This document shows positions 1 to 64,000 of a stretch of DNA of 64,000 nt, one piece after another. Positions within the stretch are counted from its first letter, which is position 1; the number at the start of each line of letters is the position of its first letter. A program made the translations under genes and the position numbers. The notes under the pieces are model-generated. The model searched no databases. It worked only from the letters and a program-made list of their open reading frames with translations, and was not told the origin of the DNA. Source of the stretch: an uncultured Phycisphaerales bacterium (GTDB taxonomy: Bacteria; Planctomycetota; Phycisphaerae; Tepidisphaerales; Tepidisphaeraceae); assembly GCA_963844715.1 (NCBI GenBank), contig CAWJPJ010000006.1, forward strand, positions 576,001 to 640,000. The letters are read 5' to 3'.

Positions 1-2644
1 CCTCGGCCGTGATCGTCCCTTCGTTCTTGATTCCGCCCAGAAATGAAACCACGCCCTTGCCGCTGATTGTTCCCTGGTTATCGAGTTCCAATCCGGTCCC
101 GAGATCGGTCAGGGTCGCCCCGCCGCCGCCATCGCCGATGGTGATGGTGCCCGTGGTAAGGAAATCATCGCCGTCGCTCCCGCCGACGATCGCCAGTCCG
201 CTCCCGCCGGAGGCGATGGTGATCGTTCCATTATTGATCGGCGCCTCGGTCCCTCCGATGGTCATCCCGGCGCTGGTGACCGAGATCGAAGCCGTCGAGC
301 TGCTGTTGATCACCTGCTCGGTCTCGTCATACATCCCGCTGGCCAGACCCAGCGTACCGCCGCCGGTGATTTGGCCGCTGTTGATCAGGTTATGCCCCTC
401 AGCCGTCACGTTGGCGTTGGATCCGTTCAGATAGATCTCTCCGCTGTTGTCGAGATCCGTATTGGCGACAACCAGATTGAAATTCGCCGCGATATTGACC
501 TTACCGGCCTGGGTCACGTTGTCCGAATCGACCACCAGCGCACCGGCCGACCCGGTCCCCAGATTCATCGTGCCGCCAACGTTATTCGCCAATGCCGTCG
601 ACTCGACGGTGCCGCCCGTCGCGTTGATGATGCCATCCAGATCGTTGTAAATGAACGGCCCCTCGAGCGCACCGCCGGTGTTGAAGGTGAACGTACTGTA
701 GTTCACGAACCCGCCCACCGTGTCCAGCGTGCCGCCTGTGTTGACGATGGTGCTGCCGTAGTTGTTCACGGCCGCCGCGGAGCCCGGCGTCGCGCTGGTC
801 ATCGTAAAGACCGATCCATTATTCGCCGTTAACGTGCCATAGTTGTTAAAAATTCCCGAGTTAAACGTCGGCGTGCCGGAATTGCCGTTCACATACCCAT
901 AGTTGTCGAACGTATTGCTCCCCTGCGGCCCGGTTGTGAATTGCGCCGTGTCATAAAGATTGATGTAACTGTTCGGGTGCGAGTTGTCCCCGTTCTGCTG
1001 GTCCCCGCCCCGGAAGAGCAAATTGCCGTCGCCGTACCCGTTGATGATCCCGTTGTCGTTGTTCAGATTCCCCTGCGGCTGATTCACCACCTGCCCGTTG
1101 GGCGTGTCATATCCCACGTCAATATACGCGTCGTAGTTCAGCACCGCCCCGTTGACGTTCGTCAGGATCGGACTCGAAAGCGTCCGCCCGCGCACGATCG
1201 TATCGCCCAGCAAATTCATCGTTGTGATATATCCCCCGGGCGTGGAATCGCCGTCGTTGATGATCTGCCCGGTAATCTCCATATGCTGAGAACCCGTCGG
1301 GTCATACGTGTACGTCCCGCCCGTGTAGTTCTCCAGGCTGCTGATGATGTCCGGGTACATCCCCTTGGGAAGCTGATCGACCTGCCCGATCAGCACGTTC
1401 CCCTGCATGACCATGACCGCGCCCTGCTGATTGACGACATTCACGCCGGGCGTGGTGTGCCCCATCGTGAAATCACCCGCGAAATCCATGTAGCTCGAGA
1501 CGCCGCTTTGGAGGAGCCCGGATTGTGAATTATAGATCGTGCCGGTCCCCTGATTGGTCAGATTGCCGTTGATGAAGAACGTGCCGCCGCCGGTTGGGTC
1601 GAACAGGTACTGACCGCCGGATTCGTTGACCATGTTGGTTGGATTGGTCACCGCCGCGCGGTTGTACATGTAAGCGCCGTTTTCGTTGGTGACGGCCGCT
1701 TCGAAAGTGGTCGCGCCATTCAGATCCATCACTGCGCCAGGATCGGAGTTGGTGACTGTATTCTGGAACGTGATCGACTGCGCGCCGGTCCCGTCATAAC
1801 GGAAATATCCCCACTGCGAATGATTCGTCACCGTGCCGGTGATGGTCGGGCTGCCGTTCAGCCAGACAAGGCCCTGCGTATCCAGATTGCCCGCGATCGT
1901 CCCGGTTGTCGCCGAGCCGGTGAGCGGAACGGGATCGGTAAACGCTCCCGTCGTCACGCCGGTAACCGGCTGGATATACGCCGGAGTCGGAACCGTATAT
2001 CCCCCTTCGTAACTGCCGCCCAGAACCGTCGCGGCGGGCAATCCGTCGTCGTTTGCCACGGAACTGCTCAGCGCCTGGCTGAGTCCCGTGTTGTTCGCAA
2101 CGTCGCCTGCGATGGCGTTTCGATTCCAATACGTGTTGTAACCAAACACCGGCGCATCGACGAAGATCGTGCCGGCCGTAGCGGTCTGGCCGTTCAGATT
2201 CAGCGTCGAGTCCGAGCCATCGAGCGTGATATTCGTCGTGACGTTCAGACTGTCGTCAAGAGTGAGGACGTTCAGAAACGGATCATACGGACCGGGAGGA
2301 GATTCCGGCGGCCAAGGCCAGGGATATTCCTGAATCAAAAGCGAATTGATCGTAACCGGGGTATCAAGCGTGACTTCGCGCGTACCCGGACCGGGTTCGT
2401 CAACGTCGGGAAGAACGACGTCGTAGGTATTCCCCCCGCCATTGTCGGGGACCAAGTCGAGGTCCCAATTGCTCGGGTCGCTCCAATTGCCGCTATTCGC
2501 GCTGTTCCAGGTAACCGTGGTCTGTGCTCGCAGCATCGAACAAATGCACAAAAGACCCGCGAGAAATGCTATGACTGACCACTGTTTGCCATAAACCGAA
2601 CTATACAAACTCCCTGGAGCGCACGACGATCCGTCGTCTCCCAT
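1..2644 (-). CDS. Large secreted Gly/Asn/Thr-rich beta-helix (autotransporter-passenger/PEP-CTERM-like) protein, runs off the window edge (>880 aa)
   Basis: Absent from the ORF track because no stop lies in the window. Manual translation from ATG 2644 (GGAGGG upstream) gives a hydrophobic signal segment, then QTTVTWNSANSGNWSDPSNW and repeated N-x-G-T-I turns. The same frame holds at ~1800 and at position 4. Confidence 0.75.
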   Translation of the reverse strand, partial: MGDDGSSCAPGSLYSSVYGKQWSVIAFLAGLLCICSMLRAQTTVTWNSANSGNWSDPSNWDLDLVPDNGGGNTYDVVLPDVDEPGPGTREVTLDTPVTINSLLIQEYPWPWPPESPPGPYDPFLNVLTLDDSLNVTTNITLDGSDSTLNLNGQTATAGTIFVDAPVFGYNTYWNRNAIAGDVANNTGLSQALSSSVANDDGLPAATVLGGSYEGGYTVPTPAYIQPVTGVTTGAFTDPVPLTGSATTGTIAGNLDTQGLVWLNGSPTITGTVTNHSQWGYFRYDGTGAQSITFQNTVTNSDPGAVMDLNGATTFEAAVTNENGAYMYNRAAVTNPTNMVNESGGQYLFDPTGGGTFFINGNLTNQGTGTIYNSQSGLLQSGVSSYMDFAGDFTMGHTTPGVNVVNQQGAVMVMQGNVLIGQVDQLPKGMYPDIISSLENYTGGTYTYDPTGSQHMEITGQIINDGDSTPGGYITTMNLLGDTIVRGRTLSSPILTNVNGAVLNYDAYIDVGYDTPNGQVVNQPQGNLNNDNGIINGYGDGNLLFRGGDQQNGDNSHPNSYINLYDTAQFTTGPQGSNTFDNYGYVNGNSGTPTFNSGIFNNYGTLTANNGSVFTMTSATPGSAAAVNNYGSTIVNTGGTLDTVGGFVNYSTFTFNTGGALEGPFIYNDLDGIINATGGTVESTALANNVGGTMNLGTGSAGALVVDSDNVTQAGKVNIAANFNLVVANTDLDNSGEIYLNGSNANVTAEGHNLINSGQITGGGTLGLASGMYDETEQVINSSSTASISVTSAGMTIGGTEAPINNGTITIASGGSGLAIVGGSDGDDFLTTGTITIGDGGGGATLTDLGTGLELDNQGTISGKGVVSFLGGIKNEGTITAE

Positions 2645-2801
2645 AACCACCCTCCGGTCGTTTAAGTTTTTCGTGATTCACGTAAACTACCCCGTGAATT
2701 GCGACAGTCAGCCTACCTCGAATTTGAGATAGGTCAAGTAAAAAACGGAGATTCCGCGCGAATTTGTGAAATGCTAACAATCAAAAAAACGTATCAAAAC
2801 G

Positions 2802-3464
2802 CTACGTCGATTGTATTTTCTGCTCCAGCTCCACGGCCGCCCCTGATGTGATTAGCGGCTTAACCATGCTACTGCCCGACCCAATCGGCGGAATGTAATT
2901 CCCTGTCGACAAAATGACTTTGAACGCTTCCTCCGGGGTGATCCGAAGGATTGTGCATTTTTTCACATCGATGAAATACAGCCGCCCCGTGATCGGGTTC
3001 GGCGCCGAGGGAACAAAAACGCAATAGCATGCCGGATCAAGTTCAATCACCCGCCCGCTCGTGAACCCCATCATCCGCATCTGCCCCGTCTCGTCCGGAA
3101 CCAGCACCACGTTCGAAAACGTCCCCTCCGTCCCTCCCGGCGTCAGCGCGATCTGCTTCCACCCCAGATAAAGCTGCCTCACCACCGGCAGCCGCATCAG
3201 CACCGCATCCAACAATCCCAAAAAATACCGCCCCAAAATGCTCGACGTGATCAAACCCGTCACGTAAATCGCCCCGATCGCGATCAAGACGCCGAGAAAC
3301 GGAATGCTGCGATGAAACAGATAAACCGTGATCCCGCGCGTCTTTTCATCCACCCACCAGACGATAAAAATCGTGACCGCCAGCGGCACCGCCGCAAAAA
3401 TCCCCGCGACGAACGTCCGCCGAATGCTCCCCCTGGAAAAGAAATTGGATTCGTGGTCCATCAT
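2802..3464 (-). CDS. DUF502 family membrane protein
   Basis: RRTFVAGIFAAVPLAVT N-terminus, two TM segments, LPVVRQLY, VFVPSAPNPITG and EEAFKVILSTG motifs. Confidence 0.8.
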   Translation of the reverse strand: MMDHESNFFSRGSIRRTFVAGIFAAVPLAVTIFIVWWVDEKTRGITVYLFHRSIPFLGVLIAIGAIYVTGLITSSILGRYFLGLLDAVLMRLPVVRQLYLGWKQIALTPGGTEGTFSNVVLVPDETGQMRMMGFTSGRVIELDPACYCVFVPSAPNPITGRLYFIDVKKCTILRITPEEAFKVILSTGNYIPPIGSGSSMVKPLITSGAAVELEQKIQST

Positions 3465-3510
3465 AACCCGATTCGCCCGCTCAGCATCATCCGCCAACGC
3501 CGGGAAAACC

Positions 3511-4633
3511 TCAATTCCCCGCCCCCGGCGTGATTCGCCGCCGCAATTCCGCCACCGCCGCCACCCGCGCATCGCCGGTCAGCCCCAAATCAAACCGCGG
3601 GTCCTTCCCAGTCAGTCGCCGCAGATGGTCCAGCGCCGCCGCCCGTAAGTCGCGATCGTCGCTGTAGAGCATATCGATCAAAAAATCCCGATCTTTTCGC
3701 AACCTCGCCAGCGTCGCGCCGTCCAATGGATGATATGGCGCCAAGAATTGGTCCAGTCTCTCCGTCTGCTCGGGGCTCAGCCCCGAGCGCTGGGTCGCCA
3801 AGAGGTAAAGCGCCGCAGGCTCCCCGATCTGCTTCAACCCCTTCTGCGCCGCCGCCCGGGTCGAATAATCATCCGAATTCAGTTGTCCCACCAACTCGTC
3901 CACTTTCTCGCCCAACCCCGCCGGCGGCGACCACGTATCCGAAACCACCTGCCAACCCATCTTATCCTCGACGCCGAACACCACTTCCTCCTGCCCAAAC
4001 TCGCGCATCGCCGGCCGCAGATATCGCTCATATTCCGCGGGATATTTCCGCCGAAGATCGCTCAGCCCATTCCCCAAATACTTCTCCCGAACGATCTTTC
4101 CAGATCCTTCGCCTTCAGGAATCACCTGCACGCGCAGCACCACCGGCGCATCAGCCCCCGGATCGGCGGACTCATCCAGCGAAACCGTCGTCGACTTTTC
4201 GGGCGTATCAACGTTGTAATCAATCCCCAGCAGAATCCAGCTACTCCCCAGGCCAATATGCTCCTCCCCCACATGTGGATTCGAATAATCAAAGTAATCA
4301 AACCTGAAGTAACACAGCCCCGGAAATCGGCTGGCGTTCAATTTCAACTCCCCCTCTCCCACGCCGCCCGTCAATTTGCACGCGATGATCCGAGTCCTTC
4401 CCATCATAAATCGGGCAGCTTGCAATGAGCACATCTCCATTCATCCGCAGTCGCACCAGCTCCGCCACCGACTTGGCCGAAATCAGCGGCAGCTTCGCCG
4501 CCCCCGCCAACATCGGATTCCCCCCGCCACCCGGCTGCGTCGGCGCCGCACTCTGCGGCGACTTTTCCGTCGCCGGCTGTGTCGTCCCCGCCACGCAGGC
4601 CAGACATACGATTCCCGCCAGAATTCGCCGCAT
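3511..4633 (-). CDS. Exported hypothetical protein, frameshifted near 4430
   Basis: Signal-peptide ORF 4298..4633 (MRRILAGIVCLAC...TTQP) joins ORF 3511..4440, which has a HEAT-like segment (LNSDDYSTRAAAQKGL). Confidence 0.55.
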
Positions 4634-4713
4634 GCAGCCGATTATATGGTATCAGCAGGCGAATTTTGCCCTCGCTTACCGTCCGCACTTCGGCGCGGGT
4701 AGAATGGAGCGTC

Positions 4714-6607
4714 ATGACTCGCCTGGATCGGCACATCCTGGCCGTTCGAAACCGCCTGACTCTAGGCCGGTTCCTCCAAACCTGGGGCATGGCCCTTCTC
4801 TATTTGGCGATCGTCATCTGGCTAGCCATCGCCGGCGAGAAACTCCTCAACCGCATCCTCCCGCACTGGGCCGTTCTGATTTACGCCGGCCTTTTCTGCA
4901 CGATTCTGACCGCCGCGATCTGGAGCCTGACCCGCCGTCCCAGCGCGCAGGTTGCCGCTATCGCGATCGACCGCGAATTGAATCTCAAGGAAACATTCAG
5001 CAGCGCCATCTTCGCTAAATCATTCGACGACCCATTTGCCCGCGCAGTGGTGCTCGACGCTCAGCAGACCGCCGACAACGTCTCCCTGCAAAGCCGCTTC
5101 CCCCTCAAATTCCCGCGCTCGGCCGGGTTCGCCGCCGCCGTCTTCATCGCCGCGCTCTTGACCGCCTGGCTTGTCCCTCCGCTCCATTTGCTGGCCACGC
5201 CAACTCCCCCGCCGGCCACCATCGCCCGTGTCAACGATCGCCAAGCCACCGACAAGCTGCTCAAGGACCAGCTCCCGCGCATCGAGCAAGGCGCCAAGCT
5301 CCTGAGCGCTGACGACGCCATCCGCCGCGCCGCGGACGATCTCGACAAAGCCGCCCACACCACCGAGGGCGACGATCTTCACGCCAAGCGCAGCGCCCTC
5401 TCGCCGCTCGAGGATCTTCAAAAAGCCTTCCGCGAAGATTTGGAAAAGAACCAGGAATTCCAGAACGCGCAAACGACCAAGGAAGCGCTCGCCGAGATGC
5501 AAGGCGCGACCGACACCTCAACGCCGATGGGCCAGGCGCGAAAATGATCTCAAGTCCGGCGACCTCGACTCCGCGATGTCCAACATCTCCAAGGCCGTCG
5601 ATCAATTCAACAAGCTCCCTCCCGAGCAGCAGCAAAAAATCCTCAACCAGGCGCAGCAGCTCGCCCAGCAACTCGCCAATGCCGCGAACAATCCCGCCAC
5701 CGGCCAGAAGATCGCCCACCAACTCATGCAAATGGGCGCCAGCCAGTCGATGGCGCAGAACATGTCCGCCGCGATGCAGCAAGCCGCCTCCGGCGACAAA
5801 CAAGCGCAGCGGCAACTTCAGCAAATGGCCAAGCAACTAAGCCAACAGATGAACAACGGCCAGGGCCCCACCCAGCAGCAACAGCATCAGATTCAACAAA
5901 TGATGGCCAAAGCCCAGGCGATGGCGAATTCCCAGGCCCAGGCCGGTGCGCTCTCCAGTTCCATGCAACAACTCGCCAGTTCCATGCAGCAAGCCAAGGC
6001 GTCGCAACAAGTCGGTCATCCCGGCCAGATGCCCAAGCCCGGCCAGCAAGGCTCCTCCCAGTCCCAGCAAATGTCTCAAGCCGCCCAGGGTTTGCATCAG
6101 CAGTTACAACAGATGCAAGCCCAGGCCAAGGACGCCCAGGCCATGAAAGCCGCCGCCGATGCCTCCGCCGCCGCGGCCGCCGACGCCGCCGCCGGTCTAA
6201 ACGGCGACTCCGGCTCCGGCAACGATCAGTCCAGCGACAACACCAACTCCAATCTCAATACCTCCGACCAGAACAACCAAAATCAAAACCAGCCCGGCCA
6301 ACGAAAAGGCGGCGCCGGCGGCCTGGGCAACGGCGGCGCGAAAAATCCCGACATGGAGGAAGCCCCCTATCACATGAAGCAGGAAATCGATCCCTCCAAG
6401 GACATCGCCAACGGAAAGATTCTCGCCAGCCGATACGTCCGCGCCGGCATCGACCCGGGCCAATCCACCGCCGGCCTCCGCGCCGCAGCCGCCTCAGGCG
6501 AGCAACAAGAATCCGACGACATCGAACAAGACCACGTCTCCAGAGACGCCCAACAAACCGTCAAAGACTATTTCTCCTCCATCCAACAATCCGACCAGCA
6601 ACAATAG
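4714..6607 (+). CDS. Membrane-anchored coiled-coil protein with Gln-rich C-terminus, first gene of the MoxR cluster; frameshift near 5545
   Basis: Three TM segments and IDRELNLKE motif, followed by Q/M/A-rich ORF 5576..6607 ending VKDYFSSIQ. Confidence 0.65.
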
Positions 6608-7239
6608 CCCCTGAAGCGCAATCCCCTAACGCCCACGGCGCTGCCGTGGGGCATTGGGTTTTCTATATTGATGGAACCCGCCGAGGAAAGCGCAGGATTC
6701 AACCAAACCACCGCCCCCTTCTTCCCATGCCCCGCGATGTAATTCAAAGCATTCAACCGATGCGCACTATCTCGAATGGGTTTGCATTCCGACCGCTTGC
6801 CCCAAATTCCTTCGCCCCGTTTCAAATCAAGAGAAATCCCCCTGGCAGCGCCATGGGCGTTAAGGAATTCCTTCAACTTCTTCGTCGCAAAATATTTCGC
6901 CCACCCCAACCTATGGCGCGGACGATTGTCGTCAAATCTCGCGAGCACATGCAAGTGTGAGCCATCCAAACAAGCCACCAACACGATTACACCAGCTTTC
7001 ATCAGGCATTCCACTGCCGCTCGCAATACCGTTTCCCGCACTTCCCGGCCCAATCGCACTGGATCTCGATCCATCAAATCTTTGGATTGTTTAAGTATCC
7101 GCTCGAACGTTCCTTTTCCGGGCGGTTTTCGATAATCCCCATCGACATGTTTGCGATGCCATCGCTCCCGCCATCCGCGCGGATCGCCCCTCAGCCACGT
7201 GCCATAGCTATTACACATGCAGTGATACCAATTGCCCAC
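6568..7239 (-). CDS. HUH (IS200/RAYT-like) tyrosine transposase
   Basis: YHCMCNSYGTWLRGDPRGW N-terminus, HUH motif SHLHVL, IWGKR and catalytic-like LNYI. Confidence 0.7.
   Translation of the reverse strand: MGNWYHCMCNSYGTWLRGDPRGWRERWHRKHVDGDYRKPPGKGTFERILKQSKDLMDRDPVRLGREVRETVLRAAVECLMKAGVIVLVACLDGSHLHVLARFDDNRPRHRLGWAKYFATKKLKEFLNAHGAARGISLDLKRGEGIWGKRSECKPIRDSAHRLNALNYIAGHGKKGAVVWLNPALSSAGSINIENPMPHGSAVGVRGLRFRGYCCWSDCWMEEK
6627..6651 (+). repeat. REP-like hairpin CCCACGGC-GCT-GCCGTGGG; inverted degenerate copy at 6839-6862
   Basis: TAACGCCCACGGCGCTGCCGTGGGG versus the reverse complement of 6839-6862, TAACGCCCATGGCGCTGCCAGGGG. Confidence 0.7.
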
Positions 7240-7297
7240 GGTGACTTCATTTTACCGAATGCACCGCAAGTGGTTATATTGGATTGTCTTGACCCTC

Positions 7298-10200
7298 ATG
7301 CCGGCCGCGCCGCTCAACATTTTGGGATACGCAACTCTACGGCTGGATTACTTCTCGCCCTGGACCGCCCTCGGAATTTTCACATGTCTAGGCTCAACCA
7401 CCATTCTCCTCGGCCTCCGTTCCCTCGCCGGCCTCGGCCCGGTCCGCAAATGGGTCGCCATCGTCGTCCGCCTGCTCGTTCTGCTCCTGCTCATTCTCAT
7501 CCTCGGCGACATCCAATGGGTCCGCCAAAACACCGCCGTCGAAGTGATGGTCGTCCGCGACATCAGCCGCTCCACGCAACTCGTCCGCGATTTCCCTGGC
7601 CAATTCCTGCAATCTTCCATCGACGACTATCTCATCCAGGCCACCAGCCCCGCCAATTCCGCCTCGCACCAGGAGGGCGACAAAGTCGGCGAGATCAGCT
7701 TCAACGAGCAGCCTTTCATCGACGCCATTCCCTCTGACAAACTCTCGCTTCAGCGCCGCGCCATCCGCGGCCCCGGCACCGGCACCGACGCCGCGGCCGC
7801 TATCGAGCTTGGTCTTGCTTCGATGGACAGCGACGCCATGCACCGCCTGCTTCTGATCTGGGACGGCAACGACACCCAGGGAGACCTCGATACGCGCCCT
7901 CGCCGCCGCCGCCGGGCAGCACGTCCCCATCGACGTCATGCCCCTTCAGTACAACGTCACCCACGAGGTCATGCTCGACAAATTCATCGCCCCCACCTGG
8001 CGCCAGGAAGGCCAGCCCTTCACGATTGAGATTCACATTCTCAGCACCAACACGCAGGACGTCGCCGCCAATCTCTCCGTGACCGACAACGGCCGCCTCA
8101 TGCCCCTCGAGGACGGCAAAACCACCGAGCGCATCCTGGTCCGCCCCGGCCGCAACGTCGAACGCGTCGAAGTCCCCCCGCGCTCCGCCGGCGTCCATCA
8201 ATTTCACGCCACCATCGACGACGTGAAAAATATCACCGCCTTCATCGACAACACGCCGCCCGCCAGCGATCTCGACAACAAATCCGGCGACATGGTTACC
8301 TTCGTCAAAGGCAAAGGCCAGGTCCTCTTCGTCGACAACACCGACCCGGACCATTCCGTCGATGCTGGCCGCTTCCTGCGCGACGCTCTCCAATCCCAAA
8401 AGATCAACATCGTCTCGATCTTCCCCGACCAGTTCCCCAACAATCCCATCGATCTCCAGGGCTACGACGCCGTAATCCTCGCCAACGTCCCGCGCGGCGT
8501 AGGCGGACTCAGCGACGAGCAGGAACACATGCTCGCCGGTTACATCCACGACACCGGCGGCGGTCTCGTCATGATCGGCGGACCCCAATCCTTCGGGGCG
8601 GGCGGCTGGGAAGGCTCACGCCTCGAACAGGAACTCCCCGTCGTCATGGAAGTCCCCGCCCAGCGCGAAATTCCCAAAGGTGCGTTGGTCCTCTGCATGG
8701 ACCCCTCCGAAGCCCCGGATGGAAATTACTGGGGCGCCGAGTGCGCCATCAAAGCCGCCGAAACGCTCTCCTCGCGCGACGAAGTCGGCGTCATCGACTT
8801 TGCCTGGGGTGGCCCAGGCGGCATCGTCGGCTGCCGCTGGGAAGCCCCCCTCGCCCCCAAAGGCAACGGCAGCAGAATTCAGGCGGCAATCAAAAACTGG
8901 AGCCTCGGCGATCTCCCCAGCTTCGACGAAGCCGTCAACCTCGCCCTCGACGGCAACGCCGATAGCCCCGGCCTCATCAAATCCGACGCCAAGGCCAAGC
9001 ACATCATCATCATTACCGATGACGACCCCGCTATGCCCACGCAAGCCACCATCCAAAAATGCATCGACAACAAAGTCTCCATCTCCACGGTCACCGTCTA
9101 CCCTCACCAATCCGGAAACGTCGCCGTCGGCGTCCGTGAACTAGCCAAAGCCACCGGTGGAAAATCCTACGGCCCCATCGAGTCCAACCCCAATCAGCTT
9201 CCCCAAATCTTCATTAAGGAAGCCACCGTCGTAAAACGCAGCATCGTCCAGGAAGACCCCAAAGGCATCCCCGTCCGCTTAAGCGCCTCCTCCAGCGATC
9301 TGGTCAAAGGCCTGGTCCCCGGTTCCCTTCCCGTAATCTACGGCATGGACCTCACCGGCCGCCGCGACAACCCCCTCGTGAACATCCCCATCACCGCCGG
9401 CCTAAAAGCCGATCCACTGCTCGCCGAGTGGCAAGCCGGTCTCGGAAAAGTCGCCGTCTACACCTCCGATGCCTTCAATCGCTGGGACGCCAACTGGGTC
9501 GACAGCGACCTTTACGACAAATTCTGGTCGCAGATCGTCCGCGGCGTTTCCCGCTCCCCCGTCTCCAGTGATTTTGAAATCGACATGACCACCGACGGCG
9601 ACAAAGGCCACGTCACCGTCCATGCCGAGCAGGAAGGAAACGCCTTCAACAATTTCCTGAATATCGCCGGCACCATCGCCGGCGGCGCTGACCTCACGCC
9701 CCATCCCGTGCGCCTGCTTCAAACGGGCCCCGGAACCTACGAAGCCGATTTCGACGCCAGCCAGCAAGGGAGCTACATCTGCTACTTGAATTACTCCGGC
9801 CAGGACGGAAAAAGCGGCGTCCTCCTCGCCGGCACCAGCGTCAACAGCTCCCCCGAACTCCGCAATCTCCGCAGCAATGACAGCCTTCTCAACCAGATCG
9901 CCCAGCGCACGGGCGGCCGGGTCCTGACCCCGTTCGATCCCACCTCCGCCGATCTCTTCAGCCGCGACGGTTTGGAAGTCAGCTCCTCCCCCCAGCCGAT
10001 CTGGGACCGCTTGCTCCCCGTTGCTCTGGCCCTGATCCTCATCGACGTCGCCGTGCGCCGCATCGCCTGGAGCTGGGCGTCCACCAAGCGCCTCGCTGCA
10101 TCGGCCGCCGGTTTTGTCCGTCAATTTACTATGACTGTCCGCCCGGTTGAAAACCGCCAGGTTCTGGAAAGCCTCAAGCGCGTGCGAGGCGAAGTCGCCG

Positions 10201-10452
10201 AGCAGAAATTCAAACCCGCGCCGCCCCCCGCCGCCGCGCCCGCCCCGACGCCGCCGCCAAGTTCGACGCCGGCGCCGCCGGTGTCGAGGGAGACATCACC
10301 GCCGTCGTCGGCGGAGCCGTCGACCAGCCGATCCCCTCGGCCCCCAAAATCCGCAGCCCAAAGGCCTCACGCTCGGCGGGCACACCAGCTCCCTCCTCGA
10401 GGCCAAACGCCGCGCACAAATGAAAATCAAAAAGAAGGAAGAAGAATCTTAA
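7298..10452 (+). CDS. VWA-domain membrane protein with glutamine-amidotransferase-like domain; frameshifts near 7890 and 10240-10330
   Basis: MIDAS-like DISRS and WDGNDT, GGGLVMIGGPQSFGAGGW, second VWA (DPSEA...ITDD). C-terminus GHTSSLLEAKRRA lies in ORF 10147..10452. Start codon uncertain. Confidence 0.75.
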
Positions 10453-10471
10453 TTCACTTGAGAGGTTTCAC

Positions 10472-11518
10472 ATGGCAATGCCCAATATCCCCAACGTCGA
10501 TCCCCAGATTCAGGCCGCCTGCGACCAGTTCCGCAAGGACTACCGCGCCCTTCAATCCGAGATCGGCAAAATCATCGTCGGCCACCAGGATATCGTCGAC
10601 GGCGTCCTCACCTGCCTATTCGTCGGCGGCCACGCCCTCCTCGAAGGCGTCCCCGGCCTGGGCAAAACCGCGCTCATTCGCGCCCTCGCCGACGCGCTTG
10701 ATCTCAAATTCAGCCGCATCCAGTTCACCCCCGACCTCATGCCCGCCGACGTCATCGGCACCAACGTCATCATGGAAGACGCGCAGGGCCACAGAAATTT
10801 CACCTTCATGCCCGGTCCCATCTTCGCCCAGATCGTCCTGGCCGACGAAATCAACCGAGCAACCCCCAAAACCCAATCCGCCCTCCTCGAAGCCATGCAG
10901 GAGCAGCAAGTCACCGCCGGCGGCCAAATGCGAAAACTCGAAAAACCCTTCTTCGTCATGGCCACCCAAAACCCGCTGGAGCAGGAAGGCACCTATCCTC
11001 TCCCTGAAGCCCAGCTGGACCGCTTCTTCTTCAAGCTGCTGGTCCAATACAGCGGCCGCGACGAACTGAAACAAATTCTCGACCGCACCACCACCAATCA
11101 AAAGGCCGAAGTCAAAGCCGTCATCAACTCCCAGCGCATCCTCGAACATCAGGAACTGGTCAAGCGCGTCCTCGTCGCCCCGCACGTCCAGGACTATGCC
11201 ATCCGCGTCGTCCTCGCCACACATCCCCAGGGCATCTATGCCGTAGGCATGACCAACCAGTTCCTCAGATTCGGCGCCAGCCCCCGCGCCGCCCAGGCCA
11301 TCACCCTGGCAAGCAAAGTCCGAGCACTGCTCGATGGCCGTTTCCACACCAGCTTTCAGGATGTCAAAGACATCGCCATCCCCGCCATGCGCCACAGAAT
11401 CATCCTGAATTTCGAAGGCGAAGCCGAAGGAATCACGACGGACATGATCCTGGAAAAAGTCCTCGCCGAAACCCCGCAAACGATCGAGGACGATTCGCCG
11501 GCAATGGTACGAAAGTAA
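10472..11518 (+). CDS. moxR: MoxR family AAA+ ATPase
   Basis: GVPGLGKT Walker A, RIQFTPDLMPAD, LADEINRATPKTQSALLEAM, ATQNPLEQEGTYPLPEAQLDRF. Confidence 0.95.
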   Translation: MAMPNIPNVDPQIQAACDQFRKDYRALQSEIGKIIVGHQDIVDGVLTCLFVGGHALLEGVPGLGKTALIRALADALDLKFSRIQFTPDLMPADVIGTNVIMEDAQGHRNFTFMPGPIFAQIVLADEINRATPKTQSALLEAMQEQQVTAGGQMRKLEKPFFVMATQNPLEQEGTYPLPEAQLDRFFFKLLVQYSGRDELKQILDRTTTNQKAEVKAVINSQRILEHQELVKRVLVAPHVQDYAIRVVLATHPQGIYAVGMTNQFLRFGASPRAAQAITLASKVRALLDGRFHTSFQDVKDIAIPAMRHRIILNFEGEAEGITTDMILEKVLAETPQTIEDDSPAMVRK

Positions 11519-11523
11519 AGGCG

Positions 11524-11652
11524 GAAACCCGAATGACGAAACCCGAAACCAGAATCAAACCCGAAATCCGAATGAGCCATAGCACGCGCAGCAGTCATGG
11601 CTCATTCTGGTTTCGGATTTGATTCGGATTTCTGGTTTCGGGTTTCGGATTT
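11524..11652. repeat. Heptamer-periodic palindromic element, copy A (empty, subtype 1)
   Basis: GAAACCC GAATGAC GAAACCC GAAACCA GAATCAAACCC GAAATCC GAATGAG CCAT, short spacer, then the inverted arm ATGG CTCATTC TGGTTTC GGATTTGATTC GGATTTC TGGTTTC GGGTTTC GGATTT. Confidence 0.9.
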
Positions 11653-11670
11653 ACGCGGAGGATTACCGCA

Positions 11671-12897
11671 ATGAAGAACCCATCGCTCCCCCTGGCTTGC
11701 CTGCTACTCCTGTCCATCTGCCCGCGTCTAATCGCCGCCACCCTCTTCGTCTCCCCCGACGGCCAACCGGGCTCCCCCGGAACCCAACAAAATCCCCTGC
11801 CTAGTCTCGTCGACGCCGCCGCCATCGCCCAGCCCGGCGATACCATCCAAATGCTCCCCGGCGTCTATCACGAACCCAAAACCGTCAACCTCTCCACCAA
11901 AGCCACCGAACAATCCCCCATCCACGTCACCGCCGACGTCGGCAATCCGGTCGTCCTCGACTTCTCCGCACAACCCGAAGACCGTGCCCACTCCATAGGC
12001 GTCGAACTCTCCGGCAACTACTGGTTTCTCACCAGCATCGAAGTCACCCACGCCGGAAGCTTCGGTTTCCACATCACCGGCAGTCACAACACCCTCGATC
12101 ACTGCATCTCCGCCGAGAATCGCAACAGCGGCACCCAGATCGAAACCAACGGCAGTTACACCCTCGTCGTCGACTGCCAGTCCTATCGCAACTTCGATCC
12201 CAAATCCTACGGCGAGGACGCCGACGGCTTCACCGCTAAGCACAAAATCGGCCCCGGCAATGAATTCCTCCGCTGCCGCTCCTATCAAAACGCCGACGAC
12301 GGCTTCGATTTCTGGATGGCCCCCGAGCCTATTCTGACCATCGACTGCGTCTCCTACCGCAACGGCTACAACATCTGGGGAATCTGGCCCTATGAAGGCG
12401 ACGGCAACGGCTTCAAGTTCGGCGGCAACTACGTCGCCGTCGCCCACGTCTGCCGCGGCTGCGTCTCTATCGAAAATCCCCTCGACGGCTTCGACCAAAA
12501 CCACAACATCGGACCCGTCACCGTCGAAGACTGCATCGCCATCCGCTGCGGAAAAGGCTTCTCCTTTCCAGAAGTCCCCCGCGCGGGACAAGTCGTCCTA
12601 AGAAACTGCACCAGCTTCGGCTGCCAAAACGTCCTCGAACCCGACATCGTCACAGAAAACTGCCACTGGTACCCAGACGTCCAGGCAGGCGTCCTCGGCC
12701 CCCTCCCCCTCCCCGGCCACCGAGACATCCCCGGCGCCGGCGCAGTTCCCACAACCGAGCCGTCCCCCATCATCGTCCCAGCCGAAGCCCCCGAATGGGG
12801 CTATCCGAACGATACGCCCAAACGCCGAGACCCCGAACTAGCCGACACCCGCGCCTCGGGCCAGGCAACGCGCCCCTCCGATTATCCGAACCCTTAA
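11671..12897 (+). CDS. Secreted right-handed beta-helix polysaccharide lyase, PL9 (PelL-like)
   Basis: Signal peptide, EDADGFTAK, NADDGFD and GDGNGFKFGG motifs; GGAGGA RBS. Confidence 0.8.
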   Translation: MKNPSLPLACLLLLSICPRLIAATLFVSPDGQPGSPGTQQNPLPSLVDAAAIAQPGDTIQMLPGVYHEPKTVNLSTKATEQSPIHVTADVGNPVVLDFSAQPEDRAHSIGVELSGNYWFLTSIEVTHAGSFGFHITGSHNTLDHCISAENRNSGTQIETNGSYTLVVDCQSYRNFDPKSYGEDADGFTAKHKIGPGNEFLRCRSYQNADDGFDFWMAPEPILTIDCVSYRNGYNIWGIWPYEGDGNGFKFGGNYVAVAHVCRGCVSIENPLDGFDQNHNIGPVTVEDCIAIRCGKGFSFPEVPRAGQVVLRNCTSFGCQNVLEPDIVTENCHWYPDVQAGVLGPLPLPGHRDIPGAGAVPTTEPSPIIVPAEAPEWGYPNDTPKRRDPELADTRASGQATRPSDYPNP

Positions 12898-12900
12898 AGC

Positions 12901-13029
12901 GAAACCCGAATGACGAAACCCGAAACCAGAATCAAGCCCGAAACCAGAATGAGCCATGATTGCGCGCATGCTATGGCCCATTCTGGTTTCGGATTTGATT
13001 CGGATTTCTGGTTTCTGGTTTCTGGTTTC
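12901..13029. repeat. Heptamer-periodic palindromic element, copy B (empty, subtype 1, spacer inverted relative to A and D)
   Basis: Left arm nearly identical to A. Spacer CCATGATTGCGCGCATGCTATGG has reverse complement CCATAGCATGCGCGCAATCATGG, close to the spacers of A and D. Confidence 0.9.
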
Positions 13030-13043
13030 CGCCCGGGGGCATC

Positions 13044-13937
13044 ATGACCCAAGTCACGTCTTCGAAACTTTTGGATTCCGCCTTCATGGCGCGCCTCGAC
13101 CAACTCGACATCATTTCGCGCAAAATGCTCGCCGGGAAAATGAAGGGCGAGCGCCGCTCCAAGCGCCGCGGCCAATCCGTCGAATTCGCCGACTACCGCA
13201 ACTACGTCGTCGGCGACGACCTCCGCTTCATCGACTGGAACATCTACGCCCGCCTAGACAAACTCTTTCTCAAACTTTTCCTCGAGGAAGAAGACCTCTC
13301 CCTCTACATCCTCCTCGACGTCAGCAAAAGCTGCGACTTCGGCGATCCCAACAAAGCCGTCTACATGAAACAAGTCGCCGCCGCCCTCGGCTACATCGGC
13401 CTGGTCAATTACAACCGCGTCCACATCAGCGCCATGTCCGAAGGCATCGTCGCCGAAACCGGCGCCCTCCGCGGCCGCCGCCGCATCGCCCAGATGATCG
13501 ACTTCATCGCCAATCTAAAACCAAAAGGCGCCAGCCATTTCTCCGAAGCCTGCAAACGATTCGCCCTGGCCCACCGCCAAAAAGGCGTCTGCGTCGTCCT
13601 CTCCGACTTCTTCGTAAAAGAAGGCTTCCAATCAGGCCTACGCTACGTCGCCGGCGGGAAATACGACCTCTTCTGCGTCCAGGTCCTCTCCCCCCAGGAA
13701 ATCCAACCCGAGTTAACCGGCGATTTAAAATTGAAGGACCTCGAAGACGCCGACACAGCCGAGGTATCGATCACCCAGCCGCTGATGGACAGATACAAGA
13801 AGAATCTGAATGCGTATTGTCTGTCGCTAAAAGAATATCTCACTCGCCGAGGCGGCACCTATCTGTTCAGCAGCACGGCCGTGCCGTTCGATACGCTGGT
13901 GTTGAACTATTTGCGCGAAAGAGGACTGCTTGGGTAA
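13044..13937 (+). CDS. DUF58 family protein (MoxR-associated)
   Basis: GQSVEFADYRNYVVGDDLRFIDWNIYAR, LLDVSKS, VLSDF. Confidence 0.92.
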   Translation: MTQVTSSKLLDSAFMARLDQLDIISRKMLAGKMKGERRSKRRGQSVEFADYRNYVVGDDLRFIDWNIYARLDKLFLKLFLEEEDLSLYILLDVSKSCDFGDPNKAVYMKQVAAALGYIGLVNYNRVHISAMSEGIVAETGALRGRRRIAQMIDFIANLKPKGASHFSEACKRFALAHRQKGVCVVLSDFFVKEGFQSGLRYVAGGKYDLFCVQVLSPQEIQPELTGDLKLKDLEDADTAEVSITQPLMDRYKKNLNAYCLSLKEYLTRRGGTYLFSSTAVPFDTLVLNYLRERGLLG

Positions 13938-13940
13938 GCT

Positions 13941-14410
13941 AAATCCGAAACCAGAAACCCGAATGACGAATCAAACCCGAAATCCGAATGACTCAACGGC
14001 CCCGCGCGGCGGAAAGAAGTTCGACCTTGAGGAGCGAACCGCCCGCTTTGGAAAGGCAATCATCGAGTTCGCACGGAAAGTGCCGCTTGATCCCATCACC
14101 GATCCGCTAATTCGCCAACTCGTTCGAAGCGGCACGAGCATCGGCGCAAATTACTGCGAGGCGGACGATGCGGAATCGAAGAAAGACTTTCATCACAAAA
14201 TCGGCATCTGCCGCAAAGAGTCGCGAGAAACAAAATACTGGTTGAGGATGATCGCCGCCGCCAACAAAGATTGTCGCGCCGACGCTCGCATTCTTTGGCA
14301 AGAAGCAAAGGAGCTAAACCTAATTTTCGGCGCCATCCGCCGGCGCAATTGACCTTCGGTCATTCGGATTTCGGATTTGATTCGTCATTCGGATTTCTGG
14401 TTTCTGGTTT
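13941..14410 (+). mobile_element. Copy C: 52-bp heptameric inverted arms enclosing a four-helix-bundle gene (putative gene-bearing element)
   Basis: Left arm 13941-13992 and right arm 14359-14410 match at 48/52 as an inverted repeat. Mobility is inferred from dispersed empty copies. Confidence 0.6.
13963..14352 (+). CDS. Four helix bundle protein (23S rRNA IVP / Avd-like family)
   Basis: FDLEERTARF, QLVRSGTSIGANYCEA, SKKDFHHKIGICRKESRETKYWL. The ATG lies inside a GAATGAC heptamer. Confidence 0.9.
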   Translation: MTNQTRNPNDSTAPRGGKKFDLEERTARFGKAIIEFARKVPLDPITDPLIRQLVRSGTSIGANYCEADDAESKKDFHHKIGICRKESRETKYWLRMIAAANKDCRADARILWQEAKELNLIFGAIRRRN

Positions 14411-14416
14411 GTAGAC

Positions 14417-16438
14417 ATGCCTCACTTCCTAAACACCCTCCCCGCCGCCATCGCCGCCGCAACGGCCATCCCTCTCTTAGTACTTTTATATTTCCTAAAA
14501 CTCCGCCGCCGCGAACAACCAGTCTCCTCCACGCTCCTCTGGAAAAAAGCCATCCAGGACCTACAAGTCAACGCCCCCTTCCAAAAGCTGCGCCGAAACC
14601 TTTTGTTGCTCTTACAACTCCTCATCCTCGCAGCACTCGTGCTCGCTCTTTCGCGCCCGGTGGCCAACTACACACCCGGCGCCGGTCCCCGAACCATCAT
14701 TTTGATCGATCGATCCGCCCCCATGTCCGCGACCGACATACCAAATGGCCGCACTAGATTGGACGAAGCCAAAAAACGCGCAGCCGACCTCGTCAAAACC
14801 CTCGGCCGCAATGGCGAAGCCATGGTCATCGCCTTTGACGACACCGCCCAAACCATCCAGCCTTTCACTAGCGACATCCCCGCCCTTCTCAACGGCATCG
14901 ACTCGATCCAACCCACCGATCGTCTCACCGATCTCGAGCCCGCCTACCGCCTCGCCAACGCGCAAGCCGCGTTCACCTCCGGCTATTCCGCGCGCAACCG
15001 CGTGCCGCCCGACGTCTATCTCTTTTCCGACGGCCGCGCCCACGACGCCGACAAGGCCAGCGTCGACGGCATCCTTCATTTCGAGCAGATCGGCTCCGAC
15101 ACGGCCCACAACATCGCCATCGTCGCCATGAACGCGAAGCGCGATTACCAGCAGCCGACGCACGTTCAGGTCTTTGCGCGTCTGGCCAATTATGGCCCCG
15201 ATCCCGTGGACGGCGTCCAGGTCCAGCTCAGCGTCGACGGCATGGTCCGCAGCATCGCCACCGTCAATCTTCTCCCCGAACGCTTTAACGACGATCAGCG
15301 CCGCGCGGCCATCGCCGCCGGCTTCTCCCCGCGCGACAGCATCGAATTCCCCGAACTCGAACTAACCGGCTCGGCAGTGGTCAAAGTCGATCAACTCGCC
15401 ACGGATAAAGACTCCCTCACCAGCGACGATTCCGCCTACGCCGTCGTCCCCCCTCCCAAAATCCTGGCCGTCCTCCTCGTCACCGACGGCAATTTCTTTC
15501 TCGAACGCGGCCTGGAAAGCCAGCGCCTCAAAGTTTACGACCGCATGTACCCCCAGGAATATCTCCAGCTCCCCCAAGCCACCGGCGGCGGAAAGAAGCT
15601 CCCCAAACCCTACGACGTCATCGTCTTCGACCGCGTCAATGACCTAAAAGCCCAGGATGTCCCCAAACAAGGCGCAGCCGTCTATTTCGGCTGCATCCCT
15701 CCCGGCCTGAAACTTCAAGTCGCCACCGACGTCACAGGCCAACCCAAAATCGACGAAGACAACGGCGTCCTAGATTGGAAACGCGACCACCCCATCCTCC
15801 GCCATATCAATCTCAACAAGCTTTACGTCGCCCACGCCACCGAAATTATTCCGTCCATGGACTCCGAAGTCCTCGTCGACGGCACCAATTGCCCGCTGGT
15901 CGTACTCCATCGCGAAAACCAAGCCGTCCATCTCATCATTCCCTTCGACGTAATCGACAGCAATTGGCCTCTGAACTCCACCTTCCCCGTCTTCCTCTAC
16001 CAGACCCTGCAATTCATGGCCCTGGGCACAGACCTCGAACTTCGCCCCAGCTACGCCCCCGGCACAAGCCTCCGCATCGCCCGCAGCACCCTCGACAAAA
16101 TCGACCCCAAAATCCGCATCATCACCATCACCGGCCCGGCCGGAACCCTCACCGCGACGATTCCCCCCACAGGCGATTTCGTCCTCCCCCCGCTGAACAA
16201 AGTCGGCCTCTACACCACCGACCCCCCCATCCCCCAATACGAAAAAATCGCCGTGAACCTTCTGGACGACACCGAAAGCAACATCGAACCCACCGACGTA
16301 GCCCCCGGCTCCGCCGGCCAAGTCGCCCCCGCCGCCCCAACCGGCGCAAGAAAAGAACTATGGCGCTGGCTAGTCGCCGCCGCGATACCTCTGTTGCTAA
16401 TCGAATGGTGGGTCTACACCCGCCGCGTGCACCTGTAG
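14417..16438 (+). CDS. BatA-domain / VWA protein
   Basis: IPLLVLLYFLKLRRR...VSSTLLW...LLLLLQLL BatA N-terminus, IDRSAPM and FSDG VWA motifs, C-terminal TM ending LIEWW. Confidence 0.9.
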   Translation: MPHFLNTLPAAIAAATAIPLLVLLYFLKLRRREQPVSSTLLWKKAIQDLQVNAPFQKLRRNLLLLLQLLILAALVLALSRPVANYTPGAGPRTIILIDRSAPMSATDIPNGRTRLDEAKKRAADLVKTLGRNGEAMVIAFDDTAQTIQPFTSDIPALLNGIDSIQPTDRLTDLEPAYRLANAQAAFTSGYSARNRVPPDVYLFSDGRAHDADKASVDGILHFEQIGSDTAHNIAIVAMNAKRDYQQPTHVQVFARLANYGPDPVDGVQVQLSVDGMVRSIATVNLLPERFNDDQRRAAIAAGFSPRDSIEFPELELTGSAVVKVDQLATDKDSLTSDDSAYAVVPPPKILAVLLVTDGNFFLERGLESQRLKVYDRMYPQEYLQLPQATGGGKKLPKPYDVIVFDRVNDLKAQDVPKQGAAVYFGCIPPGLKLQVATDVTGQPKIDEDNGVLDWKRDHPILRHINLNKLYVAHATEIIPSMDSEVLVDGTNCPLVVLHRENQAVHLIIPFDVIDSNWPLNSTFPVFLYQTLQFMALGTDLELRPSYAPGTSLRIARSTLDKIDPKIRIITITGPAGTLTATIPPTGDFVLPPLNKVGLYTTDPPIPQYEKIAVNLLDDTESNIEPTDVAPGSAGQVAPAAPTGARKELWRWLVAAAIPLLLIEWWVYTRRVHL

Positions 16439-16574
16439 GAAGTCCGAAACCCGAAACCACCCGCCGCGGCGGGCGAATCAAACCCGAATTCCGAATGACC
16501 CATAGCATGCGCGCGGTCATGGCTCATTCTGGTTTCGGATTTGATTCGGATTTCGGGTTTCGGATTTCAGATTT
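16439..16574. repeat. Heptamer-periodic palindromic element, copy D (subtype 1) with an extra 14-bp palindrome in the left arm
   Basis: Same arms as A and B; spacer CCATAGCATGCGCGCGGTCATGG; insert CCCGCCGCGGCGGG at 16460-16473. Confidence 0.9.
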
Positions 16575-16610
16575 GAACCCCGTCCCCTCCCCATATATAA
16601 CCCCCACCCA

Positions 16611-17207
16611 ATGGCCCTCGTCGCGATACTCATCATCCTCAACGTCGCCATTTCCCTCTGGAACGCCTACGCCACAGGCAAAGCCTGGGTCGAAGCCAAA
16701 TTCGCCGGCGGCTGGCCCCGATTCATGACCTGGATGGGCGCCATCATGGCCGCCAGCGGCCTAAGCTGGTGCATCCTCATCCTTCTCGTCTTCGGATTCG
16801 TCAGCGCCGGCAAACTCACCCCCGATTGGGGCGGCGTCGCCCTCGATCTCGGCTACGTCATCCTCGTCCCCGGCATCATCTTCTCCGGCCTCATGATCAC
16901 CGTCGACAGTTGGGCCCGAGCCTATCGCACTAGAAAAGTCCTCGACCTCGGAATCGCCGGCTACAACACCTTCGCCCAGGTCTACAACACCTATCACGCC
17001 ATCCAAGGCATGGGCCCCGCGCTCGGCCACGTCCTTTCCGCATTCCTAGGCAAAGGCAAAAAAAGCGGCGCCGCCATCGTCATCGCCCTGGTCATCCTCG
17101 CGCTCGCGCTCGGCATCATCATCACCGCCGCCATCATCCACCACGTGGCCGCGAGCACCCCTCTCCCGACCTACGAAGAAGCCCAACGCCAATTGCAACC
17201 GGCGTGA
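16611..17207 (+). CDS. Hypothetical multi-pass membrane protein
   Basis: Clean 198-aa ORF with about 4-5 hydrophobic helices and host-like codon usage. Confidence 0.7.
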   Translation: MALVAILIILNVAISLWNAYATGKAWVEAKFAGGWPRFMTWMGAIMAASGLSWCILILLVFGFVSAGKLTPDWGGVALDLGYVILVPGIIFSGLMITVDSWARAYRTRKVLDLGIAGYNTFAQVYNTYHAIQGMGPALGHVLSAFLGKGKKSGAAIVIALVILALALGIIITAAIIHHVAASTPLPTYEEAQRQLQPA

Positions 17208-17220
17208 AAACACCGCGTTC

Positions 17221-17349
17221 GAAATCCGAAACCAGAAACCCGAAACCAGAATCAAATCCGAGATCAGAATGACCGAAGGGCACCCGACGCGATTCGGTCA
17301 TTTGGGCATTCGGATTTGATTCTGATTTCGGGTTTCGGGTTTCGGATTT
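17221..17349. repeat. Heptamer-periodic palindromic element, copy E (empty, subtype 2)
   Basis: GAAATCC GAAACCA GAAACCC GAAACCA GAATCAAATCC ... GAATGAC, spacer CGAAGGGCACCCGACGCGATTCG, inverted arm overlapping the TAA of the next (minus-strand) gene. Confidence 0.9.
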
Positions 17350-17915
17350 TATTTCAGCAGATGATGCGTTATCAGCGCATACGCCGTAACCGCCACTCCA
17401 ATCGCCGCCGCCACCACGCCGCCGTAGAAAGCCGACCGTCTTTTCGTCAGCGCCGCCACCGACGCCAGCGCGATCCCCATCTGCACCGCCATTCCCCCGT
17501 ATGAAAGCAAATCCTTCTCCGACATCCGCCGAAACGCCCTGGCCAGAAAATCCTCCCGCTCGTCCTCCAACGCCTTGGCCTGCGTCCGCAGCAGCGGCTC
17601 GCGCGTCCGCGCCTGCTGATCGAAATCCGTCATCTCTTTTCGCTGCGCATCGGTGATCGAGCTACCCGAAGCCAGTTGCGACTCGACGATCCGTGCCTTG
17701 ATGCTATTGGCCTGAAACTCCGCCCATTCATCCGAAGCCTGCGCCTGCTTGAGCACCGCCTGGTTGCTGAAATAGATCGCCTCGTTGGAAAGATTCGTGC
17801 ACCGCACAGTGAGATACCCGCCCAGTGCCGCCAGCACGCCCGTGAGCAGGGCCACATATTTCATCCAGCGCGGCGCCGTCGGATCAGCCGCGGCTTTGGC
17901 CGTCAGTTGTGTCAT
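17349..17915 (-). CDS. DUF4337 family membrane protein
   Basis: VALLTGVLAAL, QASDEWAEFQANSIK, QMGIALASVAALT. Confidence 0.75.
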   Translation of the reverse strand: MTQLTAKAAADPTAPRWMKYVALLTGVLAALGGYLTVRCTNLSNEAIYFSNQAVLKQAQASDEWAEFQANSIKARIVESQLASGSSITDAQRKEMTDFDQQARTREPLLRTQAKALEDEREDFLARAFRRMSEKDLLSYGGMAVQMGIALASVAALTKRRSAFYGGVVAAAIGVAVTAYALITHHLLK

Positions 17916-17942
17916 GCGAATTCCACTCCTTCCAAGAGGAGA

Positions 17943-19168
17943 TTACTCGACGCTCGCGTCGATACCCGAACTTTTCAAAGTCTGCCTCACCTGCTCGATA
18001 TGCCCGGCGTCGCGCGTTTCCAGCACGCACGAGACCACCACCCGCGCCACATCCGCCGGGCCGAAATTCCGATCATGATTCACTTCCTTGATGCTCGCCC
18101 CCGTCCCCGCCAGGATTCCCGCCAGTTGCGCCAGCGACCCCGGCCGATCCAGCAGCCGCGCCCTCACCCGGCACAATCTCCCCTCCGCCGCTAATCCGCG
18201 CTCGATCACGCGCGAGATGACCGTCACGTCGATGTTCCCGCCGCTCAGAACAAGCACCACATTCTTCCCCGCCAATCCCATTTCTTTATTCATCGCCGCC
18301 GCCAACGGCACCGCTCCCGCCCCCTCGACCACCATCTTTTCCATTTCGAGGAATCGAAGGATCGAAAGCGCGATCTGTCCCTCGTCCACGAGCATAACCC
18401 GATCCACGAGCCGCGAGACGATCTCAAAACAAATCTTCCCCCCTTCCGCCACTGCCAGTCCATCCGCCAGCGTCGGCTGCGCATCGATCTTCACCAGCTT
18501 CTTCCGTCGAATCGATTCAAACATCGTCGGCGCATGCTCCGGCTCAACCCCGATCACCCGCACCTCCGGCTTCAATCCCTTCACCGCCACCGCGATGCCC
18601 GAAATCAGCCCCCCGCCCCCGATCGGGACGACGATTGCATCCACACTCGGCAAATCTTCCAATATCTCCAACCCGATCGTCCCCTGCCCCGCAATGATAT
18701 CCACATCGTCGAACCCCGAAACCATCGTCAGATGCCGTCTCTCCGCCAGGTCCAAAGCCAGCGCCTTGGATTCCTGATAGCTCTCCCCATGCAGAATCAC
18801 CTCCGCCCCAAACGACCGGCAATTCGCGACTTTCGTCAGCGGCGCCCATTTCGGCATCACAATCGTCGCCGGTATCCCCAGGAGTTTTGAATGATACGCC
18901 AGCCCCAATCCATGATTCCCCGCCGACGCGGCTATCACGCCCGACTTGTTCTGATGCTCATCCAGAAGCAGCAGCTTGTTCCGCGCCCGCGCTCCTTGAA
19001 GCTCCCCGTAAGTTGCAAATGCTCGAGCTTGCAATAAACATTGCATCCACACAGCCGGCTCAGTTGCAAGGAATACGGGCACGGACTGCGATAAATCGCA
19101 TCCCCGATCCGCCCCCGCGCGGCGCGAATCATCTCCGGCGAAACCGGCAAATCCGGGCTTTGCGTCAT
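17943..19168 (-). CDS. ilvA: Threonine ammonia-lyase with C-terminal ACT domain; frameshift near 18990
   Basis: [15 protein letters not shown] in ORF 18935..19168; ASAGNHG, PIGGGGL, SGGNID and DRPGSL in ORF 17943..19082. Confidence 0.9.
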
Positions 19169-20493
19169 GGAATCAGCGTCTGAATAGGCCGCGGCATCAC
19201 GTCCACCTCGACGGTTTCCGGCAATTCCTTCCCGCTCTTCGCCCCCATCTCCCCCATCTCCCGAGCCTTCGGCACCACCCGGCTCTCCACCGACGCCACC
19301 GCCGCGTTGTAGCTCGCCACGGATGCCTTCAAACTCGTCCCCAATTTTCCCATGTGCTCAAGCCAAACACGAATTCGGTCGTACAGTTCTTCCCCCAGTT
19401 GCCGAATCTGTTCGGTATTTTCCGCCGCCTTCTGCTGCCGCCACCCGATCTCGATCACCCGCAACAGCGCCATCAAAGTCGTCGGCCCCGCCGGAATCAC
19501 CTGATCCTTCAAACAATCCTCGAGCAAATCCCCATCCTGCTCCAGCGCGTGATACAACAGCGCCTCCCCCGGCAAAAACATGATCACATACTCCGGCGTA
19601 TGCACAAACTGCGACCAGTAATTCTTCTGCGCCAGTTCCCGCGCCCGGCTGCGCACCTGCTGCGCGTGCTTCTGCAATTCCCCGCGCCGCACTTGCTCAT
19701 CCGTCGCCTTGGCGGCTTTCAAAAACGCGTCCCCGCTCGTCTTGCAGTCGATCACCACTTCCCTTTCCCCGGGGAGTCTCACCACAAAATCCGGCCGCAG
19801 TCTCCCCTCCTCCCCGGCAACCGTCTCCTGCTCCACAAAATCGCAATGCGAAGACATCCCCGAAAGCTCGAGCAATCGCCGCACCGAAATCTCCCCCCAC
19901 TGCCCGCGCACATCCGGCCGCGAAAGCGCCGTCACGAGTTGCGAAGTCTGCGTATTCAGCGCCCGCTGGCTCTCCTTCAGCGACCCCAATTCCTCGCTCA
20001 ATTTACTGAACGATTCCACGCGAGACTTTTCCATCTCCCCGCTGCGATTCTGTAGCTGTTCCAGCGATTGCTTCAGCGGCTGAAGCAGCGCATCCACCTG
20101 TTCCCGCCTCTGCTCAAACGACACGCTCGCCAGCTTCAAAAACTCTTCGTTATTCCGCGCCACGCCTCCGCCGAAACGTTCCCAAACACGTCGCGCAAAG
20201 CAAGCCGCGCGTCGTCCAGCAGCTTCCTCTGCTCGGCCAAATTCTGCCGCGCCGCATCAACCTGCGCCGCCAACCCCTGCGCGCCCAACCTCCGATTGTG
20301 AAAGTTGTTCCCGCAGATTCTGATTGAGTTCTTTTTCGGAGCTGAGTTGCCCCGCCGCGTCCGATTGTCGCTGATTCGCAACCGCCAATTCCGTCCGAAC
20401 CCGCGCCGATTCGCCTCGCCCGCGCCGGTCGCCGATCAAATACCCAACCAGCGCCCCCGCCACCACGCCTGTGATAATAAAAAGTGCGACCAT
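19165..20493 (-). CDS. rmuC: DNA recombination protein RmuC; frameshifts near 20160 and 20290
   Basis: [16 protein letters not shown]...[22 protein letters not shown]-terminal TM lies in the upstream ORF. Confidence 0.9.
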
Positions 20494-20672
20494 ATCGGGG
20501 CTCCGTCCCGGACCGAATGTAAGCCGCCCTATCCAAGGAAGCAAATACTTCCAAACCGCCGGCCCGCGACGATCGCCAGATCAAAATCGGAGCAATAAGA
20601 GCCTTTCACAGAAAAAGGTTTTCGCGCTCTTCGCGTCTCGGTGGCGACGAAAAATTATTTTTAATTTCCCTA

Positions 20673-20702
20673 TTGAAATGCCCCCGGGGTGCTCGATATA
20701 TT
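20673..20702 (+). promoter_or_regulatory. Sigma70-like promoter of recA
   Basis: TTGAAA-18 nt-TATATT with an AT-rich UP-like tract upstream. Confidence 0.5.
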
Positions 20703-20885
20703 AGCCTAACAGATACTGAACAAGGGCGGTTTGGTGACTTCCGTCGAGTTCAGCTTTGGCGGGTCAATGCCAGCCTGCCGGGAGATTGAGGCTTGCCCTC
20801 AATAACCGGTCGTTGCTTGGGCCTGCTTTAAGTCACCACTACATACGCCGGCTGAAAAATATACCCGGCGGTAAAGGAGTCTCCC

Positions 20886-22072
20886 GTGATCAAGTCCCCC
20901 GAAAAGGCGGATGCGAAGAAGGACCAAGCTTCGCCCGCAGTGAGCGTCACTTTACGCGAACCCGCGGCCAAAACAGCGCAGCCTTCCCCGGCTGATAAGA
21001 AGGCGGCCGACAAAGTCGCTGAAAAAGCCGCCGAGAAGGCCGAGAAGCACGACGCGGCGCGCGATTCGGCTCTTTCCCGCGCTGTTCAGCAGATTGAAAA
21101 GCAGTTCGGCAAGGGCGCCGTGATGAAGCTCGACGGCGATGTGAAAGCCACCGTCGACGGCATTCCCACCGGATCGCTCAGCCTGGACATCGCCCTGGGC
21201 GGGAATGGCGTGCCGCGCGGCAGAATTCTCGAAATCTTCGGACCCGAATCGAGCGGCAAGACGACCCTCACGCTTCACATCATCGCCAACGCGCAAAAAG
21301 GTGGCGGCGTTGCGGCGTTTATCGACGCCGAGCACGCGCTCGATCCTTCCTGGGCAAAACGCCTTGGCGTTCGCCTCGACGACTTGCTGGTTTCGCAGCC
21401 GGATACGGGGGAGCAGGCGCTGGAAATTTGCGAGCTGCTGGTGCGCTCCAACGCGGTGGACGTGATCGTGATCGACTCCGTCGCCGCTTTGATTCCTCGG
21501 GCCGAAATCGAAGGGGAAATGGGCGACTCGCATATGGGTCTTCAAGCGCGCCTGATGAGCCAGGCGATGCGCAAGCTGACCGGGGCGATTGCCGCAGCCG
21601 GGCCACGGTCGTGTTCATCAATCAGATCCGAGAGAAGATCGGGGTGATGTTTGGGAATCCGGAAACGACGCCGGGCGGGCGGGCGCTGAAGTTCTATTCG
21701 TCGGTGCGCATCGACGTGCGTCGCACAGGGACGATCAAGGAGGGGGAAGTCTCGATTGGTTGCCGGACCCGGGCCCGGGTGGTGAAGAACAAGATCGCGC
21801 CCCCCTTCCGCGATGCCGAATTCGACATCATGTTCGACGGCGGTATCAGCTACGAAGGCGATCTCCTCGATCTGGCTGTTCTGGCCAACGTCGTCGAAAA
21901 GAGCGGCGCGTGGTTCAACTATAAGACCACGCGGCTCGGGCAGGGCCGGGAGACCGCCAAAGGATTCCTCATCGGGAACAAGGACGTGGCCGAGGAGATT
22001 CGCCAGGCGGTTTTGGAATCGAAGGGAATGCTGGCGGGGAAGGCGGCGCCAACGGCTCCGGCGGAGGCTTAG
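20886..22072 (+). CDS. recA: Recombinase RecA with Lys/Ala/Glu-rich N-terminal extension; frameshift near 21595
   Basis: [34 protein letters not shown], then [28 protein letters not shown] in the second frame. Confidence 0.97.
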
Positions 22073-22104
22073 GACGCCGAAACCAGGCATAGTTGCTTAC
22101 CAAC

Positions 22105-22158
22105 GCCACGGGATAGCCTTTCGACCCGCGCAGGGCGGGCTATCCCGTGGCTTTTTTT
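22105..22158 (+). terminator. Intrinsic terminator after recA
   Basis: 14-bp stem GCCACGGGATAGCC/GGCTATCCCGTGGC followed by T7. Confidence 0.75.
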
Positions 22159-22216
22159 CTGTAAACGTGCCTCATTGTTAGAGTTCCCCGCCCATTGCGT
22201 CCGATATTGAAAGTGC

Positions 22217-23729
22217 ATGGTCGGACCGATTTTCCGATATGGTCGGTGGTTCGCGCTTCCGGCGGTGGGGTGGGCGCTGTTCGCGGCCGGGCTGCGGCTA
22301 GCGCATCCGGTTCCGGGGGCGCTTTTGGCGGCCGACGATCCGACCACCCGCCCTACCGACGAAAGCGACTGGCTCGACTCCTCGGACAACATCGATTTAC
22401 CGGATCTTCAGGAGCGGTTTGTTTCGATCGGGAGGAAGGTGGCGCCGGCCGTTGTCGCTGTCTCGGCCGCGGAAACGGCTTCGGACTCGGATGACGTCTG
22501 CCGCTCGGCGGACATGGACGGCCCCAAGCTCCAGGAGATTCTCGGCAAAACGACCCGGACCGTCGGCAGCGGATTTGTCATTGATCCGGACGGGTACATT
22601 CTGACCAACGAGCACGTCATCGAGGACTCGGAGCAATTCTGGGTGACGACGGACGATCATCGCGTGTTTCCGGCCGTCGTGGTCGGGGCCGACCCGCGGG
22701 CGGATTTGGCGGTGCTGAAAATCCCGGCGACGGGTTTGCCGACGGTCCGAATGAATTGCCAGGGATCCCGGCGCGGGCAATGGGCGATTACGCTGGGAAA
22801 TCCCTACGGGCTGGCAACCGAAGGGGAGATGGCGATGTCCATAGGCGTCATCAGCGCGACCGATCGGGCGCTCCCGCATTTGGCTAATCGCGAAAATCGG
22901 CTTTACACGCATCTCATCCAGACAACGGCGCAGATCAATCCAGGAAACAGCGGCGGCCCGCTGTTTAATCTCAATGGCGAAGTCATCGGCGTGAACGCGG
23001 CGGTGATTCTGCCCCAAAAGCAAACCAACGGAATTGGGTTTGCCCTCCCGATTACTCCGCAGCTTGTGGCCGAGGTATCGAATCTTCGTCAGGGGAAGGA
23101 AATCACCTATTCGTACCTCGGCGTGATCGTCAACACGCCCACCATCGGCGAGCAGCATGCCGCTTGGGTTGACCGACATCAGCGGGGCGCGAATCGATTC
23201 CACCGAGCAGGGATCCCCCGCCGCCGCGCCCGGGGGGCTGCTGGCGGGGGACGTGGTGATTCGTCTGGAGAATCGGCCGGTAATCGATGGGGATCAGTTT
23301 GTGCGCGTCGTGGGCGGCTGGCCGATCGGCAAAGAGATTTCGCTTCGGGTACTGCGCGATGGGCGTTCGGTGGATGTCACGGTGACGCCGATCAAGCGGC
23401 CGATTCAGTATTCCGTGTACGAGCAAACCCAACGGCTGCGCTGGCGCGGACTCGTGGTCGGCCCGATTCCGGACAATTGGCTTGGGGCCGGCGCGATTGC
23501 CGCGGCCAGCAAGGACAAGCGCGTGGCGGGACTCCTGGTGATCGCGGTGAATGACGACAGCCCGTTCAAGAACCAGGGCGTAGCCCCGGGGAGCGTCATT
23601 ACGTCCATCGGGGGAAAGCCGGTTTCGAGCATTGTTGAGATGCAGAATATTCTTAACGACCTGCCCCCGGATCAGTGCACGATTCAATTGGCCCCGTCGG
23701 GAACGCCGGTTGTTTCGGGGCAGAGGTAA
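22217..23729 (+). CDS. HtrA/DegP-like serine protease with PDZ domains; frameshift near 23160
   Basis: GSGFVI, ILTNEHV, DLAVLKI, INPGNSGGPL; PDZ domains in ORF 23157..23729. Confidence 0.9.
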
Positions 23730-23789
23730 CGCCACTCCTCTTTCGTATAGTACCAATCTAAGCAATTGCCTTGACTGACCCAATGCCTT

Positions 23790-23870
23790 GACGGCAAAGT
23801 GTACGTGCTCCGCGTGATGACCCATAAGGAATACGACAAGGGCAATCAACGCTGGAAGGACGATTTATGA
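23790..23870 (+). pseudogene. higB: C-terminal remnant of a HigB-type toxin
   Basis: DGKVYVLRVMTHKEYDKGNQRWKDDL*, ending in an ATGA overlap with the antitoxin start. An in-frame stop lies a few codons upstream. Confidence 0.7.
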
Positions 23871-24331
23871 AAACCCGCGATGGCATTCCGACCGCGCTGG
23901 CAGGGCTGCCGAAGTCATATCTTGCGCTGCTCGGCGAGTTTCCCTTGCGGCCGATCAGGAGCGCGTCGGAATATGACCGAGCCGCTCGAATCGTCCATCG
24001 GCTGGCTCTACGCGAGGGAAAGCTCAATGCCGGCGAGGAGGCTTATCTCGAGGTCCTCGAATCCCTGATCGAGCGATATGATGGCAATCACTCTCCGATC
24101 AATTCTGATGACGTCTCGCCTACCGAGGTGCTACGGATGCTGGTGGCGCAGTCCGGCATGAACGTCACGGATTTGGGAAAACTGCTCGGCAGCAAAGGCG
24201 CGGCGTCCGAACTCCTTATCGGGAAACGCAAGGAACCAAGCAAGGCGCAAATTGCCAAACTGTGCGCGCGTTTCAAAGTAGACGCGAGCGCCTTTCTTTT
24301 GCCGGTGAAGCGCCCGGCCCACGCGGCGTGA
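23867..24331 (+). CDS. higA: HigA-type HTH antitoxin
   Basis: LRPIRSASEYD, YLEVLESLIERYD, HTH with ASELLIGKR and LCARFKV. Confidence 0.85.
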   Translation: MKTRDGIPTALAGLPKSYLALLGEFPLRPIRSASEYDRAARIVHRLALREGKLNAGEEAYLEVLESLIERYDGNHSPINSDDVSPTEVLRMLVAQSGMNVTDLGKLLGSKGAASELLIGKRKEPSKAQIAKLCARFKVDASAFLLPVKRPAHAA

Positions 24332-25535
24332 CCGCGGAACCTCCCAATATCCAATCGCATTCCGGTTCCGGTCGCGCCGTGACCGCCGGGTTTTTGGGCT
24401 GGACCCTCGATGCGTTCGATTTCTTTCTCGTGGTGATGACCCTCACCACCATCGGCGCCGAATTTCATAAGTCGGACGCCCAGATGGCGCTGAGCGTCAC
24501 GCTCACGCTCGCGTTTCGGCCGGTCGGGGCCATCATTTTCGGATTGATGGCGGATCGATATGGGCGGCGGGTTCCGCTCATGCTCGATCTCATTTTCTAC
24601 TCAGTCATCGAGGTACTCACGGGCCTGGCCCACAGTTACCGAGCGTTTTTGATTCTTCGGGCGCTCTTCGGCATTGGGATGGGAGGCGAATGGGGCGTGG
24701 GGGCGTCGCTGACGATGGAGAAAGTTCCGCCGCGATTGCGCGGGGTTTTGTCGGGATTGCTTCAGGAAGGGTACGCGGCCGGCTATTTGCTCGCGGCGGT
24801 GGCCTATGGAACGATCTCGCCGCGATTTGGCTGGCACCCGCTGTTTTTCATTGGAGGATTGCCGGCGATTTTGGCGATTTTTATTCGCTTCGGCGTGAGC
24901 GAATCGGACGTGTGGCAGAAGAATCGGCCGGAAAGCTGGAGCGCACTTGGCCGCGACATCCTCGCGCATTGGAAGACCTTTCTCTACATCACGATCCTCA
25001 TGACCATGATGAACCTTTCTTCCCATGGGACGCAGGATTTGTATCCGACATTCCTCCAGCGCGAGCGGCATCTGGACGTTCAATCGCGATCGACCCTTAC
25101 CGCTATTTCCATGATCGGCGCAATTCTCGGCGGTTTTTGCTTCGGGCGGCTGTCCGATTTCTGGGGAAGGCATCAGCCATGATCTGGGCTTTTCTGGGAG
25201 GGATCTGCATGGTCCCGTTATGGATTCTGCCGACGAGATTCGCTCTGCTTGCTGCCGGCGCGCTGGCGTTGCAATTCATGGTGCAAGGCGCGTGGGGAAT
25301 CATCCCTGCGCACATCAATGAGCTCTCGCCCGATTCCATTCGCGGGTTTATGCCGGGATTTGCTTATCAATGTGGGAATCTGCTGGCGAGTTATGTGGTC
25401 GTCTTTGAGGCCGGTCTGGCGCAGAACTGGGGATACACGCGCGCGATGATGATCGCGGCGACAGTCATCTTCTGCGCGGCGATTGTCGTTACCTATCTCG
25501 GACGCGAAAAACACGGCGTGATCTTTGGAGCCTAA
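24328..25535 (+). CDS. MFS transporter, sialate:H+ symporter-like; frameshift near 25170
   Basis: GWTLDAFDFF, ADRYGRR, GIGMGGEWG, HGTQDLYPTFL, RGFMPGFAYQCGN. Confidence 0.88.
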
Positions 25536-26203
25536 GCGATCTGCCCAATCGCCGAGAAATTGACCTGGAAGGAAAGCTGCTCAAGCTGGACCGCCAGATC
25601 GACGGCGTTGAGCGCGATTTCCTTGGGCAAGTTGAGGGACACCGGGGCGAAATTCAATATTCCGCGGATTCCGGATTCGACAAGGGTGTCGGCCACGTCC
25701 TGCGCCACTTCACCCGGCACGGCGAGGATGGCCAGCCGAATCTGGTGCTTTTCGATTGTCGGCTGAAGCTCGGTGAGGGGTTGGATAAGGAAGGTCTGTT
25801 GGTCTCCATCGGGGCCGACGCGCTGCCCGATTTTAGCGGGGTCGGCGTCGAAGACCGCGACGAGCCGAAATCCCTTGGCGTCGAAGCCTCGATACGCCAT
25901 CAAGGCGCGGCCAAGATTTCCCGCCCCGACGAGGAGGACGTTCCAGATTTTGTCGGTGCCGAGAATGTGCCGGACGCGCGCGATAAGTTCCTCGACACGA
26001 TAGCCGATGCCGGGGTGGCCGAACTGGCCGAAGTAGGCAAGGTCCTTCCGAACCTGCGCGTCACTCAGGCCGAGGCTTTCGCCCAATTGGCGGCTGGAGA
26101 TGGTTCTCCGGTCCTTGCGGCGGAAGACTTCAAGCTGGCGGAGATAAAGGCTGAGCCGCCGAACGGCTGGGTTGGGAGCAGGTTCGGGGCGGAATGTATC
26201 CAT
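25532..26203 (-). CDS. rex: Redox-sensing transcriptional repressor Rex
   Basis: RRLSLYLR, QVRKDLAYFGQFG, VGAGNLGRAL, GILNFAP. Confidence 0.95.
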   Translation of the reverse strand: MDTFRPEPAPNPAVRRLSLYLRQLEVFRRKDRRTISSRQLGESLGLSDAQVRKDLAYFGQFGHPGIGYRVEELIARVRHILGTDKIWNVLLVGAGNLGRALMAYRGFDAKGFRLVAVFDADPAKIGQRVGPDGDQQTFLIQPLTELQPTIEKHQIRLAILAVPGEVAQDVADTLVESGIRGILNFAPVSLNLPKEIALNAVDLAVQLEQLSFQVNFSAIGQIA

Positions 26204-26238
26204 GTAAATAATTCTAAGGCCAGACGCTCAACCCCACA

Positions 26239-26433
26239 TTACAAGACGCCTTCATGCGGCCGGTTTTGCGGTCGCGAACCACAAGTCCCGCATTGACGGC
26301 TCGTCTCCTCGCCGGACAAACAAGAGCGGCTCAGCTCTTCTTCATCATCTTCATTGCGGCCGCGCCGCCGAGGAGTAAAACCGTCACGGCGATCATGACG
26401 ATTTGCAAACTCTTCATACTTCGATTTTAACAT
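26239..26433 (-). CDS. Small charged hypothetical protein upstream of rex
   Basis: MLKSKYEEFANRHDRR...EDDEEE; ORF only, no recognised family. Confidence 0.3.
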   Translation of the reverse strand: MLKSKYEEFANRHDRRDGFTPRRRGRNEDDEEELSRSCLSGEETSRQCGTCGSRPQNRPHEGVL

Positions 26434-26496
26434 ACCCGGCAGGTATGCCAAGCAGAACTATGCCCAGCGCCACCCTTTAGATGTGGAGAATCCTCG

Positions 26497-27446
26497 ATGC
26501 CGTCCATTGATATGCCGCTGGAACAGTTGCGGCAATACAAGCCGTCTTTGTATCGCGAGGAGAATTTCCAAATATTCTGGGATCAAACGATTGCCGAGGC
26601 GACCAAGCAGCCGCTGAACGCGGAGTTGATCCCTTATCCCTTTCCGGTGCGGGGAATCGAGTGCTTTGCGGTGCGTTTCGATGGTTTCAAAGGCGGCCGG
26701 CTTGCTGGCTGGTACGTCCGGCCCGAGGGCGCGGGCCGTTCCCGGGAATTTGTCTTTATCACGGGTACAGCGTTCGGGCGGCCCGGCCGCTGGATTTGAT
26801 CCCCTTTGCGACGATGGGATTGTGTGCGCTCAGCATGGATTGCCGGGGACAAAACGGCGAATCGCAGGACACGGCCGCCTATCCGGAAGGTCATTACACG
26901 GGATGGATGACCACCGGCATTCGAGACCCCTGGACGTATTACTACCGGTATGTATACGCGGATGCGGTGCGCGCGGTGGAGATATTGGCGAATCGCCAGG
27001 AAGTTGACGCGAAGCGATTGGCCGTTGGCGGAGCCAGCCAGGGCGGCGGTTTGTCCATCGCGGCGGCGGCGCTGTCGCGCCGGCCGATTTTGGCGCTGCC
27101 CGACATTCCCTTTTTGTGTGATTATCGCCGGGCCGTCATGATCGCGCAGAGCGGGCCGTATCCGGAGATCGCGAATTTTCTGCGCGTCTATCCGCAACTT
27201 TACGAGCAGGCGATTCGAACGCTGGGGTATTTTGATTGCCTGAATTTGGCGCCGTGGATCACCTGCCGGACGGTGATCTCCAACGGGTTGTGCGACGACA
27301 GTTGCCCGCCTAGCACGATCTTCGGCGTGTACAACCACATCACGGCCGAGAAGCAGATGGAAGTTTATCCGTTCCAAAAGCACGAAGTGGCCTATGAGCA
27401 TCAGGAACTGAAGATGCGGATTATCGCCGAAGTCCTGCGGCCATGA
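26497..27446 (+). CDS. Acetylxylan esterase / cephalosporin-C deacetylase (CE7); frameshift near 26740
   Basis: DMPLEQLRQY, FWDQT, YHGY, DCRGQ, GASQGG nucleophile, CPPST, HE. Confidence 0.9.
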
Positions 27447-27468
27447 TTTCGTGATATAGTTTGCCTCA

Positions 27469-28896
27469 ATGGCCGAGGGATTTTTTGAGTTTCACGAGCG
27501 GATTTCCAAATCGCGGGTCGCGGCACGAAATGTTAAGACCGCGCCCCCCAGTGGCGAGCCGCTGACCGTCGCGCAACTGACGGCATTAATCGATAAAGCG
27601 CTGACGGGTGCGTTTCCCGGGACGGTGGCCGTTCGCGGCGAAGTCAGCAACGCGCGACGGCAGACTTCGGGGCATCTCTATTTCACGCTCAAGGATAGCG
27701 CGGCGTGTTTGAACTGCGTCATGTGGCGGGACGCGGCGTCGCGACTGAAATTCACGCTCGAGGACGGCGTCGAGATGATCGCTATCGGGCGCGTGTCGGT
27801 CTACGCGCCGCAGGGGAAGTACCAGCTTCAGGCAACGTCGCTTCAGCCGGTCGGGCGGGGGCTCGAGCTGGCATTCAAGCAACTGCACGCCCGGCTGGCG
27901 ACCGAGGGGCTTTTTGGCGCCGAGCGGAAGAAGGCGATTCCGCGGTATCCAAGTGCGATTGCGCTCGTCACCAGCCGGTCGACCGCGGCGCTTCAGGACA
28001 TGCTGAAAGTGTTGCGCCGTTATCCGTGGATCAACTTGTCGCTATATCACGTGCCGGTTCAGGGGGAAGGGAGCGCGGAAAAGATTGCCGCGGCGCTGGG
28101 TCATTTGAGCCGCCACACACCACGGGCCGATGTGATCCTGCTCGGGCGCGGCGGGGGATCGCTGGAAGACCTGTGGTCATTCAACGAGGAGATCGTCGCC
28201 CGCGCGATCGCGGCGTCGCGGATTCCGATCGTCACGGGCGTCGGTCACGAGATCGACACGACCATCGCGGATTTGACGGCAGATTATCACGCGCACACGC
28301 CCACCGAAGCGGCGCAGATCGTGGTACAGCATTGGAAGCGGGCGGCCGAGGAATTGAATTTCGCAGGGACGCGACTGAACCGCGGGATCAGGCAGATTTA
28401 CCGCGATTCGCGTCAGCGGCTGAAGGACGTCTGGCGGCACGAGTTCTTCCGCCGCCCGACGGATCGGATTCAACAGCTTCGCCAGCTATTGGATGATCGA
28501 CAGCGCGGGCTCATGCTGGCCGCGGGGTCATCGCTGAGGGAAATCGAACGACGCATCACACGACTACATGACCGGCTGCAAACCCATCATCCGCGCCAGC
28601 AACTCGCAGCCCAGAATCAAAGAATTACCTCGGCGCGGCAACGGCTTTCATCGTCGATGGGGATCTATCTTCAAAGCCGCCAGGCGCAGTTAAAATCGCT
28701 CGAGCGGCAGCTCGAAGCGCTTTCGCCGCAGCAGGTGTTGAGCAGAGGCTATTCAATCACCACAATGAAAAAAACCGGGAAAATCGTCCACAGCGTGGCT
28801 GAACTGCGCGAAGGGGAGCGAATATTGACGCGCCTGGCCGACGGCGAAAGCGAGTCGATTGTGCAAGACTCCAGGCAATTGCCGCTCTTTGAATAA
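27469..28896 (+). CDS. xseA: Exodeoxyribonuclease VII large subunit
   Basis: GEVSN...SGHLYFTLKD, RGGGSLEDLWSFNEE, GVGHEID, TPTEAA, VLSRGYS. Confidence 0.95.
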   Translation: MAEGFFEFHERISKSRVAARNVKTAPPSGEPLTVAQLTALIDKALTGAFPGTVAVRGEVSNARRQTSGHLYFTLKDSAACLNCVMWRDAASRLKFTLEDGVEMIAIGRVSVYAPQGKYQLQATSLQPVGRGLELAFKQLHARLATEGLFGAERKKAIPRYPSAIALVTSRSTAALQDMLKVLRRYPWINLSLYHVPVQGEGSAEKIAAALGHLSRHTPRADVILLGRGGGSLEDLWSFNEEIVARAIAASRIPIVTGVGHEIDTTIADLTADYHAHTPTEAAQIVVQHWKRAAEELNFAGTRLNRGIRQIYRDSRQRLKDVWRHEFFRRPTDRIQQLRQLLDDRQRGLMLAAGSSLREIERRITRLHDRLQTHHPRQQLAAQNQRITSARQRLSSSMGIYLQSRQAQLKSLERQLEALSPQQVLSRGYSITTMKKTGKIVHSVAELREGERILTRLADGESESIVQDSRQLPLFE

Positions 28897-29329
28897 TTGT
28901 TTACCGTCGAGCAGCCAAGCACGCGAAAACAAAAATAAACGCCGATCACCCAACCTGAACAATTCCCGCGTAACCGGCCCACTACGCCTGCATGATTCCT
29001 CCGTCCGCAACCAGGTCATCTATAGCGACTCAGTTGCAATCACAGGTGCCGTACTCTTTGTCAGCTTCTTAGTCAGTACCGCCCCATCATGTACTCCTTT
29101 TCAAATCCCGGGCCGGCCAGTAGGTTCGGCTTCTAATTTGCGTTTCGATATTTGTTTTTACCGCCTCTTTCTGCTTCACATAATCCTAGGGGTCAATCTC
29201 CTCGACGAACAGAAAATCCGCCACAACCAGGAAAGAATCGCAAGATTTGTCCTAGACTTACAAGGCTTGTCGAGGGAATCATGAACAGATTCGAACGTAT
29301 CGATTCACCTCAGACCCAAGGAGATCAAT

Positions 29330-29719
29330 ATGAACACAATAACTTTTACAAAAACCCAACCACCCGAATGGCTTTTAGCTTTTTGGAAGGAAATTGATGA
29401 CAAGACTTTCGGTAAAGGTTTTGACTGCTTTACGAAAGATGCCATCTGCAACCTTGGCGTTGCGGATTGGCACGGACGCGAGGCCATTCGCGAGAATCTT
29501 CGCGCGTTCATCGACACCGGCTTCACTGCCCATCACGATGTGGAAGACTATTGGGATGGTGGGTCCCTTAAAGTCTTTCGCGGTATCGTCACAATGACGC
29601 CCGACGACAAGACCAAGCCGGTTGTGCGGCCGGTCATGACCCATTTTTTCTACATGGATAAAGCGGATCCTTCCAAGGTCAGCCACTGGTACGGAGCCGT
29701 TGGCCCCACGGCGTTTTAG
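29330..29719 (+). CDS. NTF2/SnoaL-like small protein
   Basis: AAGGAG RBS; CFTKDA...GREAIRE motif typical of the SnoaL fold; lower GC than flanks. Confidence 0.7.
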   Translation: MNTITFTKTQPPEWLLAFWKEIDDKTFGKGFDCFTKDAICNLGVADWHGREAIRENLRAFIDTGFTAHHDVEDYWDGGSLKVFRGIVTMTPDDKTKPVVRPVMTHFFYMDKADPSKVSHWYGAVGPTAF

Positions 29720-29890
29720 GCCCTTCGGCCCCCGACCCGGGCTATTCAGCCTCAAACCTGGAGTCTCCCGGCGGCGCGTTCGAGGCCGGCCAAAACTGAC
29801 GCCATCCGTCGTTTCCCCCATTCCCGGGAAAGGCCAACCCCATTTCAACATCACGATCGAAGTCCACCCGCCGTGCCGGGCATCTCGCCG

Positions 29891-30745
29891 TCAGCCTCCC
29901 TCCGCCGGCGCGGGAACAAACCTCCAATCCTCCCAATCGCAGATCTCCCCATACCCGATGTCGCAATATAATTTCATCGTCGTCGGGTTCTCGGCGTCCA
30001 CGAACAGAAAGACAAATCTCTTGCCCTCATCCAGCATCTTCTGGCTCAGCGCCGCGACGCACGCCCGCGCATAGCCTCGTTTGCGAAACTCGGGGGGCGT
30101 ATAAACCAGATTGACACGAATTCCGTTCGGCGTCGGCCCGGCCAGCGCCGCCATCGACACCGGCTCGGGATCGCACCAGACAAACAAACGCTTTCTTTCG
30201 ATGCGCTGCCGAACGTGGTCTTCGACATCGGCGATCTCCATCCCCAACTCCCTCCCGAATTGCTCCACCCAAGGCGTGACGATATGCGAACCTTCCACGC
30301 CCACCAGACGAAGTTCGCCGCTCACGGATTGCCCCGCGCGCACCCGCTCGGTCCTCATGATCTTCATCTTCAGCCGCGCCTCCGTCGCTAATCCGTGCAA
30401 GCGCCCCCACTCATCGGCAAAATGGCACACCATCGGCCGAGGCCCGCAAACCGTCGGCAACTCGATATTCTCGCCGCGCAGAACGATCACCATCTCGCTC
30501 AGCGCGTCCGCCGCCATCCGCGAGATGACCAACCCCTCGCCCGTGCTAACGCCCGTCCCCGCAACCCGCCCCGATTCGTCCTCCACGGCGACCATGAGCA
30601 ACTTCCCGAGGTCCGGCTTGCGAATCCCCTTCACCACATCCGATAGATATCCAACCGCCCAATTGTTGACGGTCTCATCCTCCAAAAGAAACGGCATCAC
30701 CCGCCCAGAAAACTCCGCCGGATCGTGATAACGCTTCACTTGCAT
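29891..30745 (-). CDS. GNAT acetyltransferase
   Basis: VYTPPEFRKRGYA, LFVDAENPTTMKLYCDIGY. Confidence 0.88.
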   Translation of the reverse strand: MQVKRYHDPAEFSGRVMPFLLEDETVNNWAVGYLSDVVKGIRKPDLGKLLMVAVEDESGRVAGTGVSTGEGLVISRMAADALSEMVIVLRGENIELPTVCGPRPMVCHFADEWGRLHGLATEARLKMKIMRTERVRAGQSVSGELRLVGVEGSHIVTPWVEQFGRELGMEIADVEDHVRQRIERKRLFVWCDPEPVSMAALAGPTPNGIRVNLVYTPPEFRKRGYARACVAALSQKMLDEGKRFVFLFVDAENPTTMKLYCDIGYGEICDWEDWRFVPAPAEGG

Positions 30746-30762
30746 TGAGACACCCGCAAATT

Positions 30763-30800
30763 GAATTTATCCGCGCCCATCCGCGAAATCCGCGGTTAAA
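30763..30800. repeat. Single arm of the nonamer-periodic palindrome family
   Basis: TATCCGCGCCCATCCGCGAAATCCGCGGTT, matching the arms at 45971 and 59523. Confidence 0.8.
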
Positions 30801-30822
30801 CCCATTTCATACCCCAAAATGA

Positions 30823-31953
30823 TCATCCACCCCATCCACATTCGGCAAATTCTGCAGCCCCGCGCGCCCGCTTCATCCCCGGCGCTCGCTGCCAATTATC
30901 AATCGGCTCCCCCTCCGCCACGATCGGCGGAAGCGTAAACAAAAATCGCTTCGCCAACCCGTTCACGAACGGCTCGTACATCGCCCGAAGCTCGCACAAC
31001 TTCGCCGCCGACTCCGCATCGTCGTGCAATTGCAACCCCGCTTTTTGCAGCATCGCGTGAAGCCGAATTCGCTTCTCGGCCGGCAAACGATCCGGCTCCG
31101 GCTGCACCAGCCCCGTATGGAATATCAGAGCCAGATCGACCACCGCGTGCCGAGCCATCGCAAAGGCAAGCTGCGCCCGATACGGATTGAAGTCCTTCAC
31201 CTCCGACATCACGATCGCGCACGTGTCGAGCATGAACGTCACCGTCGCCACCCACGATTGATTGTCATGCTGAGACCGAAAATAGCTCAAAACCGGAAAC
31301 GAAAGATGCCCCTCCAAAACCTCCGCGGACCATTGCTCCCACTCCGCAAGCATTTCGTTCAGCTGATTCATGTTTCCCCCGCGCGCCAAACGAACCAGCA
31401 ACTGAGCCGCCGTCGGCGGCGACCCCGCGCGGGCATCGAGCAGCGAGATCGTCGTCTCGCGCCTCGAGAAAGTCTGCGAAATCCCCGGAAGATAACTGAT
31501 GATGACCGCTAGAAACGCGAACCCCAATCCCGATTCCATCACCGCCAGCACCCGCCCGAAATGCCCCAGCGGCGTCACGTCCCCGTAACCAAGCGTGAAG
31601 AACGTCGTCCCGCTCATGTAAAGATAAGTGAAGAAACCCGTCTGCGGCGTGATCGTCGAAATGTGCTCCGAAACGCCCCAGCAAATCAGCGCGAAACCAA
31701 AAATGAGGCCCATCACCCAGGCGACAAATAGCGCCAGCAGCGAAAACGGCCCAAAGAAAGCCAGCAGCGCTCGCGCCGTTTCCCCGGCGGCAAATATTGG
31801 CTCAAGCGCGACCAGAACGCCCAGTTCGACCGATAAAAATCGCGCGAATCGCAGGCGATGGGTCACCCGCCGAGGTTGGAGGATCGTTTCAAAAGCGTCG
31901 AGCAGAACGATGCAGATTGCACCGACGCCCACGATTGCCGCAAGAATCCTCAC
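30823..31953 (-). CDS. Potassium channel family protein
   Basis: YMSGTTFFTLGYGDVTP selectivity filter, two TM pore helices, SYFRSQHDNQSW. Confidence 0.85.
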   Translation of the reverse strand: MRILAAIVGVGAICIVLLDAFETILQPRRVTHRLRFARFLSVELGVLVALEPIFAAGETARALLAFFGPFSLLALFVAWVMGLIFGFALICWGVSEHISTITPQTGFFTYLYMSGTTFFTLGYGDVTPLGHFGRVLAVMESGLGFAFLAVIISYLPGISQTFSRRETTISLLDARAGSPPTAAQLLVRLARGGNMNQLNEMLAEWEQWSAEVLEGHLSFPVLSYFRSQHDNQSWVATVTFMLDTCAIVMSEVKDFNPYRAQLAFAMARHAVVDLALIFHTGLVQPEPDRLPAEKRIRLHAMLQKAGLQLHDDAESAAKLCELRAMYEPFVNGLAKRFLFTLPPIVAEGEPIDNWQRAPGMKRARGAAEFAECGWGG

Positions 31954-31966
31954 TCAGGGTTCTCCG

Positions 31967-33613
31967 TCAATGTGCTAACGCCAGCAGCCGATGAACGCAA
32001 GTGACCGCCAGCGACCCATCCCCCACCGCGAACCCCACGCGCTTCGTCGATCCCGACCGGATATCTCCCGCTGCCAGAATGCCCGGCGTCGTCGTCTCCA
32101 GCGGAAGCGGGTCGCGATCCTTCGCCGGCCAGACTCCCGAACGCATCGCGTCCACCCCCGTCAACAAATACCCAAGTTTATCCCGCGCAACATTCTCCGG
32201 CAGCCACCGCGCCTCCGGCTCAGCCCCGATAAACACAAACACCGCTTCGCAATCCAGCGACCCCGCCGGTTTTCCATCCTTATCCTTCAGATCGATGCAA
32301 TCGACGCGCCGCTCCCCTCTAACGCAGGATATTTCGACCCCCTCGTGAACCTCAATATTCCTGGCCGCGCGGATTCGATTCGCCAGATACGACGACATCG
32401 CCGGGCCAAGCTTGCCGCGGATCAGAAGATGCACCGTGCGCTCCCGGCAGCATTCCGCCAGGTACATCGCCGCTTGCCCCGCGGAATTGCCCGCGCCCAC
32501 GACAGCCACATGACACTTGTCGTAAAGCAATGCCTCGACGCTCGTGCAGGCGTAAAAGACACCCGCTCGATCAAACCGCTCAATCCCCTCGGCGTCCAAC
32601 CGCCGCCAATTCACGCCCGTCGCCACCAGAATAACCGGCGCTTTCACGACCGTGCCGCAATCCAGTTGCACAGTATGGCAATCGCCTGGCCCCTGTGCCG
32701 GAATCAGACGCTGCACCGAAACCGGGGCCGCCATTTTCGCTCCGAACTTAAGCATCTGGAGCACCCCGCGCGTGGCCAGTTCCGCTCCCGAAAGCCCCGA
32801 CGGAAATCCGATGAAATTTTCGATCTTCGAAGACCCCCCCGCCTGTCCGCCCGGCCCGAATTTATCAAGCACCAGCGTCGCCAGTCCTTCCGACGCCGCA
32901 TAAACCGCCGCCGCGATCCCCGCCGGTCCCGCCCCGACGATAATAAAATCCACCTTCTGCCCCGGGCACCCTTTCCAGATCCCCGCGGCGTGCGCCAATT
33001 CCTGAAGCGATGGATTCACCAACACCCGCCCGTCCCCAAACTGAATCGCCGGCGTCTTCTTCGGCGACCCCATCGCCTCCCAGCGCCTTTTCCCCTCCTC
33101 CTTGGCCGTATCAAACCAAGTGAACGGAACGAAATTCTTGTATAGGAATTCCCGCACGACGACGGTGTCTTTGCATCGCCCCGGCCCGACGACCCTCAGC
33201 CCCAGGACCCCATGCTCCGACAGCGCCGTGCGCCGCGCAATGGCGGCGTTGAGCAGCTTCTCACCCAGCCGCGGGACGCGCGTCAGAACTTCGCGCAACT
33301 TTCCACTGGGAACCCGCAGCACCCGTGTGCGCCCGTGCGTGACCGCGTTGACGATGACCGGCCGACCGGTGAGAAGATCGATGTCGCCGACGAATTGATT
33401 GTCCTTGTGCCCGACGATCAGCTTGTTGTCATCCGCCGGATTCAAAATGTCGATGCACCCCGATTCGCACACGTACAAGTCGATGTTCGCGTCCCCCGCG
33501 TTGAGTATGGCGGTTCCGTCGGGGTGCTCCTCGGACGTCCCCATCTTTCGCAGCGCGTCCATCTCCTCGGCGTCCAGCTTGGGAAATAGCAGTTCTTGAT
33601 CGATCGTTGCCAT
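31967..33613 (-). CDS. cNMP-binding-domain thioredoxin-reductase-like FAD oxidoreductase
   Basis: N-terminal cNMP-like domain, VGAGPAG, SKIENFIGFP, GAGNSAGQ, AAGDIRSGSTKRV. Confidence 0.85.
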   Translation of the reverse strand: MATIDQELLFPKLDAEEMDALRKMGTSEEHPDGTAILNAGDANIDLYVCESGCIDILNPADDNKLIVGHKDNQFVGDIDLLTGRPVIVNAVTHGRTRVLRVPSGKLREVLTRVPRLGEKLLNAAIARRTALSEHGVLGLRVVGPGRCKDTVVVREFLYKNFVPFTWFDTAKEEGKRRWEAMGSPKKTPAIQFGDGRVLVNPSLQELAHAAGIWKGCPGQKVDFIIVGAGPAGIAAAVYAASEGLATLVLDKFGPGGQAGGSSKIENFIGFPSGLSGAELATRGVLQMLKFGAKMAAPVSVQRLIPAQGPGDCHTVQLDCGTVVKAPVILVATGVNWRRLDAEGIERFDRAGVFYACTSVEALLYDKCHVAVVGAGNSAGQAAMYLAECCRERTVHLLIRGKLGPAMSSYLANRIRAARNIEVHEGVEISCVRGERRVDCIDLKDKDGKPAGSLDCEAVFVFIGAEPEARWLPENVARDKLGYLLTGVDAMRSGVWPAKDRDPLPLETTTPGILAAGDIRSGSTKRVGFAVGDGSLAVTCVHRLLALAH

Positions 33614-33650
33614 CGGTGCCTCTCAATCCTATTGTTACGCCGGACATTGT

Positions 33651-34226
33651 ATGCACGCCGAGTCAAAACATCCGCAGCCCGATGAGCATCTTCTACTCGA
33701 AGTCACCGAGACCGACCACGCCATCGGCCCCGCCGACGCCCCCGTGACCCTCCTTGAATACGGCGACTACGAATGCCCCGACTGTTTCAACGCCGAGCCC
33801 GTCGTCTCGGAACTGCACCGACGCATGGGCGACCGTCTGCGTGTGGTTTTCCGCCATTTTCCCCACAGTTCCGTCCACCCCAGAGCCAGCGCTGCGGCCG
33901 CGGCGGCCGAGGCGGCGGCGGCGCAAGGCATGTTCTGGGAAATGCACCGCGCCCTCTTTAAGCACCAGCGGGAACTCGACACCCTCGATTTGGTGCACCT
34001 CGCTCTGAATCTCGGCTTGGAAATCTATCGCTTCAGCCAGGCCTTCGACTCCGACGCCATCGCCCGCCGCATTCGCAACGACTACGACGGCGCGATCCGC
34101 AACAAGCTCACCGGAACCCCCACCTTCTTCATCAACGGCCGGCGCTATCGCGGTCCGGCACAGGTCGAGCCAATGCTCGCCGCTCTCAGCGCCGCGACCC
34201 TAGAAAATCGACCAGCGCCCGGTTGA
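33651..34226 (+). CDS. DsbA-like thioredoxin-fold protein
   Basis: EYGDYECPDC, VFRHFP, GTPTFFING. Confidence 0.88.
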   Translation: MHAESKHPQPDEHLLLEVTETDHAIGPADAPVTLLEYGDYECPDCFNAEPVVSELHRRMGDRLRVVFRHFPHSSVHPRASAAAAAAEAAAAQGMFWEMHRALFKHQRELDTLDLVHLALNLGLEIYRFSQAFDSDAIARRIRNDYDGAIRNKLTGTPTFFINGRRYRGPAQVEPMLAALSAATLENRPAPG

Positions 34227-35025
34227 CCTCCTCCGCGTGCGTCCACGTGACGCCGTGCGGCCCATCCTTGATCACCACAAACTTCGCGTTCTTGACCATC
34301 TCCGCCGTGCGCTGCCCGGTCACCTCGATAGGCAGAATCCGATCCGCGTCGCCATGAATCACCAGCGTCGGCACGTTGATCTTCGGCAGATCCTTTCGGA
34401 AATCCGTGAGCCACGCCGAAACGCAATCAAGCGTCCCCTTGGGCGACGCGATCGCCCCGATATTCCAGCTCGCCTGCACAGCCTGCTGGCTGATTCGCTT
34501 CCCGCCCAGGACATCCACGTTGTAAAAGTTCTTCAGAAACTCAGTCAAAAAAGCCAGCCGATCCGCGACAATCGCCTGTTTGATCCCCTCGAACACGCCG
34601 CCGTCAACGCCAGTTGGATTATCCCCCGCCTTCAGCAGGAACGGCGGAATCGACGAGATAAACACCGCCCGCGTGACCCGCTCATTGACGTGCGTGCCGA
34701 GATATCGAGCCACTTCCCCGCCCCCCATCGAGAATCCGACGATCGTCGCATCGCGCAAATCAAGCTTCGTGATGAGCTGATGCAGGTCGGCCGACATCGT
34801 ATCGTACTCATACCCAAACGTCGGCTTGCTCGATTCGCCGAACCCCCGCCGGTCATAGGTAACCACGCGATACCCCGCCGACATCAGCGCCGGGATTTGC
34901 TTCTCCCAGGACTTCCCGCTCAGCGGCCATCCGTGAATGAGAACCACCGGCTTCCCTTGCCCATGGTCTTCGTAATAGAGATTGATGTTTCCCGAGTTTT
35001 CTTTTCCAACGCTGACGAATGGCAT
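34186..35025 (-). CDS. Alpha/beta hydrolase, non-heme haloperoxidase-like
   Basis: IHGWPL, YDRRGFG, GFSMGGG, HGDADRI, GPHG. Confidence 0.9.
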   Translation of the reverse strand: MPFVSVGKENSGNINLYYEDHGQGKPVVLIHGWPLSGKSWEKQIPALMSAGYRVVTYDRRGFGESSKPTFGYEYDTMSADLHQLITKLDLRDATIVGFSMGGGEVARYLGTHVNERVTRAVFISSIPPFLLKAGDNPTGVDGGVFEGIKQAIVADRLAFLTEFLKNFYNVDVLGGKRISQQAVQASWNIGAIASPKGTLDCVSAWLTDFRKDLPKINVPTLVIHGDADRILPIEVTGQRTAEMVKNAKFVVIKDGPHGVTWTHAEEVNRALVDFLGSRR

Positions 35026-35128
35026 AAAGACGCTCCCAGTAAAACCTTCGGCCCCGAAACTGTAGGCTCGGAGCCGGGGAAATAGGTAGTGTTAATTCTT
35101 TTGAACAAATGAACACAGCGCAAACAAT

Positions 35129-35171
35129 AAACCCCTGAGGCCAGGCCGTAAGCCACGTACCTCAGGGGTTT
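35129..35171. terminator. Hairpin downstream of tRNA-Asp
   Basis: AAACCCCTGAGG / CCTCAGGGGTTT 12-bp inverted repeat. Confidence 0.65.
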
Positions 35172-35182
35172 TTCCCTGTATG

Positions 35183-35256
<74 letters not shown>

Positions 35257-35357
35257 GAGTAAAAACTCGAGTCCTTTGTATCTATTCTAACCCCCGAAAA
35301 TGTCAAGCCTTGACCGAATCGCGCAATCTGAGAATGATAGCTGCCAAGGACACGCTC

Positions 35358-36050
35358 ATGCCGAAATTCTCGGTGGTTTTATTGACAGTCCCCGCCGGCG
35401 CCGGCCTCGACCCCGGCGGCGCCACCGTCAAAGTCGACGGCCGAGAGTGCCTCTTGCGCAGTGTCGAGCTATTTTTGAACCGCGACAACATCTCGCAAAT
35501 CCAATTAGCCGTCCTCCCCGCCGCCATCGAGGAATCCAAACGCAAATTCGGCGGCCACTTGGGCTTCTCCGGCGTAAAACTAGTCCCCGGCGGCCCCACC
35601 TGGCTGGACCAACTCGCCGCCGCCGGAGAAAAACTCTCCGCCGAGTGCTCCCACGTAATCATCCACGACGCCGCCCGCCCCGCAGTCGCCTACAGCGACA
35701 TCGATGCCCTCATCGCCGAATCCGAAAAGCACCCCATCGTCGCCCTGGCCACCCAATTAAAAGCCACCATCGCCCAATTAGACGATTCCGGTAAACCCCT
35801 AAGCCTCAACCCCCCGCAAAAGTTCATGCAGGTCGTCACCCCCTGGTCCATGAAGCGCGACAAATTCCTCGAAATAGCCAAAACCAAAAAAGACCCCGCC
35901 CCCGCCGACATCCATCTCCTCCGCGGCTCCAACCTAAACATCCGAGTCAACGGCTCCTCCGACGCCGCCCTGGCCAAAGTCATGATCGGAATGCTCCCCA
36001 AGCCCAAGATGCGTGCCGCCGAGAACCCCTTCGAAGAAGCGCAGTGGTAA
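35358..36050 (+). CDS. IspD-like nucleotidyltransferase-fold protein (atypical)
   Basis: VIIHDAARP, QVVTP, NIRV. The N-terminal Gly-rich AAGxGxR motif is absent. Confidence 0.65.
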   Translation: MPKFSVVLLTVPAGAGLDPGGATVKVDGRECLLRSVELFLNRDNISQIQLAVLPAAIEESKRKFGGHLGFSGVKLVPGGPTWLDQLAAAGEKLSAECSHVIIHDAARPAVAYSDIDALIAESEKHPIVALATQLKATIAQLDDSGKPLSLNPPQKFMQVVTPWSMKRDKFLEIAKTKKDPAPADIHLLRGSNLNIRVNGSSDAALAKVMIGMLPKPKMRAAENPFEEAQW

Positions 36051-36224
36051 TCGGCTGCATGGCGCGACAACTGGCCAGGTCAGCGGAAGGTCGATCTCAC
36101 GCAAAATTACCCGGCGAATTTCGCCACGATGGGTGAGGAGTGGGCGCGCGATCGAAGTGTGATCCGTAAAACCGAAAACAAATTTCCGCCCGCCGAAAAT
36201 TCTTCGGATGCGCGGAACCGCGCC

Positions 36225-36307
36225 GACAAAACTTGACACTTTTAATGTGAATGGCGGATTGGGCAAACCGGATGGCTTGCGGGATATATGATTTACATTG
36301 AACAAAC
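36225..36307. repeat. Conserved non-coding module; inverted copy at 43013-43077
   Basis: GACAAAACTTGACACTTTT ... GGGATATATGATTTACATTGAACAAAC versus the reverse complement of the second copy, GACAAAAGTTGACACTTTT ... GGGATATCTGATTTATATTAAACAAAC. Confidence 0.7.
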
Positions 36308-36351
36308 TCTGGAAGAGTCACGAGCAGCCACGGGACGGCTCGCATTTTCCA

Positions 36352-36399
36352 GCAACTGGCACCTAGCCGCAGGGCCCCGGTTGTGGCCAACTAGCAACT
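36352..36399 (+). repeat. GCAACT(G/A) heptamer run split by a GC hairpin; direct copy at 42959-43007
   Basis: GCAACTG GCACCTA [GCCGCA...TGTGGC] CAACTA GCAACT. Confidence 0.6.
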
Positions 36400-36460
36400 C
36401 GCCCCAATCTTGATCCTAATCTCCGAAAGGAATACTTGGGAAACCGAAAAAGGAAAACTG

Positions 36461-37237
36461 AAAAAGGTGACATCCACCATTGTTGACGCGTTCCGCGGTT
36501 TGGGTTAGGTTTTTTCTATGCCTCGCACTTCTCGTGCCGCGGTGGGCGGCGTGGTTTATCACGTGCTCAACCGTGGCAACGGCCGCATGAAAATCTTCCG
36601 CAAGCCGGGCGATTATGAGGTGTTCGTGGACCTGATGATCGCCGCCAAGCAGCGGGCCGCCGTTGAGATATTCGGATTCTGTTTGATGCCCAATCATTGG
36701 CATCTGGTTTTGCGTCCGCGCCGCGATCGGGATTTGGCCTCATATCTGTCCTGGCTCACCAATACCCACGTGAAGCGTTATCGCGCTCACTACCGCCGCA
36801 CGAGCGGGCACCTTTACCAGGGGCGTTACAAGAGTTTCGCGGTGGAAGAGGACGCGTATTTGCTCACGCTGCTGCGCTACGTCGAGGCCAATCCGCTGCG
36901 CGGCAAGCTCGTCAGGGGGGCCGAAGAATGGCGCTGGTCGAGTCTGGGGTGCGACGCGAAAGTATCCAGGGCGCTGCTGGACGCTTGGCCGATCGAGCGG
37001 CCGCGGAATTGGAAATCGCTGGTGAACGAGGCGATCGCCCCAGGCGAAATGAAGCGGCTAAACCAGAGTTTCAAACGGGATCGGCCGCTGGGAAGCGCGA
37101 TGTGGACTATGCAAATGGTGCAGCGGATGGGATTGCAATACACGCTCAATCCGCGTGGGCGGCCCAGGAAGACGGGAACGAAGGCGTGATTTGATGGATG
37201 TCACCTTTTTTATCTGATTTGATGGATGTCACCTTTG
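36461..37237 (+). mobile_element. RAYT-like element bounded by AAAGGTGACATCCA inverted repeats
   Basis: Perfect 16-bp inverted repeat at 36461-36476 and 37195-37210, plus a tandem duplicate at 37215-37236. Confidence 0.7.
36518..37189 (+). CDS. REP-associated tyrosine transposase (HUH Y1)
   Basis: YHVLNRGNGR, FCLMPNHWHLVL, GHLYQGRY, RYVEANP, WRWSS, RGRP. Confidence 0.92.
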   Translation: MPRTSRAAVGGVVYHVLNRGNGRMKIFRKPGDYEVFVDLMIAAKQRAAVEIFGFCLMPNHWHLVLRPRRDRDLASYLSWLTNTHVKRYRAHYRRTSGHLYQGRYKSFAVEEDAYLLTLLRYVEANPLRGKLVRGAEEWRWSSLGCDAKVSRALLDAWPIERPRNWKSLVNEAIAPGEMKRLNQSFKRDRPLGSAMWTMQMVQRMGLQYTLNPRGRPRKTGTKA

Positions 37238-37304
37238 TCCACCCCACCTTTGTCCTTTCCTTTGTCCTTTCTTTGTCCTATAGCCGAGAAATGCCATACC
37301 GATT

Positions 37305-38111
37305 ATGATTCCCCCTTTGCGGGATGCAGATAAGGCCGCCGGCATGCCTCCACTTATCCAAACCAGTTTTCAGCGAGGTGGCGTGAAGGGTGTTGCACTG
37401 CTAGGGCCGTTTGGCAGTAAGCCTGACTTGCTCGTCCAGGGCCTGAAATTATCCGTCGGCCAATGCGTATGTTTATATGAAGAAACCGAAGAGATCGACG
37501 CAAAACGCGGTCAACTGCAAGTCGATGCTGTCATCGGCGGGTGGAACGAGGAGCACCAATGCTGGTTTGCAAAATACGATTGGGACGCCTTGAAATGGGC
37601 GCCTGCGGTGCCAGGCGTGGCCAGCGATAGGCGAAAGAACGAGGTCCGACGCAAAATTGAGTTGGCAGTTGCGACTACCCCGTCGCCCGGCGACCAATTT
37701 GACGATATTTCTGCCACGAAGCAGGACGAGGGCATCGTCGATTATTTCAGGGGAACGACCTGGCAAGGGCACCGCGTTCAGGACCTCCGATATCATGAGG
37801 CAGCGCTTTCATTTTTTACGGATGAGGCTTTTCGATATTGGCTTCCAGCCTTCATGATTGCCGAACTCGAGAACCCTGAGGAGGCAGACGTCATCGCCGA
37901 GGGGATCGCCTTTCATTTGACTGATCTGCCTTCTGCGGAGGCAAGGCTTCGCCAATTTGTGCCAATGAACTCGAAGCAATCGCTGCTTTTTTGGATTTAT
38001 GCGCCGAAAGATACAATGACCGCAGGTTTCATGAGGCTAGTACCGCCGTCCATACCCGCATCCGTTAAGCAGAACCCCGTGTCGCGGGGAACGACGAAGG
38101 TGACATGGTGA
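37305..38111 (+). CDS. Hypothetical protein, possibly two fused or frameshifted small genes
   Basis: Lower GC. N-part ends WFAKYDWDALKW; C-part contains LSFFTDEAFRYWLPAFM. Confidence 0.5.
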   Translation: MIPPLRDADKAAGMPPLIQTSFQRGGVKGVALLGPFGSKPDLLVQGLKLSVGQCVCLYEETEEIDAKRGQLQVDAVIGGWNEEHQCWFAKYDWDALKWAPAVPGVASDRRKNEVRRKIELAVATTPSPGDQFDDISATKQDEGIVDYFRGTTWQGHRVQDLRYHEAALSFFTDEAFRYWLPAFMIAELENPEEADVIAEGIAFHLTDLPSAEARLRQFVPMNSKQSLLFWIYAPKDTMTAGFMRLVPPSIPASVKQNPVSRGTTKVTW

Positions 38112-38276
38112 CGTCCACGCAACAAAGGTGACCCGACAAGATACTCCCGCCCAGCGCCATCCCGCAAACCGCCGCGGCGGGCCCCGAAAGGACTTACATC
38201 CCACCGCGTCACAGCCGATAATCCAATGATGTATCCCGGCGTTCGATTCGATCGCTCCACGCGCCACGATCGTTGG

Positions 38277-39294
38277 ATGGACCCCGCCGCCCGTCCGGGC
38301 CTCGCATCCATCATCATCCCAACCTTCAACCGCGCCGCTCTTCTCGATGAAGCACTCGCCTCGGCTCACGCCCAGACCTATCGCCCCATCGAAATCCTCG
38401 TCGTCGATGACGGGTCCACCGACGATACCCCCGCCGTCCTCGCTCGTTGGCAGGACAAACTTCGCGGCGATCCCGCCATTTCCCTCCGCACGTTCCGCCA
38501 GGCCAACTCCGGCGTCAGCTCCGCCCTCAACCTCGGGCTGATCGAATCCGCCGGCGAGTTCATCCAATTCCTCGACTCCGATGACATCCTCTTTCCGGAA
38601 AAACTGCGGCTACAAATCGCGTCCCTGCAACGCCATCCCGAAGCCGGTCTCGCCTTCAGCCAGTCGGCTGACCTTGTCCCGGGCAAAACCGAGCAGCCGC
38701 CCTCCCTCGACAGCGCCGTCGTGGTTCCAAGCGCCGGCTACTATTTGCAAAACGACATACTGCGAATACAGGCCGTCTATCGCCGCCAGACCTGCCTCGC
38801 CGCCGGCCCCTGGTCCGAAGATATCAAGCTCAGCGAAGACCGCGAATACAACTTTCGCATTTTGCTCATCAGCGACAGAATCGTCCACCTCCCCGGCAAG
38901 CTCGCCGCCATTCGAATCCACCCCGCCGGGCGTCTCATGGATTTGTATTACCAGCCTGAGGGATTTCGCATTCGCCTTCGCGCCCTGGACATGATGGCGG
39001 ATGTCGCCAAGTCAGGAAACTGTCTTCATAGTCCGTCGCTCATCGGCACTTTGGCGCAGCGCTACACCGGCTTCATCGACCGATGCGCTGGAACGAGGCG
39101 AGTCGGAAATGGTGACCGCCGCCATCCGATCCTGCAAAGCGCTGCCGATCTCGCCGTCGCGTCGGGCGAGACTGACCGTCTACCAGTTATTCAACGTTTT
39201 CCCGCCGGCCATTTATCGCTCCTGGGCGTCCCTCTGGCAAAACCTCCGCCGCCGACTTCTTCGCGGGCGAACAGACCATCCGAAACCCGAATGA
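38277..39294 (+). CDS. Family 2 glycosyltransferase; frameshift near 39080
   Basis: SIIIPTFNR, VVDDGSTD, FLDSDD, SED. Confidence 0.85.
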
Positions 39295-39320
39295 CGCGAA
39301 AGGCACGCGAAACCTTTAGC

Positions 39321-40194
39321 ATGGCCACCTCCCCTTCCATTTCCATCGTCGTACCGAATTTCAACGGCGCGGCGACGCTCGACGCAACTCTGCAATGCCT
39401 CGTCGACCAGCACTATCCCGGCCTAGAAATCATCGTCGTCGACGGCGGCTCGACCGACGGCAGCGTCGACATCATCAAGAAGTTTGAGCCGCACCTCACG
39501 TGGTGGGTTAGCGAAAAAGACGGCGGCCAGAGCGAGGCCCTCAACAAGGGCCTTGCCCGCTGCACGGGCGAGATCGTCAACTGGCTCTGCAGCGACGATC
39601 TTCTAACGCCCGGGGGCATTGCAGCTCGTCGGCGAAAAGTTCGCTGCCGACCCGACCATGGACGTGCTGGTCGGGTCCTGCAAAAAAGTCTCAATCAAAG
39701 GCGACTGGTCCAGCCTGTGGAAATCCGACGCCCGCCGAATCGAACTCATGCCCTGCTGCAACCCCATCCCCCAATCAAGCTGCTTTTTCCGGCGTCAATT
39801 GTTGGTGCGCAAACCGCCGTTGGATGAATCGTTCCACTATACCATGGATTTCGAACTCTGGTGCTATTTCAAATCCCAGGGCGCCCGCTTCGGCGTGTGC
39901 GACGAAGTGCTCAGCCTCTTCCAATTCAGCGACAACAATAAAACCGCCGTCGGCGGGAAAAAGATCATCGACGAGTTTCAGCGGATCTATAAACGTTACG
40001 TCACCGAGCGCATCCCCCTCATTTTCTGGCAACGCCATTTCAAATTCCCCGTAGAACGAATTCGCCAGAAATACCGCAACCCCGTCGTTTTCTATCTCAC
40101 CCGTTGTTACACCGGACCCCTCACCCGCCTATTAGGATTGTTCTATGGCCGCCAGCGGGCAAACGCGATGAACTGGGAATGGGTGAAGCTTTAA
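39321..40194 (+). CDS. Family 2 glycosyltransferase; frameshift near 39615
   Basis: ISIVVPNFN, VDGGSTDGS, WLCSDD, then HYTMDFELW in ORF 39619..40194. Confidence 0.85.
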
Positions 40195-40202
40195 AATCTT
40201 AC

Positions 40203-41340
40203 CTAACCGTGTGAACTTTCCCGTTTCGTTCGCACCATTTTCTCAACCTCACCCAAAAATTCTTTAGCCCGGCAATGCCACGACTGGGAGGCGATGTAAG
40301 TTTTTCTCGCCGCAATGTCGGGCGCGTGGCCCCCGGCGAGGATTTCGCGAATAAGGCCGATCGCCTCGCCCGCGTCTTTGGCAATATGGATATGCGGCAG
40401 ATGTTCCTGAGCCTCGCGCACCGGAGTCGAGATGATCGGACGATCCGTGGTGAGGTAATCATAAAGCCGCAGCGGCGAGCGCCGGTCGCCGAACGCGTCA
40501 GCGCGAAGGAAGTTCATCAAGATGTCGAAGCTGCGCATGTAAGCGGGCATAAGCCGGTAATCGCGCCAGCCGAGCCATAGCATGTTGGGGTTGCTGCGAA
40601 ATAGGTTTGAGATTTCCCGCCGCGCCTGGGGTGCCGAATCTCCCATGCGGCCCAGAAAACAGAATCGCACCTCGGGCAGAGCCCGGGCAATCGCCTGAAT
40701 ATATTCCCAATCGTAATCCCGGTTGATGACGCCGACGCTGCCGATGAGCGGTTTATCAGCAGGCAAGTCAGCGGGGCGCGCGGAGGCATCGTCCAGAAAC
40801 CAATCGCAAAACCCGTTGGGGAGATAGAAAACCTTGGCACGGGTGCGACTCCCCAGGTCGCTGATCATCAATCGCGAAACAGCGAACACGGCGTCAACAT
40901 TCTCCAAAAGGCGGGTCTCAAAAGGCCGAATGTAGTTCGCCCCCCAGGTCCAATGCTCAAACGGATCCTTGCAGTAATAGACCCGCGTCACGTCGCAGAG
41001 TTTCTCCGCGAGATAAGCCAGTTGCGGCCACGTGAAAACAACCACATCAGGTGTCCCGGTTTGGCTAAATCGCTTCCGGCAAAACCAGTTGGAAAGAGAG
41101 GCGGATACATGATTCCACCGCCGAGGCACCAGCAGCTTGGCATGCGCAATCCCGTCCCCGTTGCGCCGACCATCGCCAGGATTTAAGAAGTTGATCGAGC
41201 CTGGGAACGCGCCGAACAGGCTCGACGTCCAGATAGGAAACCTCGGCGTACCGCGCCACTTGGCCAAAAAAGTCCCGAATACGCGGATTCTGGGTGCCAA
41301 TAACCAGAAAGGACAGCTTCTTTGAGGAATGCGGGGACAC
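40203..41340 (-). CDS. GT-B (family 4-like) glycosyltransferase; frameshift near 41160
   Basis: YYCKD, DAVFAVS, YLPNG, SPLRLYDYL, PIIST; N-terminus in ORF 41065..41340. Confidence 0.8.
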
Positions 41341-41715
41341 TGTAGTTCAAGTCGGCATGCGGAATAAGCCGCATTAGATTTTGAGGGGGATGAGGGGCAA
41401 CGCCAAACGATAACGCGGGCAGGCTGGCCGTTTTCGTTCGCCAAAAGCTCCCGGCAGGACGCTGCAAAAGTCCGGCGAGGCAAAATGTGCCCGTACATTC
41501 CGACAATTCCAGAATTTATTTGCGTCGTTCCTTCTTCGGTGAAAGAGAGCGCGAAAGTGCCCTGACGAGATCGTCATCCGGCTTTATTCGCAATCAACAT
41601 CGCCCCGCGAAATACAATTCGCACCCCAGCGCCCATCTTCCCGCCCGGAATTGCGCTACACTCGTCAAGCTGTTCATCAAAAACCCAAAACAACTTGTTT
41701 TCCGGAGAACGACTC

Positions 41716-42487
41716 ATGTCCACTGAAACCTTAAACGCCAAGCCCATCCCCGTTTCCAACCTCACCGTGTCCGAAAAGAATTCGCCGCACCTGATGCCGA
41801 CTTCGCCAAGCAGCGCCCGACAAGCCCCAGCCCGCCCACAAAACTCCGGCCGAACTCGCCGCCGCCGCCGCCCAGGCCAAACCGGAAGTCCTCCGGCTGC
41901 TCCTCGAGGATTTGGCGTCCCCCGATCGACTGCGCCGCGCCACCGCTGCCGCGGCCCTGGGCCGCATGGCAGATGTCGCCGCCGTCCCCCCGCTCATCGC
42001 CGCCCTCAGAGACCCCGACGCCGACGTCGCCCGCAACGCCGCCGCTTCCCTCGGCTCCCTAGGCAATCCCGCCGCCGTCGACCCGCTCATCGCCGTCGTG
42101 GATAACCCCGCCGGCTTTTTCCACGTCGGCGTCCGAATCGCCGCAACCCACAGTCTAGGCCAACTGCGCGACCTCCGCGCCGTCCCGCCATTGCTCGACG
42201 CCGTCAGGAACCCCATCGCCGAAGCCAGTGCCGAAGCGATCCGCGCCCTCGCCTCGATCCCCGACCCCCGAGTCCTTCCCGCTCTTCTCCAGGTCATCCG
42301 AAACGAGCAAAACTTCTTCCTCTCCACCACGCGCCGCGCCGCCATACTCGCCCTGGCCCAGGTCGGCGGCGAGCAAGCCCTCTGCGAACTCCATTTCATC
42401 GCCGCAAACCAATGGGAAGACACCGCCCTCCGCGCCGCCGCGATAGAAGTTGCCCCAAAAACCTCGATGTCCGCCGCCGGCGCCTGA
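41716..42487 (+). CDS. HEAT-repeat protein; frameshift in the 5' part
   Basis: Repeated AVPPLIAALRDPDADV-type units; GGAG RBS before ATG 41716. Confidence 0.8.
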
Positions 42488-42711
42488 TCGCGGCCCAAAT
42501 AAATCGCGAGCGCTCTGCCAACTGGTCCACTGGCGCGTTCCCGCTCCACTCTCCACCGCTCTAGTAAAACATCCGCCGAATGGGGCGGGTCTTTCAGCAG
42601 CAGGGGCGCGATATAGACCTAACCCAGTGACCGATGCAACGCGGGCTCGGATTTTGGTTTCAATTCGACGTCGCAACGTAAGGGACCATTCAGCCACTGC
42701 TTGGGAAATTT

Positions 42712-42733
42712 CAAAGGTGACATCCATCAAATC
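42712..42733. repeat. Dispersed copy of the RAYT-flanking repeat
   Basis: CAAAGGTGACATCCATCAAATC is the exact reverse complement of 37216-37237. Confidence 0.85.
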
Positions 42734-42958
42734 GGAGGAGTACAAGCTACAGAAGAAAGCTGGCACTCAACATTTCCGCCGCACCCTCAAACGAAACGGC
42801 CCCATCAAACACACCCACAAACTCCCCACATACGCAACCTCGATTCCACTCTCCCCTGAACGGCGAGGTCGGCCAATGCGGGCGCGTCTTGGGATGGTTT
42901 GAGCCCGCCGCATTGTCGGCGGAAGAATCTTCTAAGTCTTTACCGCAATTCCCCACCG

Positions 42959-43077
42959 GCAACTGGCAACTGGTCGCAGAGCCGCCGTGGCGGCCAACTG
43001 GCAACTAAACAGGTTTGTTTAATATAAATCAGATATCCCCCAAACAGCCGTCCCCATCAAAAGTGTCAACTTTTGTC
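42959..43077. repeat. GCAACT heptamer run plus the second copy of the conserved non-coding module
   Basis: Matches 36352-36399 (direct) and 36225-36307 (inverted). Confidence 0.65.
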
Positions 43078-43229
43078 AGACTCTGTCCCGCCCGTTCGAC
43101 TGCTCACCTGCTCACCCGATCCCCTGCCCTCGCGAAGCGCCCCCAAGCCCCCATTCACATCCAAACTGTAACCTTTTGCCCAAAAATGCCCGCCCGCCGC
43201 GAAATTAAATCCGTCTACTGCTCTACTGA

Positions 43230-43520
43230 TCAACTGCTCAATTGCTCTTGCGCAGCATCATCCCGCCACCACCACCCCACGGCCGGATCGTTCCCAATCG
43301 CCATCTTAATCCCCAGCCAGGTCGCGCACACCGCAGCCGCGTTGTGCGCCTGCTCCGGCGTGTCGAACACCTGCTCGATACTCTTATGGTTCCGGGGATT
43401 CCTCCAAGCCTTGAGGAAATGCCCGACGGTATAGAGATGCAGGACGTGTTGCAGCGGCAGAGCGATCTCCGCCCGCATGACTTCTGCTAGTGGAAGGTCG
43501 AGGACCGGGTTCTTGGCCAT
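43230..43520 (-). CDS. Hypothetical protein
   Basis: 96-aa ORF MAKNPVLDLPL... with natural composition; no family recognised. Confidence 0.55.
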   Translation of the reverse strand: MAKNPVLDLPLAEVMRAEIALPLQHVLHLYTVGHFLKAWRNPRNHKSIEQVFDTPEQAHNAAAVCATWLGIKMAIGNDPAVGWWWRDDAAQEQLSS

Positions 43521-43820
43521 CGCATCACCCAATGATTGATGTCAAGTTTGCAAACCGGAGGGCAGAACAGAGGATTGACAAATCTGCCCTTCCGTGGGCC
43601 TGTGCCGACTTCCATGCCGGCTATGGATCAGCCCGAAAGGCGCGGCCTGCGCCGACGCCGCGCGGAAGATTAGCCACAATATCGGCAATGTCAATCGACC
43701 CGGTCCACCATTACCAGTAATTAATTTTACTAAGGCACAAGGCCGCGCCCAGGACCCGCCTTTCCCTTCCTGCCCGAAGCGTGGTCGCCGCGGCGACTGC
43801 CTTCGTGCCTCGCCCCCAAC

Positions 43821-43849
43821 TTGACACCCATGCCGATGCGTCCTAATTT
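43821..43849 (+). promoter_or_regulatory. Sigma70-like promoter of purA
   Basis: TTGACA-17 nt-TAATTT. Confidence 0.5.
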
Positions 43850-43892
43850 TCAATGCGTTCGATCATCCCCCGCACCGAAAGGTTCAAGAGTC

Positions 43893-45288
43893 GTGCTGCC
43901 CGTTCAGACATCCAATACGTGCGTCGTCGGTCTGCAATGGGGCGACGAAGGCAAAGGCAAAATCGTCGATCTCCTCGCCGAACAGTCCGACGTCGTCGTT
44001 CGCTATTGCGGTGGCGCCAACGCCGGGCATACCGTTCGCATCGGCGCTGAGAAATATTCAACCCACCTCCTCCCCGTCGGCGTCCTTCGCGCCGGCAAAA
44101 TGAACGTGATCGGCAACGGCGTCGTCCTCGACCCCGCCGCCCTCTTCAAGGAAATCGACGACCTCGCCGCCCGCGGCATCGCCGTGACGCCGGCGAATCT
44201 GCGGATCAGTTATAAAACTCACCTGGTGATGCCGTATCACATGGAAGAGGATGCCGCCCGCGAAGCGCGCCAGCGTTTCCGGCGCCATCGGCACCACCCG
44301 CCGCGGCATCGGCCCGGCTTACGCCGACAAAATGCAGCGCGCTCAACGGCCGTTCGCGTCGCCGATCTGACCGATGAGGAACGCCTCAAACATCGAATCC
44401 ACCGCATCGTCACCGAGCGAAACCAGGTCCTGCAAATCCTCAGCGGCTGCGCCCCCCTCGATTGGCAGCCGATTTTCGAAACCTATCGCGACTTCGGCCG
44501 CCGAATGCAGCCATATGTCGATGACACGACCTTCCTGCTTCTCAATTATGCCAGGGAAGGAAAGCGCATCGTCTTCGAAGGCGCCCACGCCGCCCTTTTG
44601 GACGTGGATCATGGAACGTATCCCTACGTGACGAGCAGCAGTTGCTCGGCCTTGGGCGTTTATACCGGCTCGGGCGTGCCGCCGCAGATGGTGCAGAATT
44701 TCATCGGCGTGATCAAAGCCTACAGCACGCGCGTCGGCGGCGGACCGTTCCCCACCGAGCAGGACAATCAAACCGGAAATTACATCCGCGAGCGCGGCAA
44801 CGAATACGGCACGACCACACGCCGGCCGCGCCGTTGCGGGTGGTTCGATGCGGTCGCCGTGCGCATACTCGGCCGATCTGTGCGGCGTGAATTCAATCGC
44901 CATGACCCTGCTCGACGTCCTCGGCGGACTCGATCACCTGCAAATCTGCACGGCTTACAAATATCGCGGCGAAATCCTCCCCTATTTCCGCGCCGACGCC
45001 GAAACGCTCGCCGAGGTCGAGCCCATTTACGAAACCCATCCCGGCTGGCGCGGCGATGCCGCCAAATGCACCTCTTTCGATCAGTTACCGCGCGAGGCGC
45101 AACAATATGTAAAACGGATCGAGCATCTGGTCGGCGTGCCGATTAAAATGGTGAGCGTCGGTCCCGAGCGTTCGGCGACTTTAATGCGTGAAGATTCAAA
45201 AACTCCTGTCGAGCCAACCGCCGGGAAACCGATACGATCAACAAGTCCGACGCACGGATGCGGCCATGTCGCTCAGTTCCAATATTAG
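43893..45288 (+). CDS. purA: Adenylosuccinate synthetase; several indels
   Basis: GLQWGDEGKGK, GANAGHT, DHGTYPYVTSS, TRVGGGPFPTE, TTRRPRRCGW, VSVGPER. Confidence 0.95.
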
Positions 45289-45913
45289 ACGCCGCCTTGA
45301 GCAGGTATTAAGCACCCTCGACGACGATGGGACGCTCGGCCCCCGTCTGCGACAAGATGCCGTCCGGCTTTGGAACCGCGGCAAAGATTCGTCGCCATGA
45401 ATTTGATCGGCCCCGACGCCGACCGCGCAAGCATGGAGCTGGCTTGCTACGCCCTCCAGCTCCCCGGCCGACAGACCGGCGGAATGATCTCCGGCAAACT
45501 CGGGCGCACCGAGTCTGCGCGATCGCGCTGAGCAGGCGGCCGAACTGCTCGTCAGCCTTGTCGGCCCCGACATCGACGAAAAACTTCTCGACCACACCAC
45601 CCGCCTGCTGCACGAAATCACGCACAGAACTCCCGTCATCGACGAAGCCAAACTGCTGGCCGACGCGCTCAACCTCGACGACTTCGGCCTCACCGGATTG
45701 ATCGTCACGACCATCCAGATGTCCCTCCAAGGCGAAGGAATCACCGACCTGATCACCGCCTGCGAAAAGCGCGAACAATACGGTTACTGGAGCGCCCGCT
45801 TGAAGGATGGATTCCATTTCGAGCCCGTCCGCGCCATCGCCCGCAAAAGACTGGAAACCGCCAGACAAGTCGTGAAGATGCTCGCGGATGAACTGGCGGA
45901 AGACCAACCTTAA
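45266..45913 (+). CDS. Hypothetical helical protein, HD-domain-like; frameshifted
   Basis: MSLSSNIRRRLEQ start, middle frame EAKLLADALNLDDFG, C-terminus in ORF 45698..45913. Confidence 0.5.
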
Positions 45914-45919
45914 AGACAA

Positions 45920-46003
45920 TTGAACCACGGATTTCGCGGATGGGCGCGGATAGGAACAAAAACCCGAATTTATCCGCGCCCATCCGCGAAATCCGTGGTT
46001 CAA
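45920..46003. repeat. Nonamer-periodic palindrome with perfect 33-bp arms
   Basis: TTGAACCACGGATTTCGCGGATGGGCGCGGATA, 18-nt spacer, exact reverse complement. Confidence 0.9.
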
Positions 46004-47236
46004 ACTCCGGTCCCTTACTATTGTGTGCGGCCTGGGTGGCGCCAATGGATCAAGCGCCGATCCCGGACGGCGCGATTCTCATCGCCAATGGAATCATTTC
46101 CGCCGTCGGACCGCGAAAGGACCTACGCTCGCGAGCGTCGAACGCCGAGGTCGTGGAATTGGGGCATTCGATTCTCCTCCCAGCCCTCATCAACGCCCAC
46201 ACCCACCTTGAACTCAGCGACTGTTCATGCGGAGCTCCGCCCAAATCAGGATTCGCGGATTGGCTTGTTGGAATGCTGCGGCGCACCGCGCATTTCGCCG
46301 GAAGAGATGCAGTCCGCCGTCACCAAAGCCGTCGAGATCGGCGTCGAGCAGTGTCTGAAATTCGGCGTTGCCACCGTGGGGGACATCAGCCGCCAGGTCC
46401 ATCTCACGCGGCCTTTGTTATTGAAGACGCCTCTCCGTGTGATCAGTTTCGGCGAAGTCCAGGCCATGGCCCAGCGGCGCGGATTTCTGGAAGAGCGCGT
46501 GGCCGCCGCGGCCAGCAAATCCGTCTCCTCCGACAAATTAAGAATCGGCATCTCCCCCCACGCACCATACTCCGTGGAGCCCGACGGCTATCGCCGCTGT
46601 CTGGAAGTTGCGCGGCAAAACAAAATGCCTCTCTCAACACATCTCGCTGAGACGCCCGACGAGTCGATATTCTTATCCGACCACGCCGGCCCCTTGCGAG
46701 ATCTATGGGACGCCTGGCTCACCTGGGACGAAGAGGTCCCTCAATTCGCAGGCGGCCCGATCCGCTATGCTCAATCACTAGGGCTCCTCGACTACCCCAC
46801 TCTCCTCGCCCATGTGAATTATTGCGATGACGAGGAACTGGCCATTCTTGCGGGTGGAAAAGCCGGCGTCGTATTCTGCCCGCGCACGCACGATTATTTC
46901 GGCCACCCACCCCACCGCTGGCGGGAGATGCTAGCCCGCGGCATCAACGTAGCGGTCGGAACGGACAGTTGCGCCAGCTCGCCAGATCTGAATATCGTTG
47001 ACGATCTGCGCCTACTTCACCGCCAAAACCGCGACATCCCCGCCGAGGAAATTTGGCAACTTGTTACGACCCGCGGCGCTCGGGTCCTGGGCCTGGAACG
47101 AGTCTGCGGCTCCCTCACCCCCGGCCTGCAGGCGGACATTGTCGCATTTCCTTGCGCCACCGGCGAACCGTTGAAGGAGGTCCTCGAAGGCAGCGAACTA
47201 CCGTCCCAAATCTGGATCGCGGGCACAATGATTTGA
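45940..47236 (+). CDS. Metal-dependent amidohydrolase/deaminase; frameshift near 46285; start uncertain
   Basis: PALINAHTHLE, SPHAPYSV, HLAE, AHVNY, VGTDS. Confidence 0.85.
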
Positions 47237-47270
47237 CCCGGTGGTCTATTTCATATATAGTTAATTCACG

Positions 47271-47628
47271 ATGCGTAGGCGACGAAGAAAGCAAACTGAA
47301 ATAAGCGATCCGAGAAAATCCGACGTCGAGTGGTTTATATCCCTTCCGGACTCCGAGAAGGAGCGGATTTTCCAGGAGATTGAGGCCGAATCACCACAAG
47401 AGCATCTCGCGCGTTCACGCCCCCTCAACGCTCGCGAGCGAAAGCAGTGGCGCCGCTTCCAAGCCAAGGCCGGCCGCCCCAAAATCGGCAAAGGCGCATA
47501 AAACCATCTCCCTGACCGTCGAGCGAGGCCTCCTAAAGCAAGCCGACGCCTTCGCCAAGAAGCACGGCATCACTCGCGCCAAGCTGATCGCCCAATGCCT
47601 CCAAGCCGTAATCGGTTCGGCAGCGTAG
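47271..47628 (+). CDS. Small ribbon-helix-helix antitoxin-like protein; frameshift near 47498
   Basis: GRPKIGKG continues in another frame as ISLTVERGLLKQADAFAKKHGITRAKLI. Confidence 0.6.
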
Positions 47629-47643
47629 TCAGGTCACCGCCTT

Positions 47644-48963
47644 TTATCGCCTCTGATCCTCCCGATGCGGCACAATCGCCAAAAGCACCGCCCCCAGCGC
47701 CAAAGCCACGGAGACGAATAGAAGACCCGCCGTAAAGCTCCCCGTCGATTGCTTCGTCCACCCAATCACCGTCGGTGCGACCGCGCCGGCCAGGGCGCTG
47801 AAGCAATTCACAATCGCGATCCCCCCGGCCGCCGCGTTTCCCTTCAGATATCTTGTTGGAATCGTCCAGAACGGCGCGAGCGATCCGAAGATTCCAACCG
47901 CAGTAATGCACAGCGCGGGCATTCCCCAGCCAAGCGTCGGCAAATACTTCAGCGTCAGGCAGACGATGACCATCCCAATCGATCCCGTAGCGGCACAGAT
48001 CGCCCCATAAAATTTCGGCCTCCCGGCCCGATCCGCGCGGCGGGCGATGATGACCATCGCCGCCGCCGCCAGCGCGTAGGGAATTCCCGAAACAAATCCG
48101 ATGCGCGCGTCGCTGATGGCGCTGATCGACTTCACGATCGAGGGGAGCCAATAAATGAAACCATACAAACCCGAAACGAGCATAAAGTTCGTCGCGCTGA
48201 GAATCCAAAGTCTGCCATCCCCCATCGCCTTCCAGAGATTGCCGATGTGATGGCTCTGGGCCTCCGATTCATCCAGGGCCAGTTCGCGCTCGATCCAATC
48301 TTTCTCCTCTGCCGGAAGCCACGAAGCCTTCGCAGGCCTGTCCGGCAAGATCGGAAACAGCAAGATCGAGATTCCCAACAGCGCCGGCAAAATCCCCTCG
48401 AGCAAAAAGAGCCACTGCCAGCCGTGCAACCCGCCGATGCCGTCCATTTTCATCAGCAGACCGCCGAGGGGATTCCCAACCAATCCCGACAGCGCCGTCG
48501 ACGTCAAAAACGCCGCCATCGCGCCGGTCCGATGGCTCGACGGCACCCAATACGTCAGATAAAGCACGATCCCGGGAAAGAAACCCGCCTCAGCGATACC
48601 GAGCATCAGTCTCAGAAGATAAAAGCTGGACGTCCCGCGCGTGAACATCATGCACGCCGAGATGATCCCCCACGAGATCATGATCCGCGCGATCCAACGC
48701 CGCGCCCCGACCCGCACCAGGATCAAATTGCTCGGCACCTCAAATGCGCAATACCCGAGGAAAAACAATCCCGTCCCTGTTCCATAGCTGGCGTCCGTCA
48801 GATTCGCGTCGGCGAGCATGCGCAGTTTCGCCATCGCGACATTGGTTCGATCCAGATAATTGATAAGGAACAGCAAGCAGAGGAGCGGGATGAGCCGCCG
48901 CATGACGCGGGCCATCGCCGCCGCGCCGACATCATTGGGGGCGGTGGTCGGCGCGACGTTCAT
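47644..48963 (-). CDS. MFS transporter, anion:cation symporter (phthalate/tartrate-type)
   Basis: NYLDRTN, FEVPSN, GARRWIARIM, AEAGFFPG, GWQWLFLLEG. Confidence 0.92.
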   Translation of the reverse strand: MNVAPTTAPNDVGAAAMARVMRRLIPLLCLLFLINYLDRTNVAMAKLRMLADANLTDASYGTGTGLFFLGYCAFEVPSNLILVRVGARRWIARIMISWGIISACMMFTRGTSSFYLLRLMLGIAEAGFFPGIVLYLTYWVPSSHRTGAMAAFLTSTALSGLVGNPLGGLLMKMDGIGGLHGWQWLFLLEGILPALLGISILLFPILPDRPAKASWLPAEEKDWIERELALDESEAQSHHIGNLWKAMGDGRLWILSATNFMLVSGLYGFIYWLPSIVKSISAISDARIGFVSGIPYALAAAAMVIIARRADRAGRPKFYGAICAATGSIGMVIVCLTLKYLPTLGWGMPALCITAVGIFGSLAPFWTIPTRYLKGNAAAGGIAIVNCFSALAGAVAPTVIGWTKQSTGSFTAGLLFVSVALALGAVLLAIVPHREDQRR

Positions 48964-49560
48964 TCCGCGCCGGTCCCGCTTTCGCGCGCCCGATTGATCG
49001 CCGCGATGATGCGCTTATGGACTTCCCGCGGCCGGGAGACCGTCTGCCACACAGCCGTCGGCATCGACTCGTCCCTGGGAATGATCTCAATCGACCCCAC
49101 AGCCACCATTCTCTCCCGCATGGTGGAAACTAATCGCGTCCGCACGATTTTCTCAGCGGGCAATCGAAGACATCGATGTAAAACACGCCGGCGAGGCGCA
49201 AGATGCGCTGATCAGTAAGGACGTAGAGCCGACCCATCCATTGCAGGAGCGCCCAGACCAAACGGCCGACGATGAAAACGGTAGCCAATTCGAAATCGAG
49301 CCGGTCATGGGTTCGGTGGTCGATCACGGCCGTCCCCAGGCTGATCAACATCACCGCCCCGCAAAACGTCAGCGACGACCAGGGAATGAACCACGCAGAC
49401 GGCTTCAGAAGCAGAATGATAATTTCGCCGTCGCGAAAAATGTGCGACGCGAGCAACGTCGCCAGGGACGTCGAGTGCGGCTGAATCGCCGCCGCCCCGG
49501 CTCCAGTCGCCCCCGCGCCGGCGCCGCCGGCCTCCGTCGAATGAAAACTTGGGTATTTCA
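48960..49560 (-). CDS. Membrane protein with bacterial PH domain; frameshift near 49150; start uncertain
   Basis: GEIIILLLKPS, two TM segments, YVLTDQRI, C-terminus in ORF 48960..49163. Confidence 0.65.
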
Positions 49561-50115
49561 GACCAATCTCTCCATGGCCGAGGCTCGCAGCGTTACCACC
49601 TCGGGCAGGTTCCGGTAAAAATTATTGTAGTCCAATCCGTACCCAACCACGAAAACATCCGGGATTTCAAACCCAACGTAATCCACATGCATCGCCTTTG
49701 CCGTCGGCCGATCTTTGCGCAAGAGCACGCACGATTTCACGCTCGCCGCCCCCAACTCCCGCACCACCGGCAGCACGGTCGCGAGCGTGCCGCCGCTGTC
49801 GAGAATATCGTCCACAACGACCACGTGCCTTCCCCGGATTTCCCCAAGCTGGCTGGCCAGCAACTCCGGTCCCTGCGACCGAACCGACCTTCCCGGATAG
49901 CTGCTGACCCCCATAAGTCCGAGTTTCATCGCGATGGGGATATTCCGCATCAGATCAGCGCAAAAAATCATCGCGCCCGTAAGGATCGGTACAAGGGTGA
50001 TTCCCCCATCCTTATCGGCCGAGGCATGATCGGCGGTAATTTGCGCCGCCAGCTCCCGGACGCGCCGGGCCAACTCGGTTTGAGGGATCAGAACCCGTTC
50101 GATATCCCCTTGCAT
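49558..50115 (-). CDS. hpt: Hypoxanthine phosphoribosyltransferase
   Basis: VVVDDILDSGGTL, FVVGYGLDY, YRNLP. Confidence 0.95.
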   Translation of the reverse strand: MQGDIERVLIPQTELARRVRELAAQITADHASADKDGGITLVPILTGAMIFCADLMRNIPIAMKLGLMGVSSYPGRSVRSQGPELLASQLGEIRGRHVVVVDDILDSGGTLATVLPVVRELGAASVKSCVLLRKDRPTAKAMHVDYVGFEIPDVFVVGYGLDYNNFYRNLPEVVTLRASAMERLV

Positions 50116-50203
50116 GGCGGCACATCTTACCCGATGACCTGCAAACTTTGGGAAAGAGATTGCGGAGGGCTTACAATATCAATTGGAGGGGAGAACTTTG
50201 GGG

Positions 50204-50333
50204 AAAACCAGAATTCCGAAACCCGAAATCCGAATCAAACCCGAATGACCAAATGACCCAATCGGCGGAACGGCCCTTCGGTCATTCGGATTTCGGATTT
50301 GACTCTGGTTTCGGATTTCTGGTTTCGGGTTTC
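50204..50333. repeat. Heptamer-periodic palindromic element, copy F (empty, subtype 2)
   Basis: Same arms as the other copies. Shares CCTTCGGTCATTCGGATTTCGGATTTGA exactly with the 3' side of copy C, and starts 2 nt after the pckG stop. Confidence 0.9.
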
Positions 50334-50335
50334 GC

Positions 50336-52171
50336 CTATAGCCTGCTCACCAGAAGCTCGCGCTGAAAAATCATTTCCTTAGGCAAATCCCCCGCCAACT
50401 TAAGGAACAGTTCTTCCTGGCTAAGCAGCTCCGCCTTGATCTCGTCGAGACTGATGTCCTGTAGCTTATCGAATTTCTCGAGCGTAATCGGCAATCCCTC
50501 GAGATCAATGTCGCTCCCGCGCGGCATCCAGCCAATCGGCGTCTCCCTCGCATACGCCCGGCCCTTGCATCGGTCGATGATCCACTTCAGCACGCGCATA
50601 TTCTCCCCATACCCCGGCCACATGAATTTCCCATTGCTGTCCGTGCGGAACCAATTGACGTGGAAGATGCGCGGGCAATCGGTCATCTTCTTTCGCATGC
50701 GGAACCAGTGAACGATATAGTCGCGGATGTTGTAGCCAATGAAGGGGAGCATGGCCATCGGATCGCGCCGGACGATGCCGACTTGCCCGGACGCTGCCGC
50801 CGTCGTTTCGCTGCCAAGCGTGGCGCCCAGATAAACGCCGTGCATCCAATTGAAGGCCTGGAAGACGAGCGGGATGGTGCGCGATCTTCGCCCGCCGAAG
50901 ATGAGCGCTGAGACGGGCACACCCGCAGGATCATCCGCCGCGGGATCAAGCGCGGGATTATTCGTCATCGGGGCCGTGAATCGGCTGTTCGGATGCGCCA
51001 CCTTCGTGCCCGATTGCGGCGCCCATTCCTTGCCCATCCAGTCGATGCACTTCGCCGGCGGCTCGGAAGTTTTCCCCTCCCACCAGACATCGCCATCCGG
51101 AAGCAGTCCCACATTGGTGTAGATCGTATCGTGAGACATCGCAGCCATGGCGTTGGGATTGGTTTGATGATTGGTGCCGGGGACGACGCCGAAATAACCC
51201 GCCTCGGGATTGATCGCCCGCAAGCGCCCCGATTCGTCCACCCACATCCAGACAATATCGTCCCCCACCGTGGTGACTTTCCATCCCGCATCCTGATATT
51301 TTTTCGGCGGGATGAGCATCGCAAAATTGGTTTTGCCGCACGCGCTAGGGAAAGCCGCCGCGACGTACGTCTTTTCTCCCTGCGGGCTGGTCGCTCCGGT
51401 GAGGAGCATGTGCTCGGCCATCCAGTCCTGCTGATTTCCAAGATAACTGGCGATGCGCAGCGCGAGACATTTCTTTCCCAATAACGCATTGCCGCCGTAT
51501 CCGGAACCGATGCTCCAGATCGTGTTGTCGGTTGGGAAATGGCAGATGTAGCGCCGCTCGGGGTTGCAATCGGCTACCGAATGGAGGCAGCGCGTGAATT
51601 CGATCTCCCCATCCGGCCCGGCCGTGGACGCCAATTGCTTCCAGGCCACCTGCCCCATGCGGGTCATGATCCCCATGCTTACGGCCACGTAGACCGAATC
51701 TGTCAGCTCCACCCCCACTTTCGCCAGCGGCGATCCAATCGGCCCCATCACGAAGGGCACGACATACATCGTCCGCCCGGCCATAGAGCCGCTAAAGAGC
51801 CCGCGCAGTTTCGCGTAAGCCGCGCGCGTCTCCATCCAATTGTTCGTCGGGCCGGCCATGTCCTGGCTTGGCGTGCAGATGAAGGTGCACTGCTCGCTCC
51901 GAGCCACGTCGTTTGGATTGCTCCGATGCAGATAACACCCCGGCAACTTCTGCTGATTCAGAGGAATGAACACCCCTTCCTTGACGCCCCGGGCGAGCAA
52001 ACTTGCCCTCTCGTTCCCCGACCCGTCGCACCAGTAAACGTCTCGGGGCTGGCAGAGCTTCACGCATTCCTCTACCCAGTGTTTGACCGTTACAGGCATC
52101 CCCGCGGGCGCCTGCCCCGCCGATCCCTGCGAAGTTCCCGACCCCGTCTGCTCCATCTCGGTGATGCTCAT
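50336..52171 (-). CDS. pckG: Phosphoenolpyruvate carboxykinase (GTP)
   Basis: [50 protein letters not shown]. Confidence 0.96.
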
Positions 52172-52267
52172 CTTAAACTCCCGGTTGTGCCTGGCGGCGT
52201 ACTGTCACCTAACCTCGACCACCCCGCAAGCTGGAAACAGCGATTTCCGCCCATTTCCTCAAACTTA

Positions 52268-52295
52268 TTGACGCTCTCGTCGCCGCCGATATGAT
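52268..52295 (+). promoter_or_regulatory. Sigma70-like promoter of the cimA leader
   Basis: TTGACG-16 nt-TATGAT. Confidence 0.6.
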
Positions 52296-52304
52296 ATGGT
52301 TCTC

Positions 52305-52361
52305 ATGCAGCAAATTCCCGCGATCGCCCGCATCATTATTAGCCCCGGAAATCTCGGGTAG
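52305..52361 (+). CDS. Putative Ile-rich attenuator leader peptide MQQIPAIARIIISPGNLG
   Basis: 18 codons with 5 Ile, including ATC ATT ATT in tandem, directly before a terminator and cimA. Confidence 0.75.
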   Translation: MQQIPAIARIIISPGNLG

Positions 52362-52389
52362 GGCAGATCGTGTAGCCGATACAACTTTC

Positions 52390-52418
52390 AAAGCCCTGCC
52401 CGATGGCAGGGCTTTTTT
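52390..52418 (+). terminator. Attenuator terminator upstream of cimA
   Basis: AAAGCCCTGCC-CGAT-GGCAGGGCTTTTTT. Confidence 0.85.
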
Positions 52419-52439
52419 GTTTTAGACTTGGCGGACTCC

Positions 52440-54040
52440 ATGGAACCACGACGCATCGAAATCTACGACACCACCCTCCGCGACGGCACCCAGGGCGAGG
52501 GATTCAATCTCTCCCTCCAGGACAAGGTCATGATCGCCCAACGGCTCGATGAACTCGGGCGTGGATTACATCGAAGGCGGCTTCCCCCTCTCCAACCCCA
52601 AGGACGCCGCCTTCTTTCAGGAAGTCAAAGCCCTCAAGTTTTCCAGCGCGCGCATCTCCGCCTTTGGCATGACCCGCCGCCGCGGCGTCAAACCGGAAGA
52701 AGACCCGGGCATGCGATCGCTCCTCGAGGCGGAGACGCCGGTGGTCACCCTCGTCGGCAAAACCAGTGAACTCCAGGCAACCAAAGTTCTCGGCGTCTCC
52801 CCTGAAGAAAACTGCGCCATGATCGCCGATTCCGTCCGCTTCATCCGCCAGGCGGGACGCATGGTGATCTATGACGCCGAGCATTTCTTCGACACGTATC
52901 GCGACAATCCCGAGTATGCCCTCAAGACTCTCCTAGCCGCCCAGGAAGCGGGCGCCAGCGTTCTGGTGCTCTGCGACACCAACGGCGGCACGATGCCCGA
53001 ATTTGTCGCCCAGGCCGTTGCCGATGTGAAAAAGCAGACTTCCGTAAAAATCGGCATCCATACGCACAACGACGCGGCCCTCGCCGTCGCCAACGCCCTG
53101 GCCGCCGTCCATTCCGGCGCCGATCACGCCCAGGGAACCATCAACGGCGTCGGCGAACGCTGCGGAAACATGGACCTCGTCCCGCTCATCGCTAATCTCC
53201 AGCTCAAATATAACCTCGACTGCCTGCGCCCCGGCACGCTGCGCCATCTCACCGAAGTCAGCCGCTACGTTTACGAAACTGCGAATCTCAACCCCGTGAA
53301 CGGCCAGCCCTACGTCGGCTCCAGCGCCTTCGCTCACAAGGGCGGCATGCACGTCCATGCCGTGCAGAAAGACGCGACCACCTACGAACACATCGCCCCC
53401 GAAGCCGTCGGCAACAATCGCAAAATCCTCGTCAGCGAACTCTCCGGCGCCAGCAACATCGCCGCCAAGGCGGGCCGAAAATTTGACAATCGAAAATGAC
53501 AAGCTGGTTCTGCGCCGCGTTCTGGATAAAGTCCAGAATTTGGAAAACGCGGGTTATCACTTCGAGGTCGCCGAGGCCAGCTTCGAACTGCTCGTCCGCA
53601 AGGAAATCGGCAAGCGCAAGAAATTCTTCGACTTGGACGGCTATCGCGTCTCCGTCGTCAAACGAGACGGCGGCAAGCCCAATTCCGAAGCGGATGTGAA
53701 ACTCCGCGTCGGCGACCACACCGAGCATCGCATCGCCGAAGGCGACGGCCCGGTGAACGCCTTGGATAACGCCTTGCGGGAAGCATTACGCCTACACTAT
53801 CCCCAAATCGCCCAGGTGCATCTGACGGACTACAAGGTGCGGGTCATCAATTCCCGCGACGAGACGGCCGCCACGGTCCGCGTCGTCATCGAATGCCGCC
53901 GCGACCGCGCCAACGGCACCAAGGAAACCTTCGGTACCATCGGAGTCAGCGGCAATATCATCGACGCCAGTTGGCAGGCCCTCGTAGACGCCTACGATTA
54001 CCATTTGATCCACGTAACCGAGGAATCCCCCACCCATTGA
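52440..54040 (+). CDS. cimA: Citramalate synthase; frameshifts near 52558 and 53490
   Basis: [67 protein letters not shown]. Confidence 0.9.
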
Positions 54041-54053
54041 CCCAAAAGCGAAG

Positions 54054-54075
54054 CCGGGGGAACTCGTTCCCCCGG
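54054..54075. terminator. GC-rich hairpin after cimA (terminator or REP-like)
   Basis: CCGGGGGAAC-TC-GTTCCCCCGG; no U-tract. Confidence 0.45.
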
Positions 54076-54154
54076 ATCGATGCGACGAAATACCCCGATT
54101 GAAAACTCCACCGCCCCCATAGAATCCCCCCCAATCACTTCATACACTAAAGGC

Positions 54155-54918
54155 ATGTCCGCCGCGCCCGACCTGGCCAACATCCCCATGCCCCGCCACA
54201 TCGCCGTCATCATGGACGGCAACGGCCGCTGGGCCGTCCAACGCGGCCTGCCGCGCGTCAAGGGCCACCAGGAAGGAGCCAAGACGGTTCGCAATATCGT
54301 CACCGAATGCGCCCGTCTCCATAAGGAGCATGGCGGCCCCGATTTCCTGACCCTCTATTCCTTCAGCCTGGAAAACTGGAAGCGCCCATCGACGAAGTTT
54401 CGTTCCTCATGCAGATGTACATCGAATATCTCCGCTCGGAACGAAAGACGATGATGGACAACAACATCCGCTTCCAGCAGATCGGCCGATTGGAAAACCT
54501 CCCCGATCTGGTTCTTGAGGAAGTGAACCGCACGCTGGAAATGACTGCCGGAAACGACGGCCTGCAAATGATCCTGGCCCTCAATTACGGCAGCCGTGCC
54601 GAGATCACCGACGCCGTCAGAGCCATCGCCGAAAAGGTTGCCGCCGGCTCGATTGACCCGCAGGACATCCAGGAGCAGACTATCAGCGATCATCTCTACA
54701 CGGCCGGCATGCCCGACCCCGACATCCTCATCCGCACCGCCGGCGAAATGCGCGTGAGCAATTATCTCCTCTGGCAAATCAGCTACGCCGAATTAGTGGT
54801 CAGCCCCGTCCTCTGGCCCGATTTCACAATCGAGGATCTACACAAAGCAATCAAAGAATACGCCAGCCGCCATCGGCGGTTTGGGGCGCTGGATCAAACC
54901 AATACGCTTCAGGTTTAA
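54155..54918 (+). CDS. uppS: Undecaprenyl diphosphate synthase; frameshift near 54390
   Basis: [49 protein letters not shown]. Confidence 0.95.
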
Positions 54919-55036
54919 CGGCACATCTCGCGGGCGGGAACGCGGTATTTGTTTTGCGGGGTCAGGCTGCCGGACTTGGTTTGAGCCAGCCGAACCGGTT
55001 TTGCGCAAGTGCCATGAGTTGTTAATATGCACCCGC

Positions 55037-57422
55037 ATGAGTGACGAAACCGTGGACCCCGGGGGCGACTCTTTGCCTGCGCCGGCGCGCCAGAATGCCG
55101 ACGCAACTTTGCCGATGGGGTCACTTGCCGAAGCCGAGCAGACGGTGATCGGGCGGTTTCGATTGCTCGAGAAGATCGGGGAAGGCGGCTTCGGCGCGGT
55201 GTTCGTCGCGGAGCAAAAGCATCCCATCAAGCGGCGGGTAGCGCTCAAGATCATCAAGCTGGGAATGGACACGCGCGCGGTGGTCGCGCGCTTCGAAGCC
55301 GAGCGCCAGGCGCTGGCGATGATGGATCATCCCAACATCGCCGAGGTTTACGACGCCGGCACGACCGATACGGGACGCCCGTATTTTGTGATGGAATTGG
55401 TGCGCGGGATCTCCATCACCGAGTATTGCGATCAGAGCAATCTTCCGCCCGTCGAGCGACTGAATCTGTTCGTGGATGTTTGCCACGCCATCCAGCATGC
55501 GCACCAGAAGGGGATCATTCATCGGGATATCAAACCCTCAAATATTCTGGTCACGCTTCACGACGGCGTACCCGTGCCGAAGGTGATCGACTTCGGAATC
55601 GCCAAGGCGACGCAGGGCGATCTGACCGACAAAACGATTTACACCCAGCTTCTGCAATTCGTGGGAACGCCGGCGTATATGAGCCCCGAACAGGCGCAGC
55701 TCAGCGGGATGGATATCGATACGCGGAGCGACATATACAGCCTTGGGGTGCTCTTGTACGAGTTGCTGACCGGAACGACGCCGTTCGACGCCACCGAGCT
55801 GATGAAGGCGGGGATGGACGAGATGCGGCGGCAGATTCGAGAGACCGATCCGGTGCGCCCGTCAAACCGCCTCAGCGGCATGACCCGCGCGGATTCGACG
55901 ACAACCGCCAAACGCCGCGGAATCGATGCGCACCGGCTGATCAGTCTGCTCCGCGGCGATCTCGACTGGATCGTCATGAAATGCCTCGAGAAGGACCGCA
56001 CGCGGCGTTTCGATACGGCCAACGCGCTGGCAGAGGACATCCAGCGGCATCTGAATAACGAGGCGATCAAGGCCCGTCCGCCCAGCAACGCCTACCGACT
56101 TCAAAAGATGGTGCGCCGAAACAAACTGCTCTTCGGCGCGGCATTCGCGGTCGCGATCGCCCTGCTATTCGGGATTCTGGCAAGCACCTGGCAGGCCGTG
56201 CGCGCACCCGCGCCCAGCGCGAGGCGACCGCGGCGCAGCAGCAGGCGGACGCGGCCAGAAATATCGAGGCGGCCCTGCGCATCCAAGCCGAGGCCGACGA
56301 AAGCAACGCGCAAATCGCGGCGGCGCGCAGCGCGGCCGTGGCGCACTTCATGGAGGACATGCTCAAAGGAGTCGGCCCTTCGGTGGCGCTGGGGCGCGAT
56401 ACGACGTTGCTGCGCGAAATCCTCGATAAGACCGCCAAGCAGCTCGACGAGTTGACCGACCAGCCGGAAGTCGAGGCCGAGCTGAGAAACACCATCGGCG
56501 AGATATATCTGGCGCATGGGCAATTCCGTCAAGGCCGAGGCAATGCAGCGCGAGGCGCTGGCGCTCCAGCGAAAAAGCGAGGGGAACGACACCCTGGACG
56601 TGGCCACGACGGAATACGATCTGGCCAGGGCTCTTCTGGAGCGGAACAACCCCGAGTCCGAATCATTGCACCGCGACGCGCTGGCGATCCGCAGAAAGAT
56701 GTTGGGAAGCGACAGTCCGGAAGTGGCCGAATCCCTGGACAATCTCGCTCGAACGCTGCGCTCGGAGGGCAAATTCGCCGAAGCCGAATCCATGCAAAGG
56801 GAAGCCCTGGCGATTCGAAGAAAACTGAATGGCGACGAGAACGCCGATGTCGCGACCTCGCTGCACAATCTGGCGAATCTTCTGAGCGACCAGAACAAAC
56901 TGGATGAATCGGAAAGCATGCACCGCGAAGCTCTGGCGATTCGCCGCAGGCTCTATGGCGAGGAACAGCCGGACGTCGCGTCGTCCCTCTACGACCTGGC
57001 CCGGGTGCTCCGTGATGAAGGGAAACTGGAGGAGTCCGAGACGTTGCAACGCGAGGCGCTGGCGATTCGCCGAAAGCTGCTCGGGAACGAGCATCGGCGG
57101 GTCGGGGATTCGCTCGAGGAGTTGTCGCGCACGCTGCTTGAAGAAAAGAAATTCCCCGAGGCTGAGTCGGCGGCGCCGCGAGTCCCTGGCGATCTGGCAG
57201 ACGAAGTACCCGGACGCTTATTCCGTATTTGTGGGTCAGAGTCTGCTGGGGGGCTGCCTTCTGGGTGAGAAGAGATACGCTGAAGCCGAGCCGCTGCTGC
57301 TTTCCGGGTACGGGGGGCTCACGCAGCGTGAGGGAACGATGCCCGCGCAGAACAGGGCGAGATTGAAAGAAGCGGTCAAGTGGCTCGCGGAGTTTTACGA
57401 ACAGACCGGGCGCCGGCTCTAA
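55037..57422 (+). CDS. Ser/Thr protein kinase with C-terminal TPR repeats; several frameshifts
   Basis: [30 protein letters not shown] segment; [12 protein letters not shown] repeats. Confidence 0.9.
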
Positions 57423-57507
57423 TGCAGGGGGCGGGAGGAAAGAATCAATGATGCGGAATAAATCGAGAGTCTCGGTCGGACGGGCTGGATCAGGCTTGGC
57501 CGTGCAA

Positions 57508-57807
57508 TCAGACGGTCGCGTCAACTAGATCGCCGTCTTCCACCCTATTGGCGTGGCTCATGTAATACTCCCACAGCACTTCAGGGTCCCAAATTTCGCG
57601 ATTATAGAACTCGGAACAGAAATAGCGGTTATCGTCCCCCATCGCCTCTTCAAAGCGCCGGGCAAAATCCGCGGCTCCCCCGCTTTTTACGTAATAACAC
57701 ACCAGCACTTCCGGATCATGCACCGGCCGCCTATGCGCCTGGGAGCAAAACCACCGATTCAGAGACCCCAACGCCTCATCCAGTTGCAGCCGAACCCGCA
57801 CGTCCAT
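57508..57807 (-). CDS. Hypothetical protein
   Basis: GGAGGA RBS; 99 aa with internal duplication NRWFCSQ...DPEVL / NRYFCSE...DPEVL. Confidence 0.65.
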   Translation of the reverse strand: MDVRVRLQLDEALGSLNRWFCSQAHRRPVHDPEVLVCYYVKSGGAADFARRFEEAMGDDNRYFCSEFYNREIWDPEVLWEYYMSHANRVEDGDLVDATV

Positions 57808-57954
57808 GTTCAGTCGTCCTCCATGGGCCGGAAATTCTAATGACCGACCTCAGGAATAAAAGAGAATTTTGCGCACCGCCACATCTTTTTTTACGATTTT
57901 GTTAGCCGGGTGTTCATTTGTTATGTGCCCGCGCCAATATATCATACGCGGAAA

Positions 57955-58365
57955 ATGGTCCAGATCGGCGGCAAGATCGTGCGCGGGTATGGCTGGGCCA
58001 CCAAATACCTCAAACTTCAAATCCCTGTCATAGCAAGGGAATTTCCGGAAATCGAGATCTGCCATCGCGGGTCGATTAATGTGCTGCTCGATAGGCCATT
58101 GCGCATCGAGCATCCCGATCACATCACCCGGCGGATCAATTGGAAGATCATGAAGGAGGTCTTTCATTTCACACGAATTGAGTTTCAACTTGCAGGCCGC
58201 CCCACCTGGCACCGCGCCTGGATCTACGGCCCCCAGAATTCGCCGCACCGGGTGAATCCGTTTTATATCGAGGTGATTTGCCCCAAAATTGCCCTTGGCC
58301 GATCGCGCCGCTGCCACATCCGAATTCATCGTCGGGCCAAAACGGTCCCAATGACGATAATCTGA
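57955..58365 (+). CDS. Hypothetical protein resembling the CTP-dependent riboflavin kinase fold
   Basis: GKIVRGYGWA and HRGSINV resemble the GxVxxGxG and PGTLN motifs. Confidence 0.45.
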   Translation: MVQIGGKIVRGYGWATKYLKLQIPVIAREFPEIEICHRGSINVLLDRPLRIEHPDHITRRINWKIMKEVFHFTRIEFQLAGRPTWHRAWIYGPQNSPHRVNPFYIEVICPKIALGRSRRCHIRIHRRAKTVPMTII

Positions 58366-58381
58366 CAAGTCCCAATCTTAT

Positions 58382-58423
58382 CCCCTCTCCCCGGTATGCC
58401 GGGGAGAGGGTCAGGGTGAGGGG
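58382..58423. repeat. REP-like palindrome
   Basis: CCCTCTCCCCGG-TATG-CCGGGGAGAGGG-TCAGGGTGAGGGG. Confidence 0.7.
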
Positions 58424-58487
58424 CAAAACGGCAACATGCTCGAGTCTGCAGTTTCGCGCGATAATGTCGATAATCTAAACACCGCCT

Positions 58488-59420
58488 ATGCAAGAATCCC
58501 TCCGCAATCGACTCACCTACGGCCCCATCATGCTGGCGGCGCTGCTCGGCCTCCTCTATTTCGATTACTGGGTCGAAAAAACCACCGCCGGCCGACTGGA
58601 TCATTCCATCCTCCACCCCGCCCCCGGCCAGGGACTCGCCGGCGCGGGCGTCGCCATCTTGCTCCTGGTTCTGCTGCCCCTGGCAACCGTTGAAATGGCC
58701 CAACTTCTGACCGCCGAGCGAGTGCGCCCCTATCGCACACTCGCCGCCTTCGGCTCCGGCATGCTCGTCATCCACGGCTTCCTCACCCAATTCCCCTGGT
58801 TCCAGCACATCGCCGCCTCGACCCTCGCCTTCATCATCGTCCTGACCATGGTTTTCGCCGCCGCCCGCCGCGCCGGCGCCGGCCACACCCAGGAAGCCAT
58901 CACCCGCATGGCCGGCACCGTCTCGTCGATGCTCTACCTCGGCGGCCTGGGCTGGTTCCTAATGGCCTTGCGCGTCAAACATTCTTCCGACGTCGTCCAC
59001 GGCTACCAGGGTTCCACCCAAGCCGTAGTCATGATCCTCCTGGTCGTAAAATTCACAGACATCGGCGCCTACTTCGGCGGCCGATCCCTCGGAAAACGAA
59101 AACTCATCCCCTGGCTCAGCCCCGGAAAAACCTGGGAAGGCCTAGCCTGCGGCCTGGCCACCGCGGCAATCGTCGGACTGATTTGCGCTTTGGTCTGGCG
59201 ACATGCACTCAGCACCCTCAAGTGGGACAAAGCCCTCCTCTTCGGCGTCATCATCGGCGGCGTAGGCCAACTCGGCGACCTCCTCGAAAGCCTCTTCAAG
59301 CGCGACGCCGAGGTAAAAGACAGCGGCAACTTCATCCCAGGCTTCGGCGGACTGCTGGATGTGATCGACAGCCCCCTACTCGCCGCCCCGGCGGCTTATC
59401 TTTTATTCAGTCTTTTTTGA
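58488..59420 (+). CDS. cdsA: Phosphatidate cytidylyltransferase
   Basis: DIGAYFGG, SPGKTWEG, GDLLESLFKRDAEVKDSG, GGLLDVIDS. Confidence 0.95.
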   Translation: MQESLRNRLTYGPIMLAALLGLLYFDYWVEKTTAGRLDHSILHPAPGQGLAGAGVAILLLVLLPLATVEMAQLLTAERVRPYRTLAAFGSGMLVIHGFLTQFPWFQHIAASTLAFIIVLTMVFAAARRAGAGHTQEAITRMAGTVSSMLYLGGLGWFLMALRVKHSSDVVHGYQGSTQAVVMILLVVKFTDIGAYFGGRSLGKRKLIPWLSPGKTWEGLACGLATAAIVGLICALVWRHALSTLKWDKALLFGVIIGGVGQLGDLLESLFKRDAEVKDSGNFIPGFGGLLDVIDSPLLAAPAAYLLFSLF

Positions 59421-59553
59421 ACCGCGGATTTCGCGGATGCGCACGGATGAAGAGAAAACCGCCTCGGACTCACTCCGTCTCCAAGTCTCTTCGTTTCTTT
59501 GTCTCTACGAGAATTGAATTCTTATCCGCGCCATCCGCGAAATCCGCGGTTAA
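59417..59553. repeat. Nonamer-periodic palindrome with a long spacer, between convergent genes
   Basis: AACCGCGGATTTCGCGGATGCGCACGGAT ... ATCCGCGCCATCCGCGAAATCCGCGGTT. Confidence 0.85.
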
Positions 59554-59556
59554 AAT

Positions 59557-61014
59557 TTATTTTTTCAGTTTTCGAAGTTCCTCAATTACATCCGCCATCG
59601 GTTTGGACCAATCTCCGGGCTTGCTCTGTCGAAAGAGTCTGACCCTCGGATACCAGGGGCTTTCCTCGCCGTTCATCATCCACCTCCAATCCGGCAAAAA
59701 TGGCAGGAGCACCCAAACCGGTTTGCCCATCGCCGCCGCCAGATGAACGACGGACGTGTCGACCGAAATAACCAAATCCAAATTCGCAACTAGCGCCGCC
59801 GTGTCGGCGAAATCGAGAAGTTCATCCGCCCAATCGATCAATCGCATGCCGCCCGGCGGTTCCGCCGCTTGTTTCGCAGCTTCACCTTTTTGAAGACTAT
59901 AAAAACACGCTCCCGGAATCGTCGCGAGCGGTGCGAAATCCGCCAACGCCATCGAACGATTCCGATCGTTCCTATGCGAAGGGCTCCCCGCCCAAGCGAT
60001 TCCCACATTCACCGCAGGCCCGCTTCGCTGCACGCGGCCCCGCCACTTTTCGACCGCCCCCTCTTCCGCAACCAATGGAGTCTGAGTTGGAATGTTCTGA
60101 AGCGTGGTTTTGAACAGCCCCGGCAAGCTAAGAATCGGACAAGAAACATCGAACGCGGGCACCGGATCCTCGTCTGAGACCCAGGCATCGGCCCCGGGCA
60201 ATTGCCGGAGCAATCGAAGCAGACTCGCCGGAACTTGCACCAACACGCGCCCGCCGCGCTGCGCAACCAGCGGCAAGTACCGAATGAACTGAATCACATC
60301 CCCTGCCCCCTGCTCCGAATGCAAAAGAATCGTCCGCCCCTTCAATTCGCTGCCATCCCAGCGAGACTGCGAAAACATCCCCGTTCCTGAACCAAACGCC
60401 CGGTCTTTCCAACGCCATTCATACTCGCGCCAGCCGGCGGAAAAATCCCCGCTTAGGAGCAAAGCCATCGCCAGCTGCCCGTGAATTTCCGCATCGTCCG
60501 GCCGCAGAACGATCGCCCGCCGATACTCCGCGATCCCCTCAACGAGTCGCCCAATCGCCGTCAGCTCGCTCCCCAGATAGTAATGCGCCTCGCCATACTC
60601 CGGCCGCAGCAAAATCGCCCGCCGGTATTCTTCGATCGCCTCCTCGACCCGCCCCTGATCTCGAAGCACATTCCCCAGATTGCTGTGCGCCTCCGGTATG
60701 TTGGGATTGAGTTCGATCGCTTTTCGGTAAGTCGCGGCCGCCTCATCAAGCCGGCCAAGGTCCTTCAAGGCGTTCCCAAGATTGCTGTGTGCCCCCGCGG
60801 CGTTCGGTTGGAGGGCGATCGCTTGCCCAATCAACTCGACGGATGCCTCTTTCTGCCCCGCCTGGTAAGCGATGACTCCAAGATAATGCAAAGCCCCCGC
60901 ATGCCGCGGATTCCGCGCCAGAATCATTCTGTAGATTTGCTCCGCTTCGCGCAGGCGTCCCCCCTGATGGTGTTGCAAAGCCAGGGTGAACATTTGTTGG
61001 CTGTCCGCAGTCAT
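59557..61014 (-). CDS. TPR-repeat protein with C-terminal GT9-like glycosyltransferase domain
   Basis: TPRs (AHSNLGN), EYEWRW, EQGAGD, DLVISVDTSVVHLA, DWRW, SPWYP. Confidence 0.9.
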   Translation of the reverse strand: MTADSQQMFTLALQHHQGGRLREAEQIYRMILARNPRHAGALHYLGVIAYQAGQKEASVELIGQAIALQPNAAGAHSNLGNALKDLGRLDEAAATYRKAIELNPNIPEAHSNLGNVLRDQGRVEEAIEEYRRAILLRPEYGEAHYYLGSELTAIGRLVEGIAEYRRAIVLRPDDAEIHGQLAMALLLSGDFSAGWREYEWRWKDRAFGSGTGMFSQSRWDGSELKGRTILLHSEQGAGDVIQFIRYLPLVAQRGGRVLVQVPASLLRLLRQLPGADAWVSDEDPVPAFDVSCPILSLPGLFKTTLQNIPTQTPLVAEEGAVEKWRGRVQRSGPAVNVGIAWAGSPSHRNDRNRSMALADFAPLATIPGACFYSLQKGEAAKQAAEPPGGMRLIDWADELLDFADTAALVANLDLVISVDTSVVHLAAAMGKPVWVLLPFLPDWRWMMNGEESPWYPRVRLFRQSKPGDWSKPMADVIEELRKLKK

Positions 61015-61218
61015 TTGAGCAGTCCAATTCTTTTAACCGGAACGGTCCTCCGCCGAGCCGGATCGTAGACCCGTCCCGGACACCTATGAGTATAATTTGA
61101 TGCGTAACTCCGGCCAGCCAAGCCAATTGCGTAATGGGGTGCTCCTATCGCTTTTTCTGCCTGATTTAAGGACAATAATACTGGATAGCCGGAATAAACC
61201 GGCCGAAGCCATATAGCT

Positions 61219-62202
61219 GTGCAACTCAACATCGCCCTCGAACAACCTGAAAAGAAGCTCGCCCTTTTTGGCACGGCGGATCGCCATCTGCGCATGATCC
61301 GCCAGACCTTCGGCGTCCAGGTCGTCGGCCACGACGACCGCATCACGCTCAGCGGCGACCGCCAGCAACTCGACAAAGTCGCCGGCGTTTTGGACCACCT
61401 CCAAAAAGCTCTGCGCCGCCAGGATTGGCTCAGCGCGGAAGAAGTCGGCCGAGCCATCGGCCAAGCCGCCCAGGAATCCGCGGAGCATTCGCCCGACGAA
61501 ATTGACGTATATGCACGCGGACATTTCGTCCAGCCGCGCACCGCCGGCCAGCGCCTCTACATCGACGCGATCCAGAATCACGACCTGACCTTCTGCATCG
61601 GCCCCGCCGGCACGGGCAAAACGTATCTCGCCGTCGCGGTGGCCGCCAGTTTGCTTAAGCACGGGAAGGTGAAGCGCATCGTCCTGGCCCGCCCGGCAGT
61701 TGAAGCCGGCGAACGCCTCGGGTTCCTGCCCGGCGACCTCCAGGCAAAGGTAAATCCCTACCTTCGCCCGCTTTTTGACGCGTTGCACGACATGATGGAT
61801 TTCGAGCAGGTGAAACGGTTTATGGTCAATGACGTCATCGAGGTCATCCCTCTGGCGTTTATGCGCGGGCGAACCTTGAACGAAAGTGTTATAATCCTGG
61901 ACGAGGCTCAGAACACAACAGCCGCGCAAATGCTGATGTTCCTGACTCGACTTGGACACGATTCAAGGATGATCGTCACAGGGGATACCACGCAGGTCGA
62001 CCTACCGGCCGACGTGCGCAGTGGATTGGTTGACGCCATGGAGCGTCTTTCTGGCATTCGGGGAATCGCCACGGTACAGCTTCAGCGTTCCGACATCGTT
62101 CGTCACCGCCTCGTTCAGAACATCGTCAACGCCTATGAACGAAACGGAAACGCACGGCACGATTCAGGGGCGAAGAACGCCTCGGAGAGGGAGGAAGTCT
62201 AA
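61219..62202 (+). CDS. phoH: PhoH-like ATPase
   Basis: GPAGTGKTYLA, RPAVEAGERLGFLPG, AFMRGRT, LDEAQN, DIVRHRLV. Confidence 0.95.
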   Translation: MQLNIALEQPEKKLALFGTADRHLRMIRQTFGVQVVGHDDRITLSGDRQQLDKVAGVLDHLQKALRRQDWLSAEEVGRAIGQAAQESAEHSPDEIDVYARGHFVQPRTAGQRLYIDAIQNHDLTFCIGPAGTGKTYLAVAVAASLLKHGKVKRIVLARPAVEAGERLGFLPGDLQAKVNPYLRPLFDALHDMMDFEQVKRFMVNDVIEVIPLAFMRGRTLNESVIILDEAQNTTAAQMLMFLTRLGHDSRMIVTGDTTQVDLPADVRSGLVDAMERLSGIRGIATVQLQRSDIVRHRLVQNIVNAYERNGNARHDSGAKNASEREEV

Positions 62203-64000
62203 GTGTTCGGTCTGGACCGAAGATTTTCGGGCCCGCGACGCAGGCAGGTCGCCCGCGACGGGCGAACCATGTACTCCCCGCCGTCGGCGTGGCACATCCT
62301 GCGCGAGCGCGGCGGCATGGGTTCCCTCGGCATCGCCGCCGTCTTCTGCGTCGTCCTCATCGGCCTCTTCATGCTCCGCCAGGAAGTCGTCCCCTTCCGG
62401 CCAGGGCAATACGTTCCGCACGACATCACCGCCCGCGTCGATTTCACATTCTTCGATCAGGATGAAGACACCCGGCTCATCGATCTGGCCCGCAAAGAGG
62501 CGCCGCACGTTTACCATCCCGTGGCAGCCGACGTTTGGGATGCGATTCAATCCGATCTGCTTTCCCTTCCCGACAAGGTTCACGGCCTGACGCCGCAGGA
62601 ACTTGATCCGCCTCTTCGTGACATTCTGGACAGCGGGTCGATCACGCAGCTTGACCAGGATCGCACCGGCCCGGACCGCCGCCGATACGAAGACAACGTT
62701 CATAGCTTCATCGCCTATGCCGAGTTGCACATTCCGGGCGACGGGCGGCCGCTGGTCGTCCTGCCGCAGGACGATTGGGCGCGAGACGCAGCTTTCTGAT
62801 GCCGGGGAGCACGGCAAGATCATCCTTCGGACCCCGCCAAGCCCCACTTCCGCGGCCGTGCCGCCCGAGCAGGTGATCGATCCGCTTCAGGATGCGTATT
62901 CGACCAATCTTCCCGGCTCGGTGCTCACCCGCCTGCAGGACTACGCCGCGGGATTTTGATCTGGGCCTCGGCGCCAAGATCGCGCATATCACCTTTGCCG
63001 AGTTGGAAGCGCATCCAACTTATGAATTGGACGAAATCGCGACGGCCGAGGAGAAAAATACCGCCGGAGACCATGTCGACCGGAGTCTGGCGAACTTCGA
63101 GTTCCCGCGCAACGGCGTAATCGTCCAACAGGGAATTATCACCGAACGCGATTGGCGAGTGCTGGTCGCCGAAAACCAGGCCTACTACCGGTCGCTCACG
63201 GCGGACGCGCTGGCAATGTGGCGCTATCGCCTGGGATTGGCCCTGATTGGCATCATCGTCACCATTATTTTGTCCGCCTACGTGGTGCGCTATCAGCCGC
63301 GCGTCGTGCGAAATCACACCCGCGGGACCGCCTTGGCGGGGCTCCTGCTGTCCATGCTTCTGGTGTCGCAATTGGCGGGGATTGGCAGCAACTCTCTGTT
63401 CATCTTCGCCACGGCCCCGACGATTCTGGCGGCAATGATCCTCACCATCGCCTACGACCAGCGCTTCGCGATCGGCGTAGCCACAATCCATGCAATGGTG
63501 GTCACCGCCGCCCTCGACCAGAACCTCGGCTTCTTCTTCATCCTGTGGGCAGGCGTGCTGACGGCGTGTTATCTACTCGACGACATCCGCACCCGCAGCA
63601 AACTAATTGAAGTCGGCGGGGCCGCAGCCCTGGCGATGATCCTCGTCACCGCCGCCGTCGGCGCGATGCAGATGGAGCCGGTGAATTTTATCGCCTCAAA
63701 CGCGCTCTATGTCGGAGCGGGCGGATTATTCGCGGGATTCATCGTGCTCGGCATTCTGCCGTTTATTGAAAAGGCGTTCCGCATCACGACGAGCATGACC
63801 TTCCTCGAGCTGGCGGACGCCAGCCAACCCTTGCTGCGCCGGCTGGCGCTGGAAGCGCCGGGTACTTACAACCACAGTCTACAGGTGGCGACGCTCGCCG
63901 AAGCCGCGGCTGATGCCATCGGGGCGAACTCGCTCCTTTGCCGCGTGGGGAGCTATTACCACGACATCGGAAAGATCAACAAGCCGGACTATTTCGTTGA
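62203..64000 (+). CDS. 7TM-HDIG family phosphohydrolase (PgpH-like), frameshifted, runs off the window edge
   Basis: Follows phoH. TM plus extracellular domain, then multiple TMs, then APGTYNHSLQV and YYHDIGK at the window end. Confidence 0.88.

Follow-up and report, generated by a model that had tools for sequence, protein, structure and literature searches.

The closest described systems to the locus analysed here are the ORF-bearing intervening sequences (IVSs) of 23S rRNA. As quoted from PMC4990558, the 23S IVS of Coxiella burnetii, located in helix 45, is a 28-bp stem that carries an S23p ORF in its loop and is cut by RNase III, and 3-4 tandem GACAGAT heptamers, the copy number of which differs between strains, precede the ATG. 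ORF-bearing 23S IVSs are cited in the same quoted text for Leptospira, Xanthomonas and Brucella. In the searchable literature, heptamers have been noted for one IVS, neither as a rule of the family nor outside rRNA.

Heptameric repeats have been described as GGGAATC in Xanthomonas and GGGGA(C/T)T in Nostoc (Rehm et al. 2015, PMC4692102), and as TAACTGA in Beggiatoaceae, cyanobacteria and Bacteroidetes (MacGregor 2015, PMC4679880). The Xanthomonas repeats often form convergent inverted pairs, the place of which is kept between species while the length changes. Both papers discuss G-quadruplexes or sites for an unknown regulator, and since the words 23S, S23 and four-helix are absent from both, the repeats are tied to no gene there. 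These published repeats, mostly of about four units, are short intergenic 7-nt arrays, as are the arrays described below.

The window, as we call the whole analysed stretch of 64,000 nucleotides from an uncultured Phycisphaerales bacterium, carries a gene for a protein of the S23p/PF05635 family in the loop of a terminal-inverted-repeat stem, as in a 23S IVS. Unlike a 23S IVS, this DUF58-BatA unit is located between operon genes and has compound arms of greater length (52 nt), and its cleavage by RNase III is hypothetical.

The gene-bearing unit and its arms

The features of the window are as follows.

11538..11653: gene-less hairpin, its arms of the same family as in the gene-bearing unit; an outer array of five cores is followed by hinge and inner units, and the loop is short
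12915..13029: gene-less hairpin with such arms
13044..13937, + strand: DUF58 gene, upstream flank (PF01882, E 2e-36); its stop lies 3 nt ahead of the 5' arm
13941..13992, + strand: 5' arm; outer GAA-NNNN heptamer array, 11-nt hinge GAATCAAACCC, inner GAAATCC GAATGAC; carries the start codon of the gene
13963..14352 (stop codon counted in), + strand: PF05635 (23S_rRNA_IVP / S23p) four-helix-bundle gene, 129 aa
14359..14410, + strand: 3' arm, pairing with the 5' arm at 48/52 positions as its reverse complement; the BatA start codon is 6 nt further on
14417..16438, + strand: BatA/VWA gene, downstream flank
16439..16575: gene-less hairpin with such arms; the 5' arm encloses a small G+C hairpin
17221..17350: gene-less hairpin with such arms, located where two genes converge
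50204..50333: gene-less hairpin with such arms; loop end CCTTCGGTCATTC, shared with the 3' end of the gene-bearing unit

The two arms, 52 nt each and 366 nt apart, are complementary at 92% of their positions, and the 5' arm reads (T)AAATCC GAAACCA GAAACCC GAATGAC GAATCAAACCC GAAATCC GAATGAC. The ATG of the IVP gene is located inside the GAATGAC unit at 13961-13967, the sole alternative in-frame start 5' of the Pfam match being a TTG at 13930, and in orthologs, too, the start codon falls within an arm unit. In the computed fold of the whole unit the arms were paired (-192 kcal/mol, z -7.15; equalled by none of 100 shuffles). Terminal inverted repeats and an ORF in the loop, both characteristic of an IVS, are thus present; the neighbours are protein-coding genes and this copy is not inside an rRNA helix. 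The heptamer pattern GAAWYCNGAAWYCNGAAW, with one mismatch allowed, gave 36 matches in the window against 0.10 expected, and as many were found in 0 of 100 shuffles. Beyond the gene-bearing pair, these matches make up the five gene-less hairpins listed above, whose coordinates are approximate. The earlier note had described, from the letters alone, a transposase-free unit between DUF58 and BatA-VWA, in which 52-bp arms of 7-nt units plus one 11-nt unit (48/52 inverted match) enclose a 129-aa four-helix-bundle gene with an ATG derived from a GAATGAC unit, together with five gene-less copies of the arms in the window; the coordinates, the PF05635 match, the Pfam matches on the flanks and the pattern matches agree with this description throughout.

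Two features of transposons and MITEs are absent: no target-site duplication was found around the unit (the outer bases …TAAGCT / GTAGAC… form no direct repeats) and no transposase inside it. The genome contains no further copy of this IVP gene, the GC3 of which (0.61) is below that of the neighbouring genes (0.73-0.83). Rfam gave no match at the gathering score, and sub-threshold matches to miRNA-precursor models fell on hairpins only. Among sequencing runs, no RNA run was listed as containing 13000-15500, parts of which were present only in four DNA runs of one soil-metagenome study, the contigs of which included no contig across the unit and no empty-site allele. Apparent joints across the gene in these soil contigs were other gene-less hairpins of the arm family matching both arms, one of which has the loop of the window copy at 50204-50333.

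The 129-aa protein matched PF05635 23S_rRNA_IVP over residues 22-117 (E 7.4e-14; 52.3 bits against a cut-off of 33.8) and 2rld_A at E 5e-13. Its AlphaFold model (pLDDT 89.1) has helices at 22-39, 46-68, 73-100 and 102-128. The best Foldseek matches of the model were 2rld (E 1e-5, TM by target 0.85) and 2gsc (TM 0.84), and the Avd chains 8ube, 8ub7 and 4dwl were matched at a TM normalised by target of 0.66-0.77 with 14-15% identity. According to this model, the fold is a four-helix bundle as in 2RLD and 2GSC and resembles Avd, in line with the IVP/Avd-like bundle of the earlier note. For each of these two solved homologs five chains, A-E, are listed, and Xcc0516 is quoted as a homopentamer (quotation in PMC4990558). 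The conserved S23p motif GxxRxxxSxxxNxxE (PMC3936711) is present as QLVRSGTSIGANYCE, that is RxxxSxxxNxxE with Q replacing G. Q52, N63, E66 and E89 do not vary in the IVP alignments, and S59 hardly varies; nine references whose arm-encoded N-terminus contains stops were left out of the structure alignment. The protein is under purifying selection, the median dN/dS of its gene being about 0.14.

Homologs, paralogs and history of the junction

The homolog survey covered one PF05635 subfamily. From 575 confirmed stretches the best 80 loci were kept, with 600-nt flanks, and 78 of these were usable for the arm test, two being dropped for too little flank. The earlier note had suggested a search of homolog flanks for 7-nt inverted arms, and such arms, mostly of period 7, were indeed detected. 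At 64 of the 78 loci, from many phyla, inverted arms exceeded the maximum of 390 shuffles, and at 14 none did; among the 61 arms of at least 20 nt, the best lag was 7 in 47 and 9 in 12. Shuffles were used because the arms of different loci are alike, which made an earlier null of arms paired across loci (maximum 41; 14/78 loci above the 99th percentile) uninformative. Only five of the best 80 loci were at a DUF58-BatA junction, the rest being at unrelated sites. Across phyla of very different G+C the arms of the subfamily are related in their AAT/GAA cores and AATCAA hinge, the cores being conserved while the spacers vary, and array length in these flanks shows a mode at 31-32 nt (21/75 arrays). 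An alignment of three IVP subfamilies contained no conserved stretch. GAA-core arrays were abundant in 9/12 genomes with the subfamily against 6/25 related genomes in which it was not found (Fisher p 0.005, the genomes being kin and not independent); within the family alone the figures were 8/10 and 5/13 (p 0.09).

In this genome PF05635 gave nine matches at seven loci, all flanked by 7-8-nt periodic arrays, the unit of which differs from locus to locus. Four loci have inverted arms, direct arrays occur at two, and at one a hairpin is present on a single side. The paralog at C4:133035-133473, with ACTAGAA-type 7-nt arms, is located within LSU rRNA about 1229 nt from the model start, and is a true IVS inside 23S rRNA. 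Four of the seven paralogs look broken, for which errors of the long-read assembly could account, and one is located between 137-nt duplicated ends of a kinase gene.

The junction set comprised 25 DUF58-BatA junctions of relatives; 10 of 30 DUF58 loci were dropped, having no BatA within 1.5 kb. The earlier note had proposed a comparison of these junctions for empty sites, and occupied, empty, decayed and replaced states were all found. An intact IVP of the subfamily was present at nine junctions, an internally deleted cassette at one (L021), a 212-nt remnant with GAAACCN arms and gene shreds at another (L034), and an IVP of another subfamily with GTGCTGA arms at a third (L015); nine junctions were short or overlapping, with overlaps of 1-4 nt in the outgroups L036-L038, and four carried other inserts. 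In L013, the sister of the IVP-bearing L040 (support 100/95), only 50 nt are left, which include an AAATCCG...CGGATTT mini-hairpin, and in G019 GAA-core arrays remain after loss of the cassette. In this comparison the cassette was shown either to decay to a gene-less hairpin through internal deletion or to be deleted with a mini-hairpin remaining.

The cassette was present in 8/10 rows of one well-supported clade. Judging from this distribution, it is old at the DUF58-BatA junction and mostly vertically inherited, and thus shows no trace of having moved recently. The dS of the IVP gene was 2-3 times that of DUF58 in matched genome pairs, a value that weak codon bias in the IVP gene could inflate. 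The IVP protein of G000 was more similar to those of L040-L044 (70-72%) than to that of its sister G001 (65%), though resolution in the 84-row IVP tree is too low for cassette exchange to be read from this. Among eight orthologs, 83.0% of cells in the arms were paired, against 77.7 +/- 2.2% with permuted partner arms (reached by 13 of 1000 permutations), and 16 of 53 columns showed at least two Watson-Crick pair types. The two arms were shown in this alignment to change in step, and the gene and its arms are inherited jointly.

A proposed IVS-type cassette and the alternatives

Taken at the sequence level, the gene and its arms appear to form one unit, gained and lost as such. This reading is supported by the inverted arms at 64/78 loci, the periodic flanks at 7/7 paralogs, the junction states, the covariation of the arms and the purifying selection on the gene. 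We assign a probability of about 0.6 to the DUF58-BatA unit being an IVS-type cassette outside rRNA, with an S23p gene in the stem loop and compound 7-nt arrays. That the gene plus arms belong to the IVS-type kind at all is held with good confidence, while operation of the unit via RNase III processing of the RNA stem is a tentative suggestion. The mobile or self-propagating element of the earlier note was upheld in part: gene and arms do behave as one unit and occur at unrelated sites in different phyla, but neither recent movement nor target duplication was detected. Recognition of the arms by the protein, which the note had also raised, is at most suggested by circumstantial evidence. Of the observations that the note had listed as speaking against its idea, residence at one junction applies, the gene being long-resident there, but homologs do have arms and empty sites exist.

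For such a cassette, insertion between DUF58 and BatA would have taken place in an ancestor of the clade within Planctomycetota to which this genome belongs. The cassette is probably co-transcribed with the operon, because no promoter- or terminator-like site was found (0 promoter and 0 terminator sites in a scan of 13000-15000). Pairing of the arms would give a stem of about 52 bp, which would hide the start codon and may be a substrate of RNase III. The cassette would then be tolerated at sites where cutting or a long stem is harmless, namely the loops of rRNA helices and junctions just past stop codons. Spread between sites and genomes would be rare and would need a function from outside the unit, and the many gene-less hairpins may be decayed or derived copies.

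It is also conceivable, if unlikely, that the heptamer hairpins are an independent REP-like class of repeats, serving as 3'-end stabilisers or in a terminator-like manner, and that the small gene merely landed or was captured in a loop, its protein having no functional link to the arms. By the strict hinge pattern the genome contains 23 gene-less hinge hairpins against one gene-bearing, and its 92 periodic hairpins fall into about 32 unit classes, several without a PF05635 gene of that unit, as expected if the gene were a passenger. The location of the hairpins close to gene ends (median 12 nt from the stop codon; 21 between convergent against 7 between divergent genes), the GAA-core arrays in the 6/25 relatives and in G019 after the loss, and the gene-free heptamer hairpins of Xanthomonas (PMC4692102) point the same way. 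A passenger gene does not, however, agree with the related arms found on the same subfamily in phyla of differing G+C, nor with periodic flanks at all seven paralogs, each of another unit. The different IVP at L015 comes with different arms, the start codon of orthologs lies within an arm unit, the L034 remnant appears as a gene-bearing copy decaying into a hairpin, and the arrays are commoner with the subfamily, within the limits of kinship given above.

Somewhat less likely again is a mobile element working at the DNA level, for which the arms would be hairpin or cruciform sites of a recombinase or transposase encoded elsewhere, or in which the unit would move by hairpin-templated repair, the RNA stem being a by-product. 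In 48 hairpins between co-directional genes no excess of G-U was found on the sense strand (47 sense-type and 55 antisense-type mismatches); this gives no sign of selection on an RNA stem, and arm complementarity may be maintained in the DNA itself or through copying of one arm from the other. The strict polarity of the hairpins, the purine-rich arm being the 5' arm, which is transcribed first, in 73/83, would suit such an element, as would the loss in L013 by deletion between the arms and the paralog within the duplicated kinase-gene ends. The genome has five PF01797 (Y1 transposase) genes, but a periodic hairpin within 1.5 kb was found for 0/5 of them, other repeats flanking three, and a RAYT system was rejected on this ground. 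The missing target-site duplication likewise argues against a DNA-level element, and no identical copies that would point to recent transposition were found. An Avd-type accessory protein of a DGR, with the arms serving a reverse transcriptase as RNA elements, would explain the similarity of fold to Avd chains of the DGR ribonucleoprotein and to free Avd (TM 0.66-0.77), and PF05635 is the commonest Pfam family near DGRs in one survey, as quoted from PMC10053308. Avd itself is described, in the quoted part of bioRxiv 10.1101/2023.10.23.563531, as a four-helix-bundle pentamer acting in complex with structured RNA. Unlike Avd, the DUF58-BatA unit is accompanied by no reverse transcriptase, template repeat or variable repeat at the locus, and its protein is nearer in sequence and fold to the free-standing S23p proteins 2RLD and 2GSC. 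As RVT_1 (PF00078) had no match in this 85%-complete genome, the DGR assignment is disfavoured and considered very improbable.

Comparison with repeat elements and RNA-binding rings

REP/REPIN elements are moved by RAYT (Y1) transposases. The hairpins described here resemble REP/REPIN elements and MITEs as dispersed intergenic hairpins in tens of copies, enriched past gene ends, with gene-less copies outnumbering gene-bearing ones. Unlike REP/REPIN elements, the gene carried is no transposase, target duplication is absent, and the arms have an internal periodicity that REPs lack.

HutP and TRAP are ring-shaped RNA-binding proteins that recognise triplets at fixed spacing. Each face of HutP binds three XAG triplets with 4-nt spacers, a 7-nt period, and its binding to two sites flanking a terminator stem leads to opening of the stem (PMC2425495). 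In the arms described here 3-nt cores (GAA, AAT, AGT) likewise alternate with variable 4-nt spacers, to either side of a stem, but the IVP fold is unrelated to HutP and the analogy is functional only. On this analogy, an IVP homopentamer might form a ring that reads its own arms, each subunit taking one GAA/AAT core per 7 nt in the purine-rich 5' arm; binding would control stem formation, and thereby translation from the start codon of its gene as well as cleavage of the operon transcript, and the gene-less hairpins would be further sites of a genome-wide post-transcriptional network. We consider this proposal speculative and improbable. In its favour are the sharp stop of the arrays at five cores in this genome (exact six-core chains number 3 for GAA, 1 for AGT and 1 for AAT, against 55, 45 and 15 with five cores), the 97 of 347 period-7 arrays, from 17 unit families, that are 30-32 nt long, the 31-32-nt mode in other phyla, the purine-rich 5' arm and the conserved cores. 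Against it, the common array of the relative G018 has six GAA cores (matches: 769 with four, 205 with six, 30 with seven) and long arrays occur in G021 and G007; five cores are therefore not universal, and the number may simply go back to a shared origin of the copies.

Two points matter for annotation: the many short ORFs derived from such arms (…NPKPETRN…) are repeat DNA, and the start codons of PF05635 genes may fall inside a stem. Genes annotated as "four helix bundle protein" (PF05635) are very common in bacteria and of unknown function in the literature, as quoted from PMC4990558, and in one paper they were found between cas genes (PMC3936711). Heptamer repeats are a long-noted and unexplained excess among the simple repeats of bacteria, and the unit described here links this orphan family to them. 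If the gene and the repeats belong together, the rRNA IVS would be a special case of a wider element that includes gene junctions, and the presence of PF05635 genes in the middle of operons would be explained.

Structure of the gene-bearing unit and its gene-less relatives

The PF05635 (23S_rRNA_IVP / S23p) gene of the window is enclosed by two heptamer-repeat arms, 366 nt apart, and the whole unit lies between the DUF58 and BatA-VWA genes.

Features around the unit (window positions)
10472-11518: MoxR ATPase gene, farther upstream than DUF58
~11538-11653: gene-less hairpin
~12915-13029: gene-less hairpin
13044-13937: DUF58 gene, flanking
13941-13992: 5' arm, 52 nt, pairs with the 3' arm at 48/52 positions (92%)
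13963-14352: IVP ORF, 129 aa, PF05635 23S_rRNA_IVP (52.3 bits; Pfam cut-off 33.8)
14359-14410: 3' arm, 52 nt, inverted match to the 5' arm
14417-16438: BatA/VWA gene, flanking
~16439-16575: gene-less hairpin
~17221-17350: gene-less hairpin
~50204-50333: gene-less hairpin

The 5' arm reads (T)AAATCC GAAACCA GAAACCC GAATGAC GAATCAAACCC GAAATCC GAATGAC, in agreement with its earlier description as heptamers plus one 11-nt unit. The 48/52 inverted match of the 52-bp arms, the 129-aa four-helix-bundle gene inside them and its place between the two flanking genes were also as the earlier note had stated. The ATG of the IVP (the PF05635 protein) is indeed supplied by a GAATGAC unit, at 13961-13967, as it is in the relatives G001, G002 and G021 (MTN…). 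At 8 of 70 other loci checked, an in-frame stop is present within the arm-encoded extension, and translation therefore starts further in. In the RNA fold of the 479-nt unit the arms were fully paired (-192 kcal/mol, z -7.15), and none of 100 shuffled sequences equalled it.

A loose three-unit pattern had 36 matches in the window where 0.10 were expected, and besides the gene-bearing pair these recovered the five gene-less arm copies claimed before. The gene-less copies are built alike: an outer GAA-NNNN array leads into the hinge TCAAAYCC (the 11-nt unit is this hinge plus the GAA before it), then come two or three GAATGMC(C)-type inner units and a short loop, after which the whole order is mirrored. 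Several gene-less loops close with CCTTCGGTCATTC, and so does the gene-bearing unit at its 3' end. With a strict hinge pattern, 25 pairs were found in the whole source genome (G000; 8 contigs, 4.55 Mb, 85% complete), including one gene-bearing pair, one double listing and 23 gene-less pairs. In the hairpin at 16439-16575 a small G+C-rich hairpin (CCCGCCGCGGCGGG) splits the 5' arm, so that one element is nested within another. The near-identical GAAACCN/hinge hairpins at ~11538-11653 and ~12915-13029 bracket a 408-aa Pel9A-like beta-helix gene (11671-12897) between MoxR and DUF58. Among 35 loci searched this gene was detected only in G000 and G002, and most relatives carry MoxR directly upstream of DUF58 without it. 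It may have been inserted whole, together with or between the two hairpins.

PF05635 loci and periodic hairpins in the source genome

The source genome, in which the window is C6:576001-640000, gave nine PF05635 matches at seven loci. The earlier note had proposed examining the flanks of such genes, and 7-8-nt periodic arrays adjoin all seven loci, with a different unit at each; the arms are inverted at four.

PF05635 loci of the source genome (C, contig)
Window unit: GAAACCN/GAATGAC, inverted
C8:462821-463273: AGTTGCC, inverted, 31-nt arms
C7:480142-480728: GGTGTGAA, inverted
C4:133035-133473 (L006, ~1444-1882): ACTAGAA, inverted
C5:92575-92970 (L005; wider C5:92508-93040): GATTAAGA-like arrays, both sides, same strand
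C8:124871-125401 (L004): GAAATCT/GAAATTT, array upstream and a direct array inside the lengthened ORF
C4:89907-90173: unit not named, hairpin on one side only

The unit at C4:133035-133473 is a true 23S rRNA intervening sequence (IVS), because it is located inside an LSU rRNA gene, ~1229 nt past the beginning of its Rfam match. Its position is near helix 45, the site reported for the Coxiella IVS (PMC4990558), and its PF05635 gene reads in two frames. The arrays flanking L005 are unable to form a stem since they are direct, not inverted. A frameshift or stop seems to break four of the seven genes, which may be assembly error. In the L004 region (C8:124564-125528), the paralog ORF of 186 aa is located between two copies (137-138 nt, 118 identical) of the 3'-terminal part of a histidine-kinase-like gene. 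The upstream copy terminates an intact gene of this kind, and the downstream one stands alone as an orphan fragment. At C7:1051320-1051716, AATGACG-type 31-nt inverted arms surround 335 nt without a PF05635 match, the longest ORF running from the arm (MTNDES…) into sequence resembling another dispersed repeat. This is possibly a cassette with its gene replaced or destroyed.

Tandem Repeats Finder (score of at least 30) gave 347 period-7 arrays, and 92 periodic hairpins were called. Co-directional genes flank 48 of them, convergent genes 21 and divergent genes 7; a further 7 fall inside crude gene calls. The hairpins start a median of 12 nt after a stop codon. Of 83 hairpins with loops of up to 150 nt, 73 have the purine-rich arm on the 5' side (opposite in 7, equal in 3), as do 29 of 31 unit classes with unequal mean, whichever strand was read. 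Such polarity is expected from common descent within one family, yet about 30 unit classes share it.

Array length showed a sharp mode at 31 nt (63 arrays), with 97 of the 347 arrays, from 17 unit families, at 30-32 nt. A 31-nt array consists of five 3-nt cores with variable 4-nt spacers, and exact 7-spaced chains of four, five and six cores numbered 55, 55 and 3 for GAA, 15, 45 and 1 for AGT, and 15, 15 and 1 for AAT. Subfamily flanks from other phyla likewise peaked at 31-32 nt (21 of 75 arrays). Xanthomonas heptamers are mostly of four units (Rehm et al., PMC4692102). The idea that a ring of IVP reads the five cores is attractive because the solved homologs are pentamers and HutP recognises triplets spaced by 4 nt on either side of a stem (PMC2425495). 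It is nonetheless improbable, being weakened by three relatives: in G018 arrays of six GAA cores are the commonest (matches: 769 for four cores, 205 for six, 30 for seven), and G021 and G007 carry long arrays. The G018 hairpin family GAAGTCA GAATGAT GAATGAT GAATTAT GAAGGAG GAA has well over a hundred arms, the six-core arms often paired ~65 nt apart, an expansion much larger than in G000.

The cassette at the DUF58-BatA junction and in other phyla

DUF58 orthologs were detected in 35 of 41 genomes; 30 loci were taken, BatA was within reach in 20, and with five from named records 25 junctions were compared. The earlier note had asked for empty sites, and empty, decayed, replaced and occupied states were all observed; the gene is thus not fixed at the junction. 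An intact IVP of the same subfamily, with GAATGAC/GAAAYYN arms and hinge, was present in 9 of the 25 (G000, G001, G002, G021 and loci L040-L044). G013 retains an internally deleted gene between arms, G009 a 212-nt remnant with gene shreds within GAAACCN arms, and G005 holds, at exactly this junction, an IVP from a different subfamily flanked by GTGCTGA arms. Nine junctions have a short spacer (G003, 14 nt; G004, 17 nt) or gene overlap, including three outgroup families with 1-4 nt overlap; G004, flagged unpublished, bears one junction state and one tree row, and no conclusion depends on it. Other inserts occupy the remaining four. Two of these, loci L027 (G022) and L032 (G006), carry a gene-less hairpin of another unit (GCAGATT; CACGGAG, loop ~100 nt) and then an extra gene, one macro-domain-like and one hydrolase-like as judged by eye.

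In the tree of DUF58 and BatA segments, a clade of 10 rows (support 97/95) includes IVP in 8. G019, sister to IVP-bearing L040 (100/95), retains 50 nt with AAATCCG-AAAA-CGGATTT, a mini-hairpin and footprint of a deletion between arms. Junction states and tree together indicate that the cassette is old at this site, with vertical inheritance and repeated loss or erosion; no sign of recent insertion was detected among the 25 junctions.

The arms of the cassette co-evolve, and its gene evolves under purifying selection. For eight orthologous cassettes aligned on the hinge, 83.0% of the positions in the arms were paired, against 77.7 +/- 2.2% when each 5' arm was matched with the 3' arm of another cassette (a value as high as the observed one in 13 of 1000 permutations). 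Two or more Watson-Crick pair types occur in 16 of 53 columns; for example, both arms of L042/L043 carry GAATGGC, and the hinge tail is ATTC in the two arms of L044 against ACCC/ATCC in those of G000. The median dN/dS of the IVP gene was 0.14 (19 of 36 pairs with dS defined and below 3), and 0.10 for the 3' part of DUF58 (35 pairs), both dN and dS of the IVP gene being 2-4 times the DUF58 values in the same pairs. GC3 of the IVP gene was 0.61 against 0.73-0.83 in neighbouring genes.

Two subfamily peptide patterns, searched in one genome per species, gave at least 604 stretches, of which 575 were confirmed, and the best 80 loci among them (identity 51-71%) were analysed. These 80 belong to Planctomycetota, Verrucomicrobiota, many Patescibacteria, Cloacimonadota, Acidobacteriota and others, and only five are at the DUF58-BatA junction. 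The homologs do not lack such arms: of the 78 with enough flank, 64 have an inverted match between the two flanks better than any in 390 shuffles. Among 61 5' arms of at least 20 nt, 47 matched themselves best at lag 7, 12 at lag 9 and 2 at lag 11 or 12. Akin units (GAATGAC, TAATGAC, CTAATTT/CTAATTGAC) and the AATCAA hinge recur across phyla, with AAT the most frequent core at 7-nt spacing (72 of 158 flanks). Among the 41 relatives, a net count of at least 20 four-core GAA arrays was reached by 9 of 12 genomes that have the subfamily and by 6 of 25 without it (Fisher p 0.005, the genomes being kin and not independent; 8/10 against 5/13 within the family alone, p 0.09). Thus the GAA repeats are associated with the gene but do not depend on its presence.

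Precedent and proposed mode of action

The modelled IVP protein is a four-helix bundle (pLDDT 89), for which Foldseek returned 2RLD and 2GSC first and then Avd chains of the ribonucleoprotein of diversity-generating retroelements (phmmer against 2rld, E 5e-13). The Coxiella 23S IVS has a 28-bp terminal stem that RNase III cuts; its loop carries the S23p ORF, whose ATG is preceded by three or four GACAGAT heptamers (PMC4990558). Because the window unit shares the layout of an ORF-bearing 23S rRNA IVS, stem arms around an S23p-family ORF, it is read as a putative IVS-type cassette residing in a gene junction. Such a cassette would be co-transcribed with the operon, since no promoter- or terminator-like sites were found around the unit; the arms could pair into a 52-bp stem hiding the start codon, and this stem may be an RNase III substrate. 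Against RNA-level constraint on the stems, hairpin stem mismatches gave no sense-strand G-U excess (47 vs 55).

As for mobility, the unit contains no recombinase gene, RVT_1 had no match in the 85%-complete G000, and no periodic hairpin was detected within 1.5 kb of its five Y1 transposase genes. A 223-aa Y1-transposase (PF01797) gene is present in two copies with equal scores (window 36518-37189, C6:612518-613189; and C8:62810-63481), each lying between AAAAAGGTGACATCC-type inverted repeats; GACTCCCGACCCC palindromes flank one of the three further Y1 genes.

No literature linking the PF05635 family to heptamer-periodic arms, generally or outside rRNA, was found in a search covering main texts outside subscription journals. 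The nearest precedent with a gene is the single-case heptamer remark on the Coxiella IVS (PMC4990558); the heptamer-repeat papers tie no gene to the repeats (PMC4679880, PMC4692102), and 23S_rRNA_IVP genes have been found between cas genes (PMC3936711).

Follow-up and report, generated by a model that had tools for sequence, protein, structure and literature searches.

By its architecture, the closest described system to the palindromes analyzed here is the intervening sequence (IVS) of 23S rRNA that carries an S23p ORF. Such intervening sequences, found for example in Coxiella and Leptospira, go back to Ralph and McClelland (1993), as cited in a paper on the Coxiella element (PMC4990558). The passages of that paper on the element itself describe a 428-nt ‘selfish’ sequence with a 28-bp terminal inverted-repeat stem, an S23p ORF within the loop, heptameric repeats in tandem ahead of the ATG, and cleavage by RNase III at mid-stem. 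In CPR bacteria, excerpts of a preprint report rRNA insertions at the same site with and without ORFs, those ORFs being of the LAGLIDADG type (10.1101/2024.02.27.582315).

A second group of described systems consists of paired heptamer simple-sequence repeats, known from Xanthomonas (GGGAATC) and Nostoc (PMC4692102), and the heptanucleotide arrays of Geobacter metallireducens, which are drawn in figures as strand-switching loops (PMC2700814). In the relevant portions of these papers the repeats resemble those discussed below in being heptamers repeated in tandem, frequently arranged as a convergent pair of arrays that could fold into a stem-loop, in lying in intergenic DNA between co-directional genes at about 50 bp or less from a stop codon, and in being mostly conserved between related genomes while varying in length. 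The same portions discuss G-quadruplexes or regulator binding, whereas the units described here are not G-tract repeats. The four-helix-bundle (S23p-type) gene goes unmentioned in the passages searched: ‘23S’ and ‘helix bundle’ occur zero times in those of PMC4692102, and ‘23S’ zero times in those of PMC2700814. Within the full texts searched, the Coxiella paper alone links heptameric repeats to a PF05635 ORF; the general rule may be printed elsewhere or in database family notes.

We analyzed a window of 64,000 nt (the whole stretch of DNA, to which all positions without an L-number refer) and compared it with loci and plasmid records fetched from elsewhere, which carry L-numbers. A relaxed arm motif matched 44 times in the window against 2.4 expected, and its matches cluster at six places, lettered A to F, with one stray at 39276. 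In a plus-strand operon (genes for a MoxR ATPase, a beta-helix protein, DUF58 and BatA/VWA, then a 198-aa ORF) and at its end, where a convergent DUF4337 gene follows, copies A to E occupy the gaps. Copy A (11521-11656), gene-less and with an apex of the GAGCCAT...ATGGCTC subfamily, lies between the MoxR and beta-helix genes; B (12901-13029), also gene-less, lies between the beta-helix and DUF58 genes. Copy C (13941-14410, plus strand) bears a gene between arms at 13941-13992 and 14359-14410 that are 92% complementary. D (16440-16574), gene-less and with a small GC-rich palindrome nested in its left arm, directly follows the BatA/VWA gene. E (17221-17349, no strand assigned) is a gene-less palindrome between the 198-aa ORF (16611-17207, plus) and the convergent DUF4337 gene (17349-17915, minus). 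Away from this operon, the gene-less heptamer palindrome F (50204-50334, likewise without an assigned strand) sits 2 nt after the stop codon of a PEPCK gene (50336-50338, minus), with a phosphoribosyltransferase gene (49558-50115, minus) starting 88 nt further on. The distance from the preceding stop codon is 1-3 nt for A to D and 13 nt for E. Each of the six copies is predicted to fold, on either strand, into one long hairpin with a minimum free energy of -62 to -89 kcal/mol. An Rfam search of the window at gathering score found only a tRNA, with no rRNA and no known RNA family for A to F.

Compared with the loops of A (11581-11596) and D (16504-16518), that of B (12958-12972) is reverse-complemented, although the arms of B are oriented as in A; this suggests loop inversion through recombination between the arms. 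The MoxR-DUF58 gap that A and B delimit is a variable slot, with three different inserts in three genomes: in the window (11521-13029) a gene for a 408-aa beta-helix protein between hairpins A and B; in L028 (8106-8654) a GxxExxY/PDDEXK_3 gene flanked by inverted (GCGGAGATC)n arrays of 9-mers; and in L020 (567-1215) an unknown 183-aa ORF. Other inserts in L020 are flanked by CGGAT-type arrays like those of a second palindrome family of the window, which is built on CCGCGGATTTCGCGGATG and occurs at 30778-30795, 45920-46003 and 59416-59555; its member at 45920-46003 is an inverted repeat that is perfect over 33 nt. At 42958-43005, in a region without Pfam-matched genes, (GGCAACT) heptamers form a tandem array that has a partly inverted partner. 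Elsewhere in the window, the undecaprenyl diphosphate synthase family is matched over its first 61 positions by ORF 54080-54451 and over the rest by ORF 54409-54915, which overlaps the former, so this gene looks frameshifted, or the sequence contains an error.

The gene of C (13963-14352, plus) encodes a four-helix-bundle protein that matches PF05635 (E 9e-14) and TIGR02436 (E 1.8e-19) and whose nearest solved relative is PDB 2rld_A (E 5e-13); the profile search identified it as a member of these families and not as a transposase. Its in-frame ATG (13963) falls within a GAATGAC unit of the left arm, while its TGA stop is followed by CCTTCG, a gap of 6 nt, and then by the right arm. Searching 9318 ORFs with this protein (phmmer) gave eight hits representing seven distinct genes, all of them flanked by inverted heptamer arrays. 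Five genomes are gene-bearing at the same DUF58-to-BatA site (L020, L028/L029, L086, L094 and copy C of the window). All five of these copies come after the same DUF58 C-terminus, and BatA was confirmed downstream in the four genomes where the sequence reaches, L094 having been found through phmmer and fetched as just 620 nt. The two other genes lie at different places, one in L064 with arms rich in AAATTCG units, and the other, a distant Pirellulales homologue in L067, with (GGGGAAT)n/(ATTCCCC)n arms. An in-frame ATG within a GAATG[AG]C unit was present in 5/5 Phycisphaerae genes read, and in at least one orthologue (L028) a GAATGAC arm unit supplies the stop codon as well. At the level of peptides, 80 of the best 120 database homologues start with M[TSPA][NK], and 46 with MTN, which is what a GAATGAC-type unit encodes.

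The gene-bearing members of this family thus have the architecture of an intervening sequence, and E and F are ordinary gene-less members of the same heptamer-palindrome family. A long stem of terminal inverted repeats is common to this family and the Coxiella IVS, as that element is described in the passages cited above, and so are the tandem heptamers just before the ATG; the PF05635 ORF lies in the loop of C, and since both systems have forms with and without an ORF, E and F correspond to the ORF-less type. The differences are that the hairpins here stand between the protein genes of operons and not in helix 25 or 45 of 23S rRNA, that their arms of about 50-60 nt consist almost wholly of heptamer units, and that gene-less copies number in the dozens per genome sample. 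In addition, excision by RNase III is known for the rRNA elements, whereas here the argument comes from predicted duplex stability. Since they are not located in rRNA, the elements described here are not intervening sequences in the strict sense; what is common is the architecture.

Several other systems share individual features with these hairpins. Repetitive extragenic palindromes (REP/BIME, REPIN), with their RAYT genes, are likewise imperfect palindromes present in many copies at gene 3’ ends and inside operons, without target-site duplication, but the hairpins here consist of heptamer arrays and greatly exceed them in length. The window does have a RAYT-like Y1 transposase gene (36518-37186; Pfam Y1_Tnp E 2.6e-14; NF047646 65.5 bits, below the cut-off of 80). 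We rejected a RAYT/REP system as the source of the hairpins, as this gene is flanked by inverted copies of GATGGATGTCACCTTT (36463-37236) and not by heptamer hairpins. A fourth GATGGATGTCACCTTT copy lies at 42713-42728, and a run of CCTTTGT-like units follows the gene at 37247-37279. Integron attC sites have an integron integrase nearby and the core sites R’’/R’ = RYYYAAC/GTTRRRY; the ends of the elements, compared by eye, are unlike these, and a Pfam scan of 58 window ORFs contained no integrase family. Avd, the accessory protein of diversity-generating retroelements, acts on nucleic acid together with a reverse transcriptase. No reverse transcriptase family was found in that scan of 58 ORFs, although the C protein belongs to the same PF05635-like four-helix-bundle group as Avd, as far as the consulted part of PMC10053308 describes it.

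To place the six copies within their family, species-representative genomes were scanned with one arm pattern, yielding at least 116 matching stretches; these counts are lower bounds and are biased by the single motif. Among the matches listed, most are in Phycisphaerae/Tepidisphaeraceae MAGs, with a few in Verrucomicrobiota and some chance matches without arms. The loci compared come from other genomes, the best of them 73-80% identical to the window over the operon genes. Family members are two inverted arrays of AAAYCCG, AAACCAG and GAATGAC units with a GAATCAA...TTGATTC landmark and a short apex. An arm detector found at least 87 arm pairs in the Phycisphaerae MAG loci (three of them duplicated by the overlap of L028 and L029), with spacers of less than 100 nt in 72, 100-199 nt in eight, 350-449 nt in six and 754 nt in one. 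Among the long-spacer elements, those of L020, L028/L029 and L086 are gene-bearing. Gene-less copies are therefore far commoner than gene-bearing ones among the arm pairs listed. Crude gene calls placed 31 of 61 elements between co-directional genes, 17 between convergent and five between divergent genes, five within an ORF and three at a locus edge; by the same calls, the preceding stop codon is at most 16 nt away in 39 of 65 distances. Copies occur in either orientation relative to transcription. The genomes also contain further heptamer array families, with AAATGAC, AACTCGC, AATCGGC and AATGACG units.

In both E and F, inverted arrays of heptamers form a long, imperfect palindrome. In E, arms at 17222-17261 and 17310-17349 are 95% complementary over 40 nt; in F, an outer inverted repeat (50205-50234 and 50304-50334) encloses an inner one (50237-50258 and 50272-50293), and the arms are 88-91% complementary, so both copies possess terminal inverted repeats. 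The apex of F (50259-50281, approximate bounds read from the sequence) contains CAATCGGCGGAACGGCCCTTCGG and resembles both inner ends of C. A 16-codon mini-ORF, running from an arm ATG to the TGA of TTTGATTC, can be read by eye in both E(+) and F(-); we take these mini-ORFs to be accidental because their peptides differ at 7 of 16 positions.

An earlier sequence-only reading had proposed that E and F are related to C in particular, and its observations held up. The 28-mer CCTTCGGTCATTCGGATTTCGGATTTGA, said to be common to F and the 3’ side of C including the CCTTCG after the ORF stop, is indeed exact in C (14353-14380) and F (50275-50302), with none expected by chance in 100 shuffles. It also occurs in E on the minus strand (17252-17279) with two mismatches, in agreement with the claim that E carries a related spacer in the opposite orientation. 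The proposed similarity at the start of the F spacer is likewise borne out: AATGACCCAATCGG of F resembles AATGACTCAACGG of C, with CGGCGGAA common to both, and a second alignment fits as well, in which AACGGCCCTTCGG of F equals the left inner AACGGCC plus the right inner CTTCGG of C. The length of the C/F match is nonetheless ordinary for the family, because the arm consensus of the family accounts for 22 of its 28 bases, and A, B and D are linked by even longer exact matches (36-38 nt). What is specific to C, E and F is an extra CTTCGG adjoining GTCATTC: the resulting CTTCGGTCATTC is common to these three copies and present in 0/68 apex regions of other genomes, whereas less strict versions of the apex motif occur throughout the family (GG[TC]C{1,2}TTC in 15/68 and CTTC in 32/68 of those regions).

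When apex regions were scored against the inner ends of C, that of F ranked first of 72 with a score of 32 (shuffle mean 22.2; reached by 16 of 2000 shuffles). The apex of E scored 25, which 314 of 2000 shuffles reach and which is not significant, so similarity above chance holds for F and not for E. One empty copy from elsewhere (L040) reaches 31. F and C are likely to be specifically linked, and recombination between copies would be equally able to give such a link. E and F themselves are the closest pair in the window, E(+) and F(-) being 88% identical over their whole length (A-B 86%, A-D 84%). Such identity in opposite orientation points to the copying of an already gene-less form with a common gene-less ancestor. 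We infer from this comparison of sequences that E and F would descend from one copied gene-less progenitor and not from two separate deletions of C.

The sequence-only reading went further and held that E and F arose by internal deletion of the ORF from a C-like element and then spread as non-autonomous, MITE-like copies mobilized in trans. The likeness to MITEs is real in several respects: the hairpins are short and gene-less, have inverted ends in common with a longer gene-bearing element and outnumber that element, and they show presence/absence polymorphism, with three orthologous sites at which one genome has a copy and another lacks it. The F apex match and the CTTCGGTCATTC variant of C, E and F speak for the same origin. 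So do the heptamer arms of their own that surround 7/7 four-helix-bundle genes of the loci and window and 14/14 plasmid genes (see below); with every such gene in its own arms, protein and arms could be a cognate pair. Yet the ORF is not a known transposase, and no target-site duplication is visible, the flanks of A to F showing no direct repeat. Nor was any remnant of the gene core found in the empty copies by tblastn. Outside the seven genes no hit reaches the protein core, and the weak hits start at query residues 1-4, the arm-encoded N-terminus, save for chance-level ones (E >=0.08). The arms also disagree with a simple deletion, as inner module X is present in both arms of C, whereas in E and F it pairs with a shorter module Y, and the left arm of C scores 41-45 against the X arm of E and F but 32.5 against the left arm of F. 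Matching empty copies to the inner ends of the gene-bearing copy in their own genome, for four gene-bearing copies other than C, went against deletion too: empties of the same genome match no better than foreign empties do (23.6 vs 25.3, 22.8 vs 23.1, 21.7 vs 22.4 and 20.3 vs 20.0). Finally, C is fixed at one site in five genomes and is an old resident there, and the apex of E fails to resemble the C ends significantly. The proposal is thus partly supported: the arm family and apex variant that E and F have in common with C, the F apex match, the excess of gene-less copies and the polymorphic sites stand, while transposase, target-site duplication, core remnant and a significant E apex do not appear. 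We regard it as one of several fitting readings, not the best supported, and as unlikely to be correct.

The polymorphic sites deserve a closer description. The three filled/empty comparisons concern sites other than those of E and F. The site upstream of MoxR is filled in L028 (at 6939) and empty in the window (about 10450). L040 and L044, with flanks 93-96% identical, form one clean filled/empty pair whose junction shows only GGA-type microhomology. For L116 against L069 no junction is readable, because the intergenic DNA is not alignable. Two further orthologous sites hold a partial or a different element. At one of these two, an intergenic site, L078 (6930-7048) has an AAACCAG-type hairpin and L066 (2835-2894) a hairpin of the quite different heptamer (GAGTTGC)n. 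At the site of D, the full hairpin is also present in L028, and the left arm only in L020. At least eight site pairs, with flanks 76-95% identical, are filled in both genomes. Between species most sites are stable, and some are occupied in one genome but vacant in the other.

The direction of change could be either loss of the gene from the hairpin or insertion of the gene into the hairpin loop. If the gene-less hairpin were the basic form and its apex an insertion hot spot, the four-helix-bundle gene would be cargo that landed in the loop. The inner ends of C (AACGGCC.../...CTTCGG) do look like the halves of an apex motif in gene-less copies of other genomes (AACGG[TC]C in 13/68, besides the GG[TC]C{1,2}TTC given above), and other loops contain unrelated inserts. 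In L017 (6224-7055), the 754-nt spacer holds an IS200/IS605-type transposase gene (Y1_Tnp E 2.8e-35; NF033573 E 5.6e-40) together with several small GC-rich hairpins, and unrelated palindromes are nested in the loops of L003, L036, L050 and L080. The arms receive inserts as well, with small GC-rich palindromes, CCCGCCGCGGCGGG or CCCCGGCGCGCCGGGG-like, nested in those of D (16459-16472), L009, L013, L039, L044, L105 and L112, as if a second tiny element inserts into heptamer arms. Repeated chance insertion into unrelated hairpins is, however, a poor explanation for arms around 21/21 genes with a repeat unit that differs per lineage, and the arm-made start codons in 5/5 genes suggest long co-evolution of gene and arms. 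We therefore consider it rather improbable that the gene arrived as cargo.

Another way to account for these hairpins is that they are immobile host signals in RNA or DNA, for example intercistronic processing or stabilizing elements or sites for a global factor, kept alike through selection or gene conversion. The MoxR/DUF58/BatA operon has a hairpin in every gap between its genes, and position is kept at the C site (five genomes), at the D site (full in two, the left arm in a third) and in at least eight other site pairs; such conservation between species would also fit a host-selected element. Arm flavor follows the genome even at the orthologous C site. In the passages at hand, paired heptamer arrays are read as possible regulatory sites in Geobacter (PMC2700814), and Xanthomonas arrays stand near stop codons between aligned ORFs (PMC4692102). 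Ordinary intrinsic terminators, with a short GC-rich stem and a T run, were considered and rejected: a consensus scan called none of A to F as a whole, only a 9-pair sub-hairpin in an arm of F. RNA stability showed no preference for the transcribed orientation (sense more stable in 10 of 24 elements, antisense in 13, one tied; Wilcoxon p 0.19). Arm polarity was mixed as well (n=25: 5’ in seven, 3’ in 11, both arms in four, absent in three), which leaves an orientation-specific RNA role without support. Tests of the arms for covariation gave no evidence of selected pairing. Compared in a fixed register, the outer 28 nt pair just 1.3 nt better within than between elements; the inner 14 nt pair worse within elements because of a one-heptamer register shift between X and Y arms, which confounds the comparison. 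A control that folded chimeras took the better of two orientations and was thereby biased. The X-with-Y asymmetry, which recurs in many but not all copies, lowers pairing rather than maximizing it. Copies that a close relative lacks at the same site, and the (GAGTTGC)n hairpin of L066 opposite the AAACCAG type of L078, also sit badly with a host signal, which we consider quite improbable.

Overall, it seems to us somewhat probable that E and F represent an ‘intervening-sequence-type’ palindromic element in copies that lack the gene. E and F would be co-transcribed with the upstream gene, and the transcript would fold into a duplex of about 50-60 bp that, by analogy with rRNA intervening sequences, RNase III would cut. 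The practical effect could be cleavage, or stabilization of the 3’ end, of the operon mRNA. Copying may depend on the heptamer arrays together with the Avd-like nucleic-acid-binding protein of the gene-bearing copies. No copying enzyme for the hairpins was identified in our analysis, the repeats flanking the RAYT-like gene of the window being different.

The association of this gene with inverted arrays extends well beyond the Phycisphaerae. A tblastn search against plasmids gave 31 records, of which 14 were fetched (Cyanobacteriota eight, Bacteroidota two, Chloroflexota two, Spirochaetota one, Bacillota one). All 14 plasmid homologues (L117-L124, L127-L132) stand between inverted arrays of short repeats whose units are specific to the lineage and in most cases clear heptamers, so that inverted arrays surround 21/21 four-helix-bundle genes examined, from six phyla. 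Their flank scores range from 36 to 67. As controls, the other 57 genes of one plasmid score at most 27, while its methyltransferase gene adjoining the arrays scores 84, and 53 genes of the window score at most 26, the RAYT-like gene reaching 33. The plasmid homologues are mostly found within operons, between co-directional genes, such as hsdS/hsdR, DUF1156/Swt1 HEPN, helicase/methylase or RND adaptor/permease, and two others lie beside cas1 or between cas2 and cas1. On the 69-kb Dolichospermum plasmid L125 (NZ_CP051207.1), there are (AATTACG)n/(TAATTCG)n arrays in some ten places, all within 6.4 kb (27262-33648) around the four-helix-bundle gene and none elsewhere on the plasmid; several are inside annotated helicase/methyltransferase coding regions.

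These observations touch on three old questions, namely what the S23p/four-helix-bundle protein does, where rRNA intervening sequences come from and what bacterial heptamer repeats mean. Very tentatively, and with doubts outweighing our confidence, one might see PF05635/TIGR02436 genes with their own inverted heptamer arrays as one widespread selfish ‘intervening-sequence’ class residing in transcribed spacers, from rRNA helices to operon gaps that include those of defence, CRISPR and efflux systems. The Avd-like protein would recognize its cognate heptamers, and gene-less hairpins and arrays (E, F, and perhaps the cyanobacterial and Xanthomonas heptamer repeats) would be non-autonomous relatives. 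Gene-bearing and gene-less forms side by side in one operon, together with 21/21 array-flanked genes, provide a concrete and testable link between the three puzzles. Furthermore, the four-helix-bundle genes found in cas, restriction-modification and efflux operons may be hitch-hikers and not parts of those systems.
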